From positions 91,896 through 155,895 of the forward strand of contig CASIBH010000006.1 in NCBI GenBank assembly GCA_949372805.1: 64,000 bases of DNA, in the 5' to 3' direction. How positions within the stretch are numbered: position 1 is the first letter of the stretch; every line of letters begins with the position of its first letter. The stretch comes from an uncultured Flavobacteriales bacterium. GTDB taxonomy: Bacteria; Bacteroidota; Bacteroidia; Flavobacteriales; BACL11. Positions 1 through 64,000 of this stretch are shown one piece after another. Position numbers and translations under genes: made by a program. The notes below the pieces were generated by a model. That model was not told the origin of the DNA, did not search any database, and saw only the letters and a program-made list of their open reading frames with translations.

Positions 1-2277
1 GGTATCAAGGAAGTGTTAGATAAGTTTCAGATAAAAAGAGTTGATCAAGTAATTGATTTTCTTGCAATGATGGGGGATGCAGCTGATAATATTCCTGGTA
101 TTTCAGGAGTTGGAAAAAAAACAGCTCAAAAATTTATAAATGATTATGATTCTGTTGAGGGTTTGTTTGCTAACACAGATCAATTAAAAGGTAAAATTAA
201 GGAGAAAGTTGAATCTTCAAAAGAGATTGGATTATTATCAAAAAAACTTGTAACTATTATCACTGATGTTCCAATAGATTTTGAGTTTGACGAAATGGAG
301 CTAGATTTTAATAATCTTGACGAATTAACAGTACTTTTTGAAGAACTTGAGTTTAGAAATTTTTTAAACAGATTTTCTCTACTTGCTAAAAATAATGATG
401 AAATCCTTAAAGAAGAAGAAAATAAACCTATAGAAAATGAAAAAACAAATGATACTCAATTTGATTTGTTTTCAAATGTTGTTCCAGCAATCAAATTGAA
501 AACTGGATTTAATATTAAGTCAAACACAAAAACTATTTCTACAATTAAAGATCTTACCAATTTTTTTGAGGTTAATTCTCAAGAGGATATATTAGTTTTT
601 AATTTTATCTACGATAAAGATAATACTTCTAGTTTGGGACTCTCATTTAAAGAAAATGAATTTGTTTTTATTAATCTAATAAATAGCTCCGAAAATTATA
701 CTCAATTATTAAAACAAATTTTTGAGGATTTAAAGATTACTAAAATCTCATATAACATCAAGTCACAGATCAAAATATTAGATGATTTAGGAATAGCTTT
801 AGTAGGAAGTATTTTTGATATAAATATAGCTCACTATATTTTGCATCCTGATATGAGGCACAATCTTGATGTTATTTCAGAAAATTATCTGTCTTTAAGT
901 ATCGAGAGTGATAAAGAGTTATTGCGAAAATCTCCTAACAAAAACACACTTACATATTTAAGTAGCGATAAGCTTACAGAAGTTTCTTCACAAAGAATTC
1001 AAGTGATTCAGAGTTTATATCCCATATTTCTTAAAGAATTAGATAATATTAAATCCAAAGATTTATTTTTAAATATTGAGATGCCTTTAATTAGAGTTTT
1101 AGCAAAGATGGAGGGTTATGGAATTTCTTTAGACACTAAGATGCTAAATGAGTACTCAATTGAGCTAGAAAAGGTTTTAAATAGTTCTGTGGAAAAGATT
1201 TACAATTTAGCTGGATCAGAATTTAATATTTCATCTCCAAAGCAATTAGGAGAAGTGCTGTTTGATCAAATGAGTCTCGTAAAAAAACCTAAGAAAACAA
1301 AATCTGGACAATATTCAACTTCTGAAGAAACGTTACAATCATTAAAAGAAGAGCATGATATAATTGAACACATATTGGAATACAGAGAAATAAAAAAACT
1401 ACTTAGCACCTATGTTAATGCTTTGCCACTCTTAGTTGATAATAATGGTAAAATACATACTACTTTTAATCAATCTGTGGCTGCTACTGGAAGACTCAGC
1501 TCAACTAATCCCAATATTCAAAATATACCTATTCGAACAACTAGGGGGATGAAGGTAAGAGAATCATTTACTGCAAGCAAAGACTGCCTTTTACTTGCTG
1601 CAGATTATTCACAAATTGAATTAAGAATTATGGCTTCTTTGAGTAAAGATAGTACAATGCTTAAGGCTTTTAATGAAGGTATTGACATTCACACTGCCAC
1701 AGCTGCCAAAGTATTTAAAGTAAATGTTGAGGATGTCACAAGAAATATGAGATCAAAGGCAAAATCTGTGAATTTTGGGATTATTTATGGTATATCTGCA
1801 TTTGGATTAGCACAAAATACTGGAATGAGTCGTAAGGAGGCGAAAGAGGTTATTGAACAATATTTTGAGGAATTTCCTGGTATAAAAATATATATGGATC
1901 ATTCTATTAACAAAGCTAGAGAAAATGAATTTGTAGAAACAATATTTGGTAGAAGACGTTATTTAAAAGATATTAATTCCAGAAATGCAATTATGAGAAA
2001 TGCTGCTGAGAGAAATGCAATCAATGCCCCCATTCAGGGCTCTGCTGCTGATATTATTAAAAAAGCAATGATTGATATTGATACAGAGTTGTCTAAACGA
2101 AATTTAAAGTCTAAAATGTTACTACAAGTACATGATGAACTTATTTTTGATATGTTAAAAACTGAAGAATTTGAATTAAGAGCAGTCGTAAATGACTGTA
2201 TGTCTAATGTCTGTGATATTTCAGTTCCATTAGTTGTGGATACTGGAGTTGGAGAAAATTGGCTTCAAGCCCATTAG
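1..2277 (+). CDS. polA: DNA polymerase I, 5' end cut by window edge
   Basis: The frame is open back to position 1. The 5'-nuclease H3TH is present (GDAADNIPGISGVGKKTA). Family-A polymerase motifs A (LLAADYSQIELRI), B (RSKAKSVNFGIIYG) and C (LQVHDELIFD) are all present. Confidence 0.95.
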   Translation, partial: GIKEVLDKFQIKRVDQVIDFLAMMGDAADNIPGISGVGKKTAQKFINDYDSVEGLFANTDQLKGKIKEKVESSKEIGLLSKKLVTIITDVPIDFEFDEMELDFNNLDELTVLFEELEFRNFLNRFSLLAKNNDEILKEEENKPIENEKTNDTQFDLFSNVVPAIKLKTGFNIKSNTKTISTIKDLTNFFEVNSQEDILVFNFIYDKDNTSSLGLSFKENEFVFINLINSSENYTQLLKQIFEDLKITKISYNIKSQIKILDDLGIALVGSIFDINIAHYILHPDMRHNLDVISENYLSLSIESDKELLRKSPNKNTLTYLSSDKLTEVSSQRIQVIQSLYPIFLKELDNIKSKDLFLNIEMPLIRVLAKMEGYGISLDTKMLNEYSIELEKVLNSSVEKIYNLAGSEFNISSPKQLGEVLFDQMSLVKKPKKTKSGQYSTSEETLQSLKEEHDIIEHILEYREIKKLLSTYVNALPLLVDNNGKIHTTFNQSVAATGRLSSTNPNIQNIPIRTTRGMKVRESFTASKDCLLLAADYSQIELRIMASLSKDSTMLKAFNEGIDIHTATAAKVFKVNVEDVTRNMRSKAKSVNFGIIYGISAFGLAQNTGMSRKEAKEVIEQYFEEFPGIKIYMDHSINKARENEFVETIFGRRRYLKDINSRNAIMRNAAERNAINAPIQGSAADIIKKAMIDIDTELSKRNLKSKMLLQVHDELIFDMLKTEEFELRAVVNDCMSNVCDISVPLVVDTGVGENWLQAH

Positions 2278-2286
2278 AAAATAACT

Positions 2287-2496
2287 CTATTTTTTAATAA
2301 ATAGTAAATACAGCACAACTAACGCTATCACACCAATAAATGAACTTCCTGCGTCTTGAACATTTCCCACTGGATCCCAGCTTAAAATTTTATCATCCAC
2401 TATTAATTGTACAATAATTCCAAGGCATAAAAAAGATAATGATAACGAAATCGCTTTGTTTAGTGTATCTATTATAAGTGAATATAATTTTTTCAT
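2287..2496 (-). CDS. small two-helix membrane protein, unknown function
   Basis: 69-aa ORF with two hydrophobic segments (LSLSFLCLGIIVQLIV and FIGVIALVVLYLLFI) and a KK C-terminus. A near-consensus -7 box (TATCTTTA, 2516-2523 on the minus strand) lies about 20 nt upstream. No family recognised. Confidence 0.5.
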   Translation of the reverse strand: MKKLYSLIIDTLNKAISLSLSFLCLGIIVQLIVDDKILSWDPVGNVQDAGSSFIGVIALVVLYLLFIKK

Positions 2497-2536
2497 AAAA
2501 GTTTTATTGATTTGCTAAAGATAGAATTAAATTTCT

Positions 2537-2575
2537 AAAAAAAAATAGCCCTACTTAAAAGAAGCAGGGCTATTT
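2537..2575 (-). terminator. rho-independent terminator of the 75-aa gene
   Basis: Perfect 10-bp stem (2543-2552 aaatagccct paired with 2566-2575 agggctattt) and a 13-nt loop. On the minus strand it is followed by a T-run (A-run 2537-2545 on plus). It lies 23 nt after the stop at 2598. Confidence 0.8.
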
Positions 2576-2597
2576 AATTAAAATTTAATAATTATTC

Positions 2598-2825
2598 TTA
2601 CTTTTTAGTTAAAAGTGAGAATAATACACATAAACCAACTAATCCGGCAAATCCTGCACCACCTAATCCGTTGATAACTCCCATTACATTGTCAATCACT
2701 GACAGTCCAAACATAGCACCATTTCCAAAAAGAATTTCTACAGCAACACCTAGTCCTAAAACTGTCATAATTAAACCTGTTAAGCCTTGAAAAAAGCCAT
2801 TAAAATACTTAAATACATTATCCAT
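2598..2825 (-). CDS. small glycine-zipper-rich two-helix membrane protein, unknown function
   Basis: 75-aa ORF with two hydrophobic, Gly-rich segments (GLIMTVLGLGVAVEILFGNG and GLGGAGFAGLVGLCVLFSLL) and a TKK C-terminus. It has its own -7 box and its own terminator. Confidence 0.6.
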   Translation of the reverse strand: MDNVFKYFNGFFQGLTGLIMTVLGLGVAVEILFGNGAMFGLSVIDNVMGVINGLGGAGFAGLVGLCVLFSLLTKK

Positions 2826-2855
2826 AATAATTTAATAATTTGATTAATACTACAG

Positions 2856-2863
2856 CAAACTTA
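2856..2863 (-). promoter_or_regulatory. putative Bacteroidota -7 promoter box TAAGTTTG
   Basis: Exact TAnnTTTG on the minus strand, 30 nt upstream of the ATG at 2825. Confidence 0.45.
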
Positions 2864-2983
2864 TAGTATAAATGATCTTTATCTAATTTAAAGCTTAACT
2901 TATTTTAAAGTTAGGCTAAAAAAACACGTCTTAATTGTTTTTTCAAAAATTTGATTTAAACATATGATTATCAGTTATTTATA

Positions 2984-3024
2984 TTTTTTTTTCTGTTTTT
3001 TTTCTGGTTTTTCTCTGACTTTTT
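2984..3024 (+). repeat. four T-tracts with exact 12-bp spacing (degenerate T(5-9)CTG unit)
   Basis: T-runs start at 2984, 2996, 3008 and 3020 (tttttttttctg / ttttttttctgg / tttttctctgac / ttttta). They sit inside the 303-nt gap between the SDR gene and the 75-aa gene. Confidence 0.6.
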
Positions 3025-3128
3025 ACACATTATATTGTTCAAAATCTAAGAAGCATAATAAGTAGTTGTTAATCAGTATTTTAAGTATGTTTTTTTGTTT
3101 TTTTTAAGAGTTTTTTTGAGTATTTTAT

Positions 3129-3842
3129 CTAAATTGAGATTTCTCTAAGTAAGAGCTCATTTGATTCAAAATTTTCTTGATTTTCAATTACATATAGTAT
3201 CTTCATGGCGATATCCTCAGCTTTTTCTAGATCTCCATTTTTATGATAATTTTTAAAGTTTTCTAACAAAGGGAATTCTTCTTCTTTTGCAGATCTAATT
3301 TTTAATTGCATATCTGTGTCTATAATTCCTGGCGAAATAGAAAATGATTTTAAGTTGTTAAATTCTTCATTAATACAAGAATTTAACATTTTTAGTGCAG
3401 ATTTAGATGCGCAATAAGTTGACCAGCTTGTAATTGGTCGGAATGCAGCACCTGAGCTGATATTAATTAATGTATGCTTAGTATTGCTTTGCTTTTTTAT
3501 TTTGGCAAGGAATTTATTTAAGATAATAGTTGGAGCAATAATATTTACCATATACTCTAAAATTATTTCTTTATTATCTCTTCTTCCTAATGGTTTTATT
3601 TCACCTATATCTCCAGCATTATTAACTAAAATTGTATGTTTTGAATTTACAAAACTTGGAATTTTTAGTGATAATAACTTTTTTTCATTACTTAAGTCTG
3701 CCTTTATAAATTTAAAATTTGTATTAGTTATACTATTTTTTCTAGAAACCCCTACAACCATGTATCCTTTGCTTAGCATTAAACTTGCTAAGGCTTTACC
3801 GACACCGCTACCGGTTCCACTAATAATTACATTTCTTTCCAT
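3129..3842 (-). CDS. short-chain dehydrogenase/reductase (SDR) family oxidoreductase
   Basis: Nucleotide-binding motif ISGTGSGVGKALA, NNAG motif, and catalytic YxxxK (YCASKSAL). Length is 237 aa. Confidence 0.85.
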   Translation of the reverse strand: MERNVIISGTGSGVGKALASLMLSKGYMVVGVSRKNSITNTNFKFIKADLSNEKKLLSLKIPSFVNSKHTILVNNAGDIGEIKPLGRRDNKEIILEYMVNIIAPTIILNKFLAKIKKQSNTKHTLINISSGAAFRPITSWSTYCASKSALKMLNSCINEEFNNLKSFSISPGIIDTDMQLKIRSAKEEEFPLLENFKNYHKNGDLEKAEDIAMKILYVIENQENFESNELLLREISI

Positions 3843-3955
3843 TCAGTTAAATTGTTTTTGTTAATACTTAATCTAAAGTTTTTGTTTATATACTTTTGTA
3901 AAAGTATTAAAATCAACCACTAAATTGTTAGACAATTTTATTAAACAAATCAAAT

Positions 3956-4852
3956 TTGAACAAAATAATATTTGCACATTTAGCTCTTTTTATTGTTAAT
4001 TTAATTTATGCTTTAAATTACTCAATCGCTAAAGATGTTATGCCAGAATTCATTAAACCTTCAGGCTTTATTTTACTTAGAGTTTCTACAGGAGTTTTTC
4101 TTTTTTTTATTTTTTTTAAATCGTTTATAAATGAAAAAATTAATAGATCAGATATTATTAGATTTTCCGCATGTGGTCTTTTTGGAGTTGCTATTAATCA
4201 ATTATTTTTTTTCGAAGGGTTAAGTCTCACAACACCCATTAATGCCGCTATTATTATGACTACTAATCCAATTTTAGTGATTGTAATTTCAGCAATACTT
4301 TTAAGAGATAAAATAAGTTTAAGGAAAATTATAGGAATTATTTTTGGTTTTATTGGTGCGTGTAATCTTATTCTTAATTCTGGAGATTTTAGCTTTAATA
4401 ATAATTTTTTAATTGGTAATTTTCTAGTTTTTATTAATGCAACTAGCTATGCACTTTACTTAGTTTTAGTAAAAGATCTAATGAACCGATATCATCCTAT
4501 TACGGTAATGTTTTATGTTTTCTTATTTGGCTTGATTTTTGTGATGCCATTTGGCTATGAAAACCTTATGTTAATTGACTTGCAAACTTTCACCAATGAA
4601 ATTTATTTAAAAGTTTTATTTGTAATAATATTTACAACATTTATTGCTTATTTATTTAATGGTTTTGCATTAAAGTCATTGACCCCATCAACTGTCAGTG
4701 TCTATATATATCTTCAGCCATTGCTTGCGTCTTTAATTGCTTTATCATTAAATGTTGACACATTAGATATTCAGAAAATTATTTCTACTTGTTTTATTTT
4801 TACTGCAGTTTTTTTAGTAAGTCTACCACAAAAAAAAGTGAAAACAGATTAA
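3956..4852 (+). CDS. EamA/DMT-family transporter
   Basis: About ten hydrophobic segments in two similar halves, 298 aa. It has an apparent TTG start, because no in-frame ATG precedes the first transmembrane segment. Confidence 0.7.
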   Translation: MNKIIFAHLALFIVNLIYALNYSIAKDVMPEFIKPSGFILLRVSTGVFLFFIFFKSFINEKINRSDIIRFSACGLFGVAINQLFFFEGLSLTTPINAAIIMTTNPILVIVISAILLRDKISLRKIIGIIFGFIGACNLILNSGDFSFNNNFLIGNFLVFINATSYALYLVLVKDLMNRYHPITVMFYVFLFGLIFVMPFGYENLMLIDLQTFTNEIYLKVLFVIIFTTFIAYLFNGFALKSLTPSTVSVYIYLQPLLASLIALSLNVDTLDIQKIISTCFIFTAVFLVSLPQKKVKTD

Positions 4853-4858
4853 CTTTCA

Positions 4859-4866
4859 TAGTTTTG
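4859..4866 (+). promoter_or_regulatory. putative -7 promoter box TAGTTTTG
   Basis: Exact TAnnTTTG, 16 nt upstream of the yicC-like ATG at 4883. Confidence 0.45.
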
Positions 4867-4882
4867 TGTAAAATATGATATT

Positions 4883-5779
4883 ATGATTCAATCAATGACA
4901 GGATATGGAAAGAGTGAATTAAATTTAGCTAAAGCTAATTTTATAATTGAAGTAAAATCACTAAACTCTAAGCAATTAGATGCAAATGTTAAAATTTCAT
5001 CTGCTTACAGAGATAAAGAGATTGGATTAAGAAAGCTTTTATCAGAAAACTTATTTAGAGGAAAGGTAGAGCTTTCTGTTTGGAAAGAGAAAAATGAATC
5101 AACATTACAAAACACACTCAACACTCAAGCGATTAAAGAATATTATAGTCAAATATTTGAGCTAAGGAAAGCGCTTTCCGCAACTAATAATATGTTTACT
5201 ATGAAGTCTTTTGATGCTGATTTACTTCCCACTGTTTTAAAGATGCCTAATGTTTATATTACAAAAGAAGATAATATAGTTGAAGAAGATTGGACACAAA
5301 TTAAAAGCTCAATCTTAAAAGCAATTGCAGAATTAATTAAATATAGAACAACTGAAGGTCTTAAATTAGAAAAAGACATAAATCTAAGAATAAAAAAAAT
5401 AAGTTCATTATTACTAGATATTAAGCCCTTTGCTGATTCTAGAATAAAGAAAATAAAACAAAACTTATTTGAAAAGATTTCAAGTATTGAAAGTAAGAAA
5501 GTTGATGAAAACAGGCTCGAGCAAGAACTAATTTTTTATCTGGAAAAGCAAGATATAACAGAGGAACAGGTACGGCTAAAGGCACATTTAGAATATTTTA
5601 CTGATACCGTAAAAACTGATTTCCCAAATGGGAAGAAACTTGGCTTTATAGCTCAAGAAATTGGAAGAGAAATTAATACAATAGGCTCAAAATCTTCTGA
5701 TGCTGATATGCAAAGGCTTATTGTGCAGATGAAGGATGAGCTAGAAAAAATTAAAGAACAATTATTAAATATTTTGTAG
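4883..5779 (+). CDS. yicC: YicC-family stress-induced protein
   Basis: N-terminus MIQSMTGYG and the C-terminal block LGFIAQEIGREINTIGSKS are typical of the YicC_N/DUF1732 family. Confidence 0.8.
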   Translation: MIQSMTGYGKSELNLAKANFIIEVKSLNSKQLDANVKISSAYRDKEIGLRKLLSENLFRGKVELSVWKEKNESTLQNTLNTQAIKEYYSQIFELRKALSATNNMFTMKSFDADLLPTVLKMPNVYITKEDNIVEEDWTQIKSSILKAIAELIKYRTTEGLKLEKDINLRIKKISSLLLDIKPFADSRIKKIKQNLFEKISSIESKKVDENRLEQELIFYLEKQDITEEQVRLKAHLEYFTDTVKTDFPNGKKLGFIAQEIGREINTIGSKSSDADMQRLIVQMKDELEKIKEQLLNIL

Positions 5780-6342
5780 TGGAAGGGAAATCAATTGTTA
5801 TATCAGCACCATCAGGTGCAGGAAAGACATCGATTGTTAGATTTTTAACTGATCATGAAAAATCATTACGTTTTTCGATATCTGCTTGCACTAGGAGCAA
5901 AAGAGGTAACGAAGTTGATGGTGAAGATTATTATTTTTTGAGTGAAAATGAGTTTAAATTTAGGATTGCTAACAAAGAGTTTTTGGAATGGGAGCAGGTT
6001 TATTCTAATCAGTTTTATGGCACATTAAATTCAGAGTTAGAAAAAATATGGAATAACAACAATCATGTTATTTTTGATGTTGATGCGATAGGCGGAATAA
6101 ATATTAAGAAGAAAATGCATAATAATTGTTTAGCATTATTTATTATGCCGCCCTCTTTAGATGTTTTGTCTAAAAGATTAAAATCAAGAGGAACTGATTC
6201 TAAAGAAAATATTATTACTAGACTAGATAAGGCCTCACAAGAAATTGCCTTAAAGGATGAATTTGATCATATAATTGTTAATGATAACTTAGAAATAGCA
6301 TGTCAAGAAACCTTAAAGTTAATAGAGAGTTTTATTAAATAA
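5779..6342 (+). CDS. gmk: guanylate kinase
   Basis: P-loop ISAPSGAGKTS, 187 aa. The GTG start shares one base with the upstream TAG (tagtgg). Confidence 0.9.
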   Translation: MEGKSIVISAPSGAGKTSIVRFLTDHEKSLRFSISACTRSKRGNEVDGEDYYFLSENEFKFRIANKEFLEWEQVYSNQFYGTLNSELEKIWNNNNHVIFDVDAIGGINIKKKMHNNCLALFIMPPSLDVLSKRLKSRGTDSKENIITRLDKASQEIALKDEFDHIIVNDNLEIACQETLKLIESFIK

Positions 6343-6348
6343 TTTAAT

Positions 6349-6918
6349 ATGAATGTAGGTTTATTTTTTGGCTCTTTTAATCCTTTCCATATAGGCCATA
6401 TGGCAATTGCATCGTATATTGTGGAATATACTAATTTAGATCAAGTGTGGTTTGTAGTGTCTCCTCAAAACCCCTTAAAGAAAAAATCATCTTTGCTTGA
6501 TCAATATCATAGATTACAAATTATAAGAGCTGAGATAAATGATATCGATAATTTAATTGCTTCTGACATTGAATTTTCATTATCTCAGCCCTCATATACT
6601 ATTGATACTTTAGCTTACCTTATAGGTAAGTATCAAGACTATAAATTTTCTTTAATAATGGGAGCTGACAATATTAACTCAATAAGCAAATGGAAAAACT
6701 ATATGCAAATTGTAAGTCACCATCCAATTATTGTCTATCCTCGTCCAAATATTAATTATAAAGAGATTTATAAAAATGTTACTTATCTAAAAGATGCTCC
6801 AATTATTGATGTTTCATCTAGTTTTATTCGAAGGTCAATAAAAAATAAAAAGAAAGTCTCGTTTTTAGTTCCTGAAAAGGCTTGGTCTTACATTGATGAA
6901 ATGAATTTTTATAAATAA
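6349..6918 (+). CDS. nadD: nicotinate-nucleotide adenylyltransferase
   Basis: GSFNPFHIGH (HxGH motif) and the SSSFIR (ISSTxxR-like) motif. Length is 189 aa. Confidence 0.9.
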   Translation: MNVGLFFGSFNPFHIGHMAIASYIVEYTNLDQVWFVVSPQNPLKKKSSLLDQYHRLQIIRAEINDIDNLIASDIEFSLSQPSYTIDTLAYLIGKYQDYKFSLIMGADNINSISKWKNYMQIVSHHPIIVYPRPNINYKEIYKNVTYLKDAPIIDVSSSFIRRSIKNKKKVSFLVPEKAWSYIDEMNFYK

Positions 6919-6921
6919 ATT

Positions 6922-7257
6922 ATGGATAAAATTTTTATATCATTTTTGATGTTTTTTCTTTTTGTTTCGTGTCTTGATAAAAAGGAAAATAACTCAGATG
7001 ATAATTTATTTACAGAATATAAAGGATGGTGGATTTATGGGGAAGGTCTTCATTTGTTTAAAGACGAGATTAGTCTTGATGAGTATGTTGTAATTTTTCC
7101 TAATGAAGACTCTATTGAAATAATAGACTTATATTTATCAATAGCTGAAATGGAATATTTCCCTATGGATGTTCAGCTAAATGGTAATGTATCTGAGGAT
7201 TCCTTGATTGTAAGTGATTTTGAAATACTTTACATTCAGGGATGTGACGAGCAATAG
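6922..7257 (+). CDS. small lipoprotein, unknown function
   Basis: Signal peptide with lipobox (LFVSC) and an acidic mature part. Length is 111 aa. Confidence 0.55.
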   Translation: MDKIFISFLMFFLFVSCLDKKENNSDDNLFTEYKGWWIYGEGLHLFKDEISLDEYVVIFPNEDSIEIIDLYLSIAEMEYFPMDVQLNGNVSEDSLIVSDFEILYIQGCDEQ

Positions 7258-7259
7258 AA

Positions 7260-8231
7260 TTATTCGCTATAAAGCACATTTATAACAGTTTCCCCAACTG
7301 CTTTTAAAGTTTCTTTACTAATATTATCCATATTATCTTGGTGAGTATGCCAATGCTTGTTGAAATTTGTTTTAGTAAAAGGGTCAAACTCAATAATATC
7401 AATTGTGGGTATACCTGCTATTGAATTGACATAATAATGGTCGTCCATAATTTCTGCACTTTTTTGATATACAAAATAATTAGAGTAACCTATTTCGTGA
7501 GCCTTAGACCATACTTTTTCTAAAATATTTTGAGCATAAAAATTTGAGATTCCTTCATGCCTAAATGTTGCTCCTTGAGCTCCAACCATATCTAAAAGAA
7601 TTCCGTATTTAGCAAAATACTCTTTTTTGTGAGGGTTTTTAGACCAATATTGAGAGCCAAGACACCATGAGTTGTTCATAACTGGATATTTTGAGTTTTC
7701 GGGTTGACCATAATCTTCCGCATCAAATAAGATTATATCAACACCAATACTTGGCGTTTGGATGTTTAAGTTTCTAGCTATCTCCAGTAGAACTCCAACT
7801 CCGCTTCCCCCATCATTTGCCCCTAATATTGGAGCCTCTTTATTTACAGTGTCATGATCGGCAATATGTCTGGAATCCCAGTGAGCAAAAAGAGCAATAC
7901 GATTGTTTAGATTAGGTAAATAGCTTGCAATAATATTATTCAGCTCATGTTTTTTATTATCATAAGTTGTTACTTGTGTTTTTTGAACTAACACATTGGC
8001 ATTATATGATAATAATTTTTTTTCTAGGTATCTGGAACATTTTCTCCAGGATTCACTACTAATGACTCGAGGTCCAAAATCAACTTGTTTTTGAATGAAT
8101 GAGTAAGCGCTATCCGCATTAAACTTTGGAACTATTACATTTATCTTTTCAGCTTTTGTTTTAATTTCTTTATCTTTCTTTTGTGAACATGATGAAATTA
8201 TTAAAACAAATAAAATATATGAGTATTTCAT
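7260..8231 (-). CDS. M28-fold lipoprotein resembling animal-type glutaminyl-peptide cyclotransferase
   Basis: The start is moved to the MKYSYILFVLIISSC lipoprotein signal at 8231, which also removes the overlap with cysS. Conserved blocks are AHWDSR, GANDGGSGVGVLLEIAR, ILFDAEDYG, WCLGSQYW and HWHTHQDNMDNIS. Confidence 0.65.
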   Translation of the reverse strand: MKYSYILFVLIISSCSQKKDKEIKTKAEKINVIVPKFNADSAYSFIQKQVDFGPRVISSESWRKCSRYLEKKLLSYNANVLVQKTQVTTYDNKKHELNNIIASYLPNLNNRIALFAHWDSRHIADHDTVNKEAPILGANDGGSGVGVLLEIARNLNIQTPSIGVDIILFDAEDYGQPENSKYPVMNNSWCLGSQYWSKNPHKKEYFAKYGILLDMVGAQGATFRHEGISNFYAQNILEKVWSKAHEIGYSNYFVYQKSAEIMDDHYYVNSIAGIPTIDIIEFDPFTKTNFNKHWHTHQDNMDNISKETLKAVGETVINVLYSE

Positions 8232-8241
8232 GAATTGTATT

Positions 8242-9714
8242 CTACTTTGACTTTGCATGCCAGCTACTGCCATCTCTACCGTCTTTAATTTCTATTCCTA
8301 CATTATTTAAATCATCTCTAATCAAATCTGCTGTTTCAAAATCTTTAGAAATTTTTGCTTTTTTTCTAAGTTTTAGAATTAAATCCATGATTTCATTTGT
8401 AGTATTTTCACCTCTATTATCTTTCCTAGATTTTAGTCCTAAAATGTCAAAAATAAAAAACTGAAATAATTCTTTTAGTTTTTTAAGGTTGTCTACATCA
8501 ATTTTCGCCTTACCATCATTAAGAGAATTAATAATTTTTACTCCTTCAAATAGGTGTGATATTAATATTGGTGTATTAAAATCATCATTCATTGAAGCAT
8601 AACATTTATCTTCAAGTTCTTGGATATTAAAATCTGTATTTTTAGATGAGGATATCTTTAATATTGTTTCACAAGAATCCATTAACTTGTTGAGCCCCTT
8701 ACTTGATGCTTTTAGAGCATTATTGCTAAAATCAAGAGTTCCCCTATAGTGAGCTTGAAGTATAAAGAATCTAATTGTCATAGGACTGTATGCCTGCTCA
8801 AGTTTGTAGTGATTACCATTAAAAAAATCACTTAGTGTAATAAAATTACCTAAAGATTTCCCCATTTTTTTACCATCTATTGTAATCATATTGTTGTGCA
8901 TCCAATATTTAACAGGGGCACAACCATGAGCGGCATTACTTTGAGTAATTTCTGCTTCATGATGCGGAAATGTCAAGTCATTTCCCCCGCCATGAATATC
9001 AAAAGTTTTTCCAAGATACTTCTCACTCATAGCTGAACATTCCATATGCCACCCAGGAAAGCCAGTTCCCCATGGAGATGGCCATTTCATTATGTGTTCT
9101 TTTGAAGCATTTTTCCAAATTGCAAAATCCACATGACTTCTTTTTTCATTTTGACCATCAAGCTTTCTAGTTCCTTCTAAGGTATCTTCTAAATTTCTTC
9201 CAGATAAAACGCCATAATTATAGTCCTTATTATATTTTTTAACATCAAGATAAACTGATCCATTAACTTCATAAGCATAGCCATTTGTAATTATTTTTTT
9301 AATCATTTCAATTTGCTCAATAATATGACCAGTGGCTCTAGGTTCTATTGAAGGCGGGAGGCAGTTTAAATGCTCCATAGCTTTGTGATAACTTATTGTG
9401 TAATGCTGAACTACTTCCATTGGCTCTAATTGCTCAAGTCGCGCTTTTTTTGAGATTTTATCTTCACCCTCATCACTGTCATTTTCCAAATGACCAGCAT
9501 CAGTTATGTTTCTTACATACCTAACTTTGTAATTACTATTTTGTAAATATCTAAATACAATATCAAATGTAATTGCTGGCCTGGCATGACCAAGGTGAGG
9601 ATCTCCATATACAGTTGGTCCGCAAACATACATGCCGACATAATCTTTGGTTAATGAATTAAATTCTTCCTTTTTTTTAGATAAAGTGTTATATATGTAA
9701 ATTTTATTTTTCAT
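8242..9714 (-). CDS. cysS: cysteine--tRNA ligase
   Basis: HIGH motif ([10 protein letters not shown]) and KMSKS motif (KKMGKSLGN). Length is 490 aa. Confidence 0.95.
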
Positions 9715-10672
9715 CTGACGCTAACTTATATTTATTTTTTAAATTAATCATCATTTCATCAGTCATAATCTTTAAATTATATTTTGATTTCCAATTCCAA
9801 TGCTCTCGAGAAAGGGAGTCGTTAATACTTTGAGGCCAAGAGTCTGCAATTTCTTGTCTAAAATCTGCAGAGTAATTAATTTTAAAACCCTCAATATGTT
9901 TAGATATTTCATTAGAAATCTCTTTTGGATTAAAACTTATGCCTGCTAAATTATATGAAGAACGAATTTTTATATTTTCACTAGGAGCTTCCATAATTTG
10001 AATTGTTGCTCTAATTGCATCTGTCATATACATCATTGGAAGCGTTGTATGCTCAGAAAGAAAAGAGGTATAAGCCTTTTTTTGAATTGCTTGATGAAAT
10101 ATTTCTACAGCATAGTCTGTTGTTCCGCCTCCAGGATTTGACTTCCATCCGATTAATCCAGGATATCTTATTGACCTGACATCAACATTAAATTTATTAA
10201 AGTAGTACTCGCACCATCTTTCTCCAGACAGCTTACTTATTCCGTAGACAGTATTAGGTTCAGTAATTGTATATTGAGGAGTTAAATTTTTTGGCGTTGT
10301 AGGTCCAAAAACAGCAATTGAAGAAGGCCAAAATATTTTTTTTATTAATTTTTCTTTTGCTAGATTTAGAACATTAAATAATGATTTCATATTTAAATCC
10401 CATGCAAAGCTTATATTTTTCTCAGCATTTGCAGACAGTATGGCTGCTAGAAGATATATCTGAGAAATATTATGTTTTTTTACAATGCTTAATAATTTTT
10501 TATTATCAGTTATATCTAAGATTTCAAATTGCCCAGAATTCATGATTTCTTGAGATGATCTTACTATATCAGAGGCAATAACCCGATCGTTACCGTAGAT
10601 TTTTCTTAACTCTAAAACTAATTCAGTTCCTATCTGCCCCGAGGAACCTACAACTAAAATATTATCTTGCAT
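9704..10672 (-). CDS. NAD-dependent epimerase/dehydratase family protein, L-threonine 3-dehydrogenase-like
   Basis: N-terminal Rossmann motif [21 protein letters not shown] and an extended-SDR YxxxK (YGISKLSGE). Length is 322 aa. Confidence 0.7.
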
Positions 10673-10691
10673 ATACCATGTTTGTTTTTTA

Positions 10692-10699
10692 CAAATATA
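10692..10699 (-). promoter_or_regulatory. putative -7 promoter box TATATTTG
   Basis: Exact TAnnTTTG on the minus strand, 19 nt upstream of the ATG at 10672. Confidence 0.45.
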
Positions 10700-10757
10700 A
10701 TACTAAAGACTAAATTCTTTGTAATTATTTTATCGTCTATAGAATATTAATCTTTTG

Positions 10758-10765
10758 TATCTTTG
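10758..10765 (+). promoter_or_regulatory. putative -7 promoter box TATCTTTG
   Basis: Exact TAnnTTTG, 12 nt upstream of the ATG at 10778. It overlaps the TTG that opens the ORF-track model, which argues for the later ATG. Confidence 0.45.
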
Positions 10766-10777
10766 TTATCTATAAAA

Positions 10778-11833
10778 ATGGTGTTGCTAATGGATCCAAA
10801 TGGAGGTAAGAATAATTTATCTAACAAGCTAAGTAAAAAAGAGGCAATAGAGAGATTAAAAAAAGAAAATTTCAGAAGAATTACTGTCTCTTTTTATAAA
10901 TATATAATTATTAATGATACCAATTTGTTTAGAGATGAATTATACAGCGAGTGGTCTTCTTTAAACGTCTTTGGAAGAATTTATTTAGCTACTGAAGGAG
11001 TTAATGCACAAATGAGTGTTCCAGAAGATAACTGGAATAATTTTATTAGTTGTCTAAATAATATTAACTATTTAAAAAACATTCATTTTAAAATTGCTGT
11101 TGAAGATGATGGTAGATCTTTTTATAAGTTAACAATTAAGATTAGAAAAAAAATTGTTGCTGATGGTCTTGGCGACAATGAATACGATGTTACAAATGTT
11201 GGTAGGCATATGTCTGCAATAGAGTGGAATGATGCTATTAATAATGGAGCTACTATTATTGATATGCGAAATCATTATGAAAGTGAGATTGGTAAATTTA
11301 AGGGGGCGATATGTCCTGAAGTTGAAACATTTAAAGAGGAGCTTCCTTTAGTTAAAGATCTTTTAAAAGGTAAAGAAGGTGAGAAGGTCCTTCTTTATTG
11401 TACAGGTGGAATTCGTTGTGAAAAGGCGTCTGCCTACTTGAATGAACACGGTTTTAGTGATGTTAATCAATTGCATGGTGGTATTATTGATTATGTAAGG
11501 CAAATAAACGCAGACTCTTCAATTGAAAATAAATTTATTGGTAAAAACTTTGTATTTGATGACAGATTATCAGAAAGAATAACTGATGATGTGATAAGTC
11601 ATTGCCATCAATGCGGCAAAAAATGTGATGATCATATTAATTGTATTAACGTTAATTGTAATTTACTTTTTTTGCAATGCAAAAAATGTAAAATTAAATA
11701 CGAAAGTTGCTGTTCAATGGGTTGTGTTGAAATCTCAAGATTATCGCCTGAAGACAAAAAAGAATTAAGAAAAGGGATGGGCAATAAAAAAATCTTTCAT
11801 AGTCATAAAAAAGTAAAATTAAATTTAAAATGA
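10778..11833 (+). CDS. trhO: rhodanese-domain protein of the TrhO/YceA (UPF0176) type, tRNA U34 hydroxylase-like
   Basis: Rhodanese active-site loop YCTGGIRCEKASAY and a Cys-rich C-terminal tail (CHQCGKKCDDHINCINVNC). Confidence 0.75.
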   Translation: MVLLMDPNGGKNNLSNKLSKKEAIERLKKENFRRITVSFYKYIIINDTNLFRDELYSEWSSLNVFGRIYLATEGVNAQMSVPEDNWNNFISCLNNINYLKNIHFKIAVEDDGRSFYKLTIKIRKKIVADGLGDNEYDVTNVGRHMSAIEWNDAINNGATIIDMRNHYESEIGKFKGAICPEVETFKEELPLVKDLLKGKEGEKVLLYCTGGIRCEKASAYLNEHGFSDVNQLHGGIIDYVRQINADSSIENKFIGKNFVFDDRLSERITDDVISHCHQCGKKCDDHINCINVNCNLLFLQCKKCKIKYESCCSMGCVEISRLSPEDKKELRKGMGNKKIFHSHKKVKLNLK

Positions 11834-12273
11834 AAACAATTAGAATAACCAAACAATTCAAAATGGAAATGGCTCATGCATTGCATGGATATGACGGACT
11901 GTGTAAAAATATACATGGACATTCTTATAAGCTTTGGGTTACATTAAAAGGAGATATAAAGGATGAGCCTGGGCATAAAAAAGATGGTATGGTGTTAGAT
12001 TTTAGCCTGCTTAAAAAAATAGTCAAACCTACAATCATTGATAAATATGATCACTCTCTGGTTTTAAATGCAAACAGCCCTCATGCTGAGATTGACCTGT
12101 CAGCTTTTGATAAAGTTTTTCATCTTCCATATCAACCTACCTCTGAGAATCTTGTTCATGATTTTGCAAAAACTATTATAAAACTTCTACCAGAGAATGT
12201 AACACTCTATAAAATTGTATTGTCTGAAACTGCAAATTCTTTTGCTGAATGGTGTTGTGATGATAACAATTAA
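11830..12273 (+). CDS. queD: 6-carboxytetrahydropterin synthase
   Basis: CKNIHGHSYKL (CxxxHGH zinc/catalytic motif), 147 aa. It overlaps the upstream gene at an ATGA junction. Confidence 0.85.
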   Translation: MKTIRITKQFKMEMAHALHGYDGLCKNIHGHSYKLWVTLKGDIKDEPGHKKDGMVLDFSLLKKIVKPTIIDKYDHSLVLNANSPHAEIDLSAFDKVFHLPYQPTSENLVHDFAKTIIKLLPENVTLYKIVLSETANSFAEWCCDDNN

Positions 12274-12348
12274 TTAAAATGATTATAAATAATCTAATTT
12301 AACATTAAATATTAAAAAAATCATAGCATAAATAAATGTGTAAATATG

Positions 12349-12356
12349 TATTTTTG
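12349..12356 (+). promoter_or_regulatory. putative -7 promoter box TATTTTTG
   Basis: Exact TAnnTTTG, 19 nt upstream of the cytochrome oxidase subunit II ATG at 12376. Confidence 0.45.
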
Positions 12357-12375
12357 CCTTCGTAAAAATTAAAAA

Positions 12376-13350
12376 ATGACAAATCTATTAATTGCCCTAG
12401 TTGTTATTCTAGCTATTGCCGCTCTGGTTCAGCTGGTAAGAGTTAACGAATTATTATCAGAAATCACTAATGAGGATACAAATTCTGTAACTGATGATGA
12501 TAATAATAAAAACGGAATTTTATTTTTGCTTACAATCCCACTTTTTTTAGGTTTTGTTGTTTGGCAAATGGTGACATGGGATCATCTTTTATTGCCTCCT
12601 GCAAGTTCTGTGCATGGGGCTGAAATTGACTCATTAATGAAAGTTTCGATGACACTTATTTTAATCGTTTTTTTCGCACTTACCCCAATGCTTTTCTTTT
12701 TTGCATACAAGTACAGGGGAAAGAAAGGAAATACCGCTTATTTTTTCTCTCATAATAATAAATTAGAAGTTGTCTGGACAGTAGTGCCAACTATTATTTT
12801 AACAGCTTTAATTATTTATGGTCTAAGAACATGGGACCGAGCAATGAATCCAGACCTATCCCAAGCTACAGTAATTGAAGTTTATTCAAAACAGTTTGAT
12901 TGGACCGCAAGATACGCTGGAGAAGATAATGTTTTAGGTCAGTCAAGTTATCTTTTAGTAAAGGGTAAAAACACATTAGGAGTTGATATGTTAGACGAGC
13001 CATCATCTGATGACATTGTTACAAGAGAGGTTCATCTGCCAGTTAATAAGCCTGTATTATTAAAGTTTAGATCTAGAGATGTTATTCATTCTGCTTTTTT
13101 GCCTCATTTTAGAGTACAGATGAATTGTGTTCCTGGTCTATCTACTCAGTTTGGTTTTACTCCAACAAAAACAACTGAACAGATGAAGTTAGAAGAAGGG
13201 GAAGATTTTGAATATGTTTTATTATGTAACAAAATATGTGGCTCTGCTCACTTTAACATGCAAATGAAATTTATTGTAGAAAGTGAGGAGGATTATAATA
13301 AATGGATTAGCTCTCAGGAATCATTAGAAACTACATTAACATTAAAATAA
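12376..13350 (+). CDS. ctaC: cytochrome c oxidase subunit II
   Basis: N-terminal transmembrane helices and a cupredoxin domain. CuA ligands are present (HSAFLPHF ... CNKICGSAHFNM). No c-type haem CxxCH motif is present. Confidence 0.9.
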   Translation: MTNLLIALVVILAIAALVQLVRVNELLSEITNEDTNSVTDDDNNKNGILFLLTIPLFLGFVVWQMVTWDHLLLPPASSVHGAEIDSLMKVSMTLILIVFFALTPMLFFFAYKYRGKKGNTAYFFSHNNKLEVVWTVVPTIILTALIIYGLRTWDRAMNPDLSQATVIEVYSKQFDWTARYAGEDNVLGQSSYLLVKGKNTLGVDMLDEPSSDDIVTREVHLPVNKPVLLKFRSRDVIHSAFLPHFRVQMNCVPGLSTQFGFTPTKTTEQMKLEEGEDFEYVLLCNKICGSAHFNMQMKFIVESEEDYNKWISSQESLETTLTLK

Positions 13351-13356
13351 ATAATA

Positions 13357-15111
13357 ATGTCTGATCATCATCACAAAGAAACTTTTATAACAAAATATAT
13401 TTTTTCAACTGATCATAAAATGATTGCAAAGCAATTTCTTATTACAGGAATGTTTATGGCTATTATTGGAATGTTGATGTCGGCTATTTTTAGGGTTCAG
13501 TTAGCTAATCCTGGTGAGTACTCTATTTTATATGAGCTGCTTCCTGGTGGCTGGCTTAATGAAGATGGTGGGTTAAACCCTGATAAGTATTTAGCTTTAG
13601 TAACAATGCATGGAACAATCCTTGTTTTCTGGGTTTTGACTGCTGGTTTATCAGGGACATTTGCAAATTTTTTAATTCCATTGCAAATCGGAGCAAGAGA
13701 TATGGCTTCTGGATTTATCAATATGCTATCATATTGGTTTTTCTTTATTGCAACAGTTGTTCTTTTATCTTCATTATTTGTAGAGTCAGGCCCAGCATCT
13801 GGTGGATGGACAATTTACCCGCCATTGAGCGCATTACCTCAGGCAATACCCGGCTCTGGAACTGGAATGACTCTTTGGCTTTATAGTATAACTTTATTTG
13901 TTGTTGGTTCATTACTTGGAGGCTTAAATTATATTGTAACAATTCTTAATCTCCGAACTAAAGGAATGTCTATGCAGCGACTTCCTCTAACAGTTTGGGC
14001 TCTTTTAATAACAGCAATTCTAGGTGTACTTTCATTTCCAGTTCTACTGTCTTGTGGACTTTTATTACTTTTTGATAGATCTTTTGGAACTAGTTTTTAT
14101 CTTTCAGATATTATTATAAATGGAGAAGCACTTCATAATGTTGGAGGAAGCCCAATATTATTTGAACACCTATTTTGGTTTTTAGGACACCCTGAAGTTT
14201 ACATTATTTTACTGCCTGCTCTTGGAATAGTTTCTGAAGTAATTGCTGTAAATTCCAGAAAGCCAATTTTTGGATATAAGGCAATGGTCGGAGCTTTATT
14301 ATTAATTGCTTTCCTTTCTTTTATTGTGTGGGGACATCATATGTTTATGACAGGAATGAACCCTTTTCTAGGCTCTGTTTTTACTTTTACAACGTTGTTA
14401 ATTGCAATACCATCTGCTGTTAAGGTATTTAATTATCTTGCTACACTGTGGAGAGCAAATATTAGATTTACACCAGCGATGTTATTTGCTATTGGAACTG
14501 TATCGGCATTTATTACTGGCGGACTAACAGGATTAATACTTGGAGATAGCGCATTAGATATTAATGTTCATGATACTTATTTTGTGGTTGGACATTTTCA
14601 TATTGTAATGGGGCTTTCAGCAATCTATGGAATGTTTGCTGGTGTCTATCATTGGTTTCCTAAAATGTATGGAAAGATGATGAATAAAACTCTTGGCTAT
14701 GTACATTTTTGGGGCACATTTATTTGTGCATATGGTGTGTTTTTCCCTATGCATTTTTTAGGTCTTGCTGGCTTGCCAAGAAGATATTATACTAATAGTT
14801 CATTTCCAATGTTTGATGGTCTTGCTGATATTAATGAGATCATCACATTTTTTGCTTTAGCTGGAGCTATTGTTCAGGCTATTTTTATTTTTAATTTCTT
14901 TTATAGTATTTTTAAAGGAACTAAAACAACAGCAAATCCATGGAAGTCAAATACTTTAGAATGGACTACTCCAATAGAAAGAATTCATGGCAATTGGCCT
15001 GGAGAATTACCGGTTGTGACAAGATGGGCTTACGATTATTCTAAGCCAGGAATGGATGAAGACTTTGTTATGCAAAATGTTCCATTAAAAGAAGGAGAAG
15101 AAGAACATTAA
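13357..15111 (+). CDS. ctaD: cytochrome c oxidase subunit I
   Basis: Twelve-helix haem-copper oxidase signature (WFLGHPEVYIILLP, GHHMF, HDTYFVVGHFHIV). Length is 584 aa. Confidence 0.97.
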   Translation: MSDHHHKETFITKYIFSTDHKMIAKQFLITGMFMAIIGMLMSAIFRVQLANPGEYSILYELLPGGWLNEDGGLNPDKYLALVTMHGTILVFWVLTAGLSGTFANFLIPLQIGARDMASGFINMLSYWFFFIATVVLLSSLFVESGPASGGWTIYPPLSALPQAIPGSGTGMTLWLYSITLFVVGSLLGGLNYIVTILNLRTKGMSMQRLPLTVWALLITAILGVLSFPVLLSCGLLLLFDRSFGTSFYLSDIIINGEALHNVGGSPILFEHLFWFLGHPEVYIILLPALGIVSEVIAVNSRKPIFGYKAMVGALLLIAFLSFIVWGHHMFMTGMNPFLGSVFTFTTLLIAIPSAVKVFNYLATLWRANIRFTPAMLFAIGTVSAFITGGLTGLILGDSALDINVHDTYFVVGHFHIVMGLSAIYGMFAGVYHWFPKMYGKMMNKTLGYVHFWGTFICAYGVFFPMHFLGLAGLPRRYYTNSSFPMFDGLADINEIITFFALAGAIVQAIFIFNFFYSIFKGTKTTANPWKSNTLEWTTPIERIHGNWPGELPVVTRWAYDYSKPGMDEDFVMQNVPLKEGEEEH

Positions 15112-15113
15112 AG

Positions 15114-15665
15114 ATGAAGAAATCAATTAAAGAAAAAGCTCTTAAGCAGTTATTATGGGTTGGGATAGTTTCAATCTCAATGTTCTTTGCTGGACTTACT
15201 TCGGCATTTATTGTTAGAAAGGCAGAGGGAAATTGGACAGAATTTATACTTCCAGATTGGTTTATTGCAAGTACAGCTGTAATAATATTAAGTAGTTTAT
15301 TGCTTATTTTTGTTAAAATTAGATTAAGAAAAGGCAAGTCTATTTTTAATTTACTTTTCACCACATTAGTACTTGGGATAATATTTTCATACTTTCAGTT
15401 TGAAGGCTGGGGTCAATTAACTAATCAAGGAATATACTTGACTGGTGAAGGAAGTAATGTGGCTGGTTCATTCTTGTATGTATTAACACTTTCTCACTTA
15501 GTCCATCTTGCTGGAGGTTTGATAGCTTTAGTTTTCTCATCAGTTAAGTCAAAATTAAATTTATACTCTATTGATAATTGTTTAGGGCTTGATCTTACTA
15601 TCAATTATTGGCACTTTTTAACAGTTTTATGGCTCTATTTATTCATCTTTTTAAAGTTCTTATAA
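15114..15665 (+). CDS. short cytochrome c oxidase subunit III-family protein
   Basis: Five hydrophobic helices and the C-terminal YWHFLTVLWLYLF block typical of subunit III. Confidence 0.7.
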   Translation: MKKSIKEKALKQLLWVGIVSISMFFAGLTSAFIVRKAEGNWTEFILPDWFIASTAVIILSSLLLIFVKIRLRKGKSIFNLLFTTLVLGIIFSYFQFEGWGQLTNQGIYLTGEGSNVAGSFLYVLTLSHLVHLAGGLIALVFSSVKSKLNLYSIDNCLGLDLTINYWHFLTVLWLYLFIFLKFL

Positions 15666-15711
15666 GATGTTATTAAATATTAAAAGAAATACTTATTTAG
15701 ATTAAAAAATT

Positions 15712-16623
15712 ATGGCAGATACTCTAATTCAAAATGATATGAATGCTCCCGCTTGGAAAGGTGGAGATGTTCCGTATAAAGCTAGCTATGGTAAGATGAT
15801 GATGTGGTTTTTTCTTATCACTGATACATTAACATTCTCTGCTTTTTTAGCTGCTTATGGTTTTAGTAGATTTAAATTTGAGGACATTTGGCCTGTTCCA
15901 GAAGATGTATTTACACACTTTCCTTTTTTACATGGTGAGCACCCATTATTATTTGTAGCTTTAATGACCTTCATTCTTATAATGAGTTCTGTAACAATGG
16001 TTTTAGCAGTAAATTATGGACATAAAAAAGAAAAAAATAAGGTTATAATGTGGCTTTCTTTTACAATCATAGGTGGTTTTATGTTTTTAGCTTCTCAGGC
16101 GTGGGAGTGGGGACATTTTATTCATGGTGATTCTGGAGGGGTTCAGCTAAAAAACACTGAGGTTGTTCATGTTTATAATGATAATCGCAGATCTTCTATA
16201 TACGATATTATGGGGGTAGATTCTCACGATGGTGCTCATCATCATTTTGAGTTAAATGATTTTCAAGAAAAATTTAGTTCAAATTCAGATCTTTACATTC
16301 GTCTTGCAAATCGAACTTTTCTAAATCACGATGAGTCTATTAACTATTTAAACACTAATGCTAATCAGGTTTTGCTAGGAGCAAACCTTAAAAATAATGA
16401 ATATGGTCATGCATTATTTGCTGATTATTTTTTCTTTATTACTGGTTTTCATGGTTTTCATGTTTTTAGTGGTGTTGTTTTATTAATAATTCTTTTAATC
16501 AATACTATTAAAGGTACATATGAAAGAAGAGGGCATTATGAAATGGTAGAAAAGATTGGTCTCTATTGGCACTTTGTTGATTTAGTATGGGTATTTGTAT
16601 TTACATTCTTTTATTTAGTTTAA
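15712..16623 (+). CDS. ctaE: cytochrome c oxidase subunit III
   Basis: FFITGFHGFHVFSGV and LYWHFVDLVWVFVF blocks, with a roughly 90-aa soluble insertion between helices. Confidence 0.85.
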   Translation: MADTLIQNDMNAPAWKGGDVPYKASYGKMMMWFFLITDTLTFSAFLAAYGFSRFKFEDIWPVPEDVFTHFPFLHGEHPLLFVALMTFILIMSSVTMVLAVNYGHKKEKNKVIMWLSFTIIGGFMFLASQAWEWGHFIHGDSGGVQLKNTEVVHVYNDNRRSSIYDIMGVDSHDGAHHHFELNDFQEKFSSNSDLYIRLANRTFLNHDESINYLNTNANQVLLGANLKNNEYGHALFADYFFFITGFHGFHVFSGVVLLIILLINTIKGTYERRGHYEMVEKIGLYWHFVDLVWVFVFTFFYLV

Positions 16624-16638
16624 TTTAAATTAATTATT

Positions 16639-16962
16639 ATGTCAGACGAACAAAACGGAAGTAATTGGTGGATTTGGAAGGTTTTCTGGATTTTATTAGG
16701 CTTAACAGCTTTTGAAGTTGGGCTTGGAATGTATAAACCTAATTTTTTAGTTGAAACTATTTTTCTTGGAACAAAACTTTTAAACCATGTTTTTATAATT
16801 TTAACATTAGTAAAAGCAGGATACATTGTTCTAGTCTTCATGCATCTTGGATTTGAAAAAAGTACTTTTAAATGGACTATTTTGCTTCCTGCATTTGTAC
16901 TTGTGCCTTATTTGCTCTTTATTATTTTAAGTGAGGGGGCCCATGCTTATTTAATGCTATAA
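16639..16962 (+). CDS. cytochrome c oxidase subunit IV-family small membrane protein
   Basis: 107 aa with three hydrophobic helices. It lies directly after subunit III. Confidence 0.65.
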   Translation: MSDEQNGSNWWIWKVFWILLGLTAFEVGLGMYKPNFLVETIFLGTKLLNHVFIILTLVKAGYIVLVFMHLGFEKSTFKWTILLPAFVLVPYLLFIILSEGAHAYLML

Positions 16963-16963
16963 A

Positions 16964-17668
16964 ATGAAATTTAATTTTAAAAGTTTCTCAACTATAATTG
17001 TTTTACTTCTCTTGTTAGTAGTGCCTGCTATCATCTACTCTTATGTTACTAAAGGATTTAATAATTTCATTAAACTTGATATTGTTGGAGAGAAAAATAT
17101 TAATACTGGTGAATATCACACCATTAGTGAGTTTAGTTTCATTAATCAGCTTGGAGAGGTTGTTAATAATGATTCAATGAATGGAAATATATATATAGCA
17201 GATTTCTTTTTTACTAACTGTCCTTCAATATGTCCGGTCATGACTAAAAACATGGCTTATGTACAAAAAAAATTAAGTGTATATCCTAATATAAAGTTTC
17301 TTTCTCATACAGTAGATCCATTAAACGACTCTCCTCAAAGATTTAATGAATATATTAATGAAATGAGGATAAAAAATATAAATATTGATGAATCAAATTG
17401 GGACTTTGTAACAGGTGAAAAGGAAGAAATTTATGATGTTGCTACATCATATTTTGTAAATGTTAGTGCTGACTCTCTTGCTCCTGGTGGGTTCCTTCAC
17501 TCAGAGTATTTTGTTCTTGTTGATAAGGAAGGGAGAATTAGATCTGGAATTGATAAAAATGGTAATGTTGTTGGAGTATATGATGGCACTAATGAAGCAC
17601 AACTTAGAGATCTAATAAATGATGTTAAGGTTTTGATGGCTGAATATAAAAGACCCACAAAAAACTAA
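16964..17668 (+). CDS. SCO-family copper chaperone / thiol-disulfide oxidoreductase
   Basis: N-terminal membrane anchor, CPSICP (CxxxC) motif and a downstream His (LSHTVDP). Confidence 0.85.
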   Translation: MKFNFKSFSTIIVLLLLLVVPAIIYSYVTKGFNNFIKLDIVGEKNINTGEYHTISEFSFINQLGEVVNNDSMNGNIYIADFFFTNCPSICPVMTKNMAYVQKKLSVYPNIKFLSHTVDPLNDSPQRFNEYINEMRIKNINIDESNWDFVTGEKEEIYDVATSYFVNVSADSLAPGGFLHSEYFVLVDKEGRIRSGIDKNGNVVGVYDGTNEAQLRDLINDVKVLMAEYKRPTKN

Positions 17669-17676
17669 AAAAATAA

Positions 17677-17901
17677 GTGAAAAAATCTGCACTTTTAATT
17701 TTACTACTTGTTATTCTATATTATGATTCTTTTAGTCAGTGTGCTATGTGTAAGTCTGTGGTTGAAGCAAATTTAGAATCTGGAGATACAAAGGGGGCAG
17801 GTCTTAACGACGGGATCTTATATTTGATGGCGATGCCATATATTTCAATTTTATTATTTGGAGTTTTTTGGTTTTTTCAAAATAAAAAAACTCAAACCTG
17901 A
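17677..17901 (+). CDS. 74-aa exported CxxC protein with C-terminal membrane anchor
   Basis: GTG start. It has a signal peptide ending SFS|Q, a QCAMCK motif and a C-terminal helix (ILYLMAMPYISILLFGVFWFF). It sits between the SCO gene and ctaB. Confidence 0.55.
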   Translation: MKKSALLILLLVILYYDSFSQCAMCKSVVEANLESGDTKGAGLNDGILYLMAMPYISILLFGVFWFFQNKKTQT

Positions 17902-17909
17902 AATTTATC

Positions 17910-18809
17910 TTGTTGATATCGAATCTTAAATACTATAGTCAGTTATTAAAATTTCGACTCTCCTCTTCAGTAGTTTTTTCAGCTGCAGCCGGATATTTAC
18001 TTGGCACTTCACATTTTAATCTTCAAGAGTTTGTATTACTTATTGCTGGTGGCTTTTTAATTACTGGCTCTGCCAATGGTTTTAATCAAATTCTTGAAAG
18101 TGATTATGACAAGTTAATGACTAGAACTGAGCAAAGACCATTACCTCTAAACAAAATTAACTCTTCAAGCGCAATAATATTTTCTGTATTAATAGGAATA
18201 CTAGGTTTTTATTTTTTAAGTCTCATAAAACCTCATAGTAGTTTTTTTGGATTTCTTTCAAAATCTTCAGTTTTTGGCTTGCTTTCACTTATGATATATG
18301 TTCTCTCATATACTCCATTAAAGAGAATGTCAACTGTCTCTATATTTGTTGGAGCAATACCTGGTGCAATACCTGTTTTGTTGGGGTGGGTTGCCGCAAC
18401 AGATCAATTTGGATTATCTGTTGGTATTTTATTTGCTATTCAGTTTTTTTGGCAATTCCCTCATTTTATATCTATTGCTTGGACCCAAGATTTGCAGTAT
18501 AAACGTGCAGGTTTTAAGATGATGTACGGCGGGAAAAAAGGCACCTATCCTGCTTTTATTGGACTTATAACTGCAAGCGTTATGACAGTTTTCTCAGTTC
18601 TGCCTTATTTCTATGATTTTAAAAACCTTAATTTGTCTTTTGTAGCATTTTGTTTAATAATCTCTCTAGGTATTTGGTTTACGTTTAAAACGTATATTTT
18701 ATTTAAAGATACTAAGGATAGCAGTGCAAAAAAACTTATGCTTGCTTCATTTGCATATTTACCAATTATGCAAATAATTTATATTGTAGATAAGTGGATG
18801 ACTAATTAA
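17910..18809 (+). CDS. ctaB: protoheme IX farnesyltransferase (haem O synthase)
   Basis: UbiA-family motif NQILESDYDKLMTRTEQRPLP in a polytopic protein. It has an apparent TTG start, because no in-frame ATG is available. Confidence 0.9.
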   Translation: MLISNLKYYSQLLKFRLSSSVVFSAAAGYLLGTSHFNLQEFVLLIAGGFLITGSANGFNQILESDYDKLMTRTEQRPLPLNKINSSSAIIFSVLIGILGFYFLSLIKPHSSFFGFLSKSSVFGLLSLMIYVLSYTPLKRMSTVSIFVGAIPGAIPVLLGWVAATDQFGLSVGILFAIQFFWQFPHFISIAWTQDLQYKRAGFKMMYGGKKGTYPAFIGLITASVMTVFSVLPYFYDFKNLNLSFVAFCLIISLGIWFTFKTYILFKDTKDSSAKKLMLASFAYLPIMQIIYIVDKWMTN

Positions 18810-19818
18810 ATTTCTTAAAAACAAATATCGAAAAAACTGTACTTCCTAGAAGGATAAACGCACCTATTTGATGAATTACGCCTAGCCATATTGGAACTCC
18901 CATTAACAATGTAATAACACCAAGAACCATCTGAAAGAAAACGGTTACTAGTAAAAACTTTATAGCAATATTTTCAATTTTTAAAAGTTTATGCTTTTTT
19001 GCTTCATAATATATATATATGATAAGTCCCAGTACAACAAATGCAAATGTTCTGTGAACAAATTGCACGCCGGCAATACCATTAATAAAATTACTCCAAA
19101 AAGGTTCCATTGCATAAACTGATTCTGCTATCCATCTATCATGCATTTTTGGCCAGCTATTATAAATTTTCCCCCCATCTAATCCTGCAACAAATGCTCC
19201 ATATATAATTTGAATGATAACAACAATCATTAAAATAGATGATAGTTTGTATAGTGTTTTTTTGAAATGAATTTTATTAGGGTAGATTAATTTTAAAGCA
19301 ACCCAGAAGGTATATGCAAAAGTTAAGAAGGCTGTTGTTAAATGTGTTGCAAGTCTAAAATGACTTACATCAGGATTATTAACAAGTCCACTTTTTACCA
19401 TCCACCAACCAATTGCTCCTTGCATTGCTCCCATAAAAAAAAGAATGAGACACTCGATAACTAAGCTTTTTTCTAATCTCTTTTTTATTAAAAAATATAT
19501 AAAAGGAATAATAAATACCAGACCAACAAACCTGCCCAACAATCTGTGTATGTATTCCCAAAAGAATATTGTTTTAAATTCACTTAAAGTAAACATAAAG
19601 TTTTGTTTTTGATATTCAGGATATTGTTTATATTGATTAAATGTATCTACCCAATCAGCATGATTTAATGGAGGTATAGCGCCAATAAAAAGCTTCCAAT
19701 CTACCATTGATAAGCCAGAGTCCGTTAATCTGGTTATTCCTCCAACAATGACCATCATGAAAATTAGCAAACAACCTGATATTAGCCATATTATAACTGA
19801 TATATTTTCTTGTTTCAA
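18802..19818 (-). CDS. ctaA: haem A synthase (COX15/CtaA family)
   Basis: GGITRLTDSGLSMVDWK block and conserved His-containing helices. The ORF track starts at 19896, inside the upstream gene. I prefer the TTG at 19818, which lies 9 nt after the upstream stop. The start remains uncertain. Confidence 0.8.
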   Translation of the reverse strand: MKQENISVIIWLISGCLLIFMMVIVGGITRLTDSGLSMVDWKLFIGAIPPLNHADWVDTFNQYKQYPEYQKQNFMFTLSEFKTIFFWEYIHRLLGRFVGLVFIIPFIYFLIKKRLEKSLVIECLILFFMGAMQGAIGWWMVKSGLVNNPDVSHFRLATHLTTAFLTFAYTFWVALKLIYPNKIHFKKTLYKLSSILMIVVIIQIIYGAFVAGLDGGKIYNSWPKMHDRWIAESVYAMEPFWSNFINGIAGVQFVHRTFAFVVLGLIIYIYYEAKKHKLLKIENIAIKFLLVTVFFQMVLGVITLLMGVPIWLGVIHQIGAFILLGSTVFSIFVFKKFN

Positions 19819-19829
19819 AGTGATAAATT

Positions 19830-20390
19830 TTAATGAATGTAGTATGGAGAAATCATAAAGTAAACAACTACTCCAGTAACGGCAACATATAGCCAAATTG
19901 GAAAAGTAATTTTAGATATTTTTTTATGCGAAGTAAATTCTTCTTGAAAGGCTCTAACATAGCTTATTAAAACCAATGGAATTAGAGCAATTGACAGCAG
20001 GATGTGTGATAATAAAATAAAAAGATATATATAAAGTGCATATCCAATTTCTAACTTTTCTTGCAAATCTCTTACCCCATCTTTGTTAATGTCTCCGTAA
20101 ACAGTTGATGCTGATGTCATATGATATGCAATATACATTAATAGAAAAATAAGAGAAAGAGCAATACATGTCTGCATTAGTCTTTGATGTAATTTAATTT
20201 TTTTTGATTTTATTGCAATTAAAGCAAGAATAAGTAAAACTGCCGTAAGCGCATTAAGTGAAGAATAAATTGGTGGAAGAAAAATTGGTAATTCATAATC
20301 TATTTTTACTCCAAATAAAATTGCAACAACAACTGGAATTACAATGGAAACAATTTTAATCCAAATGCTATATTTATTTTTTATTCCCAT
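19830..20390 (-). CDS. DUF420-family membrane protein (CtaM-like oxidase biogenesis factor)
   Basis: 186 aa with four or five helices and conserved His residues (KLHQRLM, YHMTS, LSHILLS). Its ATG shares one base with the aspS stop (TAATG). Confidence 0.65.
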   Translation of the reverse strand: MGIKNKYSIWIKIVSIVIPVVVAILFGVKIDYELPIFLPPIYSSLNALTAVLLILALIAIKSKKIKLHQRLMQTCIALSLIFLLMYIAYHMTSASTVYGDINKDGVRDLQEKLEIGYALYIYLFILLSHILLSIALIPLVLISYVRAFQEEFTSHKKISKITFPIWLYVAVTGVVVYFMISPYYIH

Positions 20391-22132
20391 TATTTTAACT
20401 TGATATTTAGTTCATCTAGTTGTGCTATATCAATTTTAGATGGAGAATCAATCATTATGTCTCTTCCTGAGTTATTTTTTGGGAATGCAATAAAGTCTCT
20501 TATACTTTCGCTTCCTCCAATTATAGCACACAATCTATCAAAACCAAATGCAACACCTCCATGAGGAGGAGCGCCATACTCGAAAGCTTCTGTTAGGAAT
20601 CCAAACTGGTCTTGTGCTTGTTCATCGCTGAATCCTAAGTGTTTAAGCATTAGTTTTTGTAGTTTTTTATCGTGTATTCTTATTGATCCTCCTCCAATTT
20701 CATTACCATTTAAAACTAAATCATATGCATTTGCTCTAACTGCGCCAGGATCATTTTCTAATTTTCCGATATCTTCTAACTTTGGAGAAGTAAAAGGATG
20801 GTGCATTGCATGATATCTTTTTGATATTTCATCCCATTCTAAAAGTGGAAAATCAACAACCCAAAGGGGAGAAAATTCTTCGGGATTTCTTAGATTGAGC
20901 AACTCTGCTAAATGAAGTCTTAATGCTGACATTGCTTTTCTTGTTTTGTCTTTTTCTCCACACATTATGAGTAGTAAATCTCCATTTTCACATGAAGCTT
21001 GTTTAGCCCATATTTTTCTTTTTTTGTCATCAAAAAATTTATCTACTGAAGATTTTGAAGTGCTATCATCATTGAATTTACAGTAAATTAGTCCAGAAGA
21101 ACCTACCTGAGGACTTTTTACATACTCCACCAATTTATCAATTTCTTTTCTAGTAAATTTAGCTCCACCTTTTACATTTATTCCTACAACAAATTCGGCT
21201 TTATCAAAAACTATAAAATCATTCCCTTTACATTCATTAGTTAGATTAATAAACTTCATATCAAATCTTATGTCTGGTTTGTCAGAGCCATATAATTCCA
21301 TTGCTTTATCATATGACATACGAGGAAATTCATCTAATTCAACTCCTTTAATTTCTTTTAAAATATGGCGAGTAAGTCCTTCAAATGTATTTAGAATGTC
21401 TTCCTGCTCAATAAATGACATTTCACAGTCAATTTGAGTAAATTCTGGTTGCCTATCTGAACGAAGATCTTCATCTCGAAAGCACTTTACTATTTGATAA
21501 TACTTGTCCATTCCCGCAACCATTAATAGTTGTTTAAATGTTTGTGGTGACTGTGGTAAAGCATAAAACTCTTGAGAGTTCATTCTGCTAGGAACAATAA
21601 AATCTCTCGCCCCTTCAGGAGTAGATTTTATTAGATATGGAGTTTCAACCTCAATAAATCCATCTTTATTTAAATACTCTCTAGTACAGGCGGAAACCTT
21701 ATGTCTTAAAATAAGATTTTCTTTAATTGGCTCTCTTCGAATGTCAAGATACCTATACTTCATTTTTAATTCATCTCCTCCATCAGAATTTTTTTCTATT
21801 GTAAATGGAGGAGTTTTAGAGGGATTTAATATTATTAATTCATTTACTTCAATTTCAATTTCTCCTGTTAAAATATTCTTATTTTTTGATGCTCTCTCAA
21901 TCACTTTCCCATTTACTTGAATGACAAATTCTCTACCTAATTTTCTTGCTTGCATACAGAGCTCTGAATTCGTATCCAAGTTAAATACAAGTTGTGTAAT
22001 TCCATACCTATCTCTCAGATCAATAAATGTCATCCCTCCTAGGTCTCTAGATTTTTGTACCCACCCAGATAAAGTAACACTCTCAGCTATGTTTTTTATA
22101 TTTAATTCTCCAAGATTATGAGTTCTAAGCAT
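20390..22132 (-). CDS. aspS: aspartate--tRNA ligase
   Basis: Class II motifs ([18 protein letters not shown] and GGGSIRIH) plus an OB-fold N-terminus. Length is 580 aa. Confidence 0.95.
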
Positions 22133-22152
22133 TTTGCTAATTTAATTTAATG

Positions 22153-22160
22153 CAAATCTA
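22153..22160 (-). promoter_or_regulatory. putative -7 promoter box TAGATTTG
   Basis: Exact TAnnTTTG on the minus strand, 20 nt upstream of the aspS ATG at 22132. Confidence 0.45.
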
Positions 22161-22183
22161 CAAAAATGACTTATAATATCCTC

Positions 22184-22191
22184 TATCTTTG
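22184..22191 (+). promoter_or_regulatory. putative -7 promoter box TATCTTTG, 4 nt from the ATG
   Basis: Exact TAnnTTTG followed by caga and then ATG at 22196. It lies inside the longer ORF-track model (22166), which favours the 22196 start and a leaderless or near-leaderless mRNA. Confidence 0.4.
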
Positions 22192-22195
22192 CAGA

Positions 22196-22645
22196 ATGGA
22201 AATAAATTTAAAAACAGATGAATATTTTATGCGTCAAGCAATTGAAGAGGCAAAAAAAGCACTTGAGTTTGATGAGGTTCCTGTTGGGGCTGTAATTGTA
22301 TGTGGTAATAGCATTATTGCGAGAGGTTATAACTATGTAGAGCATTTAAATGATGTGACTGCACATGCTGAGATGCAAGCCTTCACCTCGGCATCTGATC
22401 ATTTAGGAGGTAAGTTTTTAAATGAGTGTACATTATATGTTACGTTAGAGCCCTGTGTTATGTGTGCAGGCGCATCTTATTGGACTCGAATTAAACGAAT
22501 TGTTATCGGTGCCGCAGATAAAAAAAATGGATATAGAGAGATAGGTAAAAAAATCTTGCATCCTAAAACTAATATTGAATTTGGCTGTCTTGAAACAGAA
22601 TGTGGTAAATTACTGAGTGATTTTTTTAAGGATAAAAGAAAATAA
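22196..22645 (+). CDS. tadA: tRNA adenosine(34) deaminase
   Basis: CDA zinc motifs HAEM and PCVMCAGA. Length is 149 aa from the 22196 start. Confidence 0.9.
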   Translation: MEINLKTDEYFMRQAIEEAKKALEFDEVPVGAVIVCGNSIIARGYNYVEHLNDVTAHAEMQAFTSASDHLGGKFLNECTLYVTLEPCVMCAGASYWTRIKRIVIGAADKKNGYREIGKKILHPKTNIEFGCLETECGKLLSDFFKDKRK

Positions 22646-22648
22646 AAT

Positions 22649-22656
22649 TAAATTTG
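22649..22656 (+). promoter_or_regulatory. putative -7 promoter box TAAATTTG
   Basis: Exact TAnnTTTG, 14 nt upstream of the ATG at 22671. Confidence 0.4.
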
Positions 22657-22670
22657 TAAAAAAAATAAAT

Positions 22671-23084
22671 ATGTATCCAGAAGAGATTTGTACACCAATG
22701 CGTGAAGACTTAACTAATGTTGGTTTTGTTGAGATGAAAAATTTAGAAGATGTAGAGGACGTCTTAGAAAAGAAAGATGGAACAGTACTTGTAATGGTTA
22801 ACTCTGTTTGTGGATGTGCGGCAGGAAATGCAAGACCAGCTGTTAAAATGACTACAACTTTTGATAAAAAACCGACAGTTTTTGCAACAGTTTTTGCTGG
22901 ACAGGATATTGGCGCAACATCTAAAGCGCGCGAGTATATGCTTCCTTATCCTCCTTCTTCTCCTTGTATAGCTCTTTTTAAAAATGGGGAGCTAGTTCAT
23001 TTTATTGAAAGACATCATATTGAAGGAAGACCTGCTCAAATGATAGCAGAAAACTTACAAAATGCTTTTAATGAATATTGCTAA
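22671..23084 (+). CDS. bacilliredoxin (BrxA/BrxB, YphP/YqiW DUF1094 family)
   Basis: VMVNSVCGCAAGNARPAV contains the CGC redox motif. The start is moved to M19 of the ORF-track model, after the tadA stop. Confidence 0.8.
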   Translation: MYPEEICTPMREDLTNVGFVEMKNLEDVEDVLEKKDGTVLVMVNSVCGCAAGNARPAVKMTTTFDKKPTVFATVFAGQDIGATSKAREYMLPYPPSSPCIALFKNGELVHFIERHHIEGRPAQMIAENLQNAFNEYC

Positions 23085-23240
23085 AAATTAATAATAGTAT
23101 TAGGTCTTTTTTCTTGTTTTTTTACCCCATTTATTTTCTATATTCTACTAGATTGTTTATGTAATTTTATCATTTGCTTTAAAAAGCTTAATTTTTTGTA
23201 TCTTGCCAATCTTTAAACAAACATTTAATTATTAGATAAG

Positions 23241-26200
23241 ATGAAAAAAATATTCTATATAGCATCATTTCTTTGTTTTGGTTTAGTCTCCTTAAGTGTA
23301 AATGCTCAGGTTACACTAGATTCAGTTGTTGTTACAAACCCAATTAATTGTGCTGGTGATTTTGCTGATGTTGAAACATATATTACTCAAACTAATCCTC
23401 CTACTGTAATTCAATTAAAAGCATTTAAGTTTACTGGCTTTGCTTACTTGCCATACTTATCCAGTAGTCAGACATCTGGAACAAATGTGATCTTAAATGG
23501 GTTTGAAGCAAATGATTATGTTATGCTAATGGTTGATTCAGTTCAGTTTATTACAAATTATCCTGGACCTCCAGGCTCAGGTCTTTCTCAATTATTTTTT
23601 ACAACTTCAGATTTTGCAACTGCCCTTGCCGATACGGCATCAGTTCTTGATTCAGCTAACTTTACGGTGTTAGGTAAAACACAGCTGAATGCACTAACTA
23701 ATACTTTTATGACTAACTTGTGTTTTGGAGATTGTGATGCTTCAGAAATTATTTCAGTTTCTGGAGGAACACTTCCTTATTCACTAAATGGATTAACTTT
23801 TACAGGTTTAGATACTACATTATTGAATTTATGTTCAGGAAATTACTCTGTTGTTGTTTCTGATGCTAATGGATGCTCTACAAATACAAGCCCAACAAAT
23901 TTCCTTATTTCTGACCCATCTCAATTGAATATGTCTGCTATTATAAATTCAAACTATAATGGTCAAGATGTGTCGTGCTTTGGCGACTCAGATGGAGAAA
24001 TTTTAGCTTCAGCAACCGGTGGAACGCCTTCATATACTTATTCTATAGACGGATCAAATTATTCATCTAGCCCAATGTTTTCAGGTTTAAACTCTGGTCT
24101 ATATACAGTTTATTATCTTGATAATAATAATTGTTCAAGTTCAGAAAATATTACACTTTCTGATCCATCTGTTCTTTCGGGCTCATTATCTCTTACTCAA
24201 TCTGTATCATGTTTTGGTATTTGTGATGCTGAAATAAACTTTACAGTTGATAATACTCAAACTGGGACCGCTCCTTATACTTACACCATTGATGGTGGGT
24301 TAAATTTTCAAAATAGTTCAATCTTTTCTTCTTTATGTGGAAATGCTAACTATGATGTAGCTGTTTATGATGTAAACAATTGCTCTTATTCTCAAAATAT
24401 AAATGTATCGGAGCCTGCCTCTATTACTTTCGGTAATAGCACTTCTAACTTTAATGGATATGAAATTAGCTGTAATGGAAATAGTGATGGTGAAATTATT
24501 CTTTTTTCAATTCTAGGTGGAACACCTAACTACGCGTACTCAATTGATGGAGGTTTAAATTATAGTTCTAACACAATATTTTCAGGCTTAAGTGAAGGTA
24601 GCTACACTGTTGTTGTAATTGATGCATCTGGTTGTACAGCTGATAGTTTAATTACACTAGATGCTCCTTTACCATTTACATTATCTTCAGTGGAGACAAG
24701 TAATATCTCTTGCTTTGAAAGTTGTGACGGGGGAATCATTGCGGTTGCTGGTAATGGGGTTGGAATTATAAGTTATGATTTAACTGGTTTTTTAACACAA
24801 ACCTCATCTGTTTTTAATGGTCTTTGCGGAGATATCACGTATGGATCTTATATTTTAGATGCTACTGATGAAAATAGTTGTTCTGCTACAACTAATGTAA
24901 GTCTTAGTGAACCATTAGATTTTACTTATTCTGTTGATTCTTTTGCAAACTTTTGTGGAACCTCAACAGGAGAAGCTTCTATAACTGTCAATCAAGGAGG
25001 TACTCAGCCTTATTTTTATCTTTGGGATGACATAAATAATCAAACTAGCCCTACTGCTACTGGCTTAGATGCGGGTACATTTACTGTTGCCGTTACAGAT
25101 AATAATGGTTGTTTATTAGGAACTGAAGATATTATAGTAAACGATCAGGATATGACATTATCATTTACCACTACACCTCCTTGTAACAATGGTGGTGATG
25201 GTTCAGCAACTGTTATACCTAATGGTAATCCAGGATACTCTGTTCTATGGTCTAATGGCCAAACATCTTTTACTGCTACAGGATTAAATCCTGGTTTTTA
25301 TACTGTTCAAGTTACTGATATTTACTGTACAGTTACTGATAGTATTGAAGTTCCTCAAAGTTCTATTGTTGATATAAGTTTAGATACAATAACTTCAGAT
25401 TTATTAGTTGATTGTTATGGCTACCCATCAAGTGGTGTAACGGTAAACACAACTGGAGGAACAGGAGCTAATACTTATATGTATTATATTCCAAATATTT
25501 CTCCTACTCCACAAGCTTCAAATGTGTTTACAGGTTTATTTGCTGGTTCTTATCCAATTTACACATACGATGGTAACGGATGTTCTGATAGTGTTATGGT
25601 TACAATCTCTGAGCCTGATGAATTAACGTTCTCTACATATTCTTCAGATGTTAGTTGTTTTCAGGGAAATGATGGTTCAGCATATGTTGATAATGTCGAT
25701 GGAGGTCAGTCTCCATATACTTTTTCATGGTCAAATGGAGCTTCTAATTCTTATGTTTCTTCTCTTTTAGCTGGAGATTATTATATAACAGTTTTAGATG
25801 ACAATGGTTGTACTTCAAACCCGGCATCAATTTTAGTGACAATAAATGAACCAACTGAACTAACTACTTCTACTAACGTTTTAAGTAACTCTAATTGTGC
25901 TGGATCACAAGCGATAGCTTCTGGAGAAATTGAGGTTCTTGTATCTGGAGCTACACCATCTTACTCTTTTATTTGGAGTAATGGATCAACATCACCAATA
26001 ATTTCTTCTTTACTACCTGGAATTTATACTGTAAACGTTTCTGATGTAAATGGTTGTGTTGTGACAGATACTGCTGAAATTTTATCTGGATCAAATCCAG
26101 AATTAAATGTAATAGTTCAGAATGTAAGTTGTTTTGGAGCTAACGATGGAATGATGTTTACATCCGCAAATTTTGGAACTCCCCCTTATAACTTTAGTGC

Positions 26201-29200
26201 TGATGGCGGAAATACATTTGTCCCTTCAGGAACCCCTTTTGGTCCTGGGGGTGAAGCCTTTTATTTTATAACAGTTGTTGATTCTATTGGTTGTATAGAT
26301 AATGATTCGGTTTTTGTTTATGAACCAGAATTGCTTGAAATTTTAAATATTGATATTCAAAATATTAGTTGTAACGGTAATATAGATGGTGAACTAACTG
26401 TAATACATTCAGGAGGAAACCCAAATATTACTTATAGCTGGAATGATGTTAATAGTCAAACAACATCAACTGCTGTTGGTTTAGCTATTGGTTCTTATAA
26501 TGTAATTATTACAGACAGTGCTGGATGTGCTGATACATCTGGGTTTGTTTCAATATCCCAACCTGATAGTTTAATAATTACTTCAATTAGTTCTACAGAC
26601 GCTAACTGTTTTGGAGCTAATGATGGTTCTGTTTCAGTTGTTGTAGATGGAGGCACATTAGATTACTCATATAATTGGTCATTTGGGGGTATTAATCAAA
26701 CAGAGTTAGCTGTTTCTGCAGGAAGTTATAATGTTATTGTTTCAGATTCTAACGGCTGTACAAATACAGCAAATATTAGCGTAGATCAGCCATTACAAAT
26801 TATTGCAACTTACTCTAGAGATTCTGTTTCATGTTTGAACGGTTCAGATGGTTCTGCAACAGTTTTTGTTAGTGGAGGCTTTGGTCCATATTCCTATCTT
26901 TGGGATAATGGTAGTACTTTAAGTTTTGCAGATAATTTATCCTCGGGCTATCACAATCTCATAATTACAGATGCTAATCTATGCCAAGTTTTAGATAGTG
27001 TAGAAATTTTATCTCCATTATTTGATATTGCAATTGACTCCTTAATTATTAATGATGTATCATGTTATGGTGCAAATAATGGTTCATTAGAAATTGTTGC
27101 TTCAGGTGGAAACTATCCATATCTTTACTCAAATACTAACGGTTTTAACATGCAATCTTTAAATAGTTTTGTTAGTCTATCTCCTCAGAGTTATGTTATA
27201 TATGTAGAAGATAATAAAGGTTGTTTTGATAGAGATACAATTCATCTTACACAGCCAGACTCTTTATATATAGATACAACCATTTTTAGTAATATTCAAT
27301 GTTTTGGTGATGCTAATGGATCAATAGATGCAATTAATGCTTTAGGAGGAACAGGTGCTTACACATATTCTATTAATGGAGGTTTTCAATATAGTAATAC
27401 TTCATATTTCAATGGTTTTAGTGCTGGAATTTTAACTGTTGAGGTTTTTGATGCAAATAACTGTGTTGGACAAGATATTGTAATTATTAATGAGCCTAGT
27501 GAGCTATTTGTTGACATTACTGTTTCTGATTGGAATAATTATCAAATTAGGTGTAATGAAGATAGCTCAGGTTTTGCAAACTTTATTATAAGTGGAGGAG
27601 TTGCTCCTTATTTAAAATCATGTATTAGCAATAATGATACATTGGTATCTTCATATGTTAGTAGTGTAACAAACTTAAGTGCAGGTATATATGATTTTGT
27701 TGTTCAAGATGGCTATGGATGTATTTATGAGGAATCAATTTCATTTCTTGAACCTGCTCCTATCGAGCATAATTTTATAGCCACTCACATAACTTGTAAT
27801 GGTTTAGATAATGCTTCTTTAATTGACTCAGTCTATGGAGGGGTAGGGTCAGCAAATACCTACTCATATTTATGGGATACTGGTGAAACAACATATTCAT
27901 TAATTAACCTTTCTGTTGGAACATATTCAATAACTGTAACTGATGAAAATAACTGTGTCTCAGACTCAAGCTTTATAATAAATAATAATAACGCTTTAGA
28001 TGCTAGTGTTGATATGAATATTACAAGTGAAGTAAGCTGTTTTGATTTTTGTGATGGTGAAATTGGTCTTTTCGTTTCTGGTGGGATTCCTAATCTTAGC
28101 TCTAGCGGAAGTGCTGAATACAACTACCAATGGAATGATACTCTTTTACAGACTAGCTTACAAGCTATTGGTTTGTGTGTTGATAATAGTTCAAATATAA
28201 CAGAATATACATGTATTGTGTTTGATGCTCAAGGATGTAGCGATACAGTTTCTTATGCATTATCACAACCGGAGAAGTTAATTGTAACAGCTTCAATTTT
28301 AGAAGAAGTTTTATGTAATGCTGGAGATAATGGAAAAATAAATGCTAATGTAACAGGAGGTAATGGTGGAAATGAATTTTACTGGAATAATTCAAGTAAT
28401 TGGAATAATAGTTCTTTAAATAATGATCTATTTTCTGGTAGTTATGTAGTAGTTGCTCGAGATGATAAAGGTTGTCTTGATACAACAGAGATTTTCTTAG
28501 AACAACCAACAGAATTAGCAATATCTATTACAGAACAAGATATTAGTTGTTACGGCTCTGATGATGGTGAGATCACGGTAAATACTTTTGGAGGAACTCC
28601 AAATCCTGGCATACCACCTACTTATAACTATTTATGGTCTCCTGGAGGGCAAATAACCCAAACTGCTACTGGATTGTCTCCAAATATATATTCTGTTACA
28701 GTAAGTGATAATAATGGATGTTTAATTGTTAGCGAATCAGTTAATATAAGCGCTCCTACTAATCCACTTGTAATAAATGTTGATTCAATAGATGAAACAT
28801 GTGCTTTAAATGATGGAGAGGCTAGTGTAACTGTTTTAGGAGGAACACTTCCTTATAACTATAACTGGAGTAATGGAGCTAATACTTATTCAATTAATGG
28901 ACTAACACCAGGATCTTATTCGGTAGAGGTTTTAGATGATAACGGTTGTCAAGTTTCATCTTCCACAATAGTGAATGGGGTAAGTAATGTGTTTTTACCT
29001 GGAAACTTAAATATTCTAAATGAATCTATCTGTTTAGGAGAAGTTCTAAGTATAAATATTGAAGAAAAACCTGGATTAACTTATTTCTGGCTTGATGGAC
29101 TTACTCAATCTGACAGAGAGGTAAGCCCACAATCGAGCACAATATATACATTAGAAATTACTGATCCTAATTGTTCAATCCCTTACTTAGTTGAAGCGAT

Positions 29201-29723
29201 TATAGATGTTAATGATGTTAAGACAATGATATCATCTAACATATCAACTAATGGTACAAACCCTACAATTACCCTTGGACAAGAGGTGCAATTATATTCA
29301 GAAAATAACTACTGCGATACATGGCAATGGTCATGGGGTGATCAAATAAATAATAATCAAAGTTTTTATGACGATCCAATTGTTTCAACTTGGTACACTC
29401 TTAATGTAGATTCTGCTGGATGTCAAGGTATTGATTCTATTTATATAGTTGTTGGAGTCCTTCCTTATGATGCAATTACTCCAAATGGTGATGGAATGAA
29501 TGATACATGGGATATTCTTGATATTAATAGCTATCCTGATGCAAATGTAAAAGTATTTAATAGGTGGGGTGAAGTAGTTCATGAGTGTTCTGGAGGCTCA
29601 AATTATATTGCTTGGGATGGAACATTTAAGGGTGATTTACTTGCTGTGGGTACTTATTATTACGTTATTGATTTAAATAATGGTGATGAACCACAGACTG
29701 GACCAATTACAATTTTAAGATAA
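23241..29723 (+). CDS. 2160-aa SprB-repeat cell-surface adhesin with a type IX secretion (type B, gliding-motility-associated) C-terminal domain
   Basis: Signal peptide ...SLSVNA|Q. About 22 Cys-bracketed repeats of 75-80 aa follow the pattern C-x-G-x2-DG ... GGT-x-PY-x-Y ... GL-x-G-x-Y ... D-x-NGC. Two Ig-like modules follow. The C-terminus ITPNGDGMNDTWDIL...FNRWGEVV...WDGTFKG...GTYYYVI...ITILR completes the protein. Confidence 0.9.
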   Translation: MKKIFYIASFLCFGLVSLSVNAQVTLDSVVVTNPINCAGDFADVETYITQTNPPTVIQLKAFKFTGFAYLPYLSSSQTSGTNVILNGFEANDYVMLMVDSVQFITNYPGPPGSGLSQLFFTTSDFATALADTASVLDSANFTVLGKTQLNALTNTFMTNLCFGDCDASEIISVSGGTLPYSLNGLTFTGLDTTLLNLCSGNYSVVVSDANGCSTNTSPTNFLISDPSQLNMSAIINSNYNGQDVSCFGDSDGEILASATGGTPSYTYSIDGSNYSSSPMFSGLNSGLYTVYYLDNNNCSSSENITLSDPSVLSGSLSLTQSVSCFGICDAEINFTVDNTQTGTAPYTYTIDGGLNFQNSSIFSSLCGNANYDVAVYDVNNCSYSQNINVSEPASITFGNSTSNFNGYEISCNGNSDGEIILFSILGGTPNYAYSIDGGLNYSSNTIFSGLSEGSYTVVVIDASGCTADSLITLDAPLPFTLSSVETSNISCFESCDGGIIAVAGNGVGIISYDLTGFLTQTSSVFNGLCGDITYGSYILDATDENSCSATTNVSLSEPLDFTYSVDSFANFCGTSTGEASITVNQGGTQPYFYLWDDINNQTSPTATGLDAGTFTVAVTDNNGCLLGTEDIIVNDQDMTLSFTTTPPCNNGGDGSATVIPNGNPGYSVLWSNGQTSFTATGLNPGFYTVQVTDIYCTVTDSIEVPQSSIVDISLDTITSDLLVDCYGYPSSGVTVNTTGGTGANTYMYYIPNISPTPQASNVFTGLFAGSYPIYTYDGNGCSDSVMVTISEPDELTFSTYSSDVSCFQGNDGSAYVDNVDGGQSPYTFSWSNGASNSYVSSLLAGDYYITVLDDNGCTSNPASILVTINEPTELTTSTNVLSNSNCAGSQAIASGEIEVLVSGATPSYSFIWSNGSTSPIISSLLPGIYTVNVSDVNGCVVTDTAEILSGSNPELNVIVQNVSCFGANDGMMFTSANFGTPPYNFSADGGNTFVPSGTPFGPGGEAFYFITVVDSIGCIDNDSVFVYEPELLEILNIDIQNISCNGNIDGELTVIHSGGNPNITYSWNDVNSQTTSTAVGLAIGSYNVIITDSAGCADTSGFVSISQPDSLIITSISSTDANCFGANDGSVSVVVDGGTLDYSYNWSFGGINQTELAVSAGSYNVIVSDSNGCTNTANISVDQPLQIIATYSRDSVSCLNGSDGSATVFVSGGFGPYSYLWDNGSTLSFADNLSSGYHNLIITDANLCQVLDSVEILSPLFDIAIDSLIINDVSCYGANNGSLEIVASGGNYPYLYSNTNGFNMQSLNSFVSLSPQSYVIYVEDNKGCFDRDTIHLTQPDSLYIDTTIFSNIQCFGDANGSIDAINALGGTGAYTYSINGGFQYSNTSYFNGFSAGILTVEVFDANNCVGQDIVIINEPSELFVDITVSDWNNYQIRCNEDSSGFANFIISGGVAPYLKSCISNNDTLVSSYVSSVTNLSAGIYDFVVQDGYGCIYEESISFLEPAPIEHNFIATHITCNGLDNASLIDSVYGGVGSANTYSYLWDTGETTYSLINLSVGTYSITVTDENNCVSDSSFIINNNNALDASVDMNITSEVSCFDFCDGEIGLFVSGGIPNLSSSGSAEYNYQWNDTLLQTSLQAIGLCVDNSSNITEYTCIVFDAQGCSDTVSYALSQPEKLIVTASILEEVLCNAGDNGKINANVTGGNGGNEFYWNNSSNWNNSSLNNDLFSGSYVVVARDDKGCLDTTEIFLEQPTELAISITEQDISCYGSDDGEITVNTFGGTPNPGIPPTYNYLWSPGGQITQTATGLSPNIYSVTVSDNNGCLIVSESVNISAPTNPLVINVDSIDETCALNDGEASVTVLGGTLPYNYNWSNGANTYSINGLTPGSYSVEVLDDNGCQVSSSTIVNGVSNVFLPGNLNILNESICLGEVLSINIEEKPGLTYFWLDGLTQSDREVSPQSSTIYTLEITDPNCSIPYLVEAIIDVNDVKTMISSNISTNGTNPTITLGQEVQLYSENNYCDTWQWSWGDQINNNQSFYDDPIVSTWYTLNVDSAGCQGIDSIYIVVGVLPYDAITPNGDGMNDTWDILDINSYPDANVKVFNRWGEVVHECSGGSNYIAWDGTFKGDLLAVGTYYYVIDLNNGDEPQTGPITILR
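23721..28975 (+). repeat. array of about 22 SprB-type protein repeats (periodic at protein level, diverged at DNA level)
   Basis: I counted the repeat-initial motifs (SCFGDSDGE, SCNGNSDGE, SCFQGNDGS, NCFGANDGS, SCYGSDDGE and others) from residue 161 to about residue 1910. Confidence 0.8.
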
Positions 29724-29728
29724 AAAAA

Positions 29729-30658
29729 ATGATGATGAAAAAAATTACTCTTTTAGCTTTAACTTGTTTTCTTAGTGTAGTAATACATGCTCAACAATTA
29801 CCACAAATAACACAATACATGATGAATAGTTATGTAGTTAACCCTGCTACTGCAGGCATGAAAGACTATTATCAAGTTAGAACAAGTATAAGAAATCAAT
29901 GGGCTGGTATTGCGGACGCTCCCAGCACAACGGTATTAAGTATTTATGGAAAACAGAATGCTAATGTTGGATTAGGTGGTATAGTATTTAATGATCAAGT
30001 TGGCCCAACAAGTAGGTCAGGAGTTTCTGCTTCATATGCTTATCATTTTAAAATTAAACAAAATTTAAATCTTGCTTTAGCTCTTTCGGGTGGATTTACA
30101 CAGTTTAAAATTGATAAAAATGGCTGGAATGTTGCAAATACAGATGACCCACTAACCCAAGGAGATATAATTGTGCAATCAGTGCCAGACGCAACATTTG
30201 GTCTTAATCTTTATAATGATAAATGGTACCTTGGCCTCTCAATTCCTCAGCTTTTGACAAGTAACCTTAATTTACTTGATAATGATTTCGCTGATAAATT
30301 AACTTCTGATCAAACAGGTAATCTTTCTAGGCATATATTTGTTCTAGGGGCGTACACACATTCATTAAATAAAAATTGGAAAATAGAACCATCAATTTTA
30401 TTAAAATCTGTTGAGCCAATGCCCGCGCAAATGGACATTGGTATAAAAGCTATTTATGATGATAAACTTTGGTTTGGTACAGATTACAGAACTAATGGAG
30501 ATATAGCTGCCTTAGTAGGATATTCTATTCAGGATAGGTATATGATTGGTTACTCATATGATGTTTTAAATTCAGATCTAAGCGACTATTCTAATGGTTC
30601 TCATGAATTTATGTTAGCTGTTAAGTTTGCTCCACCATCAAATAAACCATTAAGATAA
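29729..30658 (+). CDS. PorP/SprF-family type IX secretion system membrane protein
   Basis: The signal ...VIHA|QQLPQITQYMMNSYVVNPATAG is the family's typical N-terminus. The protein has beta-barrel-like alternating sequence and starts 5 nt after the adhesin stop. Confidence 0.9.
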   Translation: MMMKKITLLALTCFLSVVIHAQQLPQITQYMMNSYVVNPATAGMKDYYQVRTSIRNQWAGIADAPSTTVLSIYGKQNANVGLGGIVFNDQVGPTSRSGVSASYAYHFKIKQNLNLALALSGGFTQFKIDKNGWNVANTDDPLTQGDIIVQSVPDATFGLNLYNDKWYLGLSIPQLLTSNLNLLDNDFADKLTSDQTGNLSRHIFVLGAYTHSLNKNWKIEPSILLKSVEPMPAQMDIGIKAIYDDKLWFGTDYRTNGDIAALVGYSIQDRYMIGYSYDVLNSDLSDYSNGSHEFMLAVKFAPPSNKPLR

Positions 30659-30662
30659 ATTT

Positions 30663-30691
30663 AAAAAAAACCCTCTTTAAGGAGGGTTTTT
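30663..30691 (+). terminator. rho-independent terminator after the adhesin-PorP pair
   Basis: Stem aaccctc / gagggtt, which extends through the flanking A and T runs. The loop is tttaag and a T-run follows. It lies 5 nt after the stop at 30658. Confidence 0.8.
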
Positions 30692-30835
30692 AAATGTTGC
30701 ATGATTATTTCTCTGGAAAGAAATGCAACTTAAAACAAGTTTCAACGATGTCACAAATCTAACTCAAAACACAAGCGATACTATATTATGATTTTTTATA
30801 TATTAACACACATTTGTTAATCTTTCCAGACTTAA

Positions 30836-31570
30836 ATGAAATTACTAGATATATTTCTTATCCTTATTTTACTTAGCAGTTGTTTTTTTTCTGATGAAAA
30901 AGATAATAAATTGAAATTTGTAAACGTAGATGTTAATGATTTTCTTGGTAAATATAGCTCTGAAAACTCATTAATATTAGATGTTAGAACTGTTAAAGAG
31001 ATTAGCCAAGGTTATATTGAAGGAGCAACATTTATAGATTTTTATAGTGATGACTTTGATGATAAGATTAAAATTCTTAATAAAGACTTAACTATTCATG
31101 TATATTGTAAGAGTGGGGGAAGAAGTAAAAGTGTTGCAGAAAAACTTATTTCTAGTGGATTTACTCAAGTATTAAACCTTAATGGAGGTTTTGATTCGTG
31201 GAAGAAAGAAAAGAAATTTATTATACCTGAATACACTAATAAAGAACCTGAAGAGTCTGTAATATATAATTTAGACTCTCTTAATTACATAATAGAAAAT
31301 CATACAACTCTAATGTATATTTACACTAAGTGGTGTAGTCCTTGCCGAAAAATGTCTCCTATTGTTGATCAAATAAAATCAGATTTTAATAATCTTAAGG
31401 TAGTTTTTGTTGATGCAGATATTTACCCTGGAATGCTAAAAAGATTTCAATCATCTTCTGTTCCTACCATTTTATTTTTAGAAGATAGTAAGATCTTATG
31501 GAAAAAAAACGGCCTTAGCTCATACAAAGAATTGGTCGAATCAATAAATGAAGAATTATTAGTTTTATGA
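30836..31570 (+). CDS. lipoprotein fusing a rhodanese domain to a thioredoxin domain
   Basis: Lipobox LLSSC, rhodanese active-site loop HVYCKSGGRSKS and thioredoxin motif WCSPC. Length is 244 aa. Confidence 0.7.
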   Translation: MKLLDIFLILILLSSCFFSDEKDNKLKFVNVDVNDFLGKYSSENSLILDVRTVKEISQGYIEGATFIDFYSDDFDDKIKILNKDLTIHVYCKSGGRSKSVAEKLISSGFTQVLNLNGGFDSWKKEKKFIIPEYTNKEPEESVIYNLDSLNYIIENHTTLMYIYTKWCSPCRKMSPIVDQIKSDFNNLKVVFVDADIYPGMLKRFQSSSVPTILFLEDSKILWKKNGLSSYKELVESINEELLVL

Positions 31571-32667
31571 AAATAGCAATACTTGGAACTAGGGGTATTC
31601 CTAATAATTATGGTGGATTTGAACAATGCGCTGAAATGCTTTCTGCAGGACTAGTTGAGAAAGGTCATAATGTTACAGTATACAATCCAGATTTTCATCC
31701 ATATCAAAATAATATCTATCGTGGAGTTAATATTAAACGAATATATAGTCCTCAAGATAAAATTGGCACATCTGCATCTAATTTTGTTTTTGATTATCTA
31801 TGTCTTAAGGATGCCATTAAAGAAGGTTATGACATCATCCTTGAGCTTGGTTTAATAACTGCTGCTCCATCAATAATTTTTTGTCGAAAAAAGAAGAATA
31901 TAATTGTTACAAATTTAGATGGCTTAGAATGGAAACGTGCAAAATGGAATCCAATTGTTAGATTTATAACAAAGCAACTTGAGCGTTTTGGTGTTTATTT
32001 TTCAAACTTTATTATTTCTGACAATATTGGAATTAAAGATTATGTCTTTGAACAGTATGGAAAAGAATCAGAATTTATTGCATATGGCGCTGATAAGATT
32101 AATACTCCAAATAAATTATTAATCAGCAAGTATATAAATGCTAATGAAGATTATTTTTTAACTATAGCTAGACTTGAACCTGAAAATAATATTGATTTAA
32201 TGTGTGATGCTTTTTTACTTTCAGATACTAAAAAACCTTACTATATAATAGGAAATGTCAACACTTCATACGGAAGCTCACTTTTAAATAAGTATAAAAA
32301 TACTTCAATAATTTTTTTAGGAGCAATCTTTAATAAAGATGAACTAGATTCTTTTAGATATTTTTCAAAATTATATATTCACGGTCATTCTGTGGGAGGC
32401 ACAAATCCTGCCCTTTTAGAAGCAATGACTGCCAAAGCTTTTATTATTTGTCATGATAATAAGTTTAATAAATCGGTAATTAGCTCAGGAGCTTTATATT
32501 TTAATAGCGTAGATTCATTAAAATTAATTTTTAATAATTCAGCTATATATGATAATAAAGAGGTATTTGTGAAACAAAATTTAGTAAGTATTGAGAAAAA
32601 CTACAGATGGAACATAGTCATTGATAAATATGAGGATTATTTTAAAAGAATTTTAAATAATAAATAA
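31567..32667 (+). CDS. glycosyltransferase (GT4-like with DUF1972-type N-terminus)
   Basis: N-terminus MKIAILGTRGIPNNYGGFEQCAE and a C-terminal GT-B block (HGHSVGGTNPALLEAM). It overlaps the upstream gene at an ATGA junction. Confidence 0.65.
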   Translation: MKIAILGTRGIPNNYGGFEQCAEMLSAGLVEKGHNVTVYNPDFHPYQNNIYRGVNIKRIYSPQDKIGTSASNFVFDYLCLKDAIKEGYDIILELGLITAAPSIIFCRKKKNIIVTNLDGLEWKRAKWNPIVRFITKQLERFGVYFSNFIISDNIGIKDYVFEQYGKESEFIAYGADKINTPNKLLISKYINANEDYFLTIARLEPENNIDLMCDAFLLSDTKKPYYIIGNVNTSYGSSLLNKYKNTSIIFLGAIFNKDELDSFRYFSKLYIHGHSVGGTNPALLEAMTAKAFIICHDNKFNKSVISSGALYFNSVDSLKLIFNNSAIYDNKEVFVKQNLVSIEKNYRWNIVIDKYEDYFKRILNNK

Positions 32668-33780
32668 GTCAGAAGATATTGCATCTGCAAATAGCATGCC
32701 TTTATTTGTCAGTTTTAAACTGTTATTCTCTAATATCGCATTTTCATTCTCTATCCATTTTCTTGAATTTTTCTTAAAATGAGAAGTAATCATTTTATCA
32801 AAATTATTCTCTAAATAATCTAAACTTACACCCCAAATTGTTCTTAGAGATGTCAGCGTGTATTCATTATATTTTTGATTTATGGACAATATTTCCTCAT
32901 CAAAATACTTTTCTCCACTATTAATAAATGTTATATATTTTAAATTATTAGAAATATTCCATCTTCTACTTTCTCCATTATAAGAATGAGCTGAGGGGCC
33001 AATTCCTAAATATATTTTATCTTCCCAATATGAAGTGTTGTGAAGAGCAAATTTATCTTTTCTACAGAAATTAGATATCTCATATTGTTTATATCCTATC
33101 TCTGAAGAAATTTCTTGAAGAATTTTAAAGTGATTCTCAGATTTACTTTCAGATAAAGGTTTAATTTTCTTCTTTTTAATTAGATAATTAAGTTTTGTAT
33201 TAGGTTCAACTGTCAAGGCGTATGCTGAGAAATGGTCTATTTGCAAGTCAAACATTTGTTGAAGATTTTTTTCCCAAATACTCTCTGTTTGATTTGGCAC
33301 TCCGTAGATTAAATCAATACTTATATTGTCAAAGCCACATTCCTTTGCAAGTTGAATGGAGTTTATTGCTTCTGCAGCATTATGACTCCTATTCATAAAA
33401 ATGAGATCTTTATTTTCGAAGGATTGAATTCCAATACTTAATCTATTAATTCCTGCAGTCCTTAATATATTTAATTTTTCTTTTTTAATATCATCAGGAT
33501 TAAACTCCATTGTTATCTCAGCAGATTTTTTTACTTCATATAAAGAATAGATTTTTTCTATTATACTTATTATGTGTTTCACATCAATTATTGAAGGAGT
33601 TCCTCCCCCAAAGTAGATACTATCAATTTTTTTTGTCTTTAAATAGCTTTTTCTTTGATCTAATTCTATAATCATTCCACTAACTAACTCTTCAACATTA
33701 TCTTTCTTAGTTGAAAAATGAAAATTACAATAATTGCACTTTTGTTTGCAGAAGGGTATGTGGATATATATTCCAGCCAA
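32653..33780 (-). CDS. hemW: radical-SAM HemN/HemW-family protein (haem chaperone / coproporphyrinogen oxidase-like)
   Basis: YIHIPFCKQKCNYCNF (CxxxCxxC) and GGGTPS motifs. Length is 375 aa. Confidence 0.85.
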   Translation of the reverse strand: MAGIYIHIPFCKQKCNYCNFHFSTKKDNVEELVSGMIIELDQRKSYLKTKKIDSIYFGGGTPSIIDVKHIISIIEKIYSLYEVKKSAEITMEFNPDDIKKEKLNILRTAGINRLSIGIQSFENKDLIFMNRSHNAAEAINSIQLAKECGFDNISIDLIYGVPNQTESIWEKNLQQMFDLQIDHFSAYALTVEPNTKLNYLIKKKKIKPLSESKSENHFKILQEISSEIGYKQYEISNFCRKDKFALHNTSYWEDKIYLGIGPSAHSYNGESRRWNISNNLKYITFINSGEKYFDEEILSINQKYNEYTLTSLRTIWGVSLDYLENNFDKMITSHFKKNSRKWIENENAILENNSLKLTNKGMLFADAISSDLFII

Positions 33781-33816
33781 ATAATCTAATTTATTTATTA
33801 CAGTGTAAATTTAAGC

Positions 33817-34227
33817 TTATTCTATAAATCTAGCTAGATTCTCTTTTGTAGGAATTGAGCATGTATTTCTTTTACCAAAAAATCGATATCTATTTTTAGC
33901 AATAAAATCGTATTTAAAATCTAACACTTTTTTTGGAATAATTTTAAGTATAATAAAAGGCTTAAAAAATATACTTAATGAAGCGATTATTTGAATTGCA
34001 GCATCAGATTTTATTTTTATTTTATTATCAGATAATAGAATTATCGAATCAATTTTTTTTTGATTTAAATTAAATTTTTTAGCTAGCTCTTGACCTTTTT
34101 TTCCTGAAATAGGAGAAAATAAAAACTGTTCTTTTTTATCAAGTTTAATAATGAAATTTACAAATGTATTACACATATTGCACATGCCGTCAAAGAGTAT
34201 TATATCTTTATTTTTATTATGCATCAT
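33817..34227 (-). CDS. DCC-family (DUF393) putative thiol-disulfide oxidoreductase
   Basis: ILFDGMCNMCNTFV carries the D-x2-C-x2-C signature. Length is 136 aa. It starts 7 nt after the TonB receptor stop. Confidence 0.75.
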   Translation of the reverse strand: MMHNKNKDIILFDGMCNMCNTFVNFIIKLDKKEQFLFSPISGKKGQELAKKFNLNQKKIDSIILLSDNKIKIKSDAAIQIIASLSIFFKPFIILKIIPKKVLDFKYDFIAKNRYRFFGKRNTCSIPTKENLARFIE

Positions 34228-34234
34228 AGTATAG

Positions 34235-36655
34235 TTATAATCTAATTTCTATTGTAGTATAAATATTTCTATTTGGAGATGGTATAATTCCAGGTCCTGG
34301 ATATCCTGTTGCTCTTCGAGTAAAATACTTATTATCTAGAATATTGTTTATTCCAAATTCAAATTTAAGTTTTTTATATTTATAAGAGGCTGACAGGTCT
34401 AAGACCTCGTATGATGGTATTTGTCCAATAACTCCACTTAGGTTGCTCTCCACCGCATTTGAGGCGTCAGTAAATTGATCAGACAAGACTGTAAGCTGAA
34501 GGTTTGTTAAAATATTTTTATAACCTAATCTAACTCCAGATTTTAAATTTATTATAGGTATAAATTCAACTCTATTGCCAATTATACCATTCTTGTCAGA
34601 GTCTATATATTCTGAGTTAATAAATGATGTATTGATATAAAAAGTAAAGATATTATTTTCATCATTTGATATAAGCTTGTTGATGTTTATATCCACTAAT
34701 GTTTCAAGACCGTATATTAGAGCATCACCAACATTGCCTCTCTCGCTTTTTACGCTACCATCATCAAACTCTTTTTGAACAAAACCAATACGATTATTAT
34801 AAAACAAATTAAATACACTGATGTCATATGAAAAGATTTTCTTAAAATCTCCTCTTAAACCAAGATCAATAGTAAACCCTTTCTCGTCCTGAATATCTGG
34901 ACTAATAACAAAAGCAGGATTTATTATGCTAATATCTGCAAAAGTAACTGAACGATAGTTTTGTGAGATATTACCATAAATTTCTATTCCTTTTTTATAG
35001 CTTATTCCTGTTCCTAGTAGAACAAATGCACGATTATTATTATTATTATTATAAATGGTGCTATCAAGTATTACATTATCTGCTGCATCAAGATTTATTT
35101 TTTTGTAAAACCCTATGCTTTCTGTCTTAATATGTTCCAGCCTAAAACCAGGAGTGATCGAAAGATATTGATTAATCTTAAAAATATTTTCTCCAAATAA
35201 CGCAATGTTAAGGTTTGGATATCTATAATTTGATTGATTATTATAGTGAGGGTAATTTAATCGATCAAAATTAAAATCAGGCTCAATATTATCAGATCCG
35301 GGCCCCTGCTCACTATAATTATCTGATTTATAAAATTTCGTTCCAATCAGAAATGCTGATTGATGATTATTTAAAAGATATTTTTTTAGGTATTTTGCTT
35401 CAAAACCAAAATTATTAAAATTACTTTTAATTAAATCTCTTTCCTCAAATGAATCTATCTGACTAACTCTGTTTGTTCTAAATCCAAGAGCATATCTATT
35501 TGCTTTTAGGCCAAATAAATTAAGTGATAATGAGTTGTTTTTCGATGGTGTATAAAAAACCTGGAAATTGTATAGCAGCCACCCAACCTTAAACCAATTT
35601 CTTTCTCTATTGCTTTGTAATGGGTTTTGATTAAACATCACGTCAGATAATCCACCAGCTTGCTGTGCTAAATAATCTAGAAAAGTTATTTCTGTAGATA
35701 ATTTTATTTTGCTATTAAATTCATATCCTATGTGAGTATATATATTTGAGGATTCAAATTTAGAATTAGGCCTGAAGCCATCACCTTTCTTGTAATTAAT
35801 GAATGAGATATAGCTAAACTTATTTACTCTTCCACTTAAGCTTGTGTAATTAGTATAAAGTTTATTACTTCCAAATGTGTTACGACTAATAATCTCGGCA
35901 CTTCTTTCAAGGTTTGGTTTTTTCATTATAAAATTAACTAGCCCTCCAAATTGAGTTCCATACTGTAATGACGCTGCTCCTCTGACAATTTGTATTTCCT
36001 CTAATCCTTCAGATGCTGGGGCGTAATAGCTCTCAGGATAGCCTAAGACATCAGCACTGATATCATATCCATTTTGTCTAGTGTTAAAATTAGCTGTTCT
36101 GTTAGGGTCTAAACCTCTTCCTCCAATGTTAAGTTGTAATCCAGCATCATCATTCTGATAAATATTTAATCCCGAAATCTGACTATAAATTTGTCGTGCA
36201 TTATTTGAGGCGAGATTAGCCATAGACTGATTTACTAATATTACTTCATTTTTTTTTCCTGCATATATTGAGGTTCCTTCGATATCATTGAGTCTTTTTA
36301 TTTCAAATATCTTTTGTTTTCTCTGAGTAATTTCTACTTCCATTAATTCTTTTGAAAGAGGCAGTAACTCTGTATTAATTATTGTATCACCATTAATAGA
36401 TATAGATTGTTCGTAAACATTATAATTATATGCGAAAAAAATTAAGCTTAGTTTGTTTTTTGTGGTGGTAAATTCAAAAAATCCTTTAGAATTTGTCTGA
36501 GCTAATTTTCCAAAACTCTTTTCAAAAATTTCTACATCTTTAATAGGGTTTTTAGAGTCTAATGATATTATTTTTCCTGAAATAATATTTTGTCCATTTA
36601 AATTACTAAAACTGAGTAAGAAAAAAAATAGAAGTATGTCTTTTAATGATCTCAT
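34235..36655 (-). CDS. TonB-dependent outer-membrane receptor with N-terminal carboxypeptidase-regulatory-like domain
   Basis: The start is set at M8 of the ORF-track model, whose ATG overlaps the HTTM TGA as ATGA (36652-36655). The signal ends ...SNLNG|Q. Plug-domain blocks are present (IQIVRGAASLQYGTQFGGLVNF), followed by a long beta-barrel with alternating pattern. Confidence 0.85.
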   Translation of the reverse strand: MRSLKDILLFFFLLSFSNLNGQNIISGKIISLDSKNPIKDVEIFEKSFGKLAQTNSKGFFEFTTTKNKLSLIFFAYNYNVYEQSISINGDTIINTELLPLSKELMEVEITQRKQKIFEIKRLNDIEGTSIYAGKKNEVILVNQSMANLASNNARQIYSQISGLNIYQNDDAGLQLNIGGRGLDPNRTANFNTRQNGYDISADVLGYPESYYAPASEGLEEIQIVRGAASLQYGTQFGGLVNFIMKKPNLERSAEIISRNTFGSNKLYTNYTSLSGRVNKFSYISFINYKKGDGFRPNSKFESSNIYTHIGYEFNSKIKLSTEITFLDYLAQQAGGLSDVMFNQNPLQSNRERNWFKVGWLLYNFQVFYTPSKNNSLSLNLFGLKANRYALGFRTNRVSQIDSFEERDLIKSNFNNFGFEAKYLKKYLLNNHQSAFLIGTKFYKSDNYSEQGPGSDNIEPDFNFDRLNYPHYNNQSNYRYPNLNIALFGENIFKINQYLSITPGFRLEHIKTESIGFYKKINLDAADNVILDSTIYNNNNNNRAFVLLGTGISYKKGIEIYGNISQNYRSVTFADISIINPAFVISPDIQDEKGFTIDLGLRGDFKKIFSYDISVFNLFYNNRIGFVQKEFDDGSVKSERGNVGDALIYGLETLVDININKLISNDENNIFTFYINTSFINSEYIDSDKNGIIGNRVEFIPIINLKSGVRLGYKNILTNLQLTVLSDQFTDASNAVESNLSGVIGQIPSYEVLDLSASYKYKKLKFEFGINNILDNKYFTRRATGYPGPGIIPSPNRNIYTTIEIRL

Positions 36656-38001
36656 TTTTTTAATGGAAGAATCCATTTTTTATTTTCAAAAGAATCTTTG
36701 ATTTCCAATAGATCAATTTCAGGATCAATATACCTTTGATTTCTTCGGCCATTTAATGAAACATAACTATCTGCATAAACTGCAATGTCATCATATCCTT
36801 GATTTTTAAAATGTTTGCCAAGAAAATGAGCATATTCTAAAATAAAATCTGGTTGGAAGCTCATTTGTTTTTCCTGATAGCTTGTTAAGAAATCCTCATT
36901 TTGAACATAGAAAAATTGATTTTTATCTTTATCTACAATTTTAAATGTTGTATATCCAAGTTTCTCCATTAGCATGACCCTCCAAGAAAATCTATAGCCC
37001 TGTTCGTGCCACATAATATTACCATTATAACTCAGATGTCTTAAAGGTATTGTTAGTTGTAGAATAAAGAAAATAGTTAGCACCCAAATAATCTTTTTAT
37101 TACTATTAAATTTAACGTTTTGAATATTAATGTGTGATAATTTTTTTCTAATTGGATCTATAATTATTTTTAAAATATTAATAATCCTCTTATGAAATTT
37201 TGCATCAAAAAATATTAAGGCACTGATGATCATAATGTAAGGAAATACACCAATTGGAAATAGAACTCTTGTAAAAACATGAAAAAATACTACCAAAAGA
37301 AATGCAAATGTTCTTGTTCTTTTGTAAAGTAATAAAAATGGGATTAGTAGATCATAAAGCATTCCTCCCCAACTCATTGCGAAATGCACCCAATTCTCTT
37401 GCATAAACGTCTCGCCTATTATTGGAAGATCGTATTTTGATGGAAGCCAAATTTTTAGTGGTAGTGCTTGCAAAAGCCAATCAGAATTTATCTTAGCTAA
37501 TCCAGCATAAATATATACTATGCAAAGCATTAGTTTAATACTATCAATTGTCCATCTGGGCACAGATATTGACTTTGTTTTACTTATGAAATTGTCTAAT
37601 GAGAAAGATGAGTTTAGTGGAAGAAAAATTAATAGAAAGCTTAATACACAGATGAAATAATAATGATTTAAATAAACTGTCTTTTCTAGCAGTTCAATAT
37701 ATGTAAAGCTTAAAAAAAACGTAATTATTGCAGGTCTATATTTAAACCCAAGAGTAATAAAACAAGCAGATAAAGCACAGAGGATAAAAAGAATATATAC
37801 ACCTTCTCCAATAGAATTAATCCATTCAAATCCGTAGTATTTAAAATGAAATGAGGGTTCAATATAGATTTTTTCAATCCATCCTTTATTCCAAAATCGT
37901 ACGATACTAAATAGCATCATTAGACCAAAACCTATCCTAAATACTGCAAGAGGAGAGGAGTCCGTATAAGAATTTATATATTGTTTTACTCTTGTTGTCA
38001 T
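36652..38001 (-). CDS. HTTM-domain polytopic membrane protein (vitamin K-dependent gamma-carboxylase homologue)
   Basis: The start is set at the second Met (38001), because the first lies inside the upstream terminator stem. N-terminal block PLAVFRIGFGLMMLFSIVRF is present, with at least eight hydrophobic helices. The C-terminal soluble block is GYRFSWRVMLM...VSLNGRRNQRYIDPEIDLL. Confidence 0.75.
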   Translation of the reverse strand: MTTRVKQYINSYTDSSPLAVFRIGFGLMMLFSIVRFWNKGWIEKIYIEPSFHFKYYGFEWINSIGEGVYILFILCALSACFITLGFKYRPAIITFFLSFTYIELLEKTVYLNHYYFICVLSFLLIFLPLNSSFSLDNFISKTKSISVPRWTIDSIKLMLCIVYIYAGLAKINSDWLLQALPLKIWLPSKYDLPIIGETFMQENWVHFAMSWGGMLYDLLIPFLLLYKRTRTFAFLLVVFFHVFTRVLFPIGVFPYIMIISALIFFDAKFHKRIINILKIIIDPIRKKLSHINIQNVKFNSNKKIIWVLTIFFILQLTIPLRHLSYNGNIMWHEQGYRFSWRVMLMEKLGYTTFKIVDKDKNQFFYVQNEDFLTSYQEKQMSFQPDFILEYAHFLGKHFKNQGYDDIAVYADSYVSLNGRRNQRYIDPEIDLLEIKDSFENKKWILPLKK

Positions 38002-38035
38002 AAAAAAAAGATTCTCCAAATATATGGAGAATCTT
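38002..38035 (-). terminator. rho-independent terminator between the imelysin-like gene and the HTTM gene
   Basis: Perfect 11-bp stem (38008-38018 aagattctcca paired with 38025-38035 tggagaatctt) and a 6-nt loop. On the minus strand the T-run that follows runs straight into the HTTM ATG. Confidence 0.75.
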
Positions 38036-38059
38036 CGTTGATTTTTACTCTAAAAAATA

Positions 38060-39166
38060 TCAGTCTCCATCCGCATCAATATAATCAACATCAATATTTA
38101 GAGATCCTATCATATCGATTTTAAGAAGAGGGACAGCAGCCTGTACTTTGTCATACGTTACAAGTAATTGGTAGTTATTATTGTTTATTTGGTTCATTAA
38201 ATTATCATCCAAGTCATTTATAGCTGTTTCTGCCGAATTAAACGTTGTGATAATAACATTACTTAAAGTATCCCCATCTTCTAAAGCGTTAAGGTGGTTT
38301 AAGTAGTTTTTTAGAGAATTCCCTTCAGAGGTATTGTCAAAATAAATACCACTAAAAAACTTCTTTATCGCCGTTAATGCCTCCAGAGCTAATATTTTTG
38401 ACGTATTATTGTTCAGGTTATGGTAATATGCTTCGATATTTTGAGGAAGGGGAGATCCTGAAAATACTCCTGCAGGTATGCCTATTTTATTAGCTCTAAA
38501 ACCTTTTTCATAATAGAAAATAAAGTCATTAGTAAGTTTGTTTAGGCTTGAAGTAGCTGTGTTTTCAGTTGAATTAATGAAAGGTTCTCTATTGCTATTC
38601 CATTCATTAATAATATTATTAGTATTTGTAAGCATATCTTGTACTAGATTGTTTAGATAGTTTAAATGCTTTGAGCTTTCAGGCCCATTATAAACTTGAA
38701 TAGGGTCAGTAAAGCCATTAAGTAAATAATCCAATGTTGGAAAACCTTGAGCTGAGTAGTGATTAGAACTGTTTAAGTCATAATCCTCTGATGAAATATT
38801 AAGGCTGATTCTTGTTACATTACATGGATATGCATTCATTTTTCTTCTAAAATCAATCTCTTCTGCCATCCCAATGTCAAACATCTCAACATTTTGCCAT
38901 GATAAATACGCATTTAACCAATCTAATCTTAATTGTTCAAGATTATTTTGATTGGCAAAATTTGTAAAATTATTTGTTGAAACTTCAAGTGCTTCAAGTT
39001 TCTGATTTAAATTGTTATATGATGGTAAAATTATATTATCAGCAATATTCTGTAGAAGACTTGCTCTATTGAACCCATCATTATAATCATTTAAAGATTC
39101 TTCTCCGCTTCCACAGGAAAAAAGCATAGTAGCTACTGTGAAAAGAGTTATTACTTTTTTTATCAT
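38060..39166 (-). CDS. imelysin-like (peptidase M75 fold) lipoprotein, catalytic HxxE absent
   Basis: Lipobox MLFSC. The pattern LRLDWLNAYLSWQNVEMFDIG matches the family. QGFPTLDYLLNG occupies the position where the family normally has G-x-H-x2-E. Length is 368 aa. Confidence 0.6.
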   Translation of the reverse strand: MIKKVITLFTVATMLFSCGSGEESLNDYNDGFNRASLLQNIADNIILPSYNNLNQKLEALEVSTNNFTNFANQNNLEQLRLDWLNAYLSWQNVEMFDIGMAEEIDFRRKMNAYPCNVTRISLNISSEDYDLNSSNHYSAQGFPTLDYLLNGFTDPIQVYNGPESSKHLNYLNNLVQDMLTNTNNIINEWNSNREPFINSTENTATSSLNKLTNDFIFYYEKGFRANKIGIPAGVFSGSPLPQNIEAYYHNLNNNTSKILALEALTAIKKFFSGIYFDNTSEGNSLKNYLNHLNALEDGDTLSNVIITTFNSAETAINDLDDNLMNQINNNNYQLLVTYDKVQAAVPLLKIDMIGSLNIDVDYIDADGD

Positions 39167-39182
39167 ATTTTATTTTAATTTT

Positions 39183-39220
39183 AAAAACTCAGTGGAAAAT
39201 AAATTCCACTGAGTTTTTTT
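39183..39220 (-). terminator. rho-independent (bidirectional-looking) terminator after the first lipoprotein gene
   Basis: Perfect 11-bp stem (39187-39197 actcagtggaa paired with 39204-39214 ttccactgagt). It is flanked by an A-run on one side and a T-run on the other. Confidence 0.8.
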
Positions 39221-39239
39221 AATTTAATTAATCTATAAA

Positions 39240-40403
39240 TTACAGACCAAATGCAACATCAATATCATCTGCCATTTGTGTTAATGTAGCAGCATCAACA
39301 TCCCAAAGCCCATTACCAGCCATTAATGTATCAAGCATTGCATTAACTTGAGCATTTGTGAAAATGTAGTTACCATCACCATCTAAAGCAAATTGAAGAC
39401 TTAGTATAAATCCATATCCCTCAGAAACAGCATGGAAAAAATCTGCCATATCAGGAGTTGAATTTGATAGGTCAGCAGCACCATCCCTTAAGTAATCAGA
39501 AGCTTTAACTCCAAGAATTTTAGAAACATGTTCTTTAATAATTGCAGCTTGAGCATCTCTAGTTTCATAATCCATATTTACAATTGCAGCTCTTCCTAAC
39601 TTGAAAGCATCGTAAACAGTGTTCATGTCAACATCTCCAGAAGTATTAACCTTACCTGCATATTTGTTTAATAATACAGACCCATTGCCAGAGTAAGTAG
39701 GGTTTTCTTTGTCTAATTCTCTTCCAAATAGATATCCAAAACCTTCGTCCCAGTAATGCTCCATGTCAGTATACTCACCAGCTAATAAACCTGCAGGGTC
39801 ATTTGCACCTGAGTTTAGTTTTGATTCGCTTAGATATCCGTTTACTATTTGATCAACACATAACCCACCTATTAATCCTTTTGTAAAACCTTGAACAATT
39901 TCTAATCCTTTAGAATTAACATAGACTTCTCGTCCACCAGCACCTTGGTGATATCCTGCAACACCTGCGGAAGCTAAATCCCCGTTATTCCATGCTGGGA
40001 AAACAACATTTGCTGCCTCTGCTATCATTGCATCAAACATTGGTTTTACAGTTGATGAACCATAAGCAGCTGTTTTGTTTCCTAACTTTTTACCTGAAGC
40101 ATCAAGATCGTAATCAGCTCCGTTGAAAGTAACTACACCAAAACCTGTACCGTCATTAAACATTCCAAGAAGTTCTGTTTCAGTTTTTGAGGGGTCTTTT
40201 AACGCATTATAAAGTTCTCCAGCCATCAATAGTCTTGCAGTTTGCCCAGAATAACTGACTGTCGTTGCTCCCTCTCTTAAGAATTCATAAGTATCTGGAG
40301 AATTAGTGGTTGGTAAAGGTTGTGGATCTGTATCTGTTCCGCAAGAGGATAATATTATTAATGACGATAATAGGATCCCTTTAATAAGATTTCTTTTTTT
40401 CAT
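39240..40403 (-). CDS. acidic lipoprotein, probably DUF4856 family, first gene of the TonB/HTTM cluster
   Basis: Lipobox ILSSCG, 387 aa, Asp/Glu/Gly/Ala-rich. By eye it is less AT-rich than its neighbours. It is flanked by an exact -7 box and a strong terminator. The family call is from memory of flavobacterial gene neighbourhoods. Confidence 0.5.
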   Translation of the reverse strand: MKKRNLIKGILLSSLIILSSCGTDTDPQPLPTTNSPDTYEFLREGATTVSYSGQTARLLMAGELYNALKDPSKTETELLGMFNDGTGFGVVTFNGADYDLDASGKKLGNKTAAYGSSTVKPMFDAMIAEAANVVFPAWNNGDLASAGVAGYHQGAGGREVYVNSKGLEIVQGFTKGLIGGLCVDQIVNGYLSESKLNSGANDPAGLLAGEYTDMEHYWDEGFGYLFGRELDKENPTYSGNGSVLLNKYAGKVNTSGDVDMNTVYDAFKLGRAAIVNMDYETRDAQAAIIKEHVSKILGVKASDYLRDGAADLSNSTPDMADFFHAVSEGYGFILSLQFALDGDGNYIFTNAQVNAMLDTLMAGNGLWDVDAATLTQMADDIDVAFGL

Positions 40404-40427
40404 AATTTTTTATATTTAAAATTTTGA

Positions 40428-40435
40428 CAAATATA
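40428..40435 (-). promoter_or_regulatory. putative -7 promoter box TATATTTG of the uptake cluster
   Basis: Exact TAnnTTTG on the minus strand, 24 nt upstream of the ATG at 40403. Confidence 0.5.
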
Positions 40436-40459
40436 AAAGATTATTTCTTATTTAAAATA

Positions 40460-40492
40460 AATCTTAATAAGCATAATAAACTTATTAAGATT
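40460..40492. promoter_or_regulatory. perfect 12-bp inverted repeat AATCTTAATAAG-N9-CTTATTAAGATT (candidate operator)
   Basis: The arms at 40460-40471 and 40481-40492 are exact reverse complements. The left arm sits where a -33 element for the 40428 box would lie. Confidence 0.45.
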
Positions 40493-40688
40493 GGATAAAA
40501 ATAAAAACTAAGTAATTGTTTTTTAATATAATAGAGCGTTATGTAGTAGTAAAAAAATAATAAATTTCAAAATTTATTTTATTTTATGTTTGATAAATTC
40601 ATAAAAAAACATCGATTTATTAAAAATTTTGATTTGTTTTTTTAGATATCTAAAATATAAATGGAGATAAATAAAGTTCTGATTGTAG

Positions 40689-40705
40689 ATTACAATCATT
40701 GTAAT
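40689..40705. promoter_or_regulatory. 8-bp inverted repeat ATTACAAT-C-ATTGTAAT with an extra upstream ATTGTA copy
   Basis: The arms are exact reverse complements. The repeat lies 33-49 nt upstream of the 40738 -7 box. Confidence 0.35.
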
Positions 40706-40737
40706 TAATTTAGAAGATAATTCACTTTTTTTTTGTC

Positions 40738-40745
40738 TAAATTTG
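40738..40745 (+). promoter_or_regulatory. putative -7 promoter box TAAATTTG
   Basis: Exact TAnnTTTG, 8 nt upstream of the ATG at 40754. It lies inside the TTG-extended ORF-track model, which argues for the ATG start. Confidence 0.45.
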
Positions 40746-40753
40746 TAATAATT

Positions 40754-41197
40754 ATGTATTACACTATTTTAATATCTCATATTTTCCTAAGTTTTGCAGT
40801 TTCTTTTGTTGCTTTTTTTATAGTTGTGCGTTCTTTTCTTGGAGTTTATAAAAAAATTAAATTTTCTGATTTTTATGATTTTTTTATTCCAAAATTTGCA
40901 GTCATTCTTTTATATGTTGAATTAATATTAGGGCTTTTATTATACGCTTTACATATTAGTAAGCTTGAAAATTTTATTAGTCAGTCAAATGCAGATGCAT
41001 ATTTTTCATATAGATTTTGGGCTATAGAGCATACTATATTAATGCTTTTTGCTATCATTTTTGGTCATCTGGGCTTGCTATACACAAAAAATATTAAGTC
41101 TGTAGTAGAGAGATTTAAAAAGAATTTAACTTATTTTGGATTATCATTTATTCTTATCACAGTTTCATTACTAATGAATATGTTAAAAAATGCATAA
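40754..41197 (+). CDS. four-helix membrane protein with intramembrane histidines, unknown function
   Basis: 147 aa. His residues lie in helix 1 (ILISHIF), helix 2 (YALHI) and helix 3 (AIEHTIL and FGHLG). Its stop overlaps the response regulator start (ATGCATAA). Confidence 0.55.
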   Translation: MYYTILISHIFLSFAVSFVAFFIVVRSFLGVYKKIKFSDFYDFFIPKFAVILLYVELILGLLLYALHISKLENFISQSNADAYFSYRFWAIEHTILMLFAIIFGHLGLLYTKNIKSVVERFKKNLTYFGLSFILITVSLLMNMLKNA

Positions 41198-41876
41198 TAA
41201 AAATAAAATACTTTTAGTTGAGGACGAATTAGAGTTAGCTAAGTCCGTAGTTAAATATTTAAAAGAAAGTAATTATTTGTGTACTCATGTAGAGAAATTA
41301 AAAAATGCAAGAGAATTATTGAAGAAAAATAATTTTCATGCAGTTTTATTAGACCTAGGCTTACCAGATGGCGACGGTCTTTCACTGATTAAGGAAATTA
41401 AGAATAAAGATAAAACAACAGGTGTGATTATAATTTCAGCCAAAGATGCCTTATCAAATAAAATTCAAGGACTAGATTTAGGTGCGGATGATTATTTGAC
41501 AAAACCATTTTTTATGCCAGAATTAAATGCTAGAATTAATTCTTTGATAAGAAGATTAAATTTTGAAGGAGATAATGAGATAATAATTGGTGATATAAAG
41601 ATTATACCTGATCAGATGTTAACTTTAGTAAATGAACAAAGAGTTGATTTAACAAATACAGAGTTTAATCTATTATTATATTTTATTACTAATAAAAATA
41701 GAGTTTTAAGTAAAACTAATTTAGGAGAGTATATGTCCTCTAATTATCATGACTACAGTTTTTCTGATGATTTAGTTTACACACATATTAAGAATTTAAA
41801 GAAAAAACTGGAAAAATCTGGATGTTCAGATTATATTAAGAATGTTTATGGTGTTGGTTATAAATTCAGTAATTAA
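41190..41876 (+). CDS. OmpR/PhoB-type response regulator
   Basis: Receiver domain (ILLVEDE and VLLDLGLPDGDG) plus a winged-helix output domain (VYGVGYKF). Confidence 0.9.
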   Translation: MHNKNKILLVEDELELAKSVVKYLKESNYLCTHVEKLKNARELLKKNNFHAVLLDLGLPDGDGLSLIKEIKNKDKTTGVIIISAKDALSNKIQGLDLGADDYLTKPFFMPELNARINSLIRRLNFEGDNEIIIGDIKIIPDQMLTLVNEQRVDLTNTEFNLLLYFITNKNRVLSKTNLGEYMSSNYHDYSFSDDLVYTHIKNLKKKLEKSGCSDYIKNVYGVGYKFSN

Positions 41877-41878
41877 AA

Positions 41879-43114
41879 ATGAAGCTATCTACTAAATCTG
41901 GTCTAAGTTTTATTTCTGCTAGTGCGATATTCTTTTTCTTAGGCAGTATCTTAATGTATTTTTCTGTTAGAGTGATTCTTGCCGAAGATTTAAAAGATAG
42001 ATTATTAGACATGCAAAGTTCTTTTATGATGGATCTTTCTTATGCCAATGATATTACTATCATGAATGGTGCAAAAACATTTGTTTTTAAAGCACCAAGA
42101 TTAGAACCAACCCTTTTTTCTGATACTGTTTTAATAGAATCTGGCAGATATAATCTTTTTAGAAAGATTACTTTCTCTCAAGTATTTAATCACAAAATAT
42201 ATAAAATAGAAATCCTACAATCACAATCTCAGACTGATCTACTTGTATGGAGAATTGTTATTTTAAATGTTGGTTTAGCAATGCTTTTTTTCTTAATTAT
42301 TTTTTTTGTAAATCATCTGACTGTTAAACGAACTTTAAAAGTTTTTTATAATACAATAGATAAATTAGAAAATTTTGATGTTGGTAAGTCTCCTTCCTTG
42401 TCTCTGGAGGACGCTGATGTTGAAGAGATTAAAAAACTAAATGATGTTTTTAATGAAATGTCTAAAAAAATTAAAAGTGATTTTGATGAGCAGAAAGAAT
42501 ATACAGAAAATGTTTCTCACGAGCTACAAACACCTCTTGCCATAATTAGTTCAAAAGCAGAAGAACTTCTTCAATCTGAGCGTTTAAATAAGCTTGAAAT
42601 GGAACATATTGGAATTATAATGAAAACTATTAATCGTCTTGCTAAAATCAATCAATCATTAATTTTCTTAACTAAAATTGATAATCGTTTTTATACAGAA
42701 GAAGAATCATTTAAACTTTCTGATGTAATTCATGAAAAAATTAATTTTTTTACTGGTGTAATTGAGCGACAGAAGATAAATGTTAGCTTAGATATAAGTG
42801 ATGATGTATCATTAAAAATGAATAAGTATTTATCAGATACATTATTTTTAAATTTAATTAAAAACTCTATTATTCATAATATTAAAGGAGGTTTCTTAGA
42901 GATAAAATTACTAGATAATATTTTGACTCTAAAGAACAGTGGACAAAATATCAGACATAATAGTGTTGATATATTCAAGAGATTTTATAGAGATCAAGAA
43001 AATAAAAAGAGCTTAGGAATTGGCCTGTCAATTGTAAAAAGAATTTGTGATTTATATGACTTTAAGATCCATTATTCATTTGAGGATTGTCATGTTTTTA
43101 AAATAGAAATATAA
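41879..43114 (+). CDS. sensor histidine kinase
   Basis: Two transmembrane segments flank a periplasmic domain of about 95 aa. The H-box is NVSHELQTPLAII, with a C-terminal ATPase domain (LGIGLSIVKR). Confidence 0.85.
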   Translation: MKLSTKSGLSFISASAIFFFLGSILMYFSVRVILAEDLKDRLLDMQSSFMMDLSYANDITIMNGAKTFVFKAPRLEPTLFSDTVLIESGRYNLFRKITFSQVFNHKIYKIEILQSQSQTDLLVWRIVILNVGLAMLFFLIIFFVNHLTVKRTLKVFYNTIDKLENFDVGKSPSLSLEDADVEEIKKLNDVFNEMSKKIKSDFDEQKEYTENVSHELQTPLAIISSKAEELLQSERLNKLEMEHIGIIMKTINRLAKINQSLIFLTKIDNRFYTEEESFKLSDVIHEKINFFTGVIERQKINVSLDISDDVSLKMNKYLSDTLFLNLIKNSIIHNIKGGFLEIKLLDNILTLKNSGQNIRHNSVDIFKRFYRDQENKKSLGIGLSIVKRICDLYDFKIHYSFEDCHVFKIEI

Positions 43115-43115
43115 A

Positions 43116-43958
43116 ATGGGAAAAGATTTTTTTAGTGGTTTGTCTGATGAAGAAAAAGAAATTATTGTAAATAAAGGAACCGAGAGACCATTCTCTGGAG
43201 AATATAATGATTATTCTTTAGAAGGTGTTTTTTCTTGTAGAGCTTGTGGTAGCTTTTTATATGAATCTGATTCAAAATTTGACTCTGGATGTGGATGGCC
43301 TTCTTTTGATGATGAGATTACTGATGCAATTGTAAGGTACGAAGATAACTCACTGTTGAGAAAAAGAGTAGAAATCTGTTGTGCAAAATGCGATGGCCAT
43401 TTAGGTCATGTATTTCATGGGGAAAAAGCAACTATGAAAGATACACGACATTGTGTTAATTCCTTAAGTATAAAATTTATAAATAAAAATAGAATAGAAA
43501 AAGTAACACTTGGAGCAGGATGTTTTTGGAAAGTTGAGAAGTTATTTTCTGAAATTAAAGGAGTTTATAACGTTAAATCAGGTTATATGGGCGGAGATAT
43601 TCCCAACCCAACATATGAAGCAGTTTGCTCTGGAGAAACTAATCATATTGAGGTGGTAGAAATTTATTTTGACCCAAGTATTCTTACCTTTTTAGAGCTT
43701 TTAGTTTTTTTCTGGTCAAATCACAACCCCTCATCTGTTGATAGTCAGAATGGTGACAATGGAATTCAATATCGCTCTGTTATTTTTTGTCATTCAAAAA
43801 TTCAGTTAGAACAAGCTTTAAAGTCTAAAGATGAATATCAAAAAAATATAGATAAAAAAATAGTTACATCAATACTCGAGGCAGATGTCTTTTATAAGGC
43901 AGAAGAATATCACCAGGACTATTTGAATAAGAATAATTTAGGTAGTTGTAGTGTTTAA
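43116..43958 (+). CDS. bifunctional methionine sulfoxide reductase, MsrB-MsrA fusion
   Basis: The MsrB half has two CxxC zinc pairs (CRAC and CAKC) and the catalytic RHCVNS. The MsrA half has GAGCFWKVE. No signal peptide is present. It starts 1 nt after the kinase stop codon. Confidence 0.9.
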   Translation: MGKDFFSGLSDEEKEIIVNKGTERPFSGEYNDYSLEGVFSCRACGSFLYESDSKFDSGCGWPSFDDEITDAIVRYEDNSLLRKRVEICCAKCDGHLGHVFHGEKATMKDTRHCVNSLSIKFINKNRIEKVTLGAGCFWKVEKLFSEIKGVYNVKSGYMGGDIPNPTYEAVCSGETNHIEVVEIYFDPSILTFLELLVFFWSNHNPSSVDSQNGDNGIQYRSVIFCHSKIQLEQALKSKDEYQKNIDKKIVTSILEADVFYKAEEYHQDYLNKNNLGSCSV

Positions 43959-45206
43959 ACTTTTTTCAAGTAAAATTATAAACTGCGCTCCTTTACTCCT
44001 TTTAGCATTTCTAGCGTAAATTTTCCCGCCATGATAGTCTTCAATAATTCGTTTAGAAAGAGATAAGCCTAAACCCCAACCTCTTTGTTTAGTTGTTACT
44101 CCAGGTTTAAAAATATCTTTTAAAATATTTTTTGGAATTCCTTTACCTGAATCTGTTATTTCAATCTGAACTAAAGAGTTTTCTTCAGTAATTTTAATTT
44201 CTATCTCTCCCTTTCCCTTCATCGCATCAGCAGCATTTTTACATATATTTTCAAATACCCATCCAATTAGAGTTTTATTTGCGCTGATTACATTAACCTC
44301 AGTGCTTTGAGTAAATATAAAAGTTGTTTTATATGGAAGTCTATTTTTAAGATATGAGATTGATTGTTGAATTATTTCATTTAAATTATATTCTTTCATC
44401 TCAGGCTTAGATCCTATTTTTGAAAATCTTTCAGTGATTGTTTCAAGTCTATGAAGATCTTTTTCCATTTCAATAACCATGCTTGAGTTATTCCCAGAAT
44501 CTTTTATTAGCTCTACCCAAGCCATTAATGATGAAAGTGGTGTAGCAATTTGATGAGCTGTTTCTTTAGCCATTCCTGCCCATACTTGGTTCTGCTCTGA
44601 TTTTCTAGCCCAGCTAAAGATAAAGTACCCAATTAATACAAAAAGAGATATTAATATAAGTTGATAAAAAGGATAGTAGCGTAAATTTGTTAACATTGGT
44701 GAATCCTCATAATATATCCATTGTTTATCACCAGAAAGAGATATTTCAATAGGACTTTCACCACTCTCTTTTATTTTAGCGAGTTTATCTCTTAAAAAAT
44801 GATTGTAGTTATCTATTTTAGATTTACCCTTTTTTAAGATTAATATATTTTTTATAGCTAGTGAATCTCTTGAAAGTTCAGTATAGTATTCATTTAATAA
44901 CAAACTGTCTTTGGCTGAATAGAAGAAAATATTTCTAGACTCTAAAATACTATCACATTCATCAACAAGTATTACAGGAATATTTTGATTTTCTGAAATT
45001 ACTTTTAGCGCCAGTGAATAGTCAATTTGCATACTTGAACTAACTAGTTGTTTAGTAGCTGCAGCCCAGATTTCAATTTTTTTTCTTTCTTCTTTTTTTA
45101 ATTCATTAACAAGATAATTTGTCACAAATAAGGAAAGAATACTGATGCAAATTGCTAGCATTGCAAGAAAAAGTTTCCATCTCTGTTTTGTATTATAAAT
45201 ATTCAT
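43938..45206 (-). CDS. sensor histidine kinase without adjacent response regulator
   Basis: Two transmembrane segments. The H-box is AKETAHQIATPLSSL, the N-box is ENICKNAADA, and the G-boxes are DSGKGI and GWGLGLS. Confidence 0.85.
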   Translation of the reverse strand: MNIYNTKQRWKLFLAMLAICISILSLFVTNYLVNELKKEERKKIEIWAAATKQLVSSSMQIDYSLALKVISENQNIPVILVDECDSILESRNIFFYSAKDSLLLNEYYTELSRDSLAIKNILILKKGKSKIDNYNHFLRDKLAKIKESGESPIEISLSGDKQWIYYEDSPMLTNLRYYPFYQLILISLFVLIGYFIFSWARKSEQNQVWAGMAKETAHQIATPLSSLMAWVELIKDSGNNSSMVIEMEKDLHRLETITERFSKIGSKPEMKEYNLNEIIQQSISYLKNRLPYKTTFIFTQSTEVNVISANKTLIGWVFENICKNAADAMKGKGEIEIKITEENSLVQIEITDSGKGIPKNILKDIFKPGVTTKQRGWGLGLSLSKRIIEDYHGGKIYARNAKRSKGAQFIILLEKSLNTTTT

Positions 45207-45229
45207 GTTTCAAAGTAAAAGTAACTATT

Positions 45230-47674
45230 TTAAAAATTATCGTCCCATTCTATTTCAATTTCATCCTCTTTAACCTCCATCTCTTTTTTTTCTACAATAT
45301 CCTCTCTTATGATCTTCTTTATAGTTTGAATCTCCTCCTTAATCCCTTTGTTTATGTGTTCTTTGATTTTTAACTTTTCAAACTTTATGTCAAAATTATC
45401 TTCGTCTCCTATCATTCGAACTTGAACGTTTGTTATTACCTCATCATTATTTTTATAATCTGTATTATTCGTTTTAAATGTTTTTGAAAGTATCTGCCCA
45501 AGTAGCATTTTAATTTTGTAATTATATTCAAGGTTAAACTTATGATAGCCAGATATTATAATACTTAGCGCATTTGATTTAATTTCCATACTTGGGATAT
45601 TTATAATTTGATCTTTTATTTCAATATTATTTTTTAATGTTGAAAATTTAATATGTTTCAGATCTTCAAGACTTACAAATTTTGAAAGTTTTTCCATTGG
45701 TTGAAAACTAATTAACTCCCCATCGCTTATTGTTAATTTAGAGCTTAGCTGAAACATTTCTGGCACAAAGTTTAATTTATTATCTAGTTCTGCATTGCAA
45801 ATAAACTGCGAGCTAATTTTCCCGTCAAGGTTTTCATATTTTATATAATCTTGATCAAAATTATCAAAGCAATAAAACATAGTTTTAATATTAAGTTCTT
45901 CTAATTTTGAGTTTATTGATAGCTTAAAGGAATTATCTTTTTTCTGATAAAACTTACCATTCATACTAATATTTCCTGTAAGAGTATTTCCCATAAAGTT
46001 TTCTGTGCTAAAAGCTAAATCTTTATATAATATTAATCCGGTGATATTCTTTACAATAAGTTTATTATAAATGAAATTTTCTACATCTAAATTAATATTC
46101 GCATCCAAATAATTAGCTAGCTTTAACACTGAGTTAGTATCGTTTTCACTACTATTAATGATGTCGTTAAAGTTTATTTTTGATGATTTTAACCCACCGT
46201 TTATTTGAATGGTTGGTGTTGCATAATAGATATTTTCAAATAAATTAATAATTTCTCCAGAAAAAACTAAGGAACTTTCCCCAATTTTTATATTGCTTTT
46301 ATTTAACTCTAATTTATTATTTACAATTAATCCGTCTGTACTGTCAACAAATATTTTATTTAATATTTTCTTATAAAAAAATGAAGAGTTGTTAATACTA
46401 TAAGTTCCATTTTTTTCAGCCTCTATTATATTCTTAATAGCATTATCATCAAAAGATATTATTCCATTATAATCCAACTTTCCATTTACTCTCCCTTTCA
46501 TTTCATAAAATGGACTCTCAAGATTATAATAATTTGTTTCTTCTAAATCTAGATCATAATTTAAATTAGCAAGTAACTTATATTTATTAAAATTAGATAC
46601 TTTAAAATCTCCAGAAATATTACCTGCATTAGTATATGATTTGAACTTATTAAAAGTTACTGATGAAGTTTCAAAATTATTATTTTTCCCATTACTTATT
46701 TTTCCTTCACCCGATAAATTTTTAAGTAAGAAAGGATTTTTTTTCATTTTAAAGTTTGCTTCATATAATTTATAATCTAATTCAAGATGAGGGTTGCCTA
46801 TCTCAAGATTATTGTTTACTATTCCACTAAAACTCACTTTTCCATTAGAATTAAATGATGAGTATATTTCTTTTAGAAAATCAGGTGTGTTATTTATAAC
46901 ATCTTCAATCTTTTGATCTATACTATTGAATTTAAAGTTCAGACCATTATTTTTTAATAATTTTAGCTCTATAGTTGACTTCAGTTCTTCTAACTTTATT
47001 GCAGAACTTTGTATCTCAAATATTTCGTTCATTGAGCTTAAGGATCCATCAAAAATTAAGTTTTTATTTTTAATATATTTTTGATTATTGTAAGATAGGT
47101 GGTGAACAAAAGATTTAAAATCTAATTTTATATTTTGATTTATGCCTTCAAGAAATTTTAAATTAATACTCTCAATTTTTGTATTAAAATTTAAATTAAT
47201 TTTTTCATTATTATAATTTAAACTAGTATTCTGAAATGAAATATTATTTAACAATAGCTTCTTCTGTTGTTCAGTATTTTTTATTAATATGTCAAAGTTT
47301 TTTTCATTTGCTAAATTATATTTGATGAAAACTTTTGCATTTTCAATTTTTATATTTGGCAAATTAAAATCTTCAGAAAATATTTCAAAAAGACTAAACT
47401 TTACAAATGCATTTTCTGCAAATAATAATGTATCGGAAGAGAAATTATTCGACTCTAATATAATGATATCCTGCCCTGTTACTGATGCGTAGGGGAAATG
47501 GTCAACAATTGAAAAATTTACATTTTCAAATTCTATATTTGTTTTTAGTTTTGATGTAATGTTCTTAAGAAGATTTTCTATAATTCTATCACCATATAAA
47601 TTGGGTATAAGTATGCTGCCTAAAACAAATAAAAAAACTGTTAAGACGCATATATTTCTAATTAATCTTTTCAA
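45230..47674 (-). CDS. large N-terminally anchored envelope protein, AsmA-family-like
   Basis: 814 aa with a single N-terminal helix and a long Asn/Lys/Ile-rich beta-type sequence. It has an apparent TTG start. The family call is tentative. Confidence 0.45.
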   Translation of the reverse strand: MKRLIRNICVLTVFLFVLGSILIPNLYGDRIIENLLKNITSKLKTNIEFENVNFSIVDHFPYASVTGQDIIILESNNFSSDTLLFAENAFVKFSLFEIFSEDFNLPNIKIENAKVFIKYNLANEKNFDILIKNTEQQKKLLLNNISFQNTSLNYNNEKINLNFNTKIESINLKFLEGINQNIKLDFKSFVHHLSYNNQKYIKNKNLIFDGSLSSMNEIFEIQSSAIKLEELKSTIELKLLKNNGLNFKFNSIDQKIEDVINNTPDFLKEIYSSFNSNGKVSFSGIVNNNLEIGNPHLELDYKLYEANFKMKKNPFLLKNLSGEGKISNGKNNNFETSSVTFNKFKSYTNAGNISGDFKVSNFNKYKLLANLNYDLDLEETNYYNLESPFYEMKGRVNGKLDYNGIISFDDNAIKNIIEAEKNGTYSINNSSFFYKKILNKIFVDSTDGLIVNNKLELNKSNIKIGESSLVFSGEIINLFENIYYATPTIQINGGLKSSKINFNDIINSSENDTNSVLKLANYLDANINLDVENFIYNKLIVKNITGLILYKDLAFSTENFMGNTLTGNISMNGKFYQKKDNSFKLSINSKLEELNIKTMFYCFDNFDQDYIKYENLDGKISSQFICNAELDNKLNFVPEMFQLSSKLTISDGELISFQPMEKLSKFVSLEDLKHIKFSTLKNNIEIKDQIINIPSMEIKSNALSIIISGYHKFNLEYNYKIKMLLGQILSKTFKTNNTDYKNNDEVITNVQVRMIGDEDNFDIKFEKLKIKEHINKGIKEEIQTIKKIIREDIVEKKEMEVKEDEIEIEWDDNF

Positions 47675-47715
47675 TTATATTTAATATTTAAACTTAATTA
47701 CTACTCACTTATACG

Positions 47716-48522
47716 CTAAAGACGTTTTAATATTGTGATTTCTTCATCTGTTAAAAATCTACATTCTTTTCTGGATAAATTTTTCTTTGTTAGGCCAGCA
47801 TAAAATACTCTATCAACTTTAACAATTTCATAACCTAGATCTTCAAATGTCTTGTAAATTACTTCTTTTTTAATACTTAAAACTTCCATTCCAATTTCAT
47901 TTTTATCTTTTCCCTGCATATATGCTATGCTTGAAATTAGCGACTGATTATTTTTTTCACTTATTGTATCCTGAAGTTTTTTGAAATCTAATGATACTAG
48001 CTTTTTATTAAGACTAACTTGATATATTATTTTAATTCTTTTGTTCTTTGAAGATAATTTTTTTAATAGATCATTATCATTTGTAAAAAGCATTAATCCA
48101 GTACTAATTCTATCAAGTTTTCCCACTGGTAAAAGTTGCTCTTTACATATTCTTTCAACCAATCTTTGTACTGAGTTGAGTTTACCAGGATCTTTAGTGT
48201 TAGTAACGTAGTTTTTTGGTTTATTAAGCAGAACATACTGCTCTTTCTCTCTCCTTATTTTCGAATTATTAAATTTAACAATATCTGTTTTGTTTACTTT
48301 GAACCCCATTGAAGTAATAACTTTCCCATTAACACTTACAAGACCAGCTTCGATAAATTTATCCGCTTCTCTTCTAGAACATATTCCAGCATTGGCTACA
48401 TGTTTATTTAAACGAGTTAGTCCTTCATCACTTTCTTTTTTTGCATTTTGTCTTTTTCGGAAAGTATTATTTGATGAATTTTTTTTCTTAAATCTTGGAT
48501 TATGATTTGCTTGTTCTGACAT
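47716..48522 (-). CDS. RsuA/RluB-family pseudouridine synthase with S4 domain
   Basis: Basic N-terminal tail, S4 domain (RLNKHVANAGICSRREADKFIEAGLVSVNG) and catalytic block GKLDRISTGLMLFTND. Confidence 0.85.
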   Translation of the reverse strand: MSEQANHNPRFKKKNSSNNTFRKRQNAKKESDEGLTRLNKHVANAGICSRREADKFIEAGLVSVNGKVITSMGFKVNKTDIVKFNNSKIRREKEQYVLLNKPKNYVTNTKDPGKLNSVQRLVERICKEQLLPVGKLDRISTGLMLFTNDNDLLKKLSSKNKRIKIIYQVSLNKKLVSLDFKKLQDTISEKNNQSLISSIAYMQGKDKNEIGMEVLSIKKEVIYKTFEDLGYEIVKVDRVFYAGLTKKNLSRKECRFLTDEEITILKRL

Positions 48523-48528
48523 CTTAAA

Positions 48529-49632
48529 TTATTTAAAGATTACTTTTTTTTCAACTTTTCCATTATCATATATATATAGCATGGGAGTGTTAAAAGATTT
48601 TCTTATAGTTTTTCCTAAAAGATTAGTTATGTGAATTACTTTTGCTTTTTCAGCTATAATATCCTGTGTATTAGTTGTTTGGTTACATGAAAGTAGTGGG
48701 TAAAGGAAGTCAGTTGTTTGATTTACAGCCTGAATAAATTCAGGATTATTTCCTGAAGTGACCCAATAATGATCTGTATTGTTAAAAGAAAGTGATTGAT
48801 TTATTACCCCAAGACTATCACACAAAGGATGCATTTGATTAAGCCCACAAAGATTTAAAACTGCTGGATTATCTAGTCCTGGACCGCAATTATAATTAAC
48901 TATAACATCATCTACGCCTTGAGCAGTAAAAATAGGTTCATCATTACTATCAATCCAATTAAGATCATTTATGCCTCCAGCAAAATTTATTATCCCCTTA
49001 ACGGATGAACTATATCCATTATTTCCTGCATCCCCTTCAAGCCCTCCAAGAGAGGTGACTATAGCTTGAACATCAATTGGGCTAGTGGGAAGATCACTAA
49101 TGTTATCAATATAAGCAGTGTGAATTGCTGTTATACCTCCAGATGAAATCCCTCCAATAAATACCGATGACGAATCAACTCCTAATGAGTTTCCAGTAGA
49201 ATAATTTTTTTTTACATATCTTATGGCAGCTTTCATATCAGCAGTTGCTTTTAAAACCGTCTCAAATTGAACGGAATTACTAGTTAAAAAGGTAATAATA
49301 TTTTGTAGAGCAACTATTCTATAATTTGAAGAGATTGCAACATATCCTTTTCTTGCAAATGCTGTACAGAAATCAACAGCTCCAGGGTTTTGCTTAGTTC
49401 CCCCATAGTAAGATCCTCCATGATGAAAAATAATAACAGGTCTATTTGTTGCCGTATCATCATCGGATGTATATATATCCATTTTATGGAAATTATCATT
49501 ATAGACATCTGAATAATTGACTGTATTTACAGAAACATTATTAAATATTTCATTTTGATATCTGTCATAGCATTGGCCACTAAGGCTAATACTGACTATC
49601 ATGAATAAAGATAAAAATATTTGTTTAATCAT
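48529..49632 (-). CDS. secreted alpha/beta-hydrolase (esterase/lipase-like) with probable T9SS C-terminal sorting domain
   Basis: Signal ...SLSG|Q, oxyanion-hole HHGGSYYGG and nucleophile elbow GGISSGG. The C-terminal beta-rich tail ends KVEKKVIFK. Confidence 0.6.
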
Positions 49633-51325
49633 TTTTTTTGAGTTTATTTAGTTGCTTTTCAATCTCTTCATCCTCTATTTTGTTAAAAAGATGTACTGCA
49701 TCATTAATTTTATGTCCAGGTTCTAGAAAACATTTACCAGCAGTATGCCAATTTTCAGAGGGGATGTTTAGAATATTAAAAAGTTTTTTTGAAGTAAAGG
49801 GGAGAAAAGGTTGACATAGTATGGCTAGATTCGCAACTATTTGAATTGATGTATTTAAAATAGCCTTTGTTTTTTCTTCATCAGATTTTATAAGTTTCCA
49901 GGGCTCAGTTTCAGCTAAATATTTATTACCTATTCGTGCAAGGTTAATAACCTCATTTAAGGCTTCTCTAAATTTATATTTTTCGATATTAGTACTTATC
50001 TTAAACGGAGATTTAGAAATTTCTGAAATAATATTTTCATCGTAATCAGATAATAATCTATACTTCGGAATTATTCCACCATAATATTTATGTGTTAATA
50101 CAATAACTCTATTTACAAAATTACCAAATATAGCAACTAGCTCATTGTTATTTCTAGCCTGAAAATCTTTCCATGTAAAGTCGGTATCCTTATTCTCAGG
50201 AGCAGTTGCACAAAGCGTATAGCGCAGAGCATCTTGTTTGTCTTTAAATTCATTTAAATATTCGTGCAACCAAATAGCCCAGTTTTTTGATGTTGAAAGT
50301 TTTCTTCCTTCTAAGTTAAGAAATTCATTTGCAGGAACATTAACGGGTAGATTATAATTTCCCAACTCCTTTAATATTATAGGAAATATAATACAGTGAA
50401 AAACAATATTATCCTTTCCAATAAAATGAATTAGATTACTTTCATTGTTCTTCCAATATTTTTCCCAATTCAAATTATTTTCTTTAGCCCATTTAATTGT
50501 TGCAGAAATATAACCAATTGGAGCATCTAACCATACATATAAAACCTTCCCGTCAGCATTTTCAATAGGCACCTTTACTCCCCAATCTAGATCTCTTGTC
50601 ATAGCTCTTTCTTTAAGCCCTCCATCTATCCAAGATTTACATTGCCCTAAAACTTGACTTCGCCAATTTTTAGGGTCATGATGATTTGTATTATCAAAAA
50701 CTCCAGATAAAAGCCATTCCTTAAGCCAATCTTCATGTTTTTGCATTGGTAGATACCAATGTGTTGTTTCCTTTAAAATAGGTTTTTCTCCACTTAAAGT
50801 AGATTTTGGGTCAATCAACTCATCAGGGCTTAATGCAGATCCACATTTTTCACATTGATCTCCATAGGCTTCGTCAGATGAGCATTTTGGACACTCACCT
50901 ATAATATATCTATCCGCTAAAAATTGATTATTCTTTAAGTCATAAAACTGCATAGTAGTTTTCTTGGTGAAAATATTTTTCTTTTCAAGAAAATTAAAAG
51001 TTTCTTTAGCTGTTTCGTGATGTAGCTTGTCAGAAGTTCTATCATAGATGCTAAAATCAATACCAAACTTTTCAAATGATTCTTTATTTAGTGTATGATA
51101 TTTATTTATTATATCTTTTGGTTTTACATTATTTTTTTTTGCTTGAATTGTGATTGCGGCACCATGTTCATCAGAACCGCAAATAAATGCAACATCATTT
51201 TTAATAGATTTTTGATATCTCACAAAAATATCTGCAGGTAAGTAAGCTCCAGCAATATGACCAATATGAAGTGGTCCATTTGCATAAGGAAGAGCCGCAG
51301 TAACTGTAAAGGTTTTTTTAGACAT
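49625..51325 (-). CDS. metG: methionine--tRNA ligase (short form, no C-terminal tRNA-binding appendix)
   Basis: HIGH motif ([11 protein letters not shown]), zinc knuckle ([18 protein letters not shown]) and a KMSKS-like motif (RKLSTSKN). Length is 566 aa. Confidence 0.95.
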
Positions 51326-51351
51326 ATAATGTTATAAAATATATATTTTAG

Positions 51352-51359
51352 CAAATATA
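51352..51359 (-). promoter_or_regulatory. putative -7 promoter box TATATTTG
   Basis: Exact TAnnTTTG on the minus strand, 26 nt upstream of the metG ATG at 51325. Confidence 0.45.
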
Positions 51360-51377
51360 AGTTTTAATGTATCACAA

Positions 51378-52271
51378 ATGATTATTCCAGATAACTTAAA
51401 AAAAGGTGACTTAATAGGTATTGTCTCTACTGCAAGAGCGATTAGCGCAGAAGAACTTCAGTCATCCATTGAGACTCTTAAAAGTTGGGGTTTAAAAATT
51501 AGACTTGGGGATAATATTTTTAGTTCCTACAATCAATTTGCGGGCAATGATATTGATCGAGCAATAGATCTTCAAGTTATGATTGACGATAATAATGTGA
51601 AAGCAATTTTATTTGCTCGAGGAGGCTATGGATCTGTTAGAATTATAGATAAAATTAATTTTACAAATTTAATTCATAATCCTAAATGGTTTATTGGTTA
51701 CAGTGATATTACAGTTTTTCACTCGCACTTAAATAGCTTAGGCATTGCCTCACTTCACGCTACAATGCCTGTAAACTTTAAGCAAAATACTGTAAAGGCA
51801 ATTCTTTCTCTCAAAAATAAATTATTTTTAGAAAGCAACATATTAGCCTTTAAAGATTTAAACTTAGATTTTTGTTTATCTATAAGTGGTGATGTTATTG
51901 GTGGTAATCTATCTATTTTATATAGTCTAATTGGATCTTCATCTGATTTAGATACTGATAATAAAATATTGTTTTTAGAAGATTTAGATGAGTATCTATA
52001 TCATCTTGATAGAATGATGATCTCTCTAAAGAGAAATGGTAAATTAAGTAATCTTAAGGCATTACTAATTGGTTCGATGACTAAAATGAATGATAATGTT
52101 ATTCCATTTGGTAAAACTCCTCATGAGATTATTTTAGAACACACTAAAGATTATAGTTACCCAGTGATATCTAATTTTCCTGCAGGACATATTGATGATA
52201 ATTTATCACTAATTCTTGGCAAGAAATCTTATCTTAAAATAGATAATAATAATGTAACTTTGCTTCAATAA
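51378..52271 (+). CDS. LD-carboxypeptidase (peptidase S66)
   Basis: Nucleophile block FIGYSDITV, a Glu in FLEDLDEY and a His in FPAGH. Length is 297 aa. Confidence 0.8.
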   Translation: MIIPDNLKKGDLIGIVSTARAISAEELQSSIETLKSWGLKIRLGDNIFSSYNQFAGNDIDRAIDLQVMIDDNNVKAILFARGGYGSVRIIDKINFTNLIHNPKWFIGYSDITVFHSHLNSLGIASLHATMPVNFKQNTVKAILSLKNKLFLESNILAFKDLNLDFCLSISGDVIGGNLSILYSLIGSSSDLDTDNKILFLEDLDEYLYHLDRMMISLKRNGKLSNLKALLIGSMTKMNDNVIPFGKTPHEIILEHTKDYSYPVISNFPAGHIDDNLSLILGKKSYLKIDNNNVTLLQ

Positions 52272-52283
52272 ATTTTTTTAAAC

Positions 52284-53759
52284 ATGTCATTAGAAAATTA
52301 TTTTTCAAAATACAGAGGTAATATTATTGGTAGTAACCAAACGTTTAATACTCCTTACGGGGAGAAAAAAATGGTCTATGCAGATTGGATTGCAAGCGGA
52401 CGTTTATATAAGCCTATTGAAGATGTTCTAAGAGAAAATATTTTTCCATTTGTTGCTAATACTCATACTGAAACCTCAACAACAGGAGCAACAATGAGTT
52501 ATGCCTTAGAAAAAGCTTTAGAATGTATAAAAGAGCATGTTGGAGCTGATCAAAATGATGTTGTTATTTCTTCTGGTTCAGGAATGACTTCTTTAGTTTG
52601 TAAATTTCAAAGAATTTTAGGACTAAAAATACATGAAAATTTTAAGGATAAAATAGTAATTGACAATAGACCAGTAGTATTTGTTACTCATATGGAGCAT
52701 CATTCTAATCAAACCTCATGGCTTGAAACAATTGCCGAGGTAGTTCTTATGCCTCACAAAGAAAATGGAGATGTTGATTTAGATAAATTTAAATATATTT
52801 TATCTCAATATGATGATAGAGATATTAAAATTGCTGCAGTAACTTCTGCATCTAATGTCACTGGAGTTTATGCCCCATATTATGAAATTGCTGAAGTTAT
52901 GCATGAGAAAAATGGGCTTTGTTTTGTTGATTTTGCTTGTTCAGCACCATATGTTAATATTGATATGCATCCAAAAAATGAAAAAAGAAGTTTAGACGCT
53001 ATATATTTTTCTCCTCACAAATTCTTAGGTGGTCCTGGAGCTTCGGGGATTTTAGTATTTAATAAAAGCTTGTATAAAAATAAAGTACCTGATGTCCCAG
53101 GAGGTGGAACTGTGGATTGGACAAACCCATGGGGCGAACACAAATACATTGATGATATTGAGCTTAGAGAAGACGGAGGTACTCCGGGTTTTTTACAAAC
53201 AATAAAAACAGCTCTTTGTATTCAATTAAAGGATCAAATAGGAGTTAAAAATATACTTGATAGAGAGCACGAAATACATGAAATAGTATGGCCAAGAATT
53301 TTAGAAATTGATAATTTACATGTCTTAGCTGAAAATATTTCTAAAAGATTAGGGATTTACTCTTTTTATATTGATGATTTACATTTCAATTTAGTGGTAC
53401 AATTATTAAATGATAGATTTGGAATACAAGTTAGAGGAGGGTGTTCATGCGCAGGAACTTATGGCCATATTCTTTTAGATGTTGATAAAAAAACTTCACA
53501 AAAAATAACTAGTAATATTAATAAAGGCGATCTAACACTAAAACCTGGATGGGTAAGAATGTCTATTCACCCTACAATGACTAATAATGAAGTTGAATTT
53601 ATTGTTGGTGCTATTGAAGAAGTTGCAAAAAACCATGCTCTTTGGACTAAGGATTATATTTACAATAGTAAATCTAATGAGTTTGTTTATAAAGAAAAAA
53701 AGTATTCTTTAGACAATAAATTAAGAGCTCGAGCTTGGTTTGATATAGATTTATCCTAA
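52284..53759 (+). CDS. class V aminotransferase-fold PLP-dependent enzyme (cysteine desulfurase-like)
   Basis: PLP-lysine block YFSPHKFLGGPG and HHSNQTSW. Length is 491 aa. Confidence 0.7.
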   Translation: MSLENYFSKYRGNIIGSNQTFNTPYGEKKMVYADWIASGRLYKPIEDVLRENIFPFVANTHTETSTTGATMSYALEKALECIKEHVGADQNDVVISSGSGMTSLVCKFQRILGLKIHENFKDKIVIDNRPVVFVTHMEHHSNQTSWLETIAEVVLMPHKENGDVDLDKFKYILSQYDDRDIKIAAVTSASNVTGVYAPYYEIAEVMHEKNGLCFVDFACSAPYVNIDMHPKNEKRSLDAIYFSPHKFLGGPGASGILVFNKSLYKNKVPDVPGGGTVDWTNPWGEHKYIDDIELREDGGTPGFLQTIKTALCIQLKDQIGVKNILDREHEIHEIVWPRILEIDNLHVLAENISKRLGIYSFYIDDLHFNLVVQLLNDRFGIQVRGGCSCAGTYGHILLDVDKKTSQKITSNINKGDLTLKPGWVRMSIHPTMTNNEVEFIVGAIEEVAKNHALWTKDYIYNSKSNEFVYKEKKYSLDNKLRARAWFDIDLS

Positions 53760-53762
53760 ATT

Positions 53763-54053
53763 TTATTTTTTTATCATTTTTGGCACAAGAATGTAATCTG
53801 AGTCTTTTTTTGGAGCATTTGATAAGGCTTCTTTCTGACTTAACATGTTTCCAATTTCATCATCTCTTAGAACATTTTTTTCATCACTTAAATAAATAAG
53901 AGGCTCAACATTTTCAGTATCGATTTCGGAAAGTTTATCTACAAAACCAATAATTTTCTTTAAGTCTTCTTGCATCTCAATTGATTGTTGATCATTGAAT
54001 TCAAGTTTTGCGAGTTTTGCAAGATCTTTTATAAGTTTATTATTTATTTTCAT
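53763..54053 (-). CDS. gatC: Asp/Glu-tRNA amidotransferase subunit C
   Basis: 96 aa with the typical LAKLAKLEFNDQQ...VDKLSEIDTENVEPL pattern. Confidence 0.85.
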   Translation of the reverse strand: MKINNKLIKDLAKLAKLEFNDQQSIEMQEDLKKIIGFVDKLSEIDTENVEPLIYLSDEKNVLRDDEIGNMLSQKEALSNAPKKDSDYILVPKMIKK

Positions 54054-54801
54054 ATTTTGTTAGTTCATCAAAAATAGTGTTGTATGTCCTATTATTCAAA
54101 TTTTTGATATCATTATTTTCTACAGAAGTGACTGCAATTGGTTTATGAATAATTACGTGAGCTAATGCCGGATATCCTCTAAAATAATTCCAGGGAAACA
54201 TAGATTTATTGTGAGGCATAGTAACAGGTACGATTTTATAATTTGATTCAACAGCTAGTTTGAAAGGTCCATTTTTAAATTTACGTAATTTTACTTCGGG
54301 CTTTGGAATTCCACCTTCTGGAAAAATACAGACATTTAATCCTTCTTTTAATTTTTCTATAGAATTTGTAAATGCTGAATATGCATCTCTCATATTATCT
54401 CTATTTACGATAACCGTATTATTTTTATAAAAGTATCCAAATAATGGAATTTTTGAGTATTCTTTTTTTGCCATAAAAATTACAGGTATTTTAAAAGCTG
54501 CCAAAACAATAGGGATGTCTAAAGATGATGTATGATTTGGACAAATTATATATGCTGCATTAGAATCTAGAGGTTCTTCGATTATTATTTTTAAAAATAT
54601 TCCAGATAACCATAAAGTTAGTAAAGACCAGTATCTTGTTAAGTGCGCAACTATTAATGGTTTTCTATTTATTTTAGTAAAAAAGAATAGTAGAGGTATA
54701 AATAAAAAAAAGACTACTATAAATGCAATGAGAAACCATAATCTCCAAATTGAACTTAAAATATGTCGAAGAGATTTAATATTAAAATTATGCCATTTCA
54801 T
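54040..54801 (-). CDS. 1-acyl-sn-glycerol-3-phosphate acyltransferase-family protein
   Basis: HX4D motif (PNHTSSLD) and FPEGG motif, with an N-terminal membrane helix. Confidence 0.85.
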   Translation of the reverse strand: MKWHNFNIKSLRHILSSIWRLWFLIAFIVVFFLFIPLLFFFTKINRKPLIVAHLTRYWSLLTLWLSGIFLKIIIEEPLDSNAAYIICPNHTSSLDIPIVLAAFKIPVIFMAKKEYSKIPLFGYFYKNNTVIVNRDNMRDAYSAFTNSIEKLKEGLNVCIFPEGGIPKPEVKLRKFKNGPFKLAVESNYKIVPVTMPHNKSMFPWNYFRGYPALAHVIIHKPIAVTSVENNDIKNLNNRTYNTIFDELTKYENK

Positions 54802-54805
54802 TTTA

Positions 54806-54813
54806 CAAAGATA
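54806..54813 (-). promoter_or_regulatory. putative -7 promoter box TATCTTTG, 4 nt from the ATG
   Basis: Exact TAnnTTTG on the minus strand, followed by taaa and then ATG at 54801. Confidence 0.4.
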
Positions 54814-54849
54814 AAAATCATATTTTTACAACGTTGAAAAATCAATAAA

Positions 54850-55821
54850 ATGGCAAGAATATTAACAGGAATACAAAGTACAGGTACGCCACACCTAGGG
54901 AATTTACTTGGCGCTATTATACCTGCAATAAAAATGTCTAAGGATATTTCTAATGAAAGTCTTTTTTTTATCGCTGATCTCCATTCATTTACTACTGTAA
55001 GGGATAAAGAAGTTCTTAAAAAAAACACTTATGCAACAGCTGCTGCTTGGCTTGCATTTGGTTTTGATACAAAAAAAAATTTTTTCTATAGACAATCTGA
55101 TTTAACACAGGTCTGCGAACTTAGTTGGTATTTGAATTGTTTTACTCCCTTTCCTATGCTAGCAAATGCTCATTCTTTTAAAGATAAATCTGATAGATTA
55201 GCAAGTGTTAATTCTGGACTGTTTACCTATCCTGTGTTAATGGCTGCAGATATTCTTCTTTATGACGCTGATATTGTTCCTGTGGGTAAAGATCAGGTGC
55301 AACATCTTGAAATCACAAGAGATATTGCGGGTGCTTTTAATCATGTTTACAAAGATTCTTTTGTAATTCCCTCCACTCAAATTGATGAAAAAGTTATGAT
55401 TGTTCCAGGAATTGATGGGCAAAAGATGAGTAAATCATACAGTAATGTGATTGATATATTCTTACCAGCAAAGAAGTTAAGAAAACAAATTATGTCTATT
55501 AAGACTGATAGTTTGGATGTTGAAAGTCCTAAACGTCCAGCTGATTGTACTATTTTTAAAATTTATTCTTTAATAGCCGATGATTTACAAGTTAAGAGCT
55601 TAGAGAAAAAATATCTTTCTGGTGGTTTTGGATATGGGCATGCTAAACAAGAGCTTTTTGACGTTATTTGTAATAAATTTAAAAAGGAAAGAGATTCTTT
55701 TGAGCATCTTATGAATAATACTAATCTGATAGAAAATGAATTGATGATGGGTGCTGAAAAAGCAAGTGAAATAGCTAATAATGTATTAACAAGGGTGCGA
55801 TCAAATATTGGATACGCATGA
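54850..55821 (+). CDS. trpS: tryptophan--tRNA ligase
   Basis: GIQSTGTPHLGN (HIGH-type) and KMSKS motifs. Length is 323 aa. Confidence 0.95.
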   Translation: MARILTGIQSTGTPHLGNLLGAIIPAIKMSKDISNESLFFIADLHSFTTVRDKEVLKKNTYATAAAWLAFGFDTKKNFFYRQSDLTQVCELSWYLNCFTPFPMLANAHSFKDKSDRLASVNSGLFTYPVLMAADILLYDADIVPVGKDQVQHLEITRDIAGAFNHVYKDSFVIPSTQIDEKVMIVPGIDGQKMSKSYSNVIDIFLPAKKLRKQIMSIKTDSLDVESPKRPADCTIFKIYSLIADDLQVKSLEKKYLSGGFGYGHAKQELFDVICNKFKKERDSFEHLMNNTNLIENELMMGAEKASEIANNVLTRVRSNIGYA

Positions 55822-56243
55822 ACAAGATAGATCCTGAAATTACTGTCTTTCTTTCAAGTCATTTTGTACTATCACTAGCCACTTCAAAAAATAATAAACC
55901 TTACTCTGCTAATTGCTACTATTTATTTAATGAAGATAATCATGAACTAATTTTTTCTTCTGATATTAAAACTAAACATGCACAATATTTCATGCTTAAT
56001 AAACATGTTTCAGCTACGATTTCAGTTCCAAGTAGCGATATTGAGAAAATTCAAGGGGTGCAGATAGTTGGTGAAATTGAACCAATTATAGACAGTGATA
56101 AGGCTTTTTATAATCAGTTGTATATTGATCATTTCCCTATTGCAAAAGATATGAAATTATCTCTTTGGAGTCTTAAGCTTTCTTTTATTAAAATGACAGA
56201 TAACTCTATTAGTTTCGGTCATAAAGTATTTTGGGAAAAGTAG
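55818..56243 (+). CDS. pyridoxamine 5'-phosphate oxidase-like FMN-binding split-barrel protein (YhbP-like)
   Basis: 141 aa with an alternating beta pattern (VLSLATSKNNKPYSANCYYLF ... LIFSSDIKTKH). It overlaps trpS at an ATGA junction. Confidence 0.5.
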   Translation: MNKIDPEITVFLSSHFVLSLATSKNNKPYSANCYYLFNEDNHELIFSSDIKTKHAQYFMLNKHVSATISVPSSDIEKIQGVQIVGEIEPIIDSDKAFYNQLYIDHFPIAKDMKLSLWSLKLSFIKMTDNSISFGHKVFWEK

Positions 56244-57518
56244 TTATTTGTCTTTTCGATATTTTTCAAATAATCGCTTTTGATGATTATCTGTACTTAT
56301 ACTTTTACCTTTAATAAAGATTTGTGTGACATTATTAGATCTAATATCTAAAGCATCTCCTTCAGAAATAAAAAATGTAGCTTCTTTATTTTTCTCAATA
56401 GAACCAATTTTATTATCAACTCCAAGAATTTTTGCTGCATTTAAAGAAATTGACTGAACTGCTGATTCATAGTCAAGCCCATACGCTACAGTAGTTCCTG
56501 CAGTAAAAGGTAAGTTTCTAGCACCCATAGCTTCCATGTCTCCTTCATAACTTAAGCAATATAGAATGCCAAGTTCTTCAAGTTGTTTCGCTTGTAAAAA
56601 TGGAGCGTAAATATTTTCATCTTCATTTTTAGGAAGTCGATGAATTCTATTGAGAATAATTGAAATATTATTTTCTTTTATTTTGTCACTTACTTTTAAT
56701 GCGTCTTCCGCGCCAACCAGAACAACATTTTTAATTTTATATAGTTGGCACACATCAATAGCATCACTAATATCACTAGCATAGTTTGCGTGTACATATA
56801 ATGTTTTAGCTCCATTATAAAGACCTTTCATACTCTCCATTTTAAGATCCATTATATTATTACCTTTAGAGTAAGCTAAAGATTTCTCAAAAATTTGATG
56901 TATTTCTTTTATTGTTTTTTTATACTTTTTATTTTTCTTAGTTTCTCCTTGTTCTGCCCACCATCCAGTATTATAATAAGAAGATGGCCAATGTAAATGT
57001 ATTCCATCATCTTCTCTGCAAACTGCATCTTCCCAATTCCAGCCATTAAGATACATTACAGAGGATTGACCAGAAATTAAACCTCCGTTAGGCGTAACTT
57101 GAGCAAGTAAGACACCGTTTGTTATCACTGTTTCTACTATTTTTGATTGAGGATTGTAGGCAATAATTGATCTGATATTTGGATTCACTTTACCAGTTTC
57201 ATCGAAATCATGAGTCGCTTTAACTTGACCAATTTCAGTGATTCCAAGAGTTGTATTAGGCACGATAAATGATGGATAAACATGCTTGCCGTAAATTTTA
57301 TAGATTGTATCAAAAGCTTCTGGATCAATCCTAATTTTTGATAAATCAGCTACAATATCAAATTTACCATCAACAATTGATATAACAGAATTTGAAATCT
57401 TTTTGCCATTTCCTAGGTGAGCAATTCCACCTATAAACAAACTATTATTCTGACCCATAATGCTGTTTATGGCAAGAGTAATTAATAAAAGTAAAATTGT
57501 AATGTTTTTTTTATTCAT
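56244..57518 (-). CDS. secreted amidohydrolase-superfamily protein lacking the HxH metal signature
   Basis: Signal ...NSIMG|Q. GKHVYPSFIVPNTTLG occupies the position where the family has PGxID-H-x-H. Confidence 0.6.
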   Translation of the reverse strand: MNKKNITILLLLITLAINSIMGQNNSLFIGGIAHLGNGKKISNSVISIVDGKFDIVADLSKIRIDPEAFDTIYKIYGKHVYPSFIVPNTTLGITEIGQVKATHDFDETGKVNPNIRSIIAYNPQSKIVETVITNGVLLAQVTPNGGLISGQSSVMYLNGWNWEDAVCREDDGIHLHWPSSYYNTGWWAEQGETKKNKKYKKTIKEIHQIFEKSLAYSKGNNIMDLKMESMKGLYNGAKTLYVHANYASDISDAIDVCQLYKIKNVVLVGAEDALKVSDKIKENNISIILNRIHRLPKNEDENIYAPFLQAKQLEELGILYCLSYEGDMEAMGARNLPFTAGTTVAYGLDYESAVQSISLNAAKILGVDNKIGSIEKNKEATFFISEGDALDIRSNNVTQIFIKGKSISTDNHQKRLFEKYRKDK

Positions 57519-60468
57519 GATCTAAGGTATCACAGTGATAATGTTTTTCTTTTTCTTTTCTTTTGACTTTAATTTTATTTTTATCTTTCGACTTGCTTAG
57601 CTTTCTAATGATTCTGTTTCGCTCAAGTTTATCTCTATTCTCAATCTCGTTTTTTGAATCAATGTCAAAATAACATCGTCCATCTATAAAAGTTTTTTCA
57701 GCCTTTGCATAAATTGACAGAGGATTGTCTGACCAAACAACTATATCTGCATCTTTTCCAGTCTCAATTGAGCCCATTCTATTATCTAGGTGTAAAAGTT
57801 TAGCTGGATTTAATGTTACCATTTTCCAAGCATCTTCTTCACTTGAACCTCCATATTTTACTGCTTTTGCTGCTTCTTGATTTAAACGTCTTCCCATCTC
57901 TGCATCATCAGAATTTATTGCAGTAATAACTTTAGCATTATTTAAAAGTGAAGCATTGTAAGGAATAGCATCATTTACTTCAAATTTATAAGCCCACCAA
58001 TCAGAGAATGTTGAACCTCCTGCTCCATGCTCATATAATTTGTCAGCTACTTTATATCCCTCTAAAATATGAGTAAATGTATTTACTTTAAAACCCATTG
58101 AGTCAGCTACATGCATCAACATATTTATTTCAGATTCCACATAAGAGTGACATGTAATAAAACGTTTATTATTTAATATCTCAGAAAGAATATTAAGCTC
58201 TAAATCTTCTCTTGGCGGGCTGGTTGCTCGCTTCTTTCTGCTACTAAGTTTATTGTAATTATCCCAATTTTTTTGATAATTTTTTGCTCTATAAAAAGCA
58301 TCATAAAAAACTTGTTCCACACCCATTCTTGTTTGAGGAAATCGTGTTCCTTTCCAATTACTCTGCTTAACATTTTCACCTAATGCAAATTTTATAAAGC
58401 CATCGCTATCCTTTATTTTCATTTCTTCAGCTGTTGCGCCCCATCGTAATTTTATTAAAGCTGATTGACCCCCAATTGGATTTGCAGATCCATGAAGAAG
58501 TTGTGATGATGTCACCCCACCTGCTAATTGTCTATAAATATTATGATCAAAAGGATTAATAACATCTGCTATACTGACTTCTGCTGTTACTGCTTGACTC
58601 GATTCATTTACTCCTGCACTGATGGCAATATGTGAATGTTCATCTATTATGCCTGAAGCAATATGCTTATTGCTAGCATCAATTATTTTTATATTTAAAG
58701 TGTCAGATTTAAAAATATCTCCAACACTTAAAGATTTACCTACAGCTAATATTTTTCCTTTGTAGATTGCAACATCAGAGTTCTTAATAACTCCTAAATT
58801 TGAATTAGTCCATATTGTTGCATTTCTAAAAATTATTTTTTCCTCACTTGGTTTTTCAACTAGTCCATACGACTTATTTGGAGACCAAATGGAAGGTACA
58901 ATAGTATCTAAATTTTGAATAAAATTTTCTTTTTTAGTTACAAAATTTGAATCAAAACTCATGACAAAATTATGGAAATCTCCATTTTCATCTTGGTATT
59001 TACCAATGATGTTTTTTTCATAAATTTTAGAAGAAGATCTGAATTTATTGGTATGACTTATAATGATTTTATTTTTATCAATCTTAGTAATAAAGCTAGA
59101 AGAATCTATTTGATTTATTTTAACCTTAGGTTTGGTTTTTGAGCCAGAAATTTCAACTAAATAATTTTTATATTCATCTGAATTTAGAGAGTAGTACCCT
59201 CTAATATCCTTTTTTATTTTTTCTTTTACAATATGTCTTTCACCTGAAGACCAAGTTTCATAAATTATACCGTCTTCAAAAATATTTGATGAGCAAATAA
59301 TGAAATTTGCAAGTTTATTTTGTTCTAAACTTCCCAGCATGTTTTCTACACCAAGAAGCTGAGCTGGAGTTGATGTTAGAGATTTTAATGCAATGTCTTG
59401 AGGTAAACCTTTCTTAATTGCTAAACGAAGATTGGTGATAAAATCTTTCTTATCAAGCAAGTCTGAAGAAGTAATACAAAACTCGATATTATTATCATTA
59501 AGTATTTTAAGATTATATGGAGCAGTCTCCCATTTTTTTAGATTACTTAAACTTATTTCTTGAGCATCATCAGGATTTGTTACATCGTATGTTTTAGGGA
59601 AATTAATTGGGACAATTAATGGAAATTTAGTTTTTATTATTTCATCAATTATTACAAACTCATCTCCTGAGCCTTTAGCAATAAAATCTATTTCAAATTC
59701 ATCCGAAATTTTATATAATCTTGAATAATTTAAAACAGTTTTAATATCAAAAATCTTAGGTAGTAAATTGGTTTTATTAAAAGAATCAAAAGAAATATTT
59801 GCTTTACGATTATTGTTGCTATACCATTCAGAATCTAAAAGTGTCTGCCTAATTAACGCAATACTACCCATTCTCGATGTTGGGTATCTCTGTTTTGAAG
59901 TCCCTTTACTAAATGAATAGAATGTTGCCCCTTGATTTAAAATAATATTTTCATCTCCTTGCTTATTAGTCAGATTTACCAATGATCCTGTACCTCTAAA
60001 TATACCATCTTGATAATGAGTTAAAACAGAAGTAAATCCATTATTTAAATATTTTTTAGCGTTTTCAGAATCTGAAACAAATATTTTAGCAGTACTAAAT
60101 TCAGGATGAATTGCTTGATTCCAGTGGTACGCATCTTTGTTAGTGTTATTATTATGGTTAATTTTTGACTTGTCAATTCCATAGTCACTAAATAGATCTA
60201 TAAATCCAGGATAAATATAATCTCCTTTAAGGTCATAAACAATAGCTCCTTTAGGAATATTCAAATTACTATCCACGCCTATAATAATATTATCCTTAAT
60301 TAATAAAACCCCATTTTTTATAACTTTATTATATGATGTAAATATGGTGGCATTTGTTAGTGCAAAAACTGGTTTGAATGTTTCTTCAACTCCATCAATA
60401 GGAAATATTTTTTGTGCATCAGCAAAATTGATTAGTAGTAAAAATATTATTGTAATATATATTCTCAT
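57511..60468 (-). CDS. secreted double amidohydrolase-superfamily protein (degenerate N-terminal module, intact C-terminal module)
   Basis: Signal ...NFADA|Q. The N-terminal module has YPGFIDLFSDYG and no HxH. The C-terminal module has SGIIDEHSHIAIS, later His ligands and NSDD. Confidence 0.7.
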   Translation of the reverse strand: MRIYITIIFLLLINFADAQKIFPIDGVEETFKPVFALTNATIFTSYNKVIKNGVLLIKDNIIIGVDSNLNIPKGAIVYDLKGDYIYPGFIDLFSDYGIDKSKINHNNNTNKDAYHWNQAIHPEFSTAKIFVSDSENAKKYLNNGFTSVLTHYQDGIFRGTGSLVNLTNKQGDENIILNQGATFYSFSKGTSKQRYPTSRMGSIALIRQTLLDSEWYSNNNRKANISFDSFNKTNLLPKIFDIKTVLNYSRLYKISDEFEIDFIAKGSGDEFVIIDEIIKTKFPLIVPINFPKTYDVTNPDDAQEISLSNLKKWETAPYNLKILNDNNIEFCITSSDLLDKKDFITNLRLAIKKGLPQDIALKSLTSTPAQLLGVENMLGSLEQNKLANFIICSSNIFEDGIIYETWSSGERHIVKEKIKKDIRGYYSLNSDEYKNYLVEISGSKTKPKVKINQIDSSSFITKIDKNKIIISHTNKFRSSSKIYEKNIIGKYQDENGDFHNFVMSFDSNFVTKKENFIQNLDTIVPSIWSPNKSYGLVEKPSEEKIIFRNATIWTNSNLGVIKNSDVAIYKGKILAVGKSLSVGDIFKSDTLNIKIIDASNKHIASGIIDEHSHIAISAGVNESSQAVTAEVSIADVINPFDHNIYRQLAGGVTSSQLLHGSANPIGGQSALIKLRWGATAEEMKIKDSDGFIKFALGENVKQSNWKGTRFPQTRMGVEQVFYDAFYRAKNYQKNWDNYNKLSSRKKRATSPPREDLELNILSEILNNKRFITCHSYVESEINMLMHVADSMGFKVNTFTHILEGYKVADKLYEHGAGGSTFSDWWAYKFEVNDAIPYNASLLNNAKVITAINSDDAEMGRRLNQEAAKAVKYGGSSEEDAWKMVTLNPAKLLHLDNRMGSIETGKDADIVVWSDNPLSIYAKAEKTFIDGRCYFDIDSKNEIENRDKLERNRIIRKLSKSKDKNKIKVKRKEKEKHYHCDTLDHE

Positions 60469-60558
60469 GTATAATTATAAAGTCGTGAAAATACCAATTT
60501 TTTATTAGTTTTATTTGTTTCTTTGCGCTAAGAAATAATATTAATTTAAATATTTTTT

Positions 60559-60933
60559 ATGAAAACTGAACAATCTAATTTGTTAAATAGTTTAACATTA
60601 ATAACCGTTGGATTATGGGGTTATTTTGATGTTAGTGATTATGATTTATCTGTTATTACCTCATTTGAGCACTGGACCGCTTTAATACCTGTTGTTTTTG
60701 GGTTTGTTTTATTATTGTGTCATAAGGGTGTTAAAAATAATAGTAAATTAGTTGCTCATATTGCTGTTGTCGTGACTTTATTAATTTTCATTGCACTAGT
60801 TGGAAAAAGACTTCCTATTTCTATAGAGCAAGGAGGAGCTGGATTGTTTAGAGTTATTGCAATGAGCTTAACTTCTTTTTTAGCAATGATTACATTTGTA
60901 AAGAGTTTTATTGCCAATAGAAAGAAATCATAA
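60559..60933 (+). CDS. four-helix membrane protein, unknown function
   Basis: 124 aa with four hydrophobic segments and a basic C-terminus. No motif recognised. Confidence 0.5.
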   Translation: MKTEQSNLLNSLTLITVGLWGYFDVSDYDLSVITSFEHWTALIPVVFGFVLLLCHKGVKNNSKLVAHIAVVVTLLIFIALVGKRLPISIEQGGAGLFRVIAMSLTSFLAMITFVKSFIANRKKS

Positions 60934-60952
60934 TTAGTTCAATACATAAACT

Positions 60953-62122
60953 ATGAAGGAGAAAGCAATTTTAATTGGCTTAATCACTCCAGATACTACC
61001 CCTGAAAAGGTTTATGAATATTTAGATGAGTTAGCTTTTTTAGCTAAGACAGCAGGGGCACAACCTATAAGAAATTTCACTCAAAGACTTAAGCATCCTG
61101 ACACTACAACCTTTTTAGGAAAAGGTAAGATTGAAGAGGTTAGAGTTTATGCAGAAGAGGACTGTATTGAATTAATTATTTTTGATGATGACCTTAGCCC
61201 TTCTCAGATAAGAAATATTCAAAAAATATTTGAGAATTGCAAGATTATTGATAGAAGTAATCTGATTCTTGACATTTTCGCTTCACGCGCACAAACTGCC
61301 CAAGCTCGAACACAAGTAGAGCTTGCCCAATATGAATATTTACTTCCCAGACTTACTGGAATGTGGACACATCTTGAGAGACAAAAAGGTGGTATTGGAA
61401 TGAGGGGTCCTGGGGAAACTCAAATTGAATCAGACAGAAGGATAATAAAAGATAAAATTGCTCTTTTAAAGAAAAAGCTTGACAAAATAGATAAACAAAG
61501 TTTTACCAGAAGAAAGGGTAGGGCAGATATGATTAGAGTTGCATTAGTTGGCTATACAAATACAGGTAAATCTACTTTAATGAATAAGCTTGCAAAATCA
61601 GATATTTTTGCAGAAAATAAACTTTTTGCAACGCTGGATACAACTGTGCGAAAAGTAGTAGTTGAAAATTTACCATTTTTATTGTCTGATACTGTTGGTT
61701 TTATCAGAAAATTACCTCACCAGCTAGTTGAATCATTTAAGTCAACATTAGATGAAGTTAGAGAATCAGACTTGCTTATTCATGTTGTGGATATTTCTAA
61801 TCCAAACTTTGAAGATCAAATTAAAATAGTTAATAGTACAATTGCTGAAATTGGAGCAAGTAATAAGCCTATGCTAATTATTTTTAACAAAATTGATGCT
61901 TATACTTATATCCAAAAAGATGATGATGATTTGACTGATGTTTTAAAAGAGAATTTATCTCTGGAAGATTTAAAAAAGTCATGGATGGCGAACCTTGATT
62001 CAGAAAGTTTATTTATTTCAGCACTAAATAAAACAAATTTTGAGCAATTAAGGGAGAGGTTATATTCGAGAGTTAAAGAATTACATATAAAGAGGTATCC
62101 TTATAACAATTTCCTATACTAA
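60953..62122 (+). CDS. hflX: GTPase HflX
   Basis: HflX N-domain plus G1 (GYTNTGKST), G3 (DTVGF) and G4 (NKID) motifs. Confidence 0.92.
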   Translation: MKEKAILIGLITPDTTPEKVYEYLDELAFLAKTAGAQPIRNFTQRLKHPDTTTFLGKGKIEEVRVYAEEDCIELIIFDDDLSPSQIRNIQKIFENCKIIDRSNLILDIFASRAQTAQARTQVELAQYEYLLPRLTGMWTHLERQKGGIGMRGPGETQIESDRRIIKDKIALLKKKLDKIDKQSFTRRKGRADMIRVALVGYTNTGKSTLMNKLAKSDIFAENKLFATLDTTVRKVVVENLPFLLSDTVGFIRKLPHQLVESFKSTLDEVRESDLLIHVVDISNPNFEDQIKIVNSTIAEIGASNKPMLIIFNKIDAYTYIQKDDDDLTDVLKENLSLEDLKKSWMANLDSESLFISALNKTNFEQLRERLYSRVKELHIKRYPYNNFLY

Positions 62123-63939
62123 CTTAAAAGTTGTAAGTCATATAGACTTTTGTAGTGAGGGTTTTGTTCTATTAGATCATTATGCTTTCCCATCGCAATC
62201 ACATTACCTTTTTCAAGTACTATAATTTTATCTGCATCAATAATTGTTGAAAGTCTGTGGGCTATTACAAGCGTTGTTCTATTTTTCATTAATTTTAAAA
62301 TAGCATCTTGAACTAACTTTTCTGATTTAGAATCTAGAGATGAAGTTGCTTCATCTAGAATTAAAATTTCTGGATTTTTAAGAATCGCTCTTGCAATACT
62401 AATTCTCTGCTTTTGACCTCCTGAAAGCTTTTCGCCAAGGTTCCCAATATTAGTTTGATATCCTTTTTCACACTCAACAATAAAATCATGAGCATTTGCA
62501 TTTCTAGCAGCTTCAATTACTTCATTTTCGCTAGCATTTATATTGCCAATTTTTATATTATTAAAAATAGTATCATTAAATAAAATTGATTCTTGGTTGA
62601 CTATTCCCATTAAAGATCTAAGAGATATTATCTTTATTTTTTTAATATTTATTTTATCTATTGTAATTTGACCATTTTCTAAATCATAAAATCTTGCTAA
62701 TAAGTCAGCAATAGTTGATTTCCCGCTTCCTGACTTTCCTACTAAAGCAACTTTTTCTCCTTTTTTAATTGAAAATAAAATATTATTTAGAATCTGTGTA
62801 TTTTCATATTTAAAAAATGGTATGTTAAATTTTATTTCTTCCTCAATTTTATTAATTGTGACAGCATTTTTATCATCAGTAATTGTGTTCTTGGCTTCGA
62901 GCACTTCAAAAACTCTTTCAGAAGCAGCGCTACCTTTTTGAATATAGTAATATGAGCTGGTAAGTGATTTAGCAGGAGGGATGATTTGTGAAAAAATCAG
63001 AATATATGCAATAAACTCTTCTGCAGATAGAGCAGCATCTTGACTTAACACCAGCTGACCCCCAAACCACATTACGATAACCATAACTATTGTGCTTAAA
63101 AATTCACTCATTGGAGAGGCAAGATCTTTTTTTCTTAGAATTGTAGTCATTATATTTTTATAATCATTACTAATCACTTTGAATTTTTTATTAAAGTCTT
63201 GTTCAGCATTAAATGATTTTATAATTTTAATTCCATAAATATTTTCATCAATTAATGACATGATTTCACCCATTTTTGATTGCCCTTTTTTAGAAGCACT
63301 TTTTAAGCTCTTCCCAATGTATCCAATTAGTATTCCTGCAACAGGAAATAAGATAACTACAAAGAGTGTAAGTTCAGGGCTTATAACTATTAATGTAATT
63401 AGAAATATAAATATATTAATAGGGTCTTTAAAAATCATCTCTATTACACCCATTATTGACCATTCAATTTCTACCAAATCTGATGTCATTCTGGATGTTA
63501 AGTCTCCTTTTTTCTGTTCAGTAAAATATGCTAAAGGAAGTGAGATAATTTTCTCTTGAAGCTCCATTCTCATATCGTATATTATACCGTTTCTGATTGG
63601 ACTAAGAAAATATAAAGCAATGTATCTAAATAAATTTTTGAGTAAAAACATTACTAAAACAAGTAAACAAATAAGCATTAAAGCCTCAACTTTTCCCTTA
63701 TCTTCAATTGTAGAAGATACGAGAAAATAAAAATTTTCTTTTATTGATAAAAGTGTGAAATTTAGTTCTTGTGCTTGATAGACTTTTTCTTGTGTGCCAA
63801 AAAGAATTCCAAGAAAAGGAATAACCATTGTTAAAGAAAATAATGAAAATAGAATTGAAAGTATATTGGAGAAAACATTAAATATAACATATGTGGTATA
63901 TGGTTTGATATATTTAAGAATACTAAGCATATTACTCAT
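62119..63939 (-). CDS. ABC transporter permease/ATPase fusion (MsbA-like exporter)
   Basis: Six N-terminal helices, Walker A (GKSGSGKST), signature motif (LSGGQKQR) and Walker B (ILILDEATS). Confidence 0.9.
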   Translation of the reverse strand: MSNMLSILKYIKPYTTYVIFNVFSNILSILFSLFSLTMVIPFLGILFGTQEKVYQAQELNFTLLSIKENFYFLVSSTIEDKGKVEALMLICLLVLVMFLLKNLFRYIALYFLSPIRNGIIYDMRMELQEKIISLPLAYFTEQKKGDLTSRMTSDLVEIEWSIMGVIEMIFKDPINIFIFLITLIVISPELTLFVVILFPVAGILIGYIGKSLKSASKKGQSKMGEIMSLIDENIYGIKIIKSFNAEQDFNKKFKVISNDYKNIMTTILRKKDLASPMSEFLSTIVMVIVMWFGGQLVLSQDAALSAEEFIAYILIFSQIIPPAKSLTSSYYYIQKGSAASERVFEVLEAKNTITDDKNAVTINKIEEEIKFNIPFFKYENTQILNNILFSIKKGEKVALVGKSGSGKSTIADLLARFYDLENGQITIDKINIKKIKIISLRSLMGIVNQESILFNDTIFNNIKIGNINASENEVIEAARNANAHDFIVECEKGYQTNIGNLGEKLSGGQKQRISIARAILKNPEILILDEATSSLDSKSEKLVQDAILKLMKNRTTLVIAHRLSTIIDADKIIVLEKGNVIAMGKHNDLIEQNPHYKSLYDLQLLS

Positions 63940-63943
63940 AAGG

Positions 63944-63951
63944 CAAATATA
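63944..63951 (-). promoter_or_regulatory. putative -7 promoter box TATATTTG, 4 nt from the ATG
   Basis: Exact TAnnTTTG on the minus strand, followed by cctt and then ATG at 63939. Confidence 0.4.
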
Positions 63952-64000
63952 ACAAAGGATTGTTTATTTTTGTTAAATATGGAATCAACAAGACAAAAAA

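What the first reader, a model, noticed from the sequence alone, without database searches (positions are those of the whole stretch)
33817..40403. TonB-dependent uptake cluster built around a vitamin-K-carboxylase-like HTTM enzyme and a DCC thiol oxidoreductase
Seen in the sequence: five genes run head to tail on the minus strand. They are an acidic lipoprotein (39240-40403), an imelysin-like lipoprotein (38060-39166), a 449-aa polytopic HTTM protein (36652-38001), a TonB-dependent receptor and a 136-aa DCC-family protein. The receptor ATG overlaps the HTTM stop as ATGA, which suggests translational coupling. The DCC gene starts 7 nt after the receptor stop and carries the D-x2-C-x2-C motif (DGMCNMC). 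A HemW-like radical-SAM gene follows 36 nt later. Established knowledge: the HTTM domain is the bacterial homologue of the membrane core of animal vitamin K-dependent gamma-glutamyl carboxylase. The C-terminal block here (GYRFSWRVMLM ... VSLNGRRNQRYIDPEIDLL) is the region I recognise as shared with the animal enzyme. DCC/DUF393 proteins are predicted thiol-disulfide oxidoreductases. Imelysin-like proteins (EfeO/IrpA relatives) are linked to iron uptake. Flavobacteria respire with menaquinone, which is vitamin K2. Inference: HTTM plus DCC could be a quinone-dependent modifying enzyme and its thiol reductase, analogous to carboxylase plus VKOR. It would modify an exported partner, and the two co-encoded acidic lipoproteins are the obvious candidates. 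The modified protein would act as a metal-capturing shuttle for the TonB receptor. To my knowledge no biochemical activity has been assigned to a bacterial HTTM protein in this context.
Basis: partly seen in the sequence, partly recalled or inferred. Interest (0 to 1): 0.8.

Follow-up and report, generated by a model that had tools for sequence, protein, structure and literature searches.

The report
Iron-uptake operon with carboxylase-like enzyme
A marine flavobacterium carries a widely conserved, iron-regulated uptake operon whose fixed parts include a bacterial relative of the human vitamin K-dependent (blood-clotting) carboxylase with its catalytic residues intact, and nobody knows what that enzyme does there; the neighbouring DCC thiol-oxidoreductase gene is not a regular part of the operon.

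Summary
Five head-to-tail minus-strand genes sit at the stated coordinates and spacings: a DUF4856 lipoprotein, an imelysin-like lipoprotein, a VKGC-like HTTM enzyme, a TonB-dependent receptor and a DCC1-like protein. hemW follows.

- **Conserved unit.** DUF4856-imelysin-HTTM-receptor recurs in all 80 related genome loci. 73 are complete and in the same order, 6 are cut by contig ends, and 1 is rearranged. The loci span Flavobacteriaceae, Cytophagales, Saprospiraceae, Chitinophagales and Balneolaceae.
- **Iron control.** 68 of 75 upstream regions carry a site within 3 mismatches of the Riemerella anatipestifer Fur box. In that species the same four genes rise on iron restriction and in a fur mutant.
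- **The enzyme.** The HTTM protein models onto human GGCX (TM 0.70-0.85). It keeps the equivalents of K218, W223, D263, N159, H160 and F299. It lacks clamp B and the C-terminal domain.
- **Imelysin link.** VKGC-type HTTM genes also abut imelysin genes in a second operon type (imelysin, dihaem oxidoreductase, imelysin, HTTM).
- **DCC.** A DCC gene lies within 10 kb in only 2 of 80 loci. In the window's clade it travels with hemW.

Best reading: a Fur-repressed iron uptake system whose quinol-dependent enzyme acts on the imelysin-type partner. The chemistry is untested.

The parts
40450..40468 (-). Fur-box-like site ATTAAGATTTATTTTAAAT, 65 nt upstream of the DUF4856 ATG
   Evidence: It has 3 mismatches to the R. 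anatipestifer Fur box ATTTAGAATTATTCTAAAT (PMC5609570). Sites with 3 or fewer mismatches occur in 68 of 75 orthologous upstream regions. The controls give 0.5 of 75 in shuffles and 41 of 356 in other intergenic regions.
40460..40492 (.). Perfect 12-bp inverted repeat AATCTTAATAAG-N9-CTTATTAAGATT that overlaps the Fur-box-like site; a candidate operator
   Evidence: It occurs once in the window. It is conserved in the three closest related loci, L089-L091. Sequence read.
40428..40435 (-). TATATTTG, a match to the Bacteroidota -7 promoter element TAnnTTTG, about 25 nt before the ATG
   Evidence: Read directly from the sequence. It is conserved in L089 and L090. The motif itself is from established knowledge of Bacteroidota promoters.
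39240..40403 (-). DUF4856 lipoprotein (387 aa, lipobox Cys21, mature pI 4.26), first gene of the unit
   Evidence: - Pfam PF16148, E 2e-90.
- Invariant motifs TxMEHxWDExxGY (212-224) and HxxSExxGF (324-332).
- AF2 model with pLDDT 89.3 has no PDB fold match.
39183..39218 (-). 15-bp hairpin followed by a T-run, between the DUF4856 and imelysin genes
   Evidence: It may be an attenuator or an RNA-stability element. Not tested.
38060..39166 (-). IPPA-type imelysin-like lipoprotein (368 aa, lipobox Cys18, mature pI 4.29) ending in an invariant DxDGD-COOH tail
   Evidence: - Pfam PF09375, E 1.6e-23.
- A profile of the family hits IPPA (3pf0) at E 2.3e-24 along the whole length, including the terminal DGD.
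- D364, D366, G367 and D368 are invariant.
38007..38036 (-). 12-bp hairpin plus T7 immediately before the HTTM ATG
   Evidence: It is probably lineage-specific, because the median imelysin-to-HTTM ORF gap in orthologous loci is 21 nt.
36652..38001 (-). VKGC-like inner-membrane enzyme (449 aa): HTTM transmembrane domain plus the clamp-A part of the lumenal domain
   Evidence: - Pfam HTTM E 1.3e-75 and VKGC_lumenal_dom E 3.7e-58.
- Aligns to human GGCX 52-505 at E 1.6e-37.
- N112, H113, K170, W175, H241 and F253 are invariant, and D217 is nearly invariant.
- AF2 pLDDT 94.1. Foldseek finds only GGCX, with query-normalised TM 0.70-0.85.
34235..36655 (-). TonB-dependent receptor (806 aa) with an N-terminal CarboxypepD_reg domain; its start overlaps the HTTM stop
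   Evidence: - Pfam.
- Only sub-threshold NCBIfam matches, the best being FecA at 105 bits against a cut-off of 1100.
- ORF overlap with HTTM is conserved in 65 of 78 loci.
33817..34227 (-). DCC1-like protein (136 aa, DGMCNMC). It is probably co-transcribed here but is a lineage-specific neighbour, not a member of the conserved unit
   Evidence: - Pfam PF04134, E 8.6e-27.
- Present within 10 kb in 2 of 80 orthologous loci.
- Kept next to hemW in the window's clade.
- No signal peptide, pI 9.9.
32653..33780 (-). HemW-type radical-SAM haem chaperone; a downstream neighbour that is not part of the unit
   Evidence: TIGR00539, E 4.5e-87. It is absent from all 80 orthologous loci.

Best explanation
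The conserved unit is a four-gene iron-acquisition operon under Fur control: DUF4856 lipoprotein, IPPA-type imelysin-like lipoprotein, VKGC-like HTTM enzyme and TonB-dependent receptor.

Shown here:
- The gene set, order and overlaps are fixed across several orders of Bacteroidota and in Balneolaceae.
- A Fur-box-like operator sits upstream.
- The enzyme has the GGCX fold and keeps the residues that deprotonate vitamin K hydroquinone (K218, W223, D263), hold the substrate carboxylate (N159, H160) and stack CO2 (F299).

Inferred:
- When iron is scarce, Fur releases the promoter.
- The two acidic lipoproteins are exported to the outer membrane or cell surface. There they capture an iron species and hand it to the receptor.
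- The inner-membrane enzyme uses menaquinol and O2 at the periplasmic face. It acts on the imelysin-type partner, most likely while that protein is still tethered to the inner membrane.
- The most probable chemistry is carboxylation of an acidic residue, giving a malonate-like metal ligand. The invariant, disordered C-terminal DxDGD tail of the imelysin is my leading candidate site.
- The enzyme lacks clamp B and the C-terminal domain, which form the propeptide exosite of the animal enzyme. Substrate recognition must therefore differ.

The DCC and hemW genes downstream are neighbours specific to this lineage.
For: **Gene identities:**

**Conservation:** 73 of 80 loci are complete and in the same order, 6 are cut by contig ends, and 1 is rearranged.

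**Fur and iron:**
- Fur-box-like sites with 3 or fewer mismatches occur in 68 of 75 upstream regions, against 0.5 of 75 in shuffles and 41 of 356 control intergenic regions.
- R. anatipestifer RAYM_09779-09794 (receptor, VKGC, imelysin, hypothetical) are all up under iron restriction and in the fur mutant (PMC5609570).
- Ferritin or haem-binding-domain genes sit next to the cluster in 9 and 11 loci.

**Location of the lipoproteins:** Imelysin-like lipoproteins and a FecA-like receptor are abundant in Tenacibaculum maritimum outer-membrane vesicles (PMC10288586).

**Enzyme:**
- Alignment to human GGCX at E 1.6e-37.
- Catalytic columns invariant. The residue roles come from PMC12647623.
- The model matches only GGCX, with TM 0.70-0.85.
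- It keeps the 374-418 region that epoxidase-only viral homologues lack.

**Link to imelysin across two operon types:**
- DUF4856-M75-HTTM in L084.
- M75-DHOR-M75-HTTM in L086 and L092.
- HTTM next to M75-DHOR-M75 in L085.
- An M75 tail directly before HTTM in L093.

**Candidate site:** The DGD tail is invariant and was disordered in the IPPA crystal.
Against: - No experiment shows any modification, and no Gla-type or propeptide-type signal was found.
- The DGD tail also occurs in IPPA-family imelysins whose operon has no HTTM gene (3pf0 and second clusters in L006, L027, L079). It is therefore not specific to HTTM-linked proteins.
- The residue equivalent to Y395, which anchors the Glu dipeptide in GGCX, is Tyr in the window protein but is not conserved in the family.
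- Clamp B and the C-terminal domain are missing.
- The transported species is unknown. The receptor reaches no NCBIfam cut-off.
- In Gramella forsetii an imelysin-like protein and its neighbour rose on laminarin (PMC4069401). I did not check whether those genes belong to this cluster.
- Fur binding here rests on sequence similarity to a box defined in another family of Flavobacteriales.
Confidence: 0.45

Rival explanations
1. HTTM and DCC form a carboxylase-plus-reductase pair analogous to GGCX plus VKOR. DCC recycles the quinone, and the pair modifies the two lipoproteins.
For: - DCC starts 7 nt after the receptor stop, so it is probably co-transcribed here.
- HTTM-DCC1 fusion proteins exist in other bacteria (bioRxiv 10.64898/2026.08.19.745780).
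- A DCC gene sits next to a VKGC-type HTTM cluster or gene in independent lineages, with DCC proteins only 31-35% identical: L030, L057 and L095.
Against: - No DCC gene lies within 10 kb in 78 of 80 orthologous loci.
- In the window's clade the adjacency is part of a longer syntenic block with hemW, a glycosyltransferase and other genes.
- In L030 the DCC gene is followed by hemA, hemC, hemD, hemB and hemL. The shared neighbour may therefore be haem metabolism rather than HTTM.
- DCC has no signal peptide and is basic, whereas the GGCX-type active site is extracytoplasmic.
- No DCC protein has been shown to reduce a quinone or an epoxide, to my knowledge.
Confidence: 0.1
2. The HTTM enzyme is active as a quinol- and O2-dependent epoxidase or strong-base generator, but it does not modify a protein. 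It would act on the imported cargo or on iron redox state in the periplasm, taking a role like that of the dihaem oxidoreductase or EfeB in other imelysin systems.
For: - The catalytic set for hydroquinone deprotonation is invariant.
- The propeptide clamp is incomplete.
- MloH, the one bacterial homologue with a known reaction, works on a small-molecule intermediate and not on a protein.
- Viral homologues are argued to be epoxidases coupled to other chemistry (PMC13486548).
- In the Bacteroidota four-gene unit, HTTM takes the place of a redox enzyme next to the imelysin.
Against: - In L086 and L092 the HTTM gene sits alongside the dihaem oxidoreductase rather than replacing it.
- The enzyme keeps the carboxylate-binding N159 and H160, the CO2-stacking F299 and the 374-418 region that epoxidase-only homologues have lost.
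- GGCX chemistry has no known route for passing electrons to metal ions.
Confidence: 0.2
3. The HTTM protein is mainly the inner-membrane transport or docking component of the system. It would be the counterpart of EfeU/Ftr1, moving iron or holding the lipoproteins, and its enzymatic ancestry would be incidental.
For: - It is the only inner-membrane protein in the unit, and no permease or ABC transporter is encoded nearby.
- Xu et al. note that EfeU is missing from the outer-membrane type of imelysin operon (PMC3143127).
- HTTM stands at the end of M75-DHOR-M75 operons.
Against: - Strict conservation of every GGCX catalytic residue over 40 sequences down to 33% identity is what an enzyme would show, not a channel.
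- The predicted fold matches no transporter.
Confidence: 0.12
4. The cluster takes up something other than iron, for example another metal or an organic nutrient, and the Fur-box likeness is a by-product of AT-rich promoters.
For: - The receptor reaches no curated subfamily cut-off.
- The Gramella forsetii imelysin-like protein rose on laminarin.
- 41 of 356 control intergenic regions also have a site with 3 or fewer mismatches.
Against: - The enrichment is 91% of operon upstream regions against 12% of control intergenic regions and under 1% of shuffles.
- Direct iron and fur dependence of the orthologous genes was measured in R. anatipestifer.
- The neighbours include ferritin, haem-binding and HmuY-receptor genes.
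- The imelysin superfamily is tied to iron in several species.
Confidence: 0.05

Closest known systems
[quoted passage not shown]
   Same: - Homologous over GGCX residues 52-505 (E 1.6e-37).
- Same fold (query-normalised TM 0.70-0.85).
- Equivalents of N159, H160, K218, W223, D263, H287 and F299 are conserved.
- Keeps loop LL9 and the clamp-A lumenal domain (Pfam PF22777).
   Different: - 449 aa against 758 aa. It lacks clamp B (the jelly-roll) and the C-terminal domain, so it has no complete propeptide cleft.
- The LL9 motif is GxRFSWR instead of LYGYSWD, which makes it more basic.
- No Gla-domain substrates are known.
- It is encoded in an iron-regulated uptake operon.
Riemerella anatipestifer RAYM_09779-RAYM_09794 (PMC5609570)
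   Same: Four consecutive genes are annotated as TonB-dependent receptor, vitamin K-dependent gamma-carboxylase, imelysin lipoprotein and hypothetical protein. This is the same order as here. All four are induced by iron restriction and in a fur mutant.
   Different: It is known only as rows in a transcriptome table, with no functional study of the enzyme. Orthology is inferred from the annotation and gene order, because I could not fetch that sequence. No DCC gene is listed among the regulated neighbours.
Imelysin operons of the PA4370-PA4373 / VC1264-VC1266 type, and EfeUOB (PMC3143127)
   Same: They are Fur-regulated, contain lipoprotein imelysin-like proteins including the IPPA/PA4372 family (GxxxxE type, DGD tail), and are implicated in iron uptake.
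   Different: Their partner enzyme is a dihaem oxidoreductase (DUF1111/DHOR) or EfeB. Here the partner is a VKGC-like enzyme, with a DUF4856 protein and a dedicated TonB-dependent receptor. Hybrid operons (M75-DHOR-M75-HTTM) exist in other bacteria and are not described in that paper.
MloH, the VKGC orthologue of Streptomyces malonomycin biosynthesis (cited)
   Same: It is a bacterial VKGC homologue with a demonstrated carboxylation reaction on an aspartyl residue. This shows that the chemistry works in bacteria and on Asp.
   Different: It acts on a polyketide-nonribosomal peptide intermediate inside a biosynthetic gene cluster. No such genes are present here.
HTTM-DCC1 fusion proteins with a DUF5819 partner (bioRxiv 10.64898/2026.08.19.745780)
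   Different: In those proteins HTTM and DCC are one polypeptide, there is no PF22777 lumenal domain, and the context is not iron uptake. Here the two are separate genes whose adjacency is not conserved.
HmuY-HmuR and other lipoprotein-plus-receptor uptake pairs of Bacteroidota
   Same: A surface lipoprotein is encoded next to a Fur-regulated TonB-dependent receptor. An HmuY-receptor pair sits beside this cluster in L089.
   Different: Those systems contain no inner-membrane enzyme, their ligand (haem) is known, and their lipoproteins belong to other families.

Membership tests
Vitamin K-dependent carboxylase (VKGC/GGCX) family | HTTM transmembrane domain | tested here: met
   PF05090, E 1.3e-75, covering residues 12-267 and nearly the whole profile.
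Vitamin K-dependent carboxylase (VKGC/GGCX) family | Lumenal domain with loop LL9 (human 374-418), required for carboxylation | tested here: met
   PF22777, E 3.7e-58, residues 302-448. GYRFSWRVMLME aligns with human 394-405. Epoxidase-only viral homologues lack this region.
Vitamin K-dependent carboxylase (VKGC/GGCX) family | Catalytic base K218 with W223 and D263 | tested here: met
   These map to K170, W175 and D217. K170 and W175 are invariant and D217 is at least 90% conserved in 40 sequences. Residue roles from PMC12647623.
Vitamin K-dependent carboxylase (VKGC/GGCX) family | Substrate-carboxylate and CO2 site (N159, H160, F299, Y395) | tested here: inconclusive
   N112, H113 and F253 are invariant. 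Y336 is present in the window protein, but that column has no majority residue in the family.
Vitamin K-dependent carboxylase (VKGC/GGCX) family | Propeptide exosite formed by clamp A plus clamp B, and the C-terminal domain | tested here: not met
   The protein ends at the equivalent of human residue about 505. Target-normalised TM is only 0.54-0.59 because about 250 residues of GGCX have no counterpart.
Vitamin K-dependent carboxylase (VKGC/GGCX) family | Overall fold | tested here: met
   AF2 pLDDT 94.1, pTM 0.92. All 16 significant Foldseek matches are human GGCX, with E 1.6e-21 to 8e-13 and query-normalised TM 0.70-0.85.
Vitamin K-dependent carboxylase (VKGC/GGCX) family | Quinol- and O2-dependent epoxidation coupled to carboxylation of a peptide | not testable with these tools
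   Needs enzyme assays and mass spectrometry.
DCC1-like thiol-disulfide oxidoreductase (PF04134) | Profile match and N-terminal D-x2-C-x2-C motif | tested here: met
   E 8.6e-27 over residues 10-119. DGMCNMC at residues 13-19.
   A DCC gene lies within 10 kb in 2 of 80 orthologous loci, by both phmmer and a motif regex. Genome-wide co-occurrence was not testable.
Imelysin-like superfamily, IPPA family | Peptidase_M75 profile, lipoprotein signal, similarity to IPPA (3pf0) along the whole length | tested here: met
   PF09375, E 1.6e-23. A family profile hits 3pf0 at E 2.3e-24 up to the terminal DGD. The lipobox Cys is invariant.
Imelysin-like superfamily (for the DUF4856 protein) | Two four-helix-bundle fold or profile similarity to M75 | tested here: not met
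   Foldseek on a pLDDT 89 model finds no PDB match at E below 1. hhalign gives only a 35-column local match at 82% probability.
TonB-dependent receptor | Plug plus 22-strand barrel domains | tested here: met
   PF07715, PF00593 and PF13715.
Named siderophore, ferric-citrate or haem receptor equivalogs | Score above the NCBIfam cut-off | tested here: not met
   Best is FecA at 105.6 bits against a cut-off of 1100. TonB-siderophore scores 92.7 against 223.5.
Fur regulon | Fur operator in the promoter, and iron- and Fur-dependent expression | tested here: inconclusive
   An operator-like site is present and strongly enriched in orthologues. Expression data exist only for R. anatipestifer. Binding in this organism is untested.

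The most novel reading that the evidence does not exclude
The VKGC-like enzyme carboxylates Asp or Glu residues of the co-encoded imelysin-type lipoprotein, for instance in its invariant, flexible C-terminal DxDGD tail, or of the DUF4856 protein. That would turn them into malonate-type ligands that grip iron for hand-over to the receptor. It would be the first vitamin K-dependent protein carboxylation in bacteria, it would imply a menaquinone epoxide cycle in the bacterial envelope, and it would give imelysin-like proteins a biochemical function.
Probability: 0.2. Interest if true: 0.9.

Novelty: new variant of a known kind. Interest (0 to 1): 0.6.

Why it matters
[quoted passage not shown] The only assigned reaction, MloH, belongs to antibiotic biosynthesis.

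Here one subfamily turns out to be a fixed, translationally coupled part of a Fur-type iron-uptake operon. That operon is found in many genera of Bacteroidota, including fish and poultry pathogens (Tenacibaculum, Riemerella) and abundant marine flavobacteria.

This gives the enzyme a physiological setting, a short list of candidate substrates, and genetically tractable hosts in which to test it. It also bears on how imelysin-like proteins work in iron uptake, which is still unexplained. If the enzyme turns over quinol to an epoxide, it bears on whether bacteria run a vitamin K epoxide cycle at all.

For annotation, it shows that DUF4856 belongs to an iron-uptake system.

Tried and rejected
1. 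**DCC as a conserved partner: rejected.** It is present in 2 of 80 loci by phmmer and by a D-x2-C-x2-C regex. In the window's clade it is part of general synteny with hemW.
2. **DUF4856 as a divergent imelysin: not supported.** I suspected this from its EHxWDE and HxxSE motifs. Foldseek finds no PDB match, and hhalign finds only a 35-column local similarity.
3. **The divergent 154-aa membrane protein, response regulator and histidine kinase (40733-43114) as the cluster's regulators: rejected.** They are conserved only in the close clade and absent beside the cluster elsewhere. In L089 they are separated from it by an HmuY-receptor pair.
4. **Other conserved neighbours: none found.** Clustering of flanking ORFs gave only housekeeping synteny, apart from occasional ferritin and haem-binding-domain genes.
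5. **An Asp-rich peptide as a recurrent HTTM substrate: not recurrent.** I saw one upstream of a distant HTTM gene in L088. None was found in 73 related metagenome loci.
6. **The DGD tail as a marker of HTTM-linked imelysins: rejected.** It is general to the IPPA family.
7. **Literature.** No paper in the library holds 'DUF4856', or 'HTTM' together with 'imelysin'. Only the Riemerella Fur paper links gamma-carboxylase, TonB-dependent and iron. A Leptospira search gave nothing usable.
8. **Sigma-70 promoter scan: uninformative.** It found fewer sites than in shuffles, as expected for Bacteroidota.

Full report
**What is there.** The window is AT-rich (26-34% G+C). It comes from an uncultured marine member of Flavobacteriales: an identical HTTM protein is on record as 'HTTM domain-containing protein [Flavobacteriales bacterium]' and in Tara and JGI assemblies. 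The minus strand carries the following genes in order.
- A DUF4856 lipoprotein (39240-40403).
- An imelysin-like lipoprotein (38060-39166).
- A 449-aa protein with the HTTM domain and the VKGC lumenal domain (36652-38001).
- A TonB-dependent receptor with an N-terminal CarboxypepD_reg domain (34235-36655).
- A DCC1-like protein (33817-34227).
- HemW (32653-33780).

The receptor ATG overlaps the HTTM stop as ATGA, the DCC gene starts 7 nt after the receptor stop, and hemW follows 36 nt later. An alternative in-frame receptor ATG lies at 36676. The 36655 start matches the conserved M[KR]LKDF start of orthologues, and the two ORFs overlap in 65 of 78 related loci. Both mature lipoproteins are acidic (pI 4.3). 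In each, the lipobox Cys is followed by an acidic stretch. By established knowledge of the Bacteroidota lipoprotein export signal, that fits surface exposure. In Tenacibaculum maritimum, imelysin-like lipoproteins and a FecA-like receptor are abundant in outer-membrane vesicles (PMC10288586).

**Which genes belong together.** A scan of one genome per species with a profile of the HTTM protein returned 80 loci at 56-65% identity. Most are Flavobacteriaceae. Others are Ekhidna, Flammeovirgaceae and Cyclobacteriaceae, Saprospiraceae, Chitinophagales, and Gracilimonas and Rhodohalobacter. I called ORFs and searched them with the window's proteins.
- DUF4856-imelysin-HTTM-receptor is present in the same order and on the same strand in 73 loci.
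- Six loci are cut by contig ends, with nothing missing where sequence exists.
- One locus (L060) has the receptor before the HTTM gene.
- A DCC gene lies within 10 kb in only two loci. In L030 it sits directly after the receptor. In L057 it is on the opposite strand 500 bp downstream. A motif regex gave the same two.
- hemW was never present.
- Clustering of all flanking ORFs found no further conserved partner. It gave housekeeping synteny, plus a haem-binding-domain protein in 11 loci and ferritin in 9.

In the window's own clade (HTTM 73-87% identical) the whole neighbourhood is syntenic. It runs from the histidine kinase and response regulator through the cluster to DCC, hemW, a glycosyltransferase, a rhodanese-thioredoxin protein and PorP. 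The DCC adjacency is therefore one feature of clade-level gene order. In L030 the DCC gene is followed by hemA, hemC, hemD, hemB and hemL. The three DCC proteins are only 31-35% identical. A haem-related context fits the DCC gene at least as well as an HTTM-related one.

**Iron.** In Riemerella anatipestifer four consecutive genes are annotated as TonB-dependent receptor, vitamin K-dependent gamma-carboxylase, imelysin lipoprotein and hypothetical protein. All four are induced by iron restriction and raised in a fur mutant. That paper also derives a Fur box, ATTTAGAATTATTCTAAAT, supported by gel shifts on other promoters (PMC5609570). I searched the 250 nt upstream of the DUF4856 gene in the window and 74 related loci for that 19-mer.
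- 68 of 75 regions have a site with three or fewer mismatches, typically 90-120 or about 30 nt before the start codon.
- The controls give 0.5 of 75 in shuffled sequences and 41 of 356 in other intergenic regions of the same loci.

The window's site (40450-40468, three mismatches) overlaps a perfect 12-bp inverted repeat (40460-40492). That repeat is conserved in the three closest loci. It lies just upstream of TATATTTG, a match to the Bacteroidota -7 promoter element. Fur control is therefore well supported by comparison, but it is not tested in this organism.

**The enzyme.** The protein aligns with human GGCX residues 52-505 (E 1.6e-37). Recent cryo-EM work assigns these roles (PMC12647623).
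- K218 is the base that deprotonates vitamin K hydroquinone.
- W223 and D263 position K218.
- N159, H160 and Y395 hold the substrate carboxylate.
- F299 stacks CO2.

The equivalents here are K170, W175, D217, N112, H113, Y336 and F253. In an alignment of 40 family members down to 33% identity, N112, H113, K170, W175, H241 and F253 are invariant and D217 is nearly so. The Y336 column is not conserved. An AlphaFold2 model (pLDDT 94.1, pTM 0.92) matches only human GGCX structures in the PDB. Its query-normalised TM is 0.70-0.85 and its target-normalised TM is 0.54-0.59. The bacterial protein has the transmembrane domain, the cap and clamp A, but lacks clamp B and the C-terminal domain. Unlike the epoxidase-only homologues of giant viruses, it keeps the 374-418 region needed for carboxylation. 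It is thus a trimmed but catalytically complete-looking carboxylase homologue without the animal propeptide cleft. Its LL9 loop reads GxRFSWR where the human enzyme has LYGYSWD. That would suit an acidic substrate, but this is inference.

**The link to imelysin.** The family is large: 1,676 clusters at 50% identity with E at or below 1e-30. I looked up the genomic setting of nine more distant members. Five of them, all at 39-44% identity, sit beside an imelysin gene.
- One lies in DUF4856-M75-HTTM (L084).
- Two lie at the end of M75-dihaem oxidoreductase-M75-HTTM operons, with gaps of 2-3 nt (L086, L092).
- One lies beside M75-DHOR-M75 (L085).
- One follows a truncated gene that ends in an imelysin tail (L093).

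Three members at 34-38% identity and 73 soil-type relatives have other contexts. One further member (P0122, 50%) was not looked up. The association with IPPA-type imelysin-like proteins therefore crosses two operon architectures. This is the strongest pointer to the enzyme's partner.

The imelysin here belongs to the IPPA family (profile hit to 3pf0, E 2.3e-24). It ends in an invariant DxDGD-COOH. The last six residues of IPPA were disordered in the crystal (PMC3143127). The tail is general to the family and not peculiar to HTTM-linked members. It is a candidate site, not evidence.

**DUF4856.** A confident model (pLDDT 89.3) has no PDB fold match. Profile comparison with the imelysin family gives only a short local similarity. 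Its invariant EHxWDE and HxxSE motifs look like a metal or ligand site. That is inference.

**How it most likely works.** Shown: the gene set, its conservation, the Fur-type operator, the fold and the catalytic residues. Inferred: Fur derepression under iron shortage, export of the two lipoproteins to the outer membrane where they serve the receptor, and action of the inner-membrane enzyme on the imelysin-type protein with menaquinol and O2. The most probable chemistry is carboxylation of an acidic residue. MloH shows that a bacterial homologue can carboxylate aspartyl.

I give the whole picture 0.45. The iron-uptake-operon part alone I would put near 0.85, and the protein-carboxylation step near 0.2-0.25. 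The rivals are as follows.
- An epoxidase or redox role without protein modification (0.2).
- A mainly transport or docking role (0.12).
- A substrate other than iron (0.05).

**Comparison and novelty.** The parts are known families, and the operon's iron response appears as table rows in one paper. In the literature I could search, nobody has discussed why a carboxylase homologue is built into this operon. DUF4856 has no paper at all. I file the system as a new variant of imelysin-type, TonB-dependent iron uptake. The enzyme itself fails one defining feature of the animal carboxylase, the complete propeptide clamp. It should therefore be called VKGC-like rather than a gamma-glutamyl carboxylase.

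**Limits.**
- The contexts of distant homologues are a sample of nine.
- Genome-wide co-occurrence of DCC or VKOR could not be tested.
- No complex prediction was available.
- Orthology with the Riemerella genes rests on annotation and gene order.

Noticed in passing
L088:1-144 (Logan SRR29063590_96523), directly upstream of HTTM homologue P0186: A called gene, truncated by the contig start, ends ...DDDWDDDDDWRRRRHDRDDDDDWDDDDDWDDDDDWRRHRHDDDDDWD. Its stop overlaps the HTTM start (TGATG). This is an Asp-rich repeat peptide translationally coupled to a VKGC-like enzyme, and possibly its substrate.
   Followed up: partly
window 38060-38086 (C-terminus of the imelysin); also L084-L086, L092, L093, L006, L027, L079 and PDB 3pf0: IPPA-family imelysin-like proteins all end in xDGD-COOH (here VDYIDADGD). 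The tail is invariant across 20-47% identical proteins and was disordered in the IPPA crystal. The first (ICMP-type) imelysin of M75-DHOR-M75 operons lacks it. Its function is unknown.
   Followed up: partly
L095:1174-1647 and 1648-3075; L143:2570-3250: In a soil metagenome contig a DCC gene abuts the start of a VKGC-type HTTM gene that has no imelysin context. A second locus has a DCC-like motif (YDGECGFC) on the opposite strand beside the HTTM start. This is sporadic HTTM-DCC adjacency in an unrelated branch.
   Followed up: partly
L030:7063-12884: In the single-cell genome AG-349-C04 the DCC gene directly after the receptor is followed by hemA, hemC, hemD, hemB and hemL. With the DCC-hemW pair in the window, this hints that this DCC subfamily travels with haem genes.
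   Followed up: partly
window 39183-39218 and 38007-38036: Strong hairpins followed by T-runs lie on the coding strand, between the DUF4856 and imelysin genes and immediately before the HTTM ATG. They may grade expression (lipoproteins above enzyme and receptor). The second is probably lineage-specific, since the usual gap is about 21 nt.
   Followed up: no
L089:1976-5178: In the closest sequenced relative, an HmuY lipoprotein and a second TonB-dependent receptor are inserted between the two-component genes and the cluster. Together they form a small iron/haem uptake island.
   Followed up: no
L057:7031-8828: The receptor is followed by a PepSY_TM protein, a family that (from memory) includes ferric reductases. 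Next come the DCC gene on the opposite strand and a DUF3050/haem-oxygenase-like protein.
   Followed up: no
Proteins P0207 and P0245: Some VKGC-type HTTM proteins carry a C-terminal TPR array in place of the missing clamp B and C-terminal domain. This could be an alternative peptide-binding module.
   Followed up: no
window 45230-47674 (minus strand): An 814-aa ORF has no Pfam match at E 1e-5. Relatives (L090, L091) have a gene of similar length, also without a Pfam hit, in the same position.
   Followed up: no
window 40733-43958: Transcribed divergently from the cluster are a 154-aa five-helix membrane protein with no Pfam match, an OmpR-type response regulator, a histidine kinase and a fused MsrB-MsrA. 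The block is conserved only in the close clade. In L090 and L091 the last gene carries only the MsrB (SelR) domain.
   Followed up: partly
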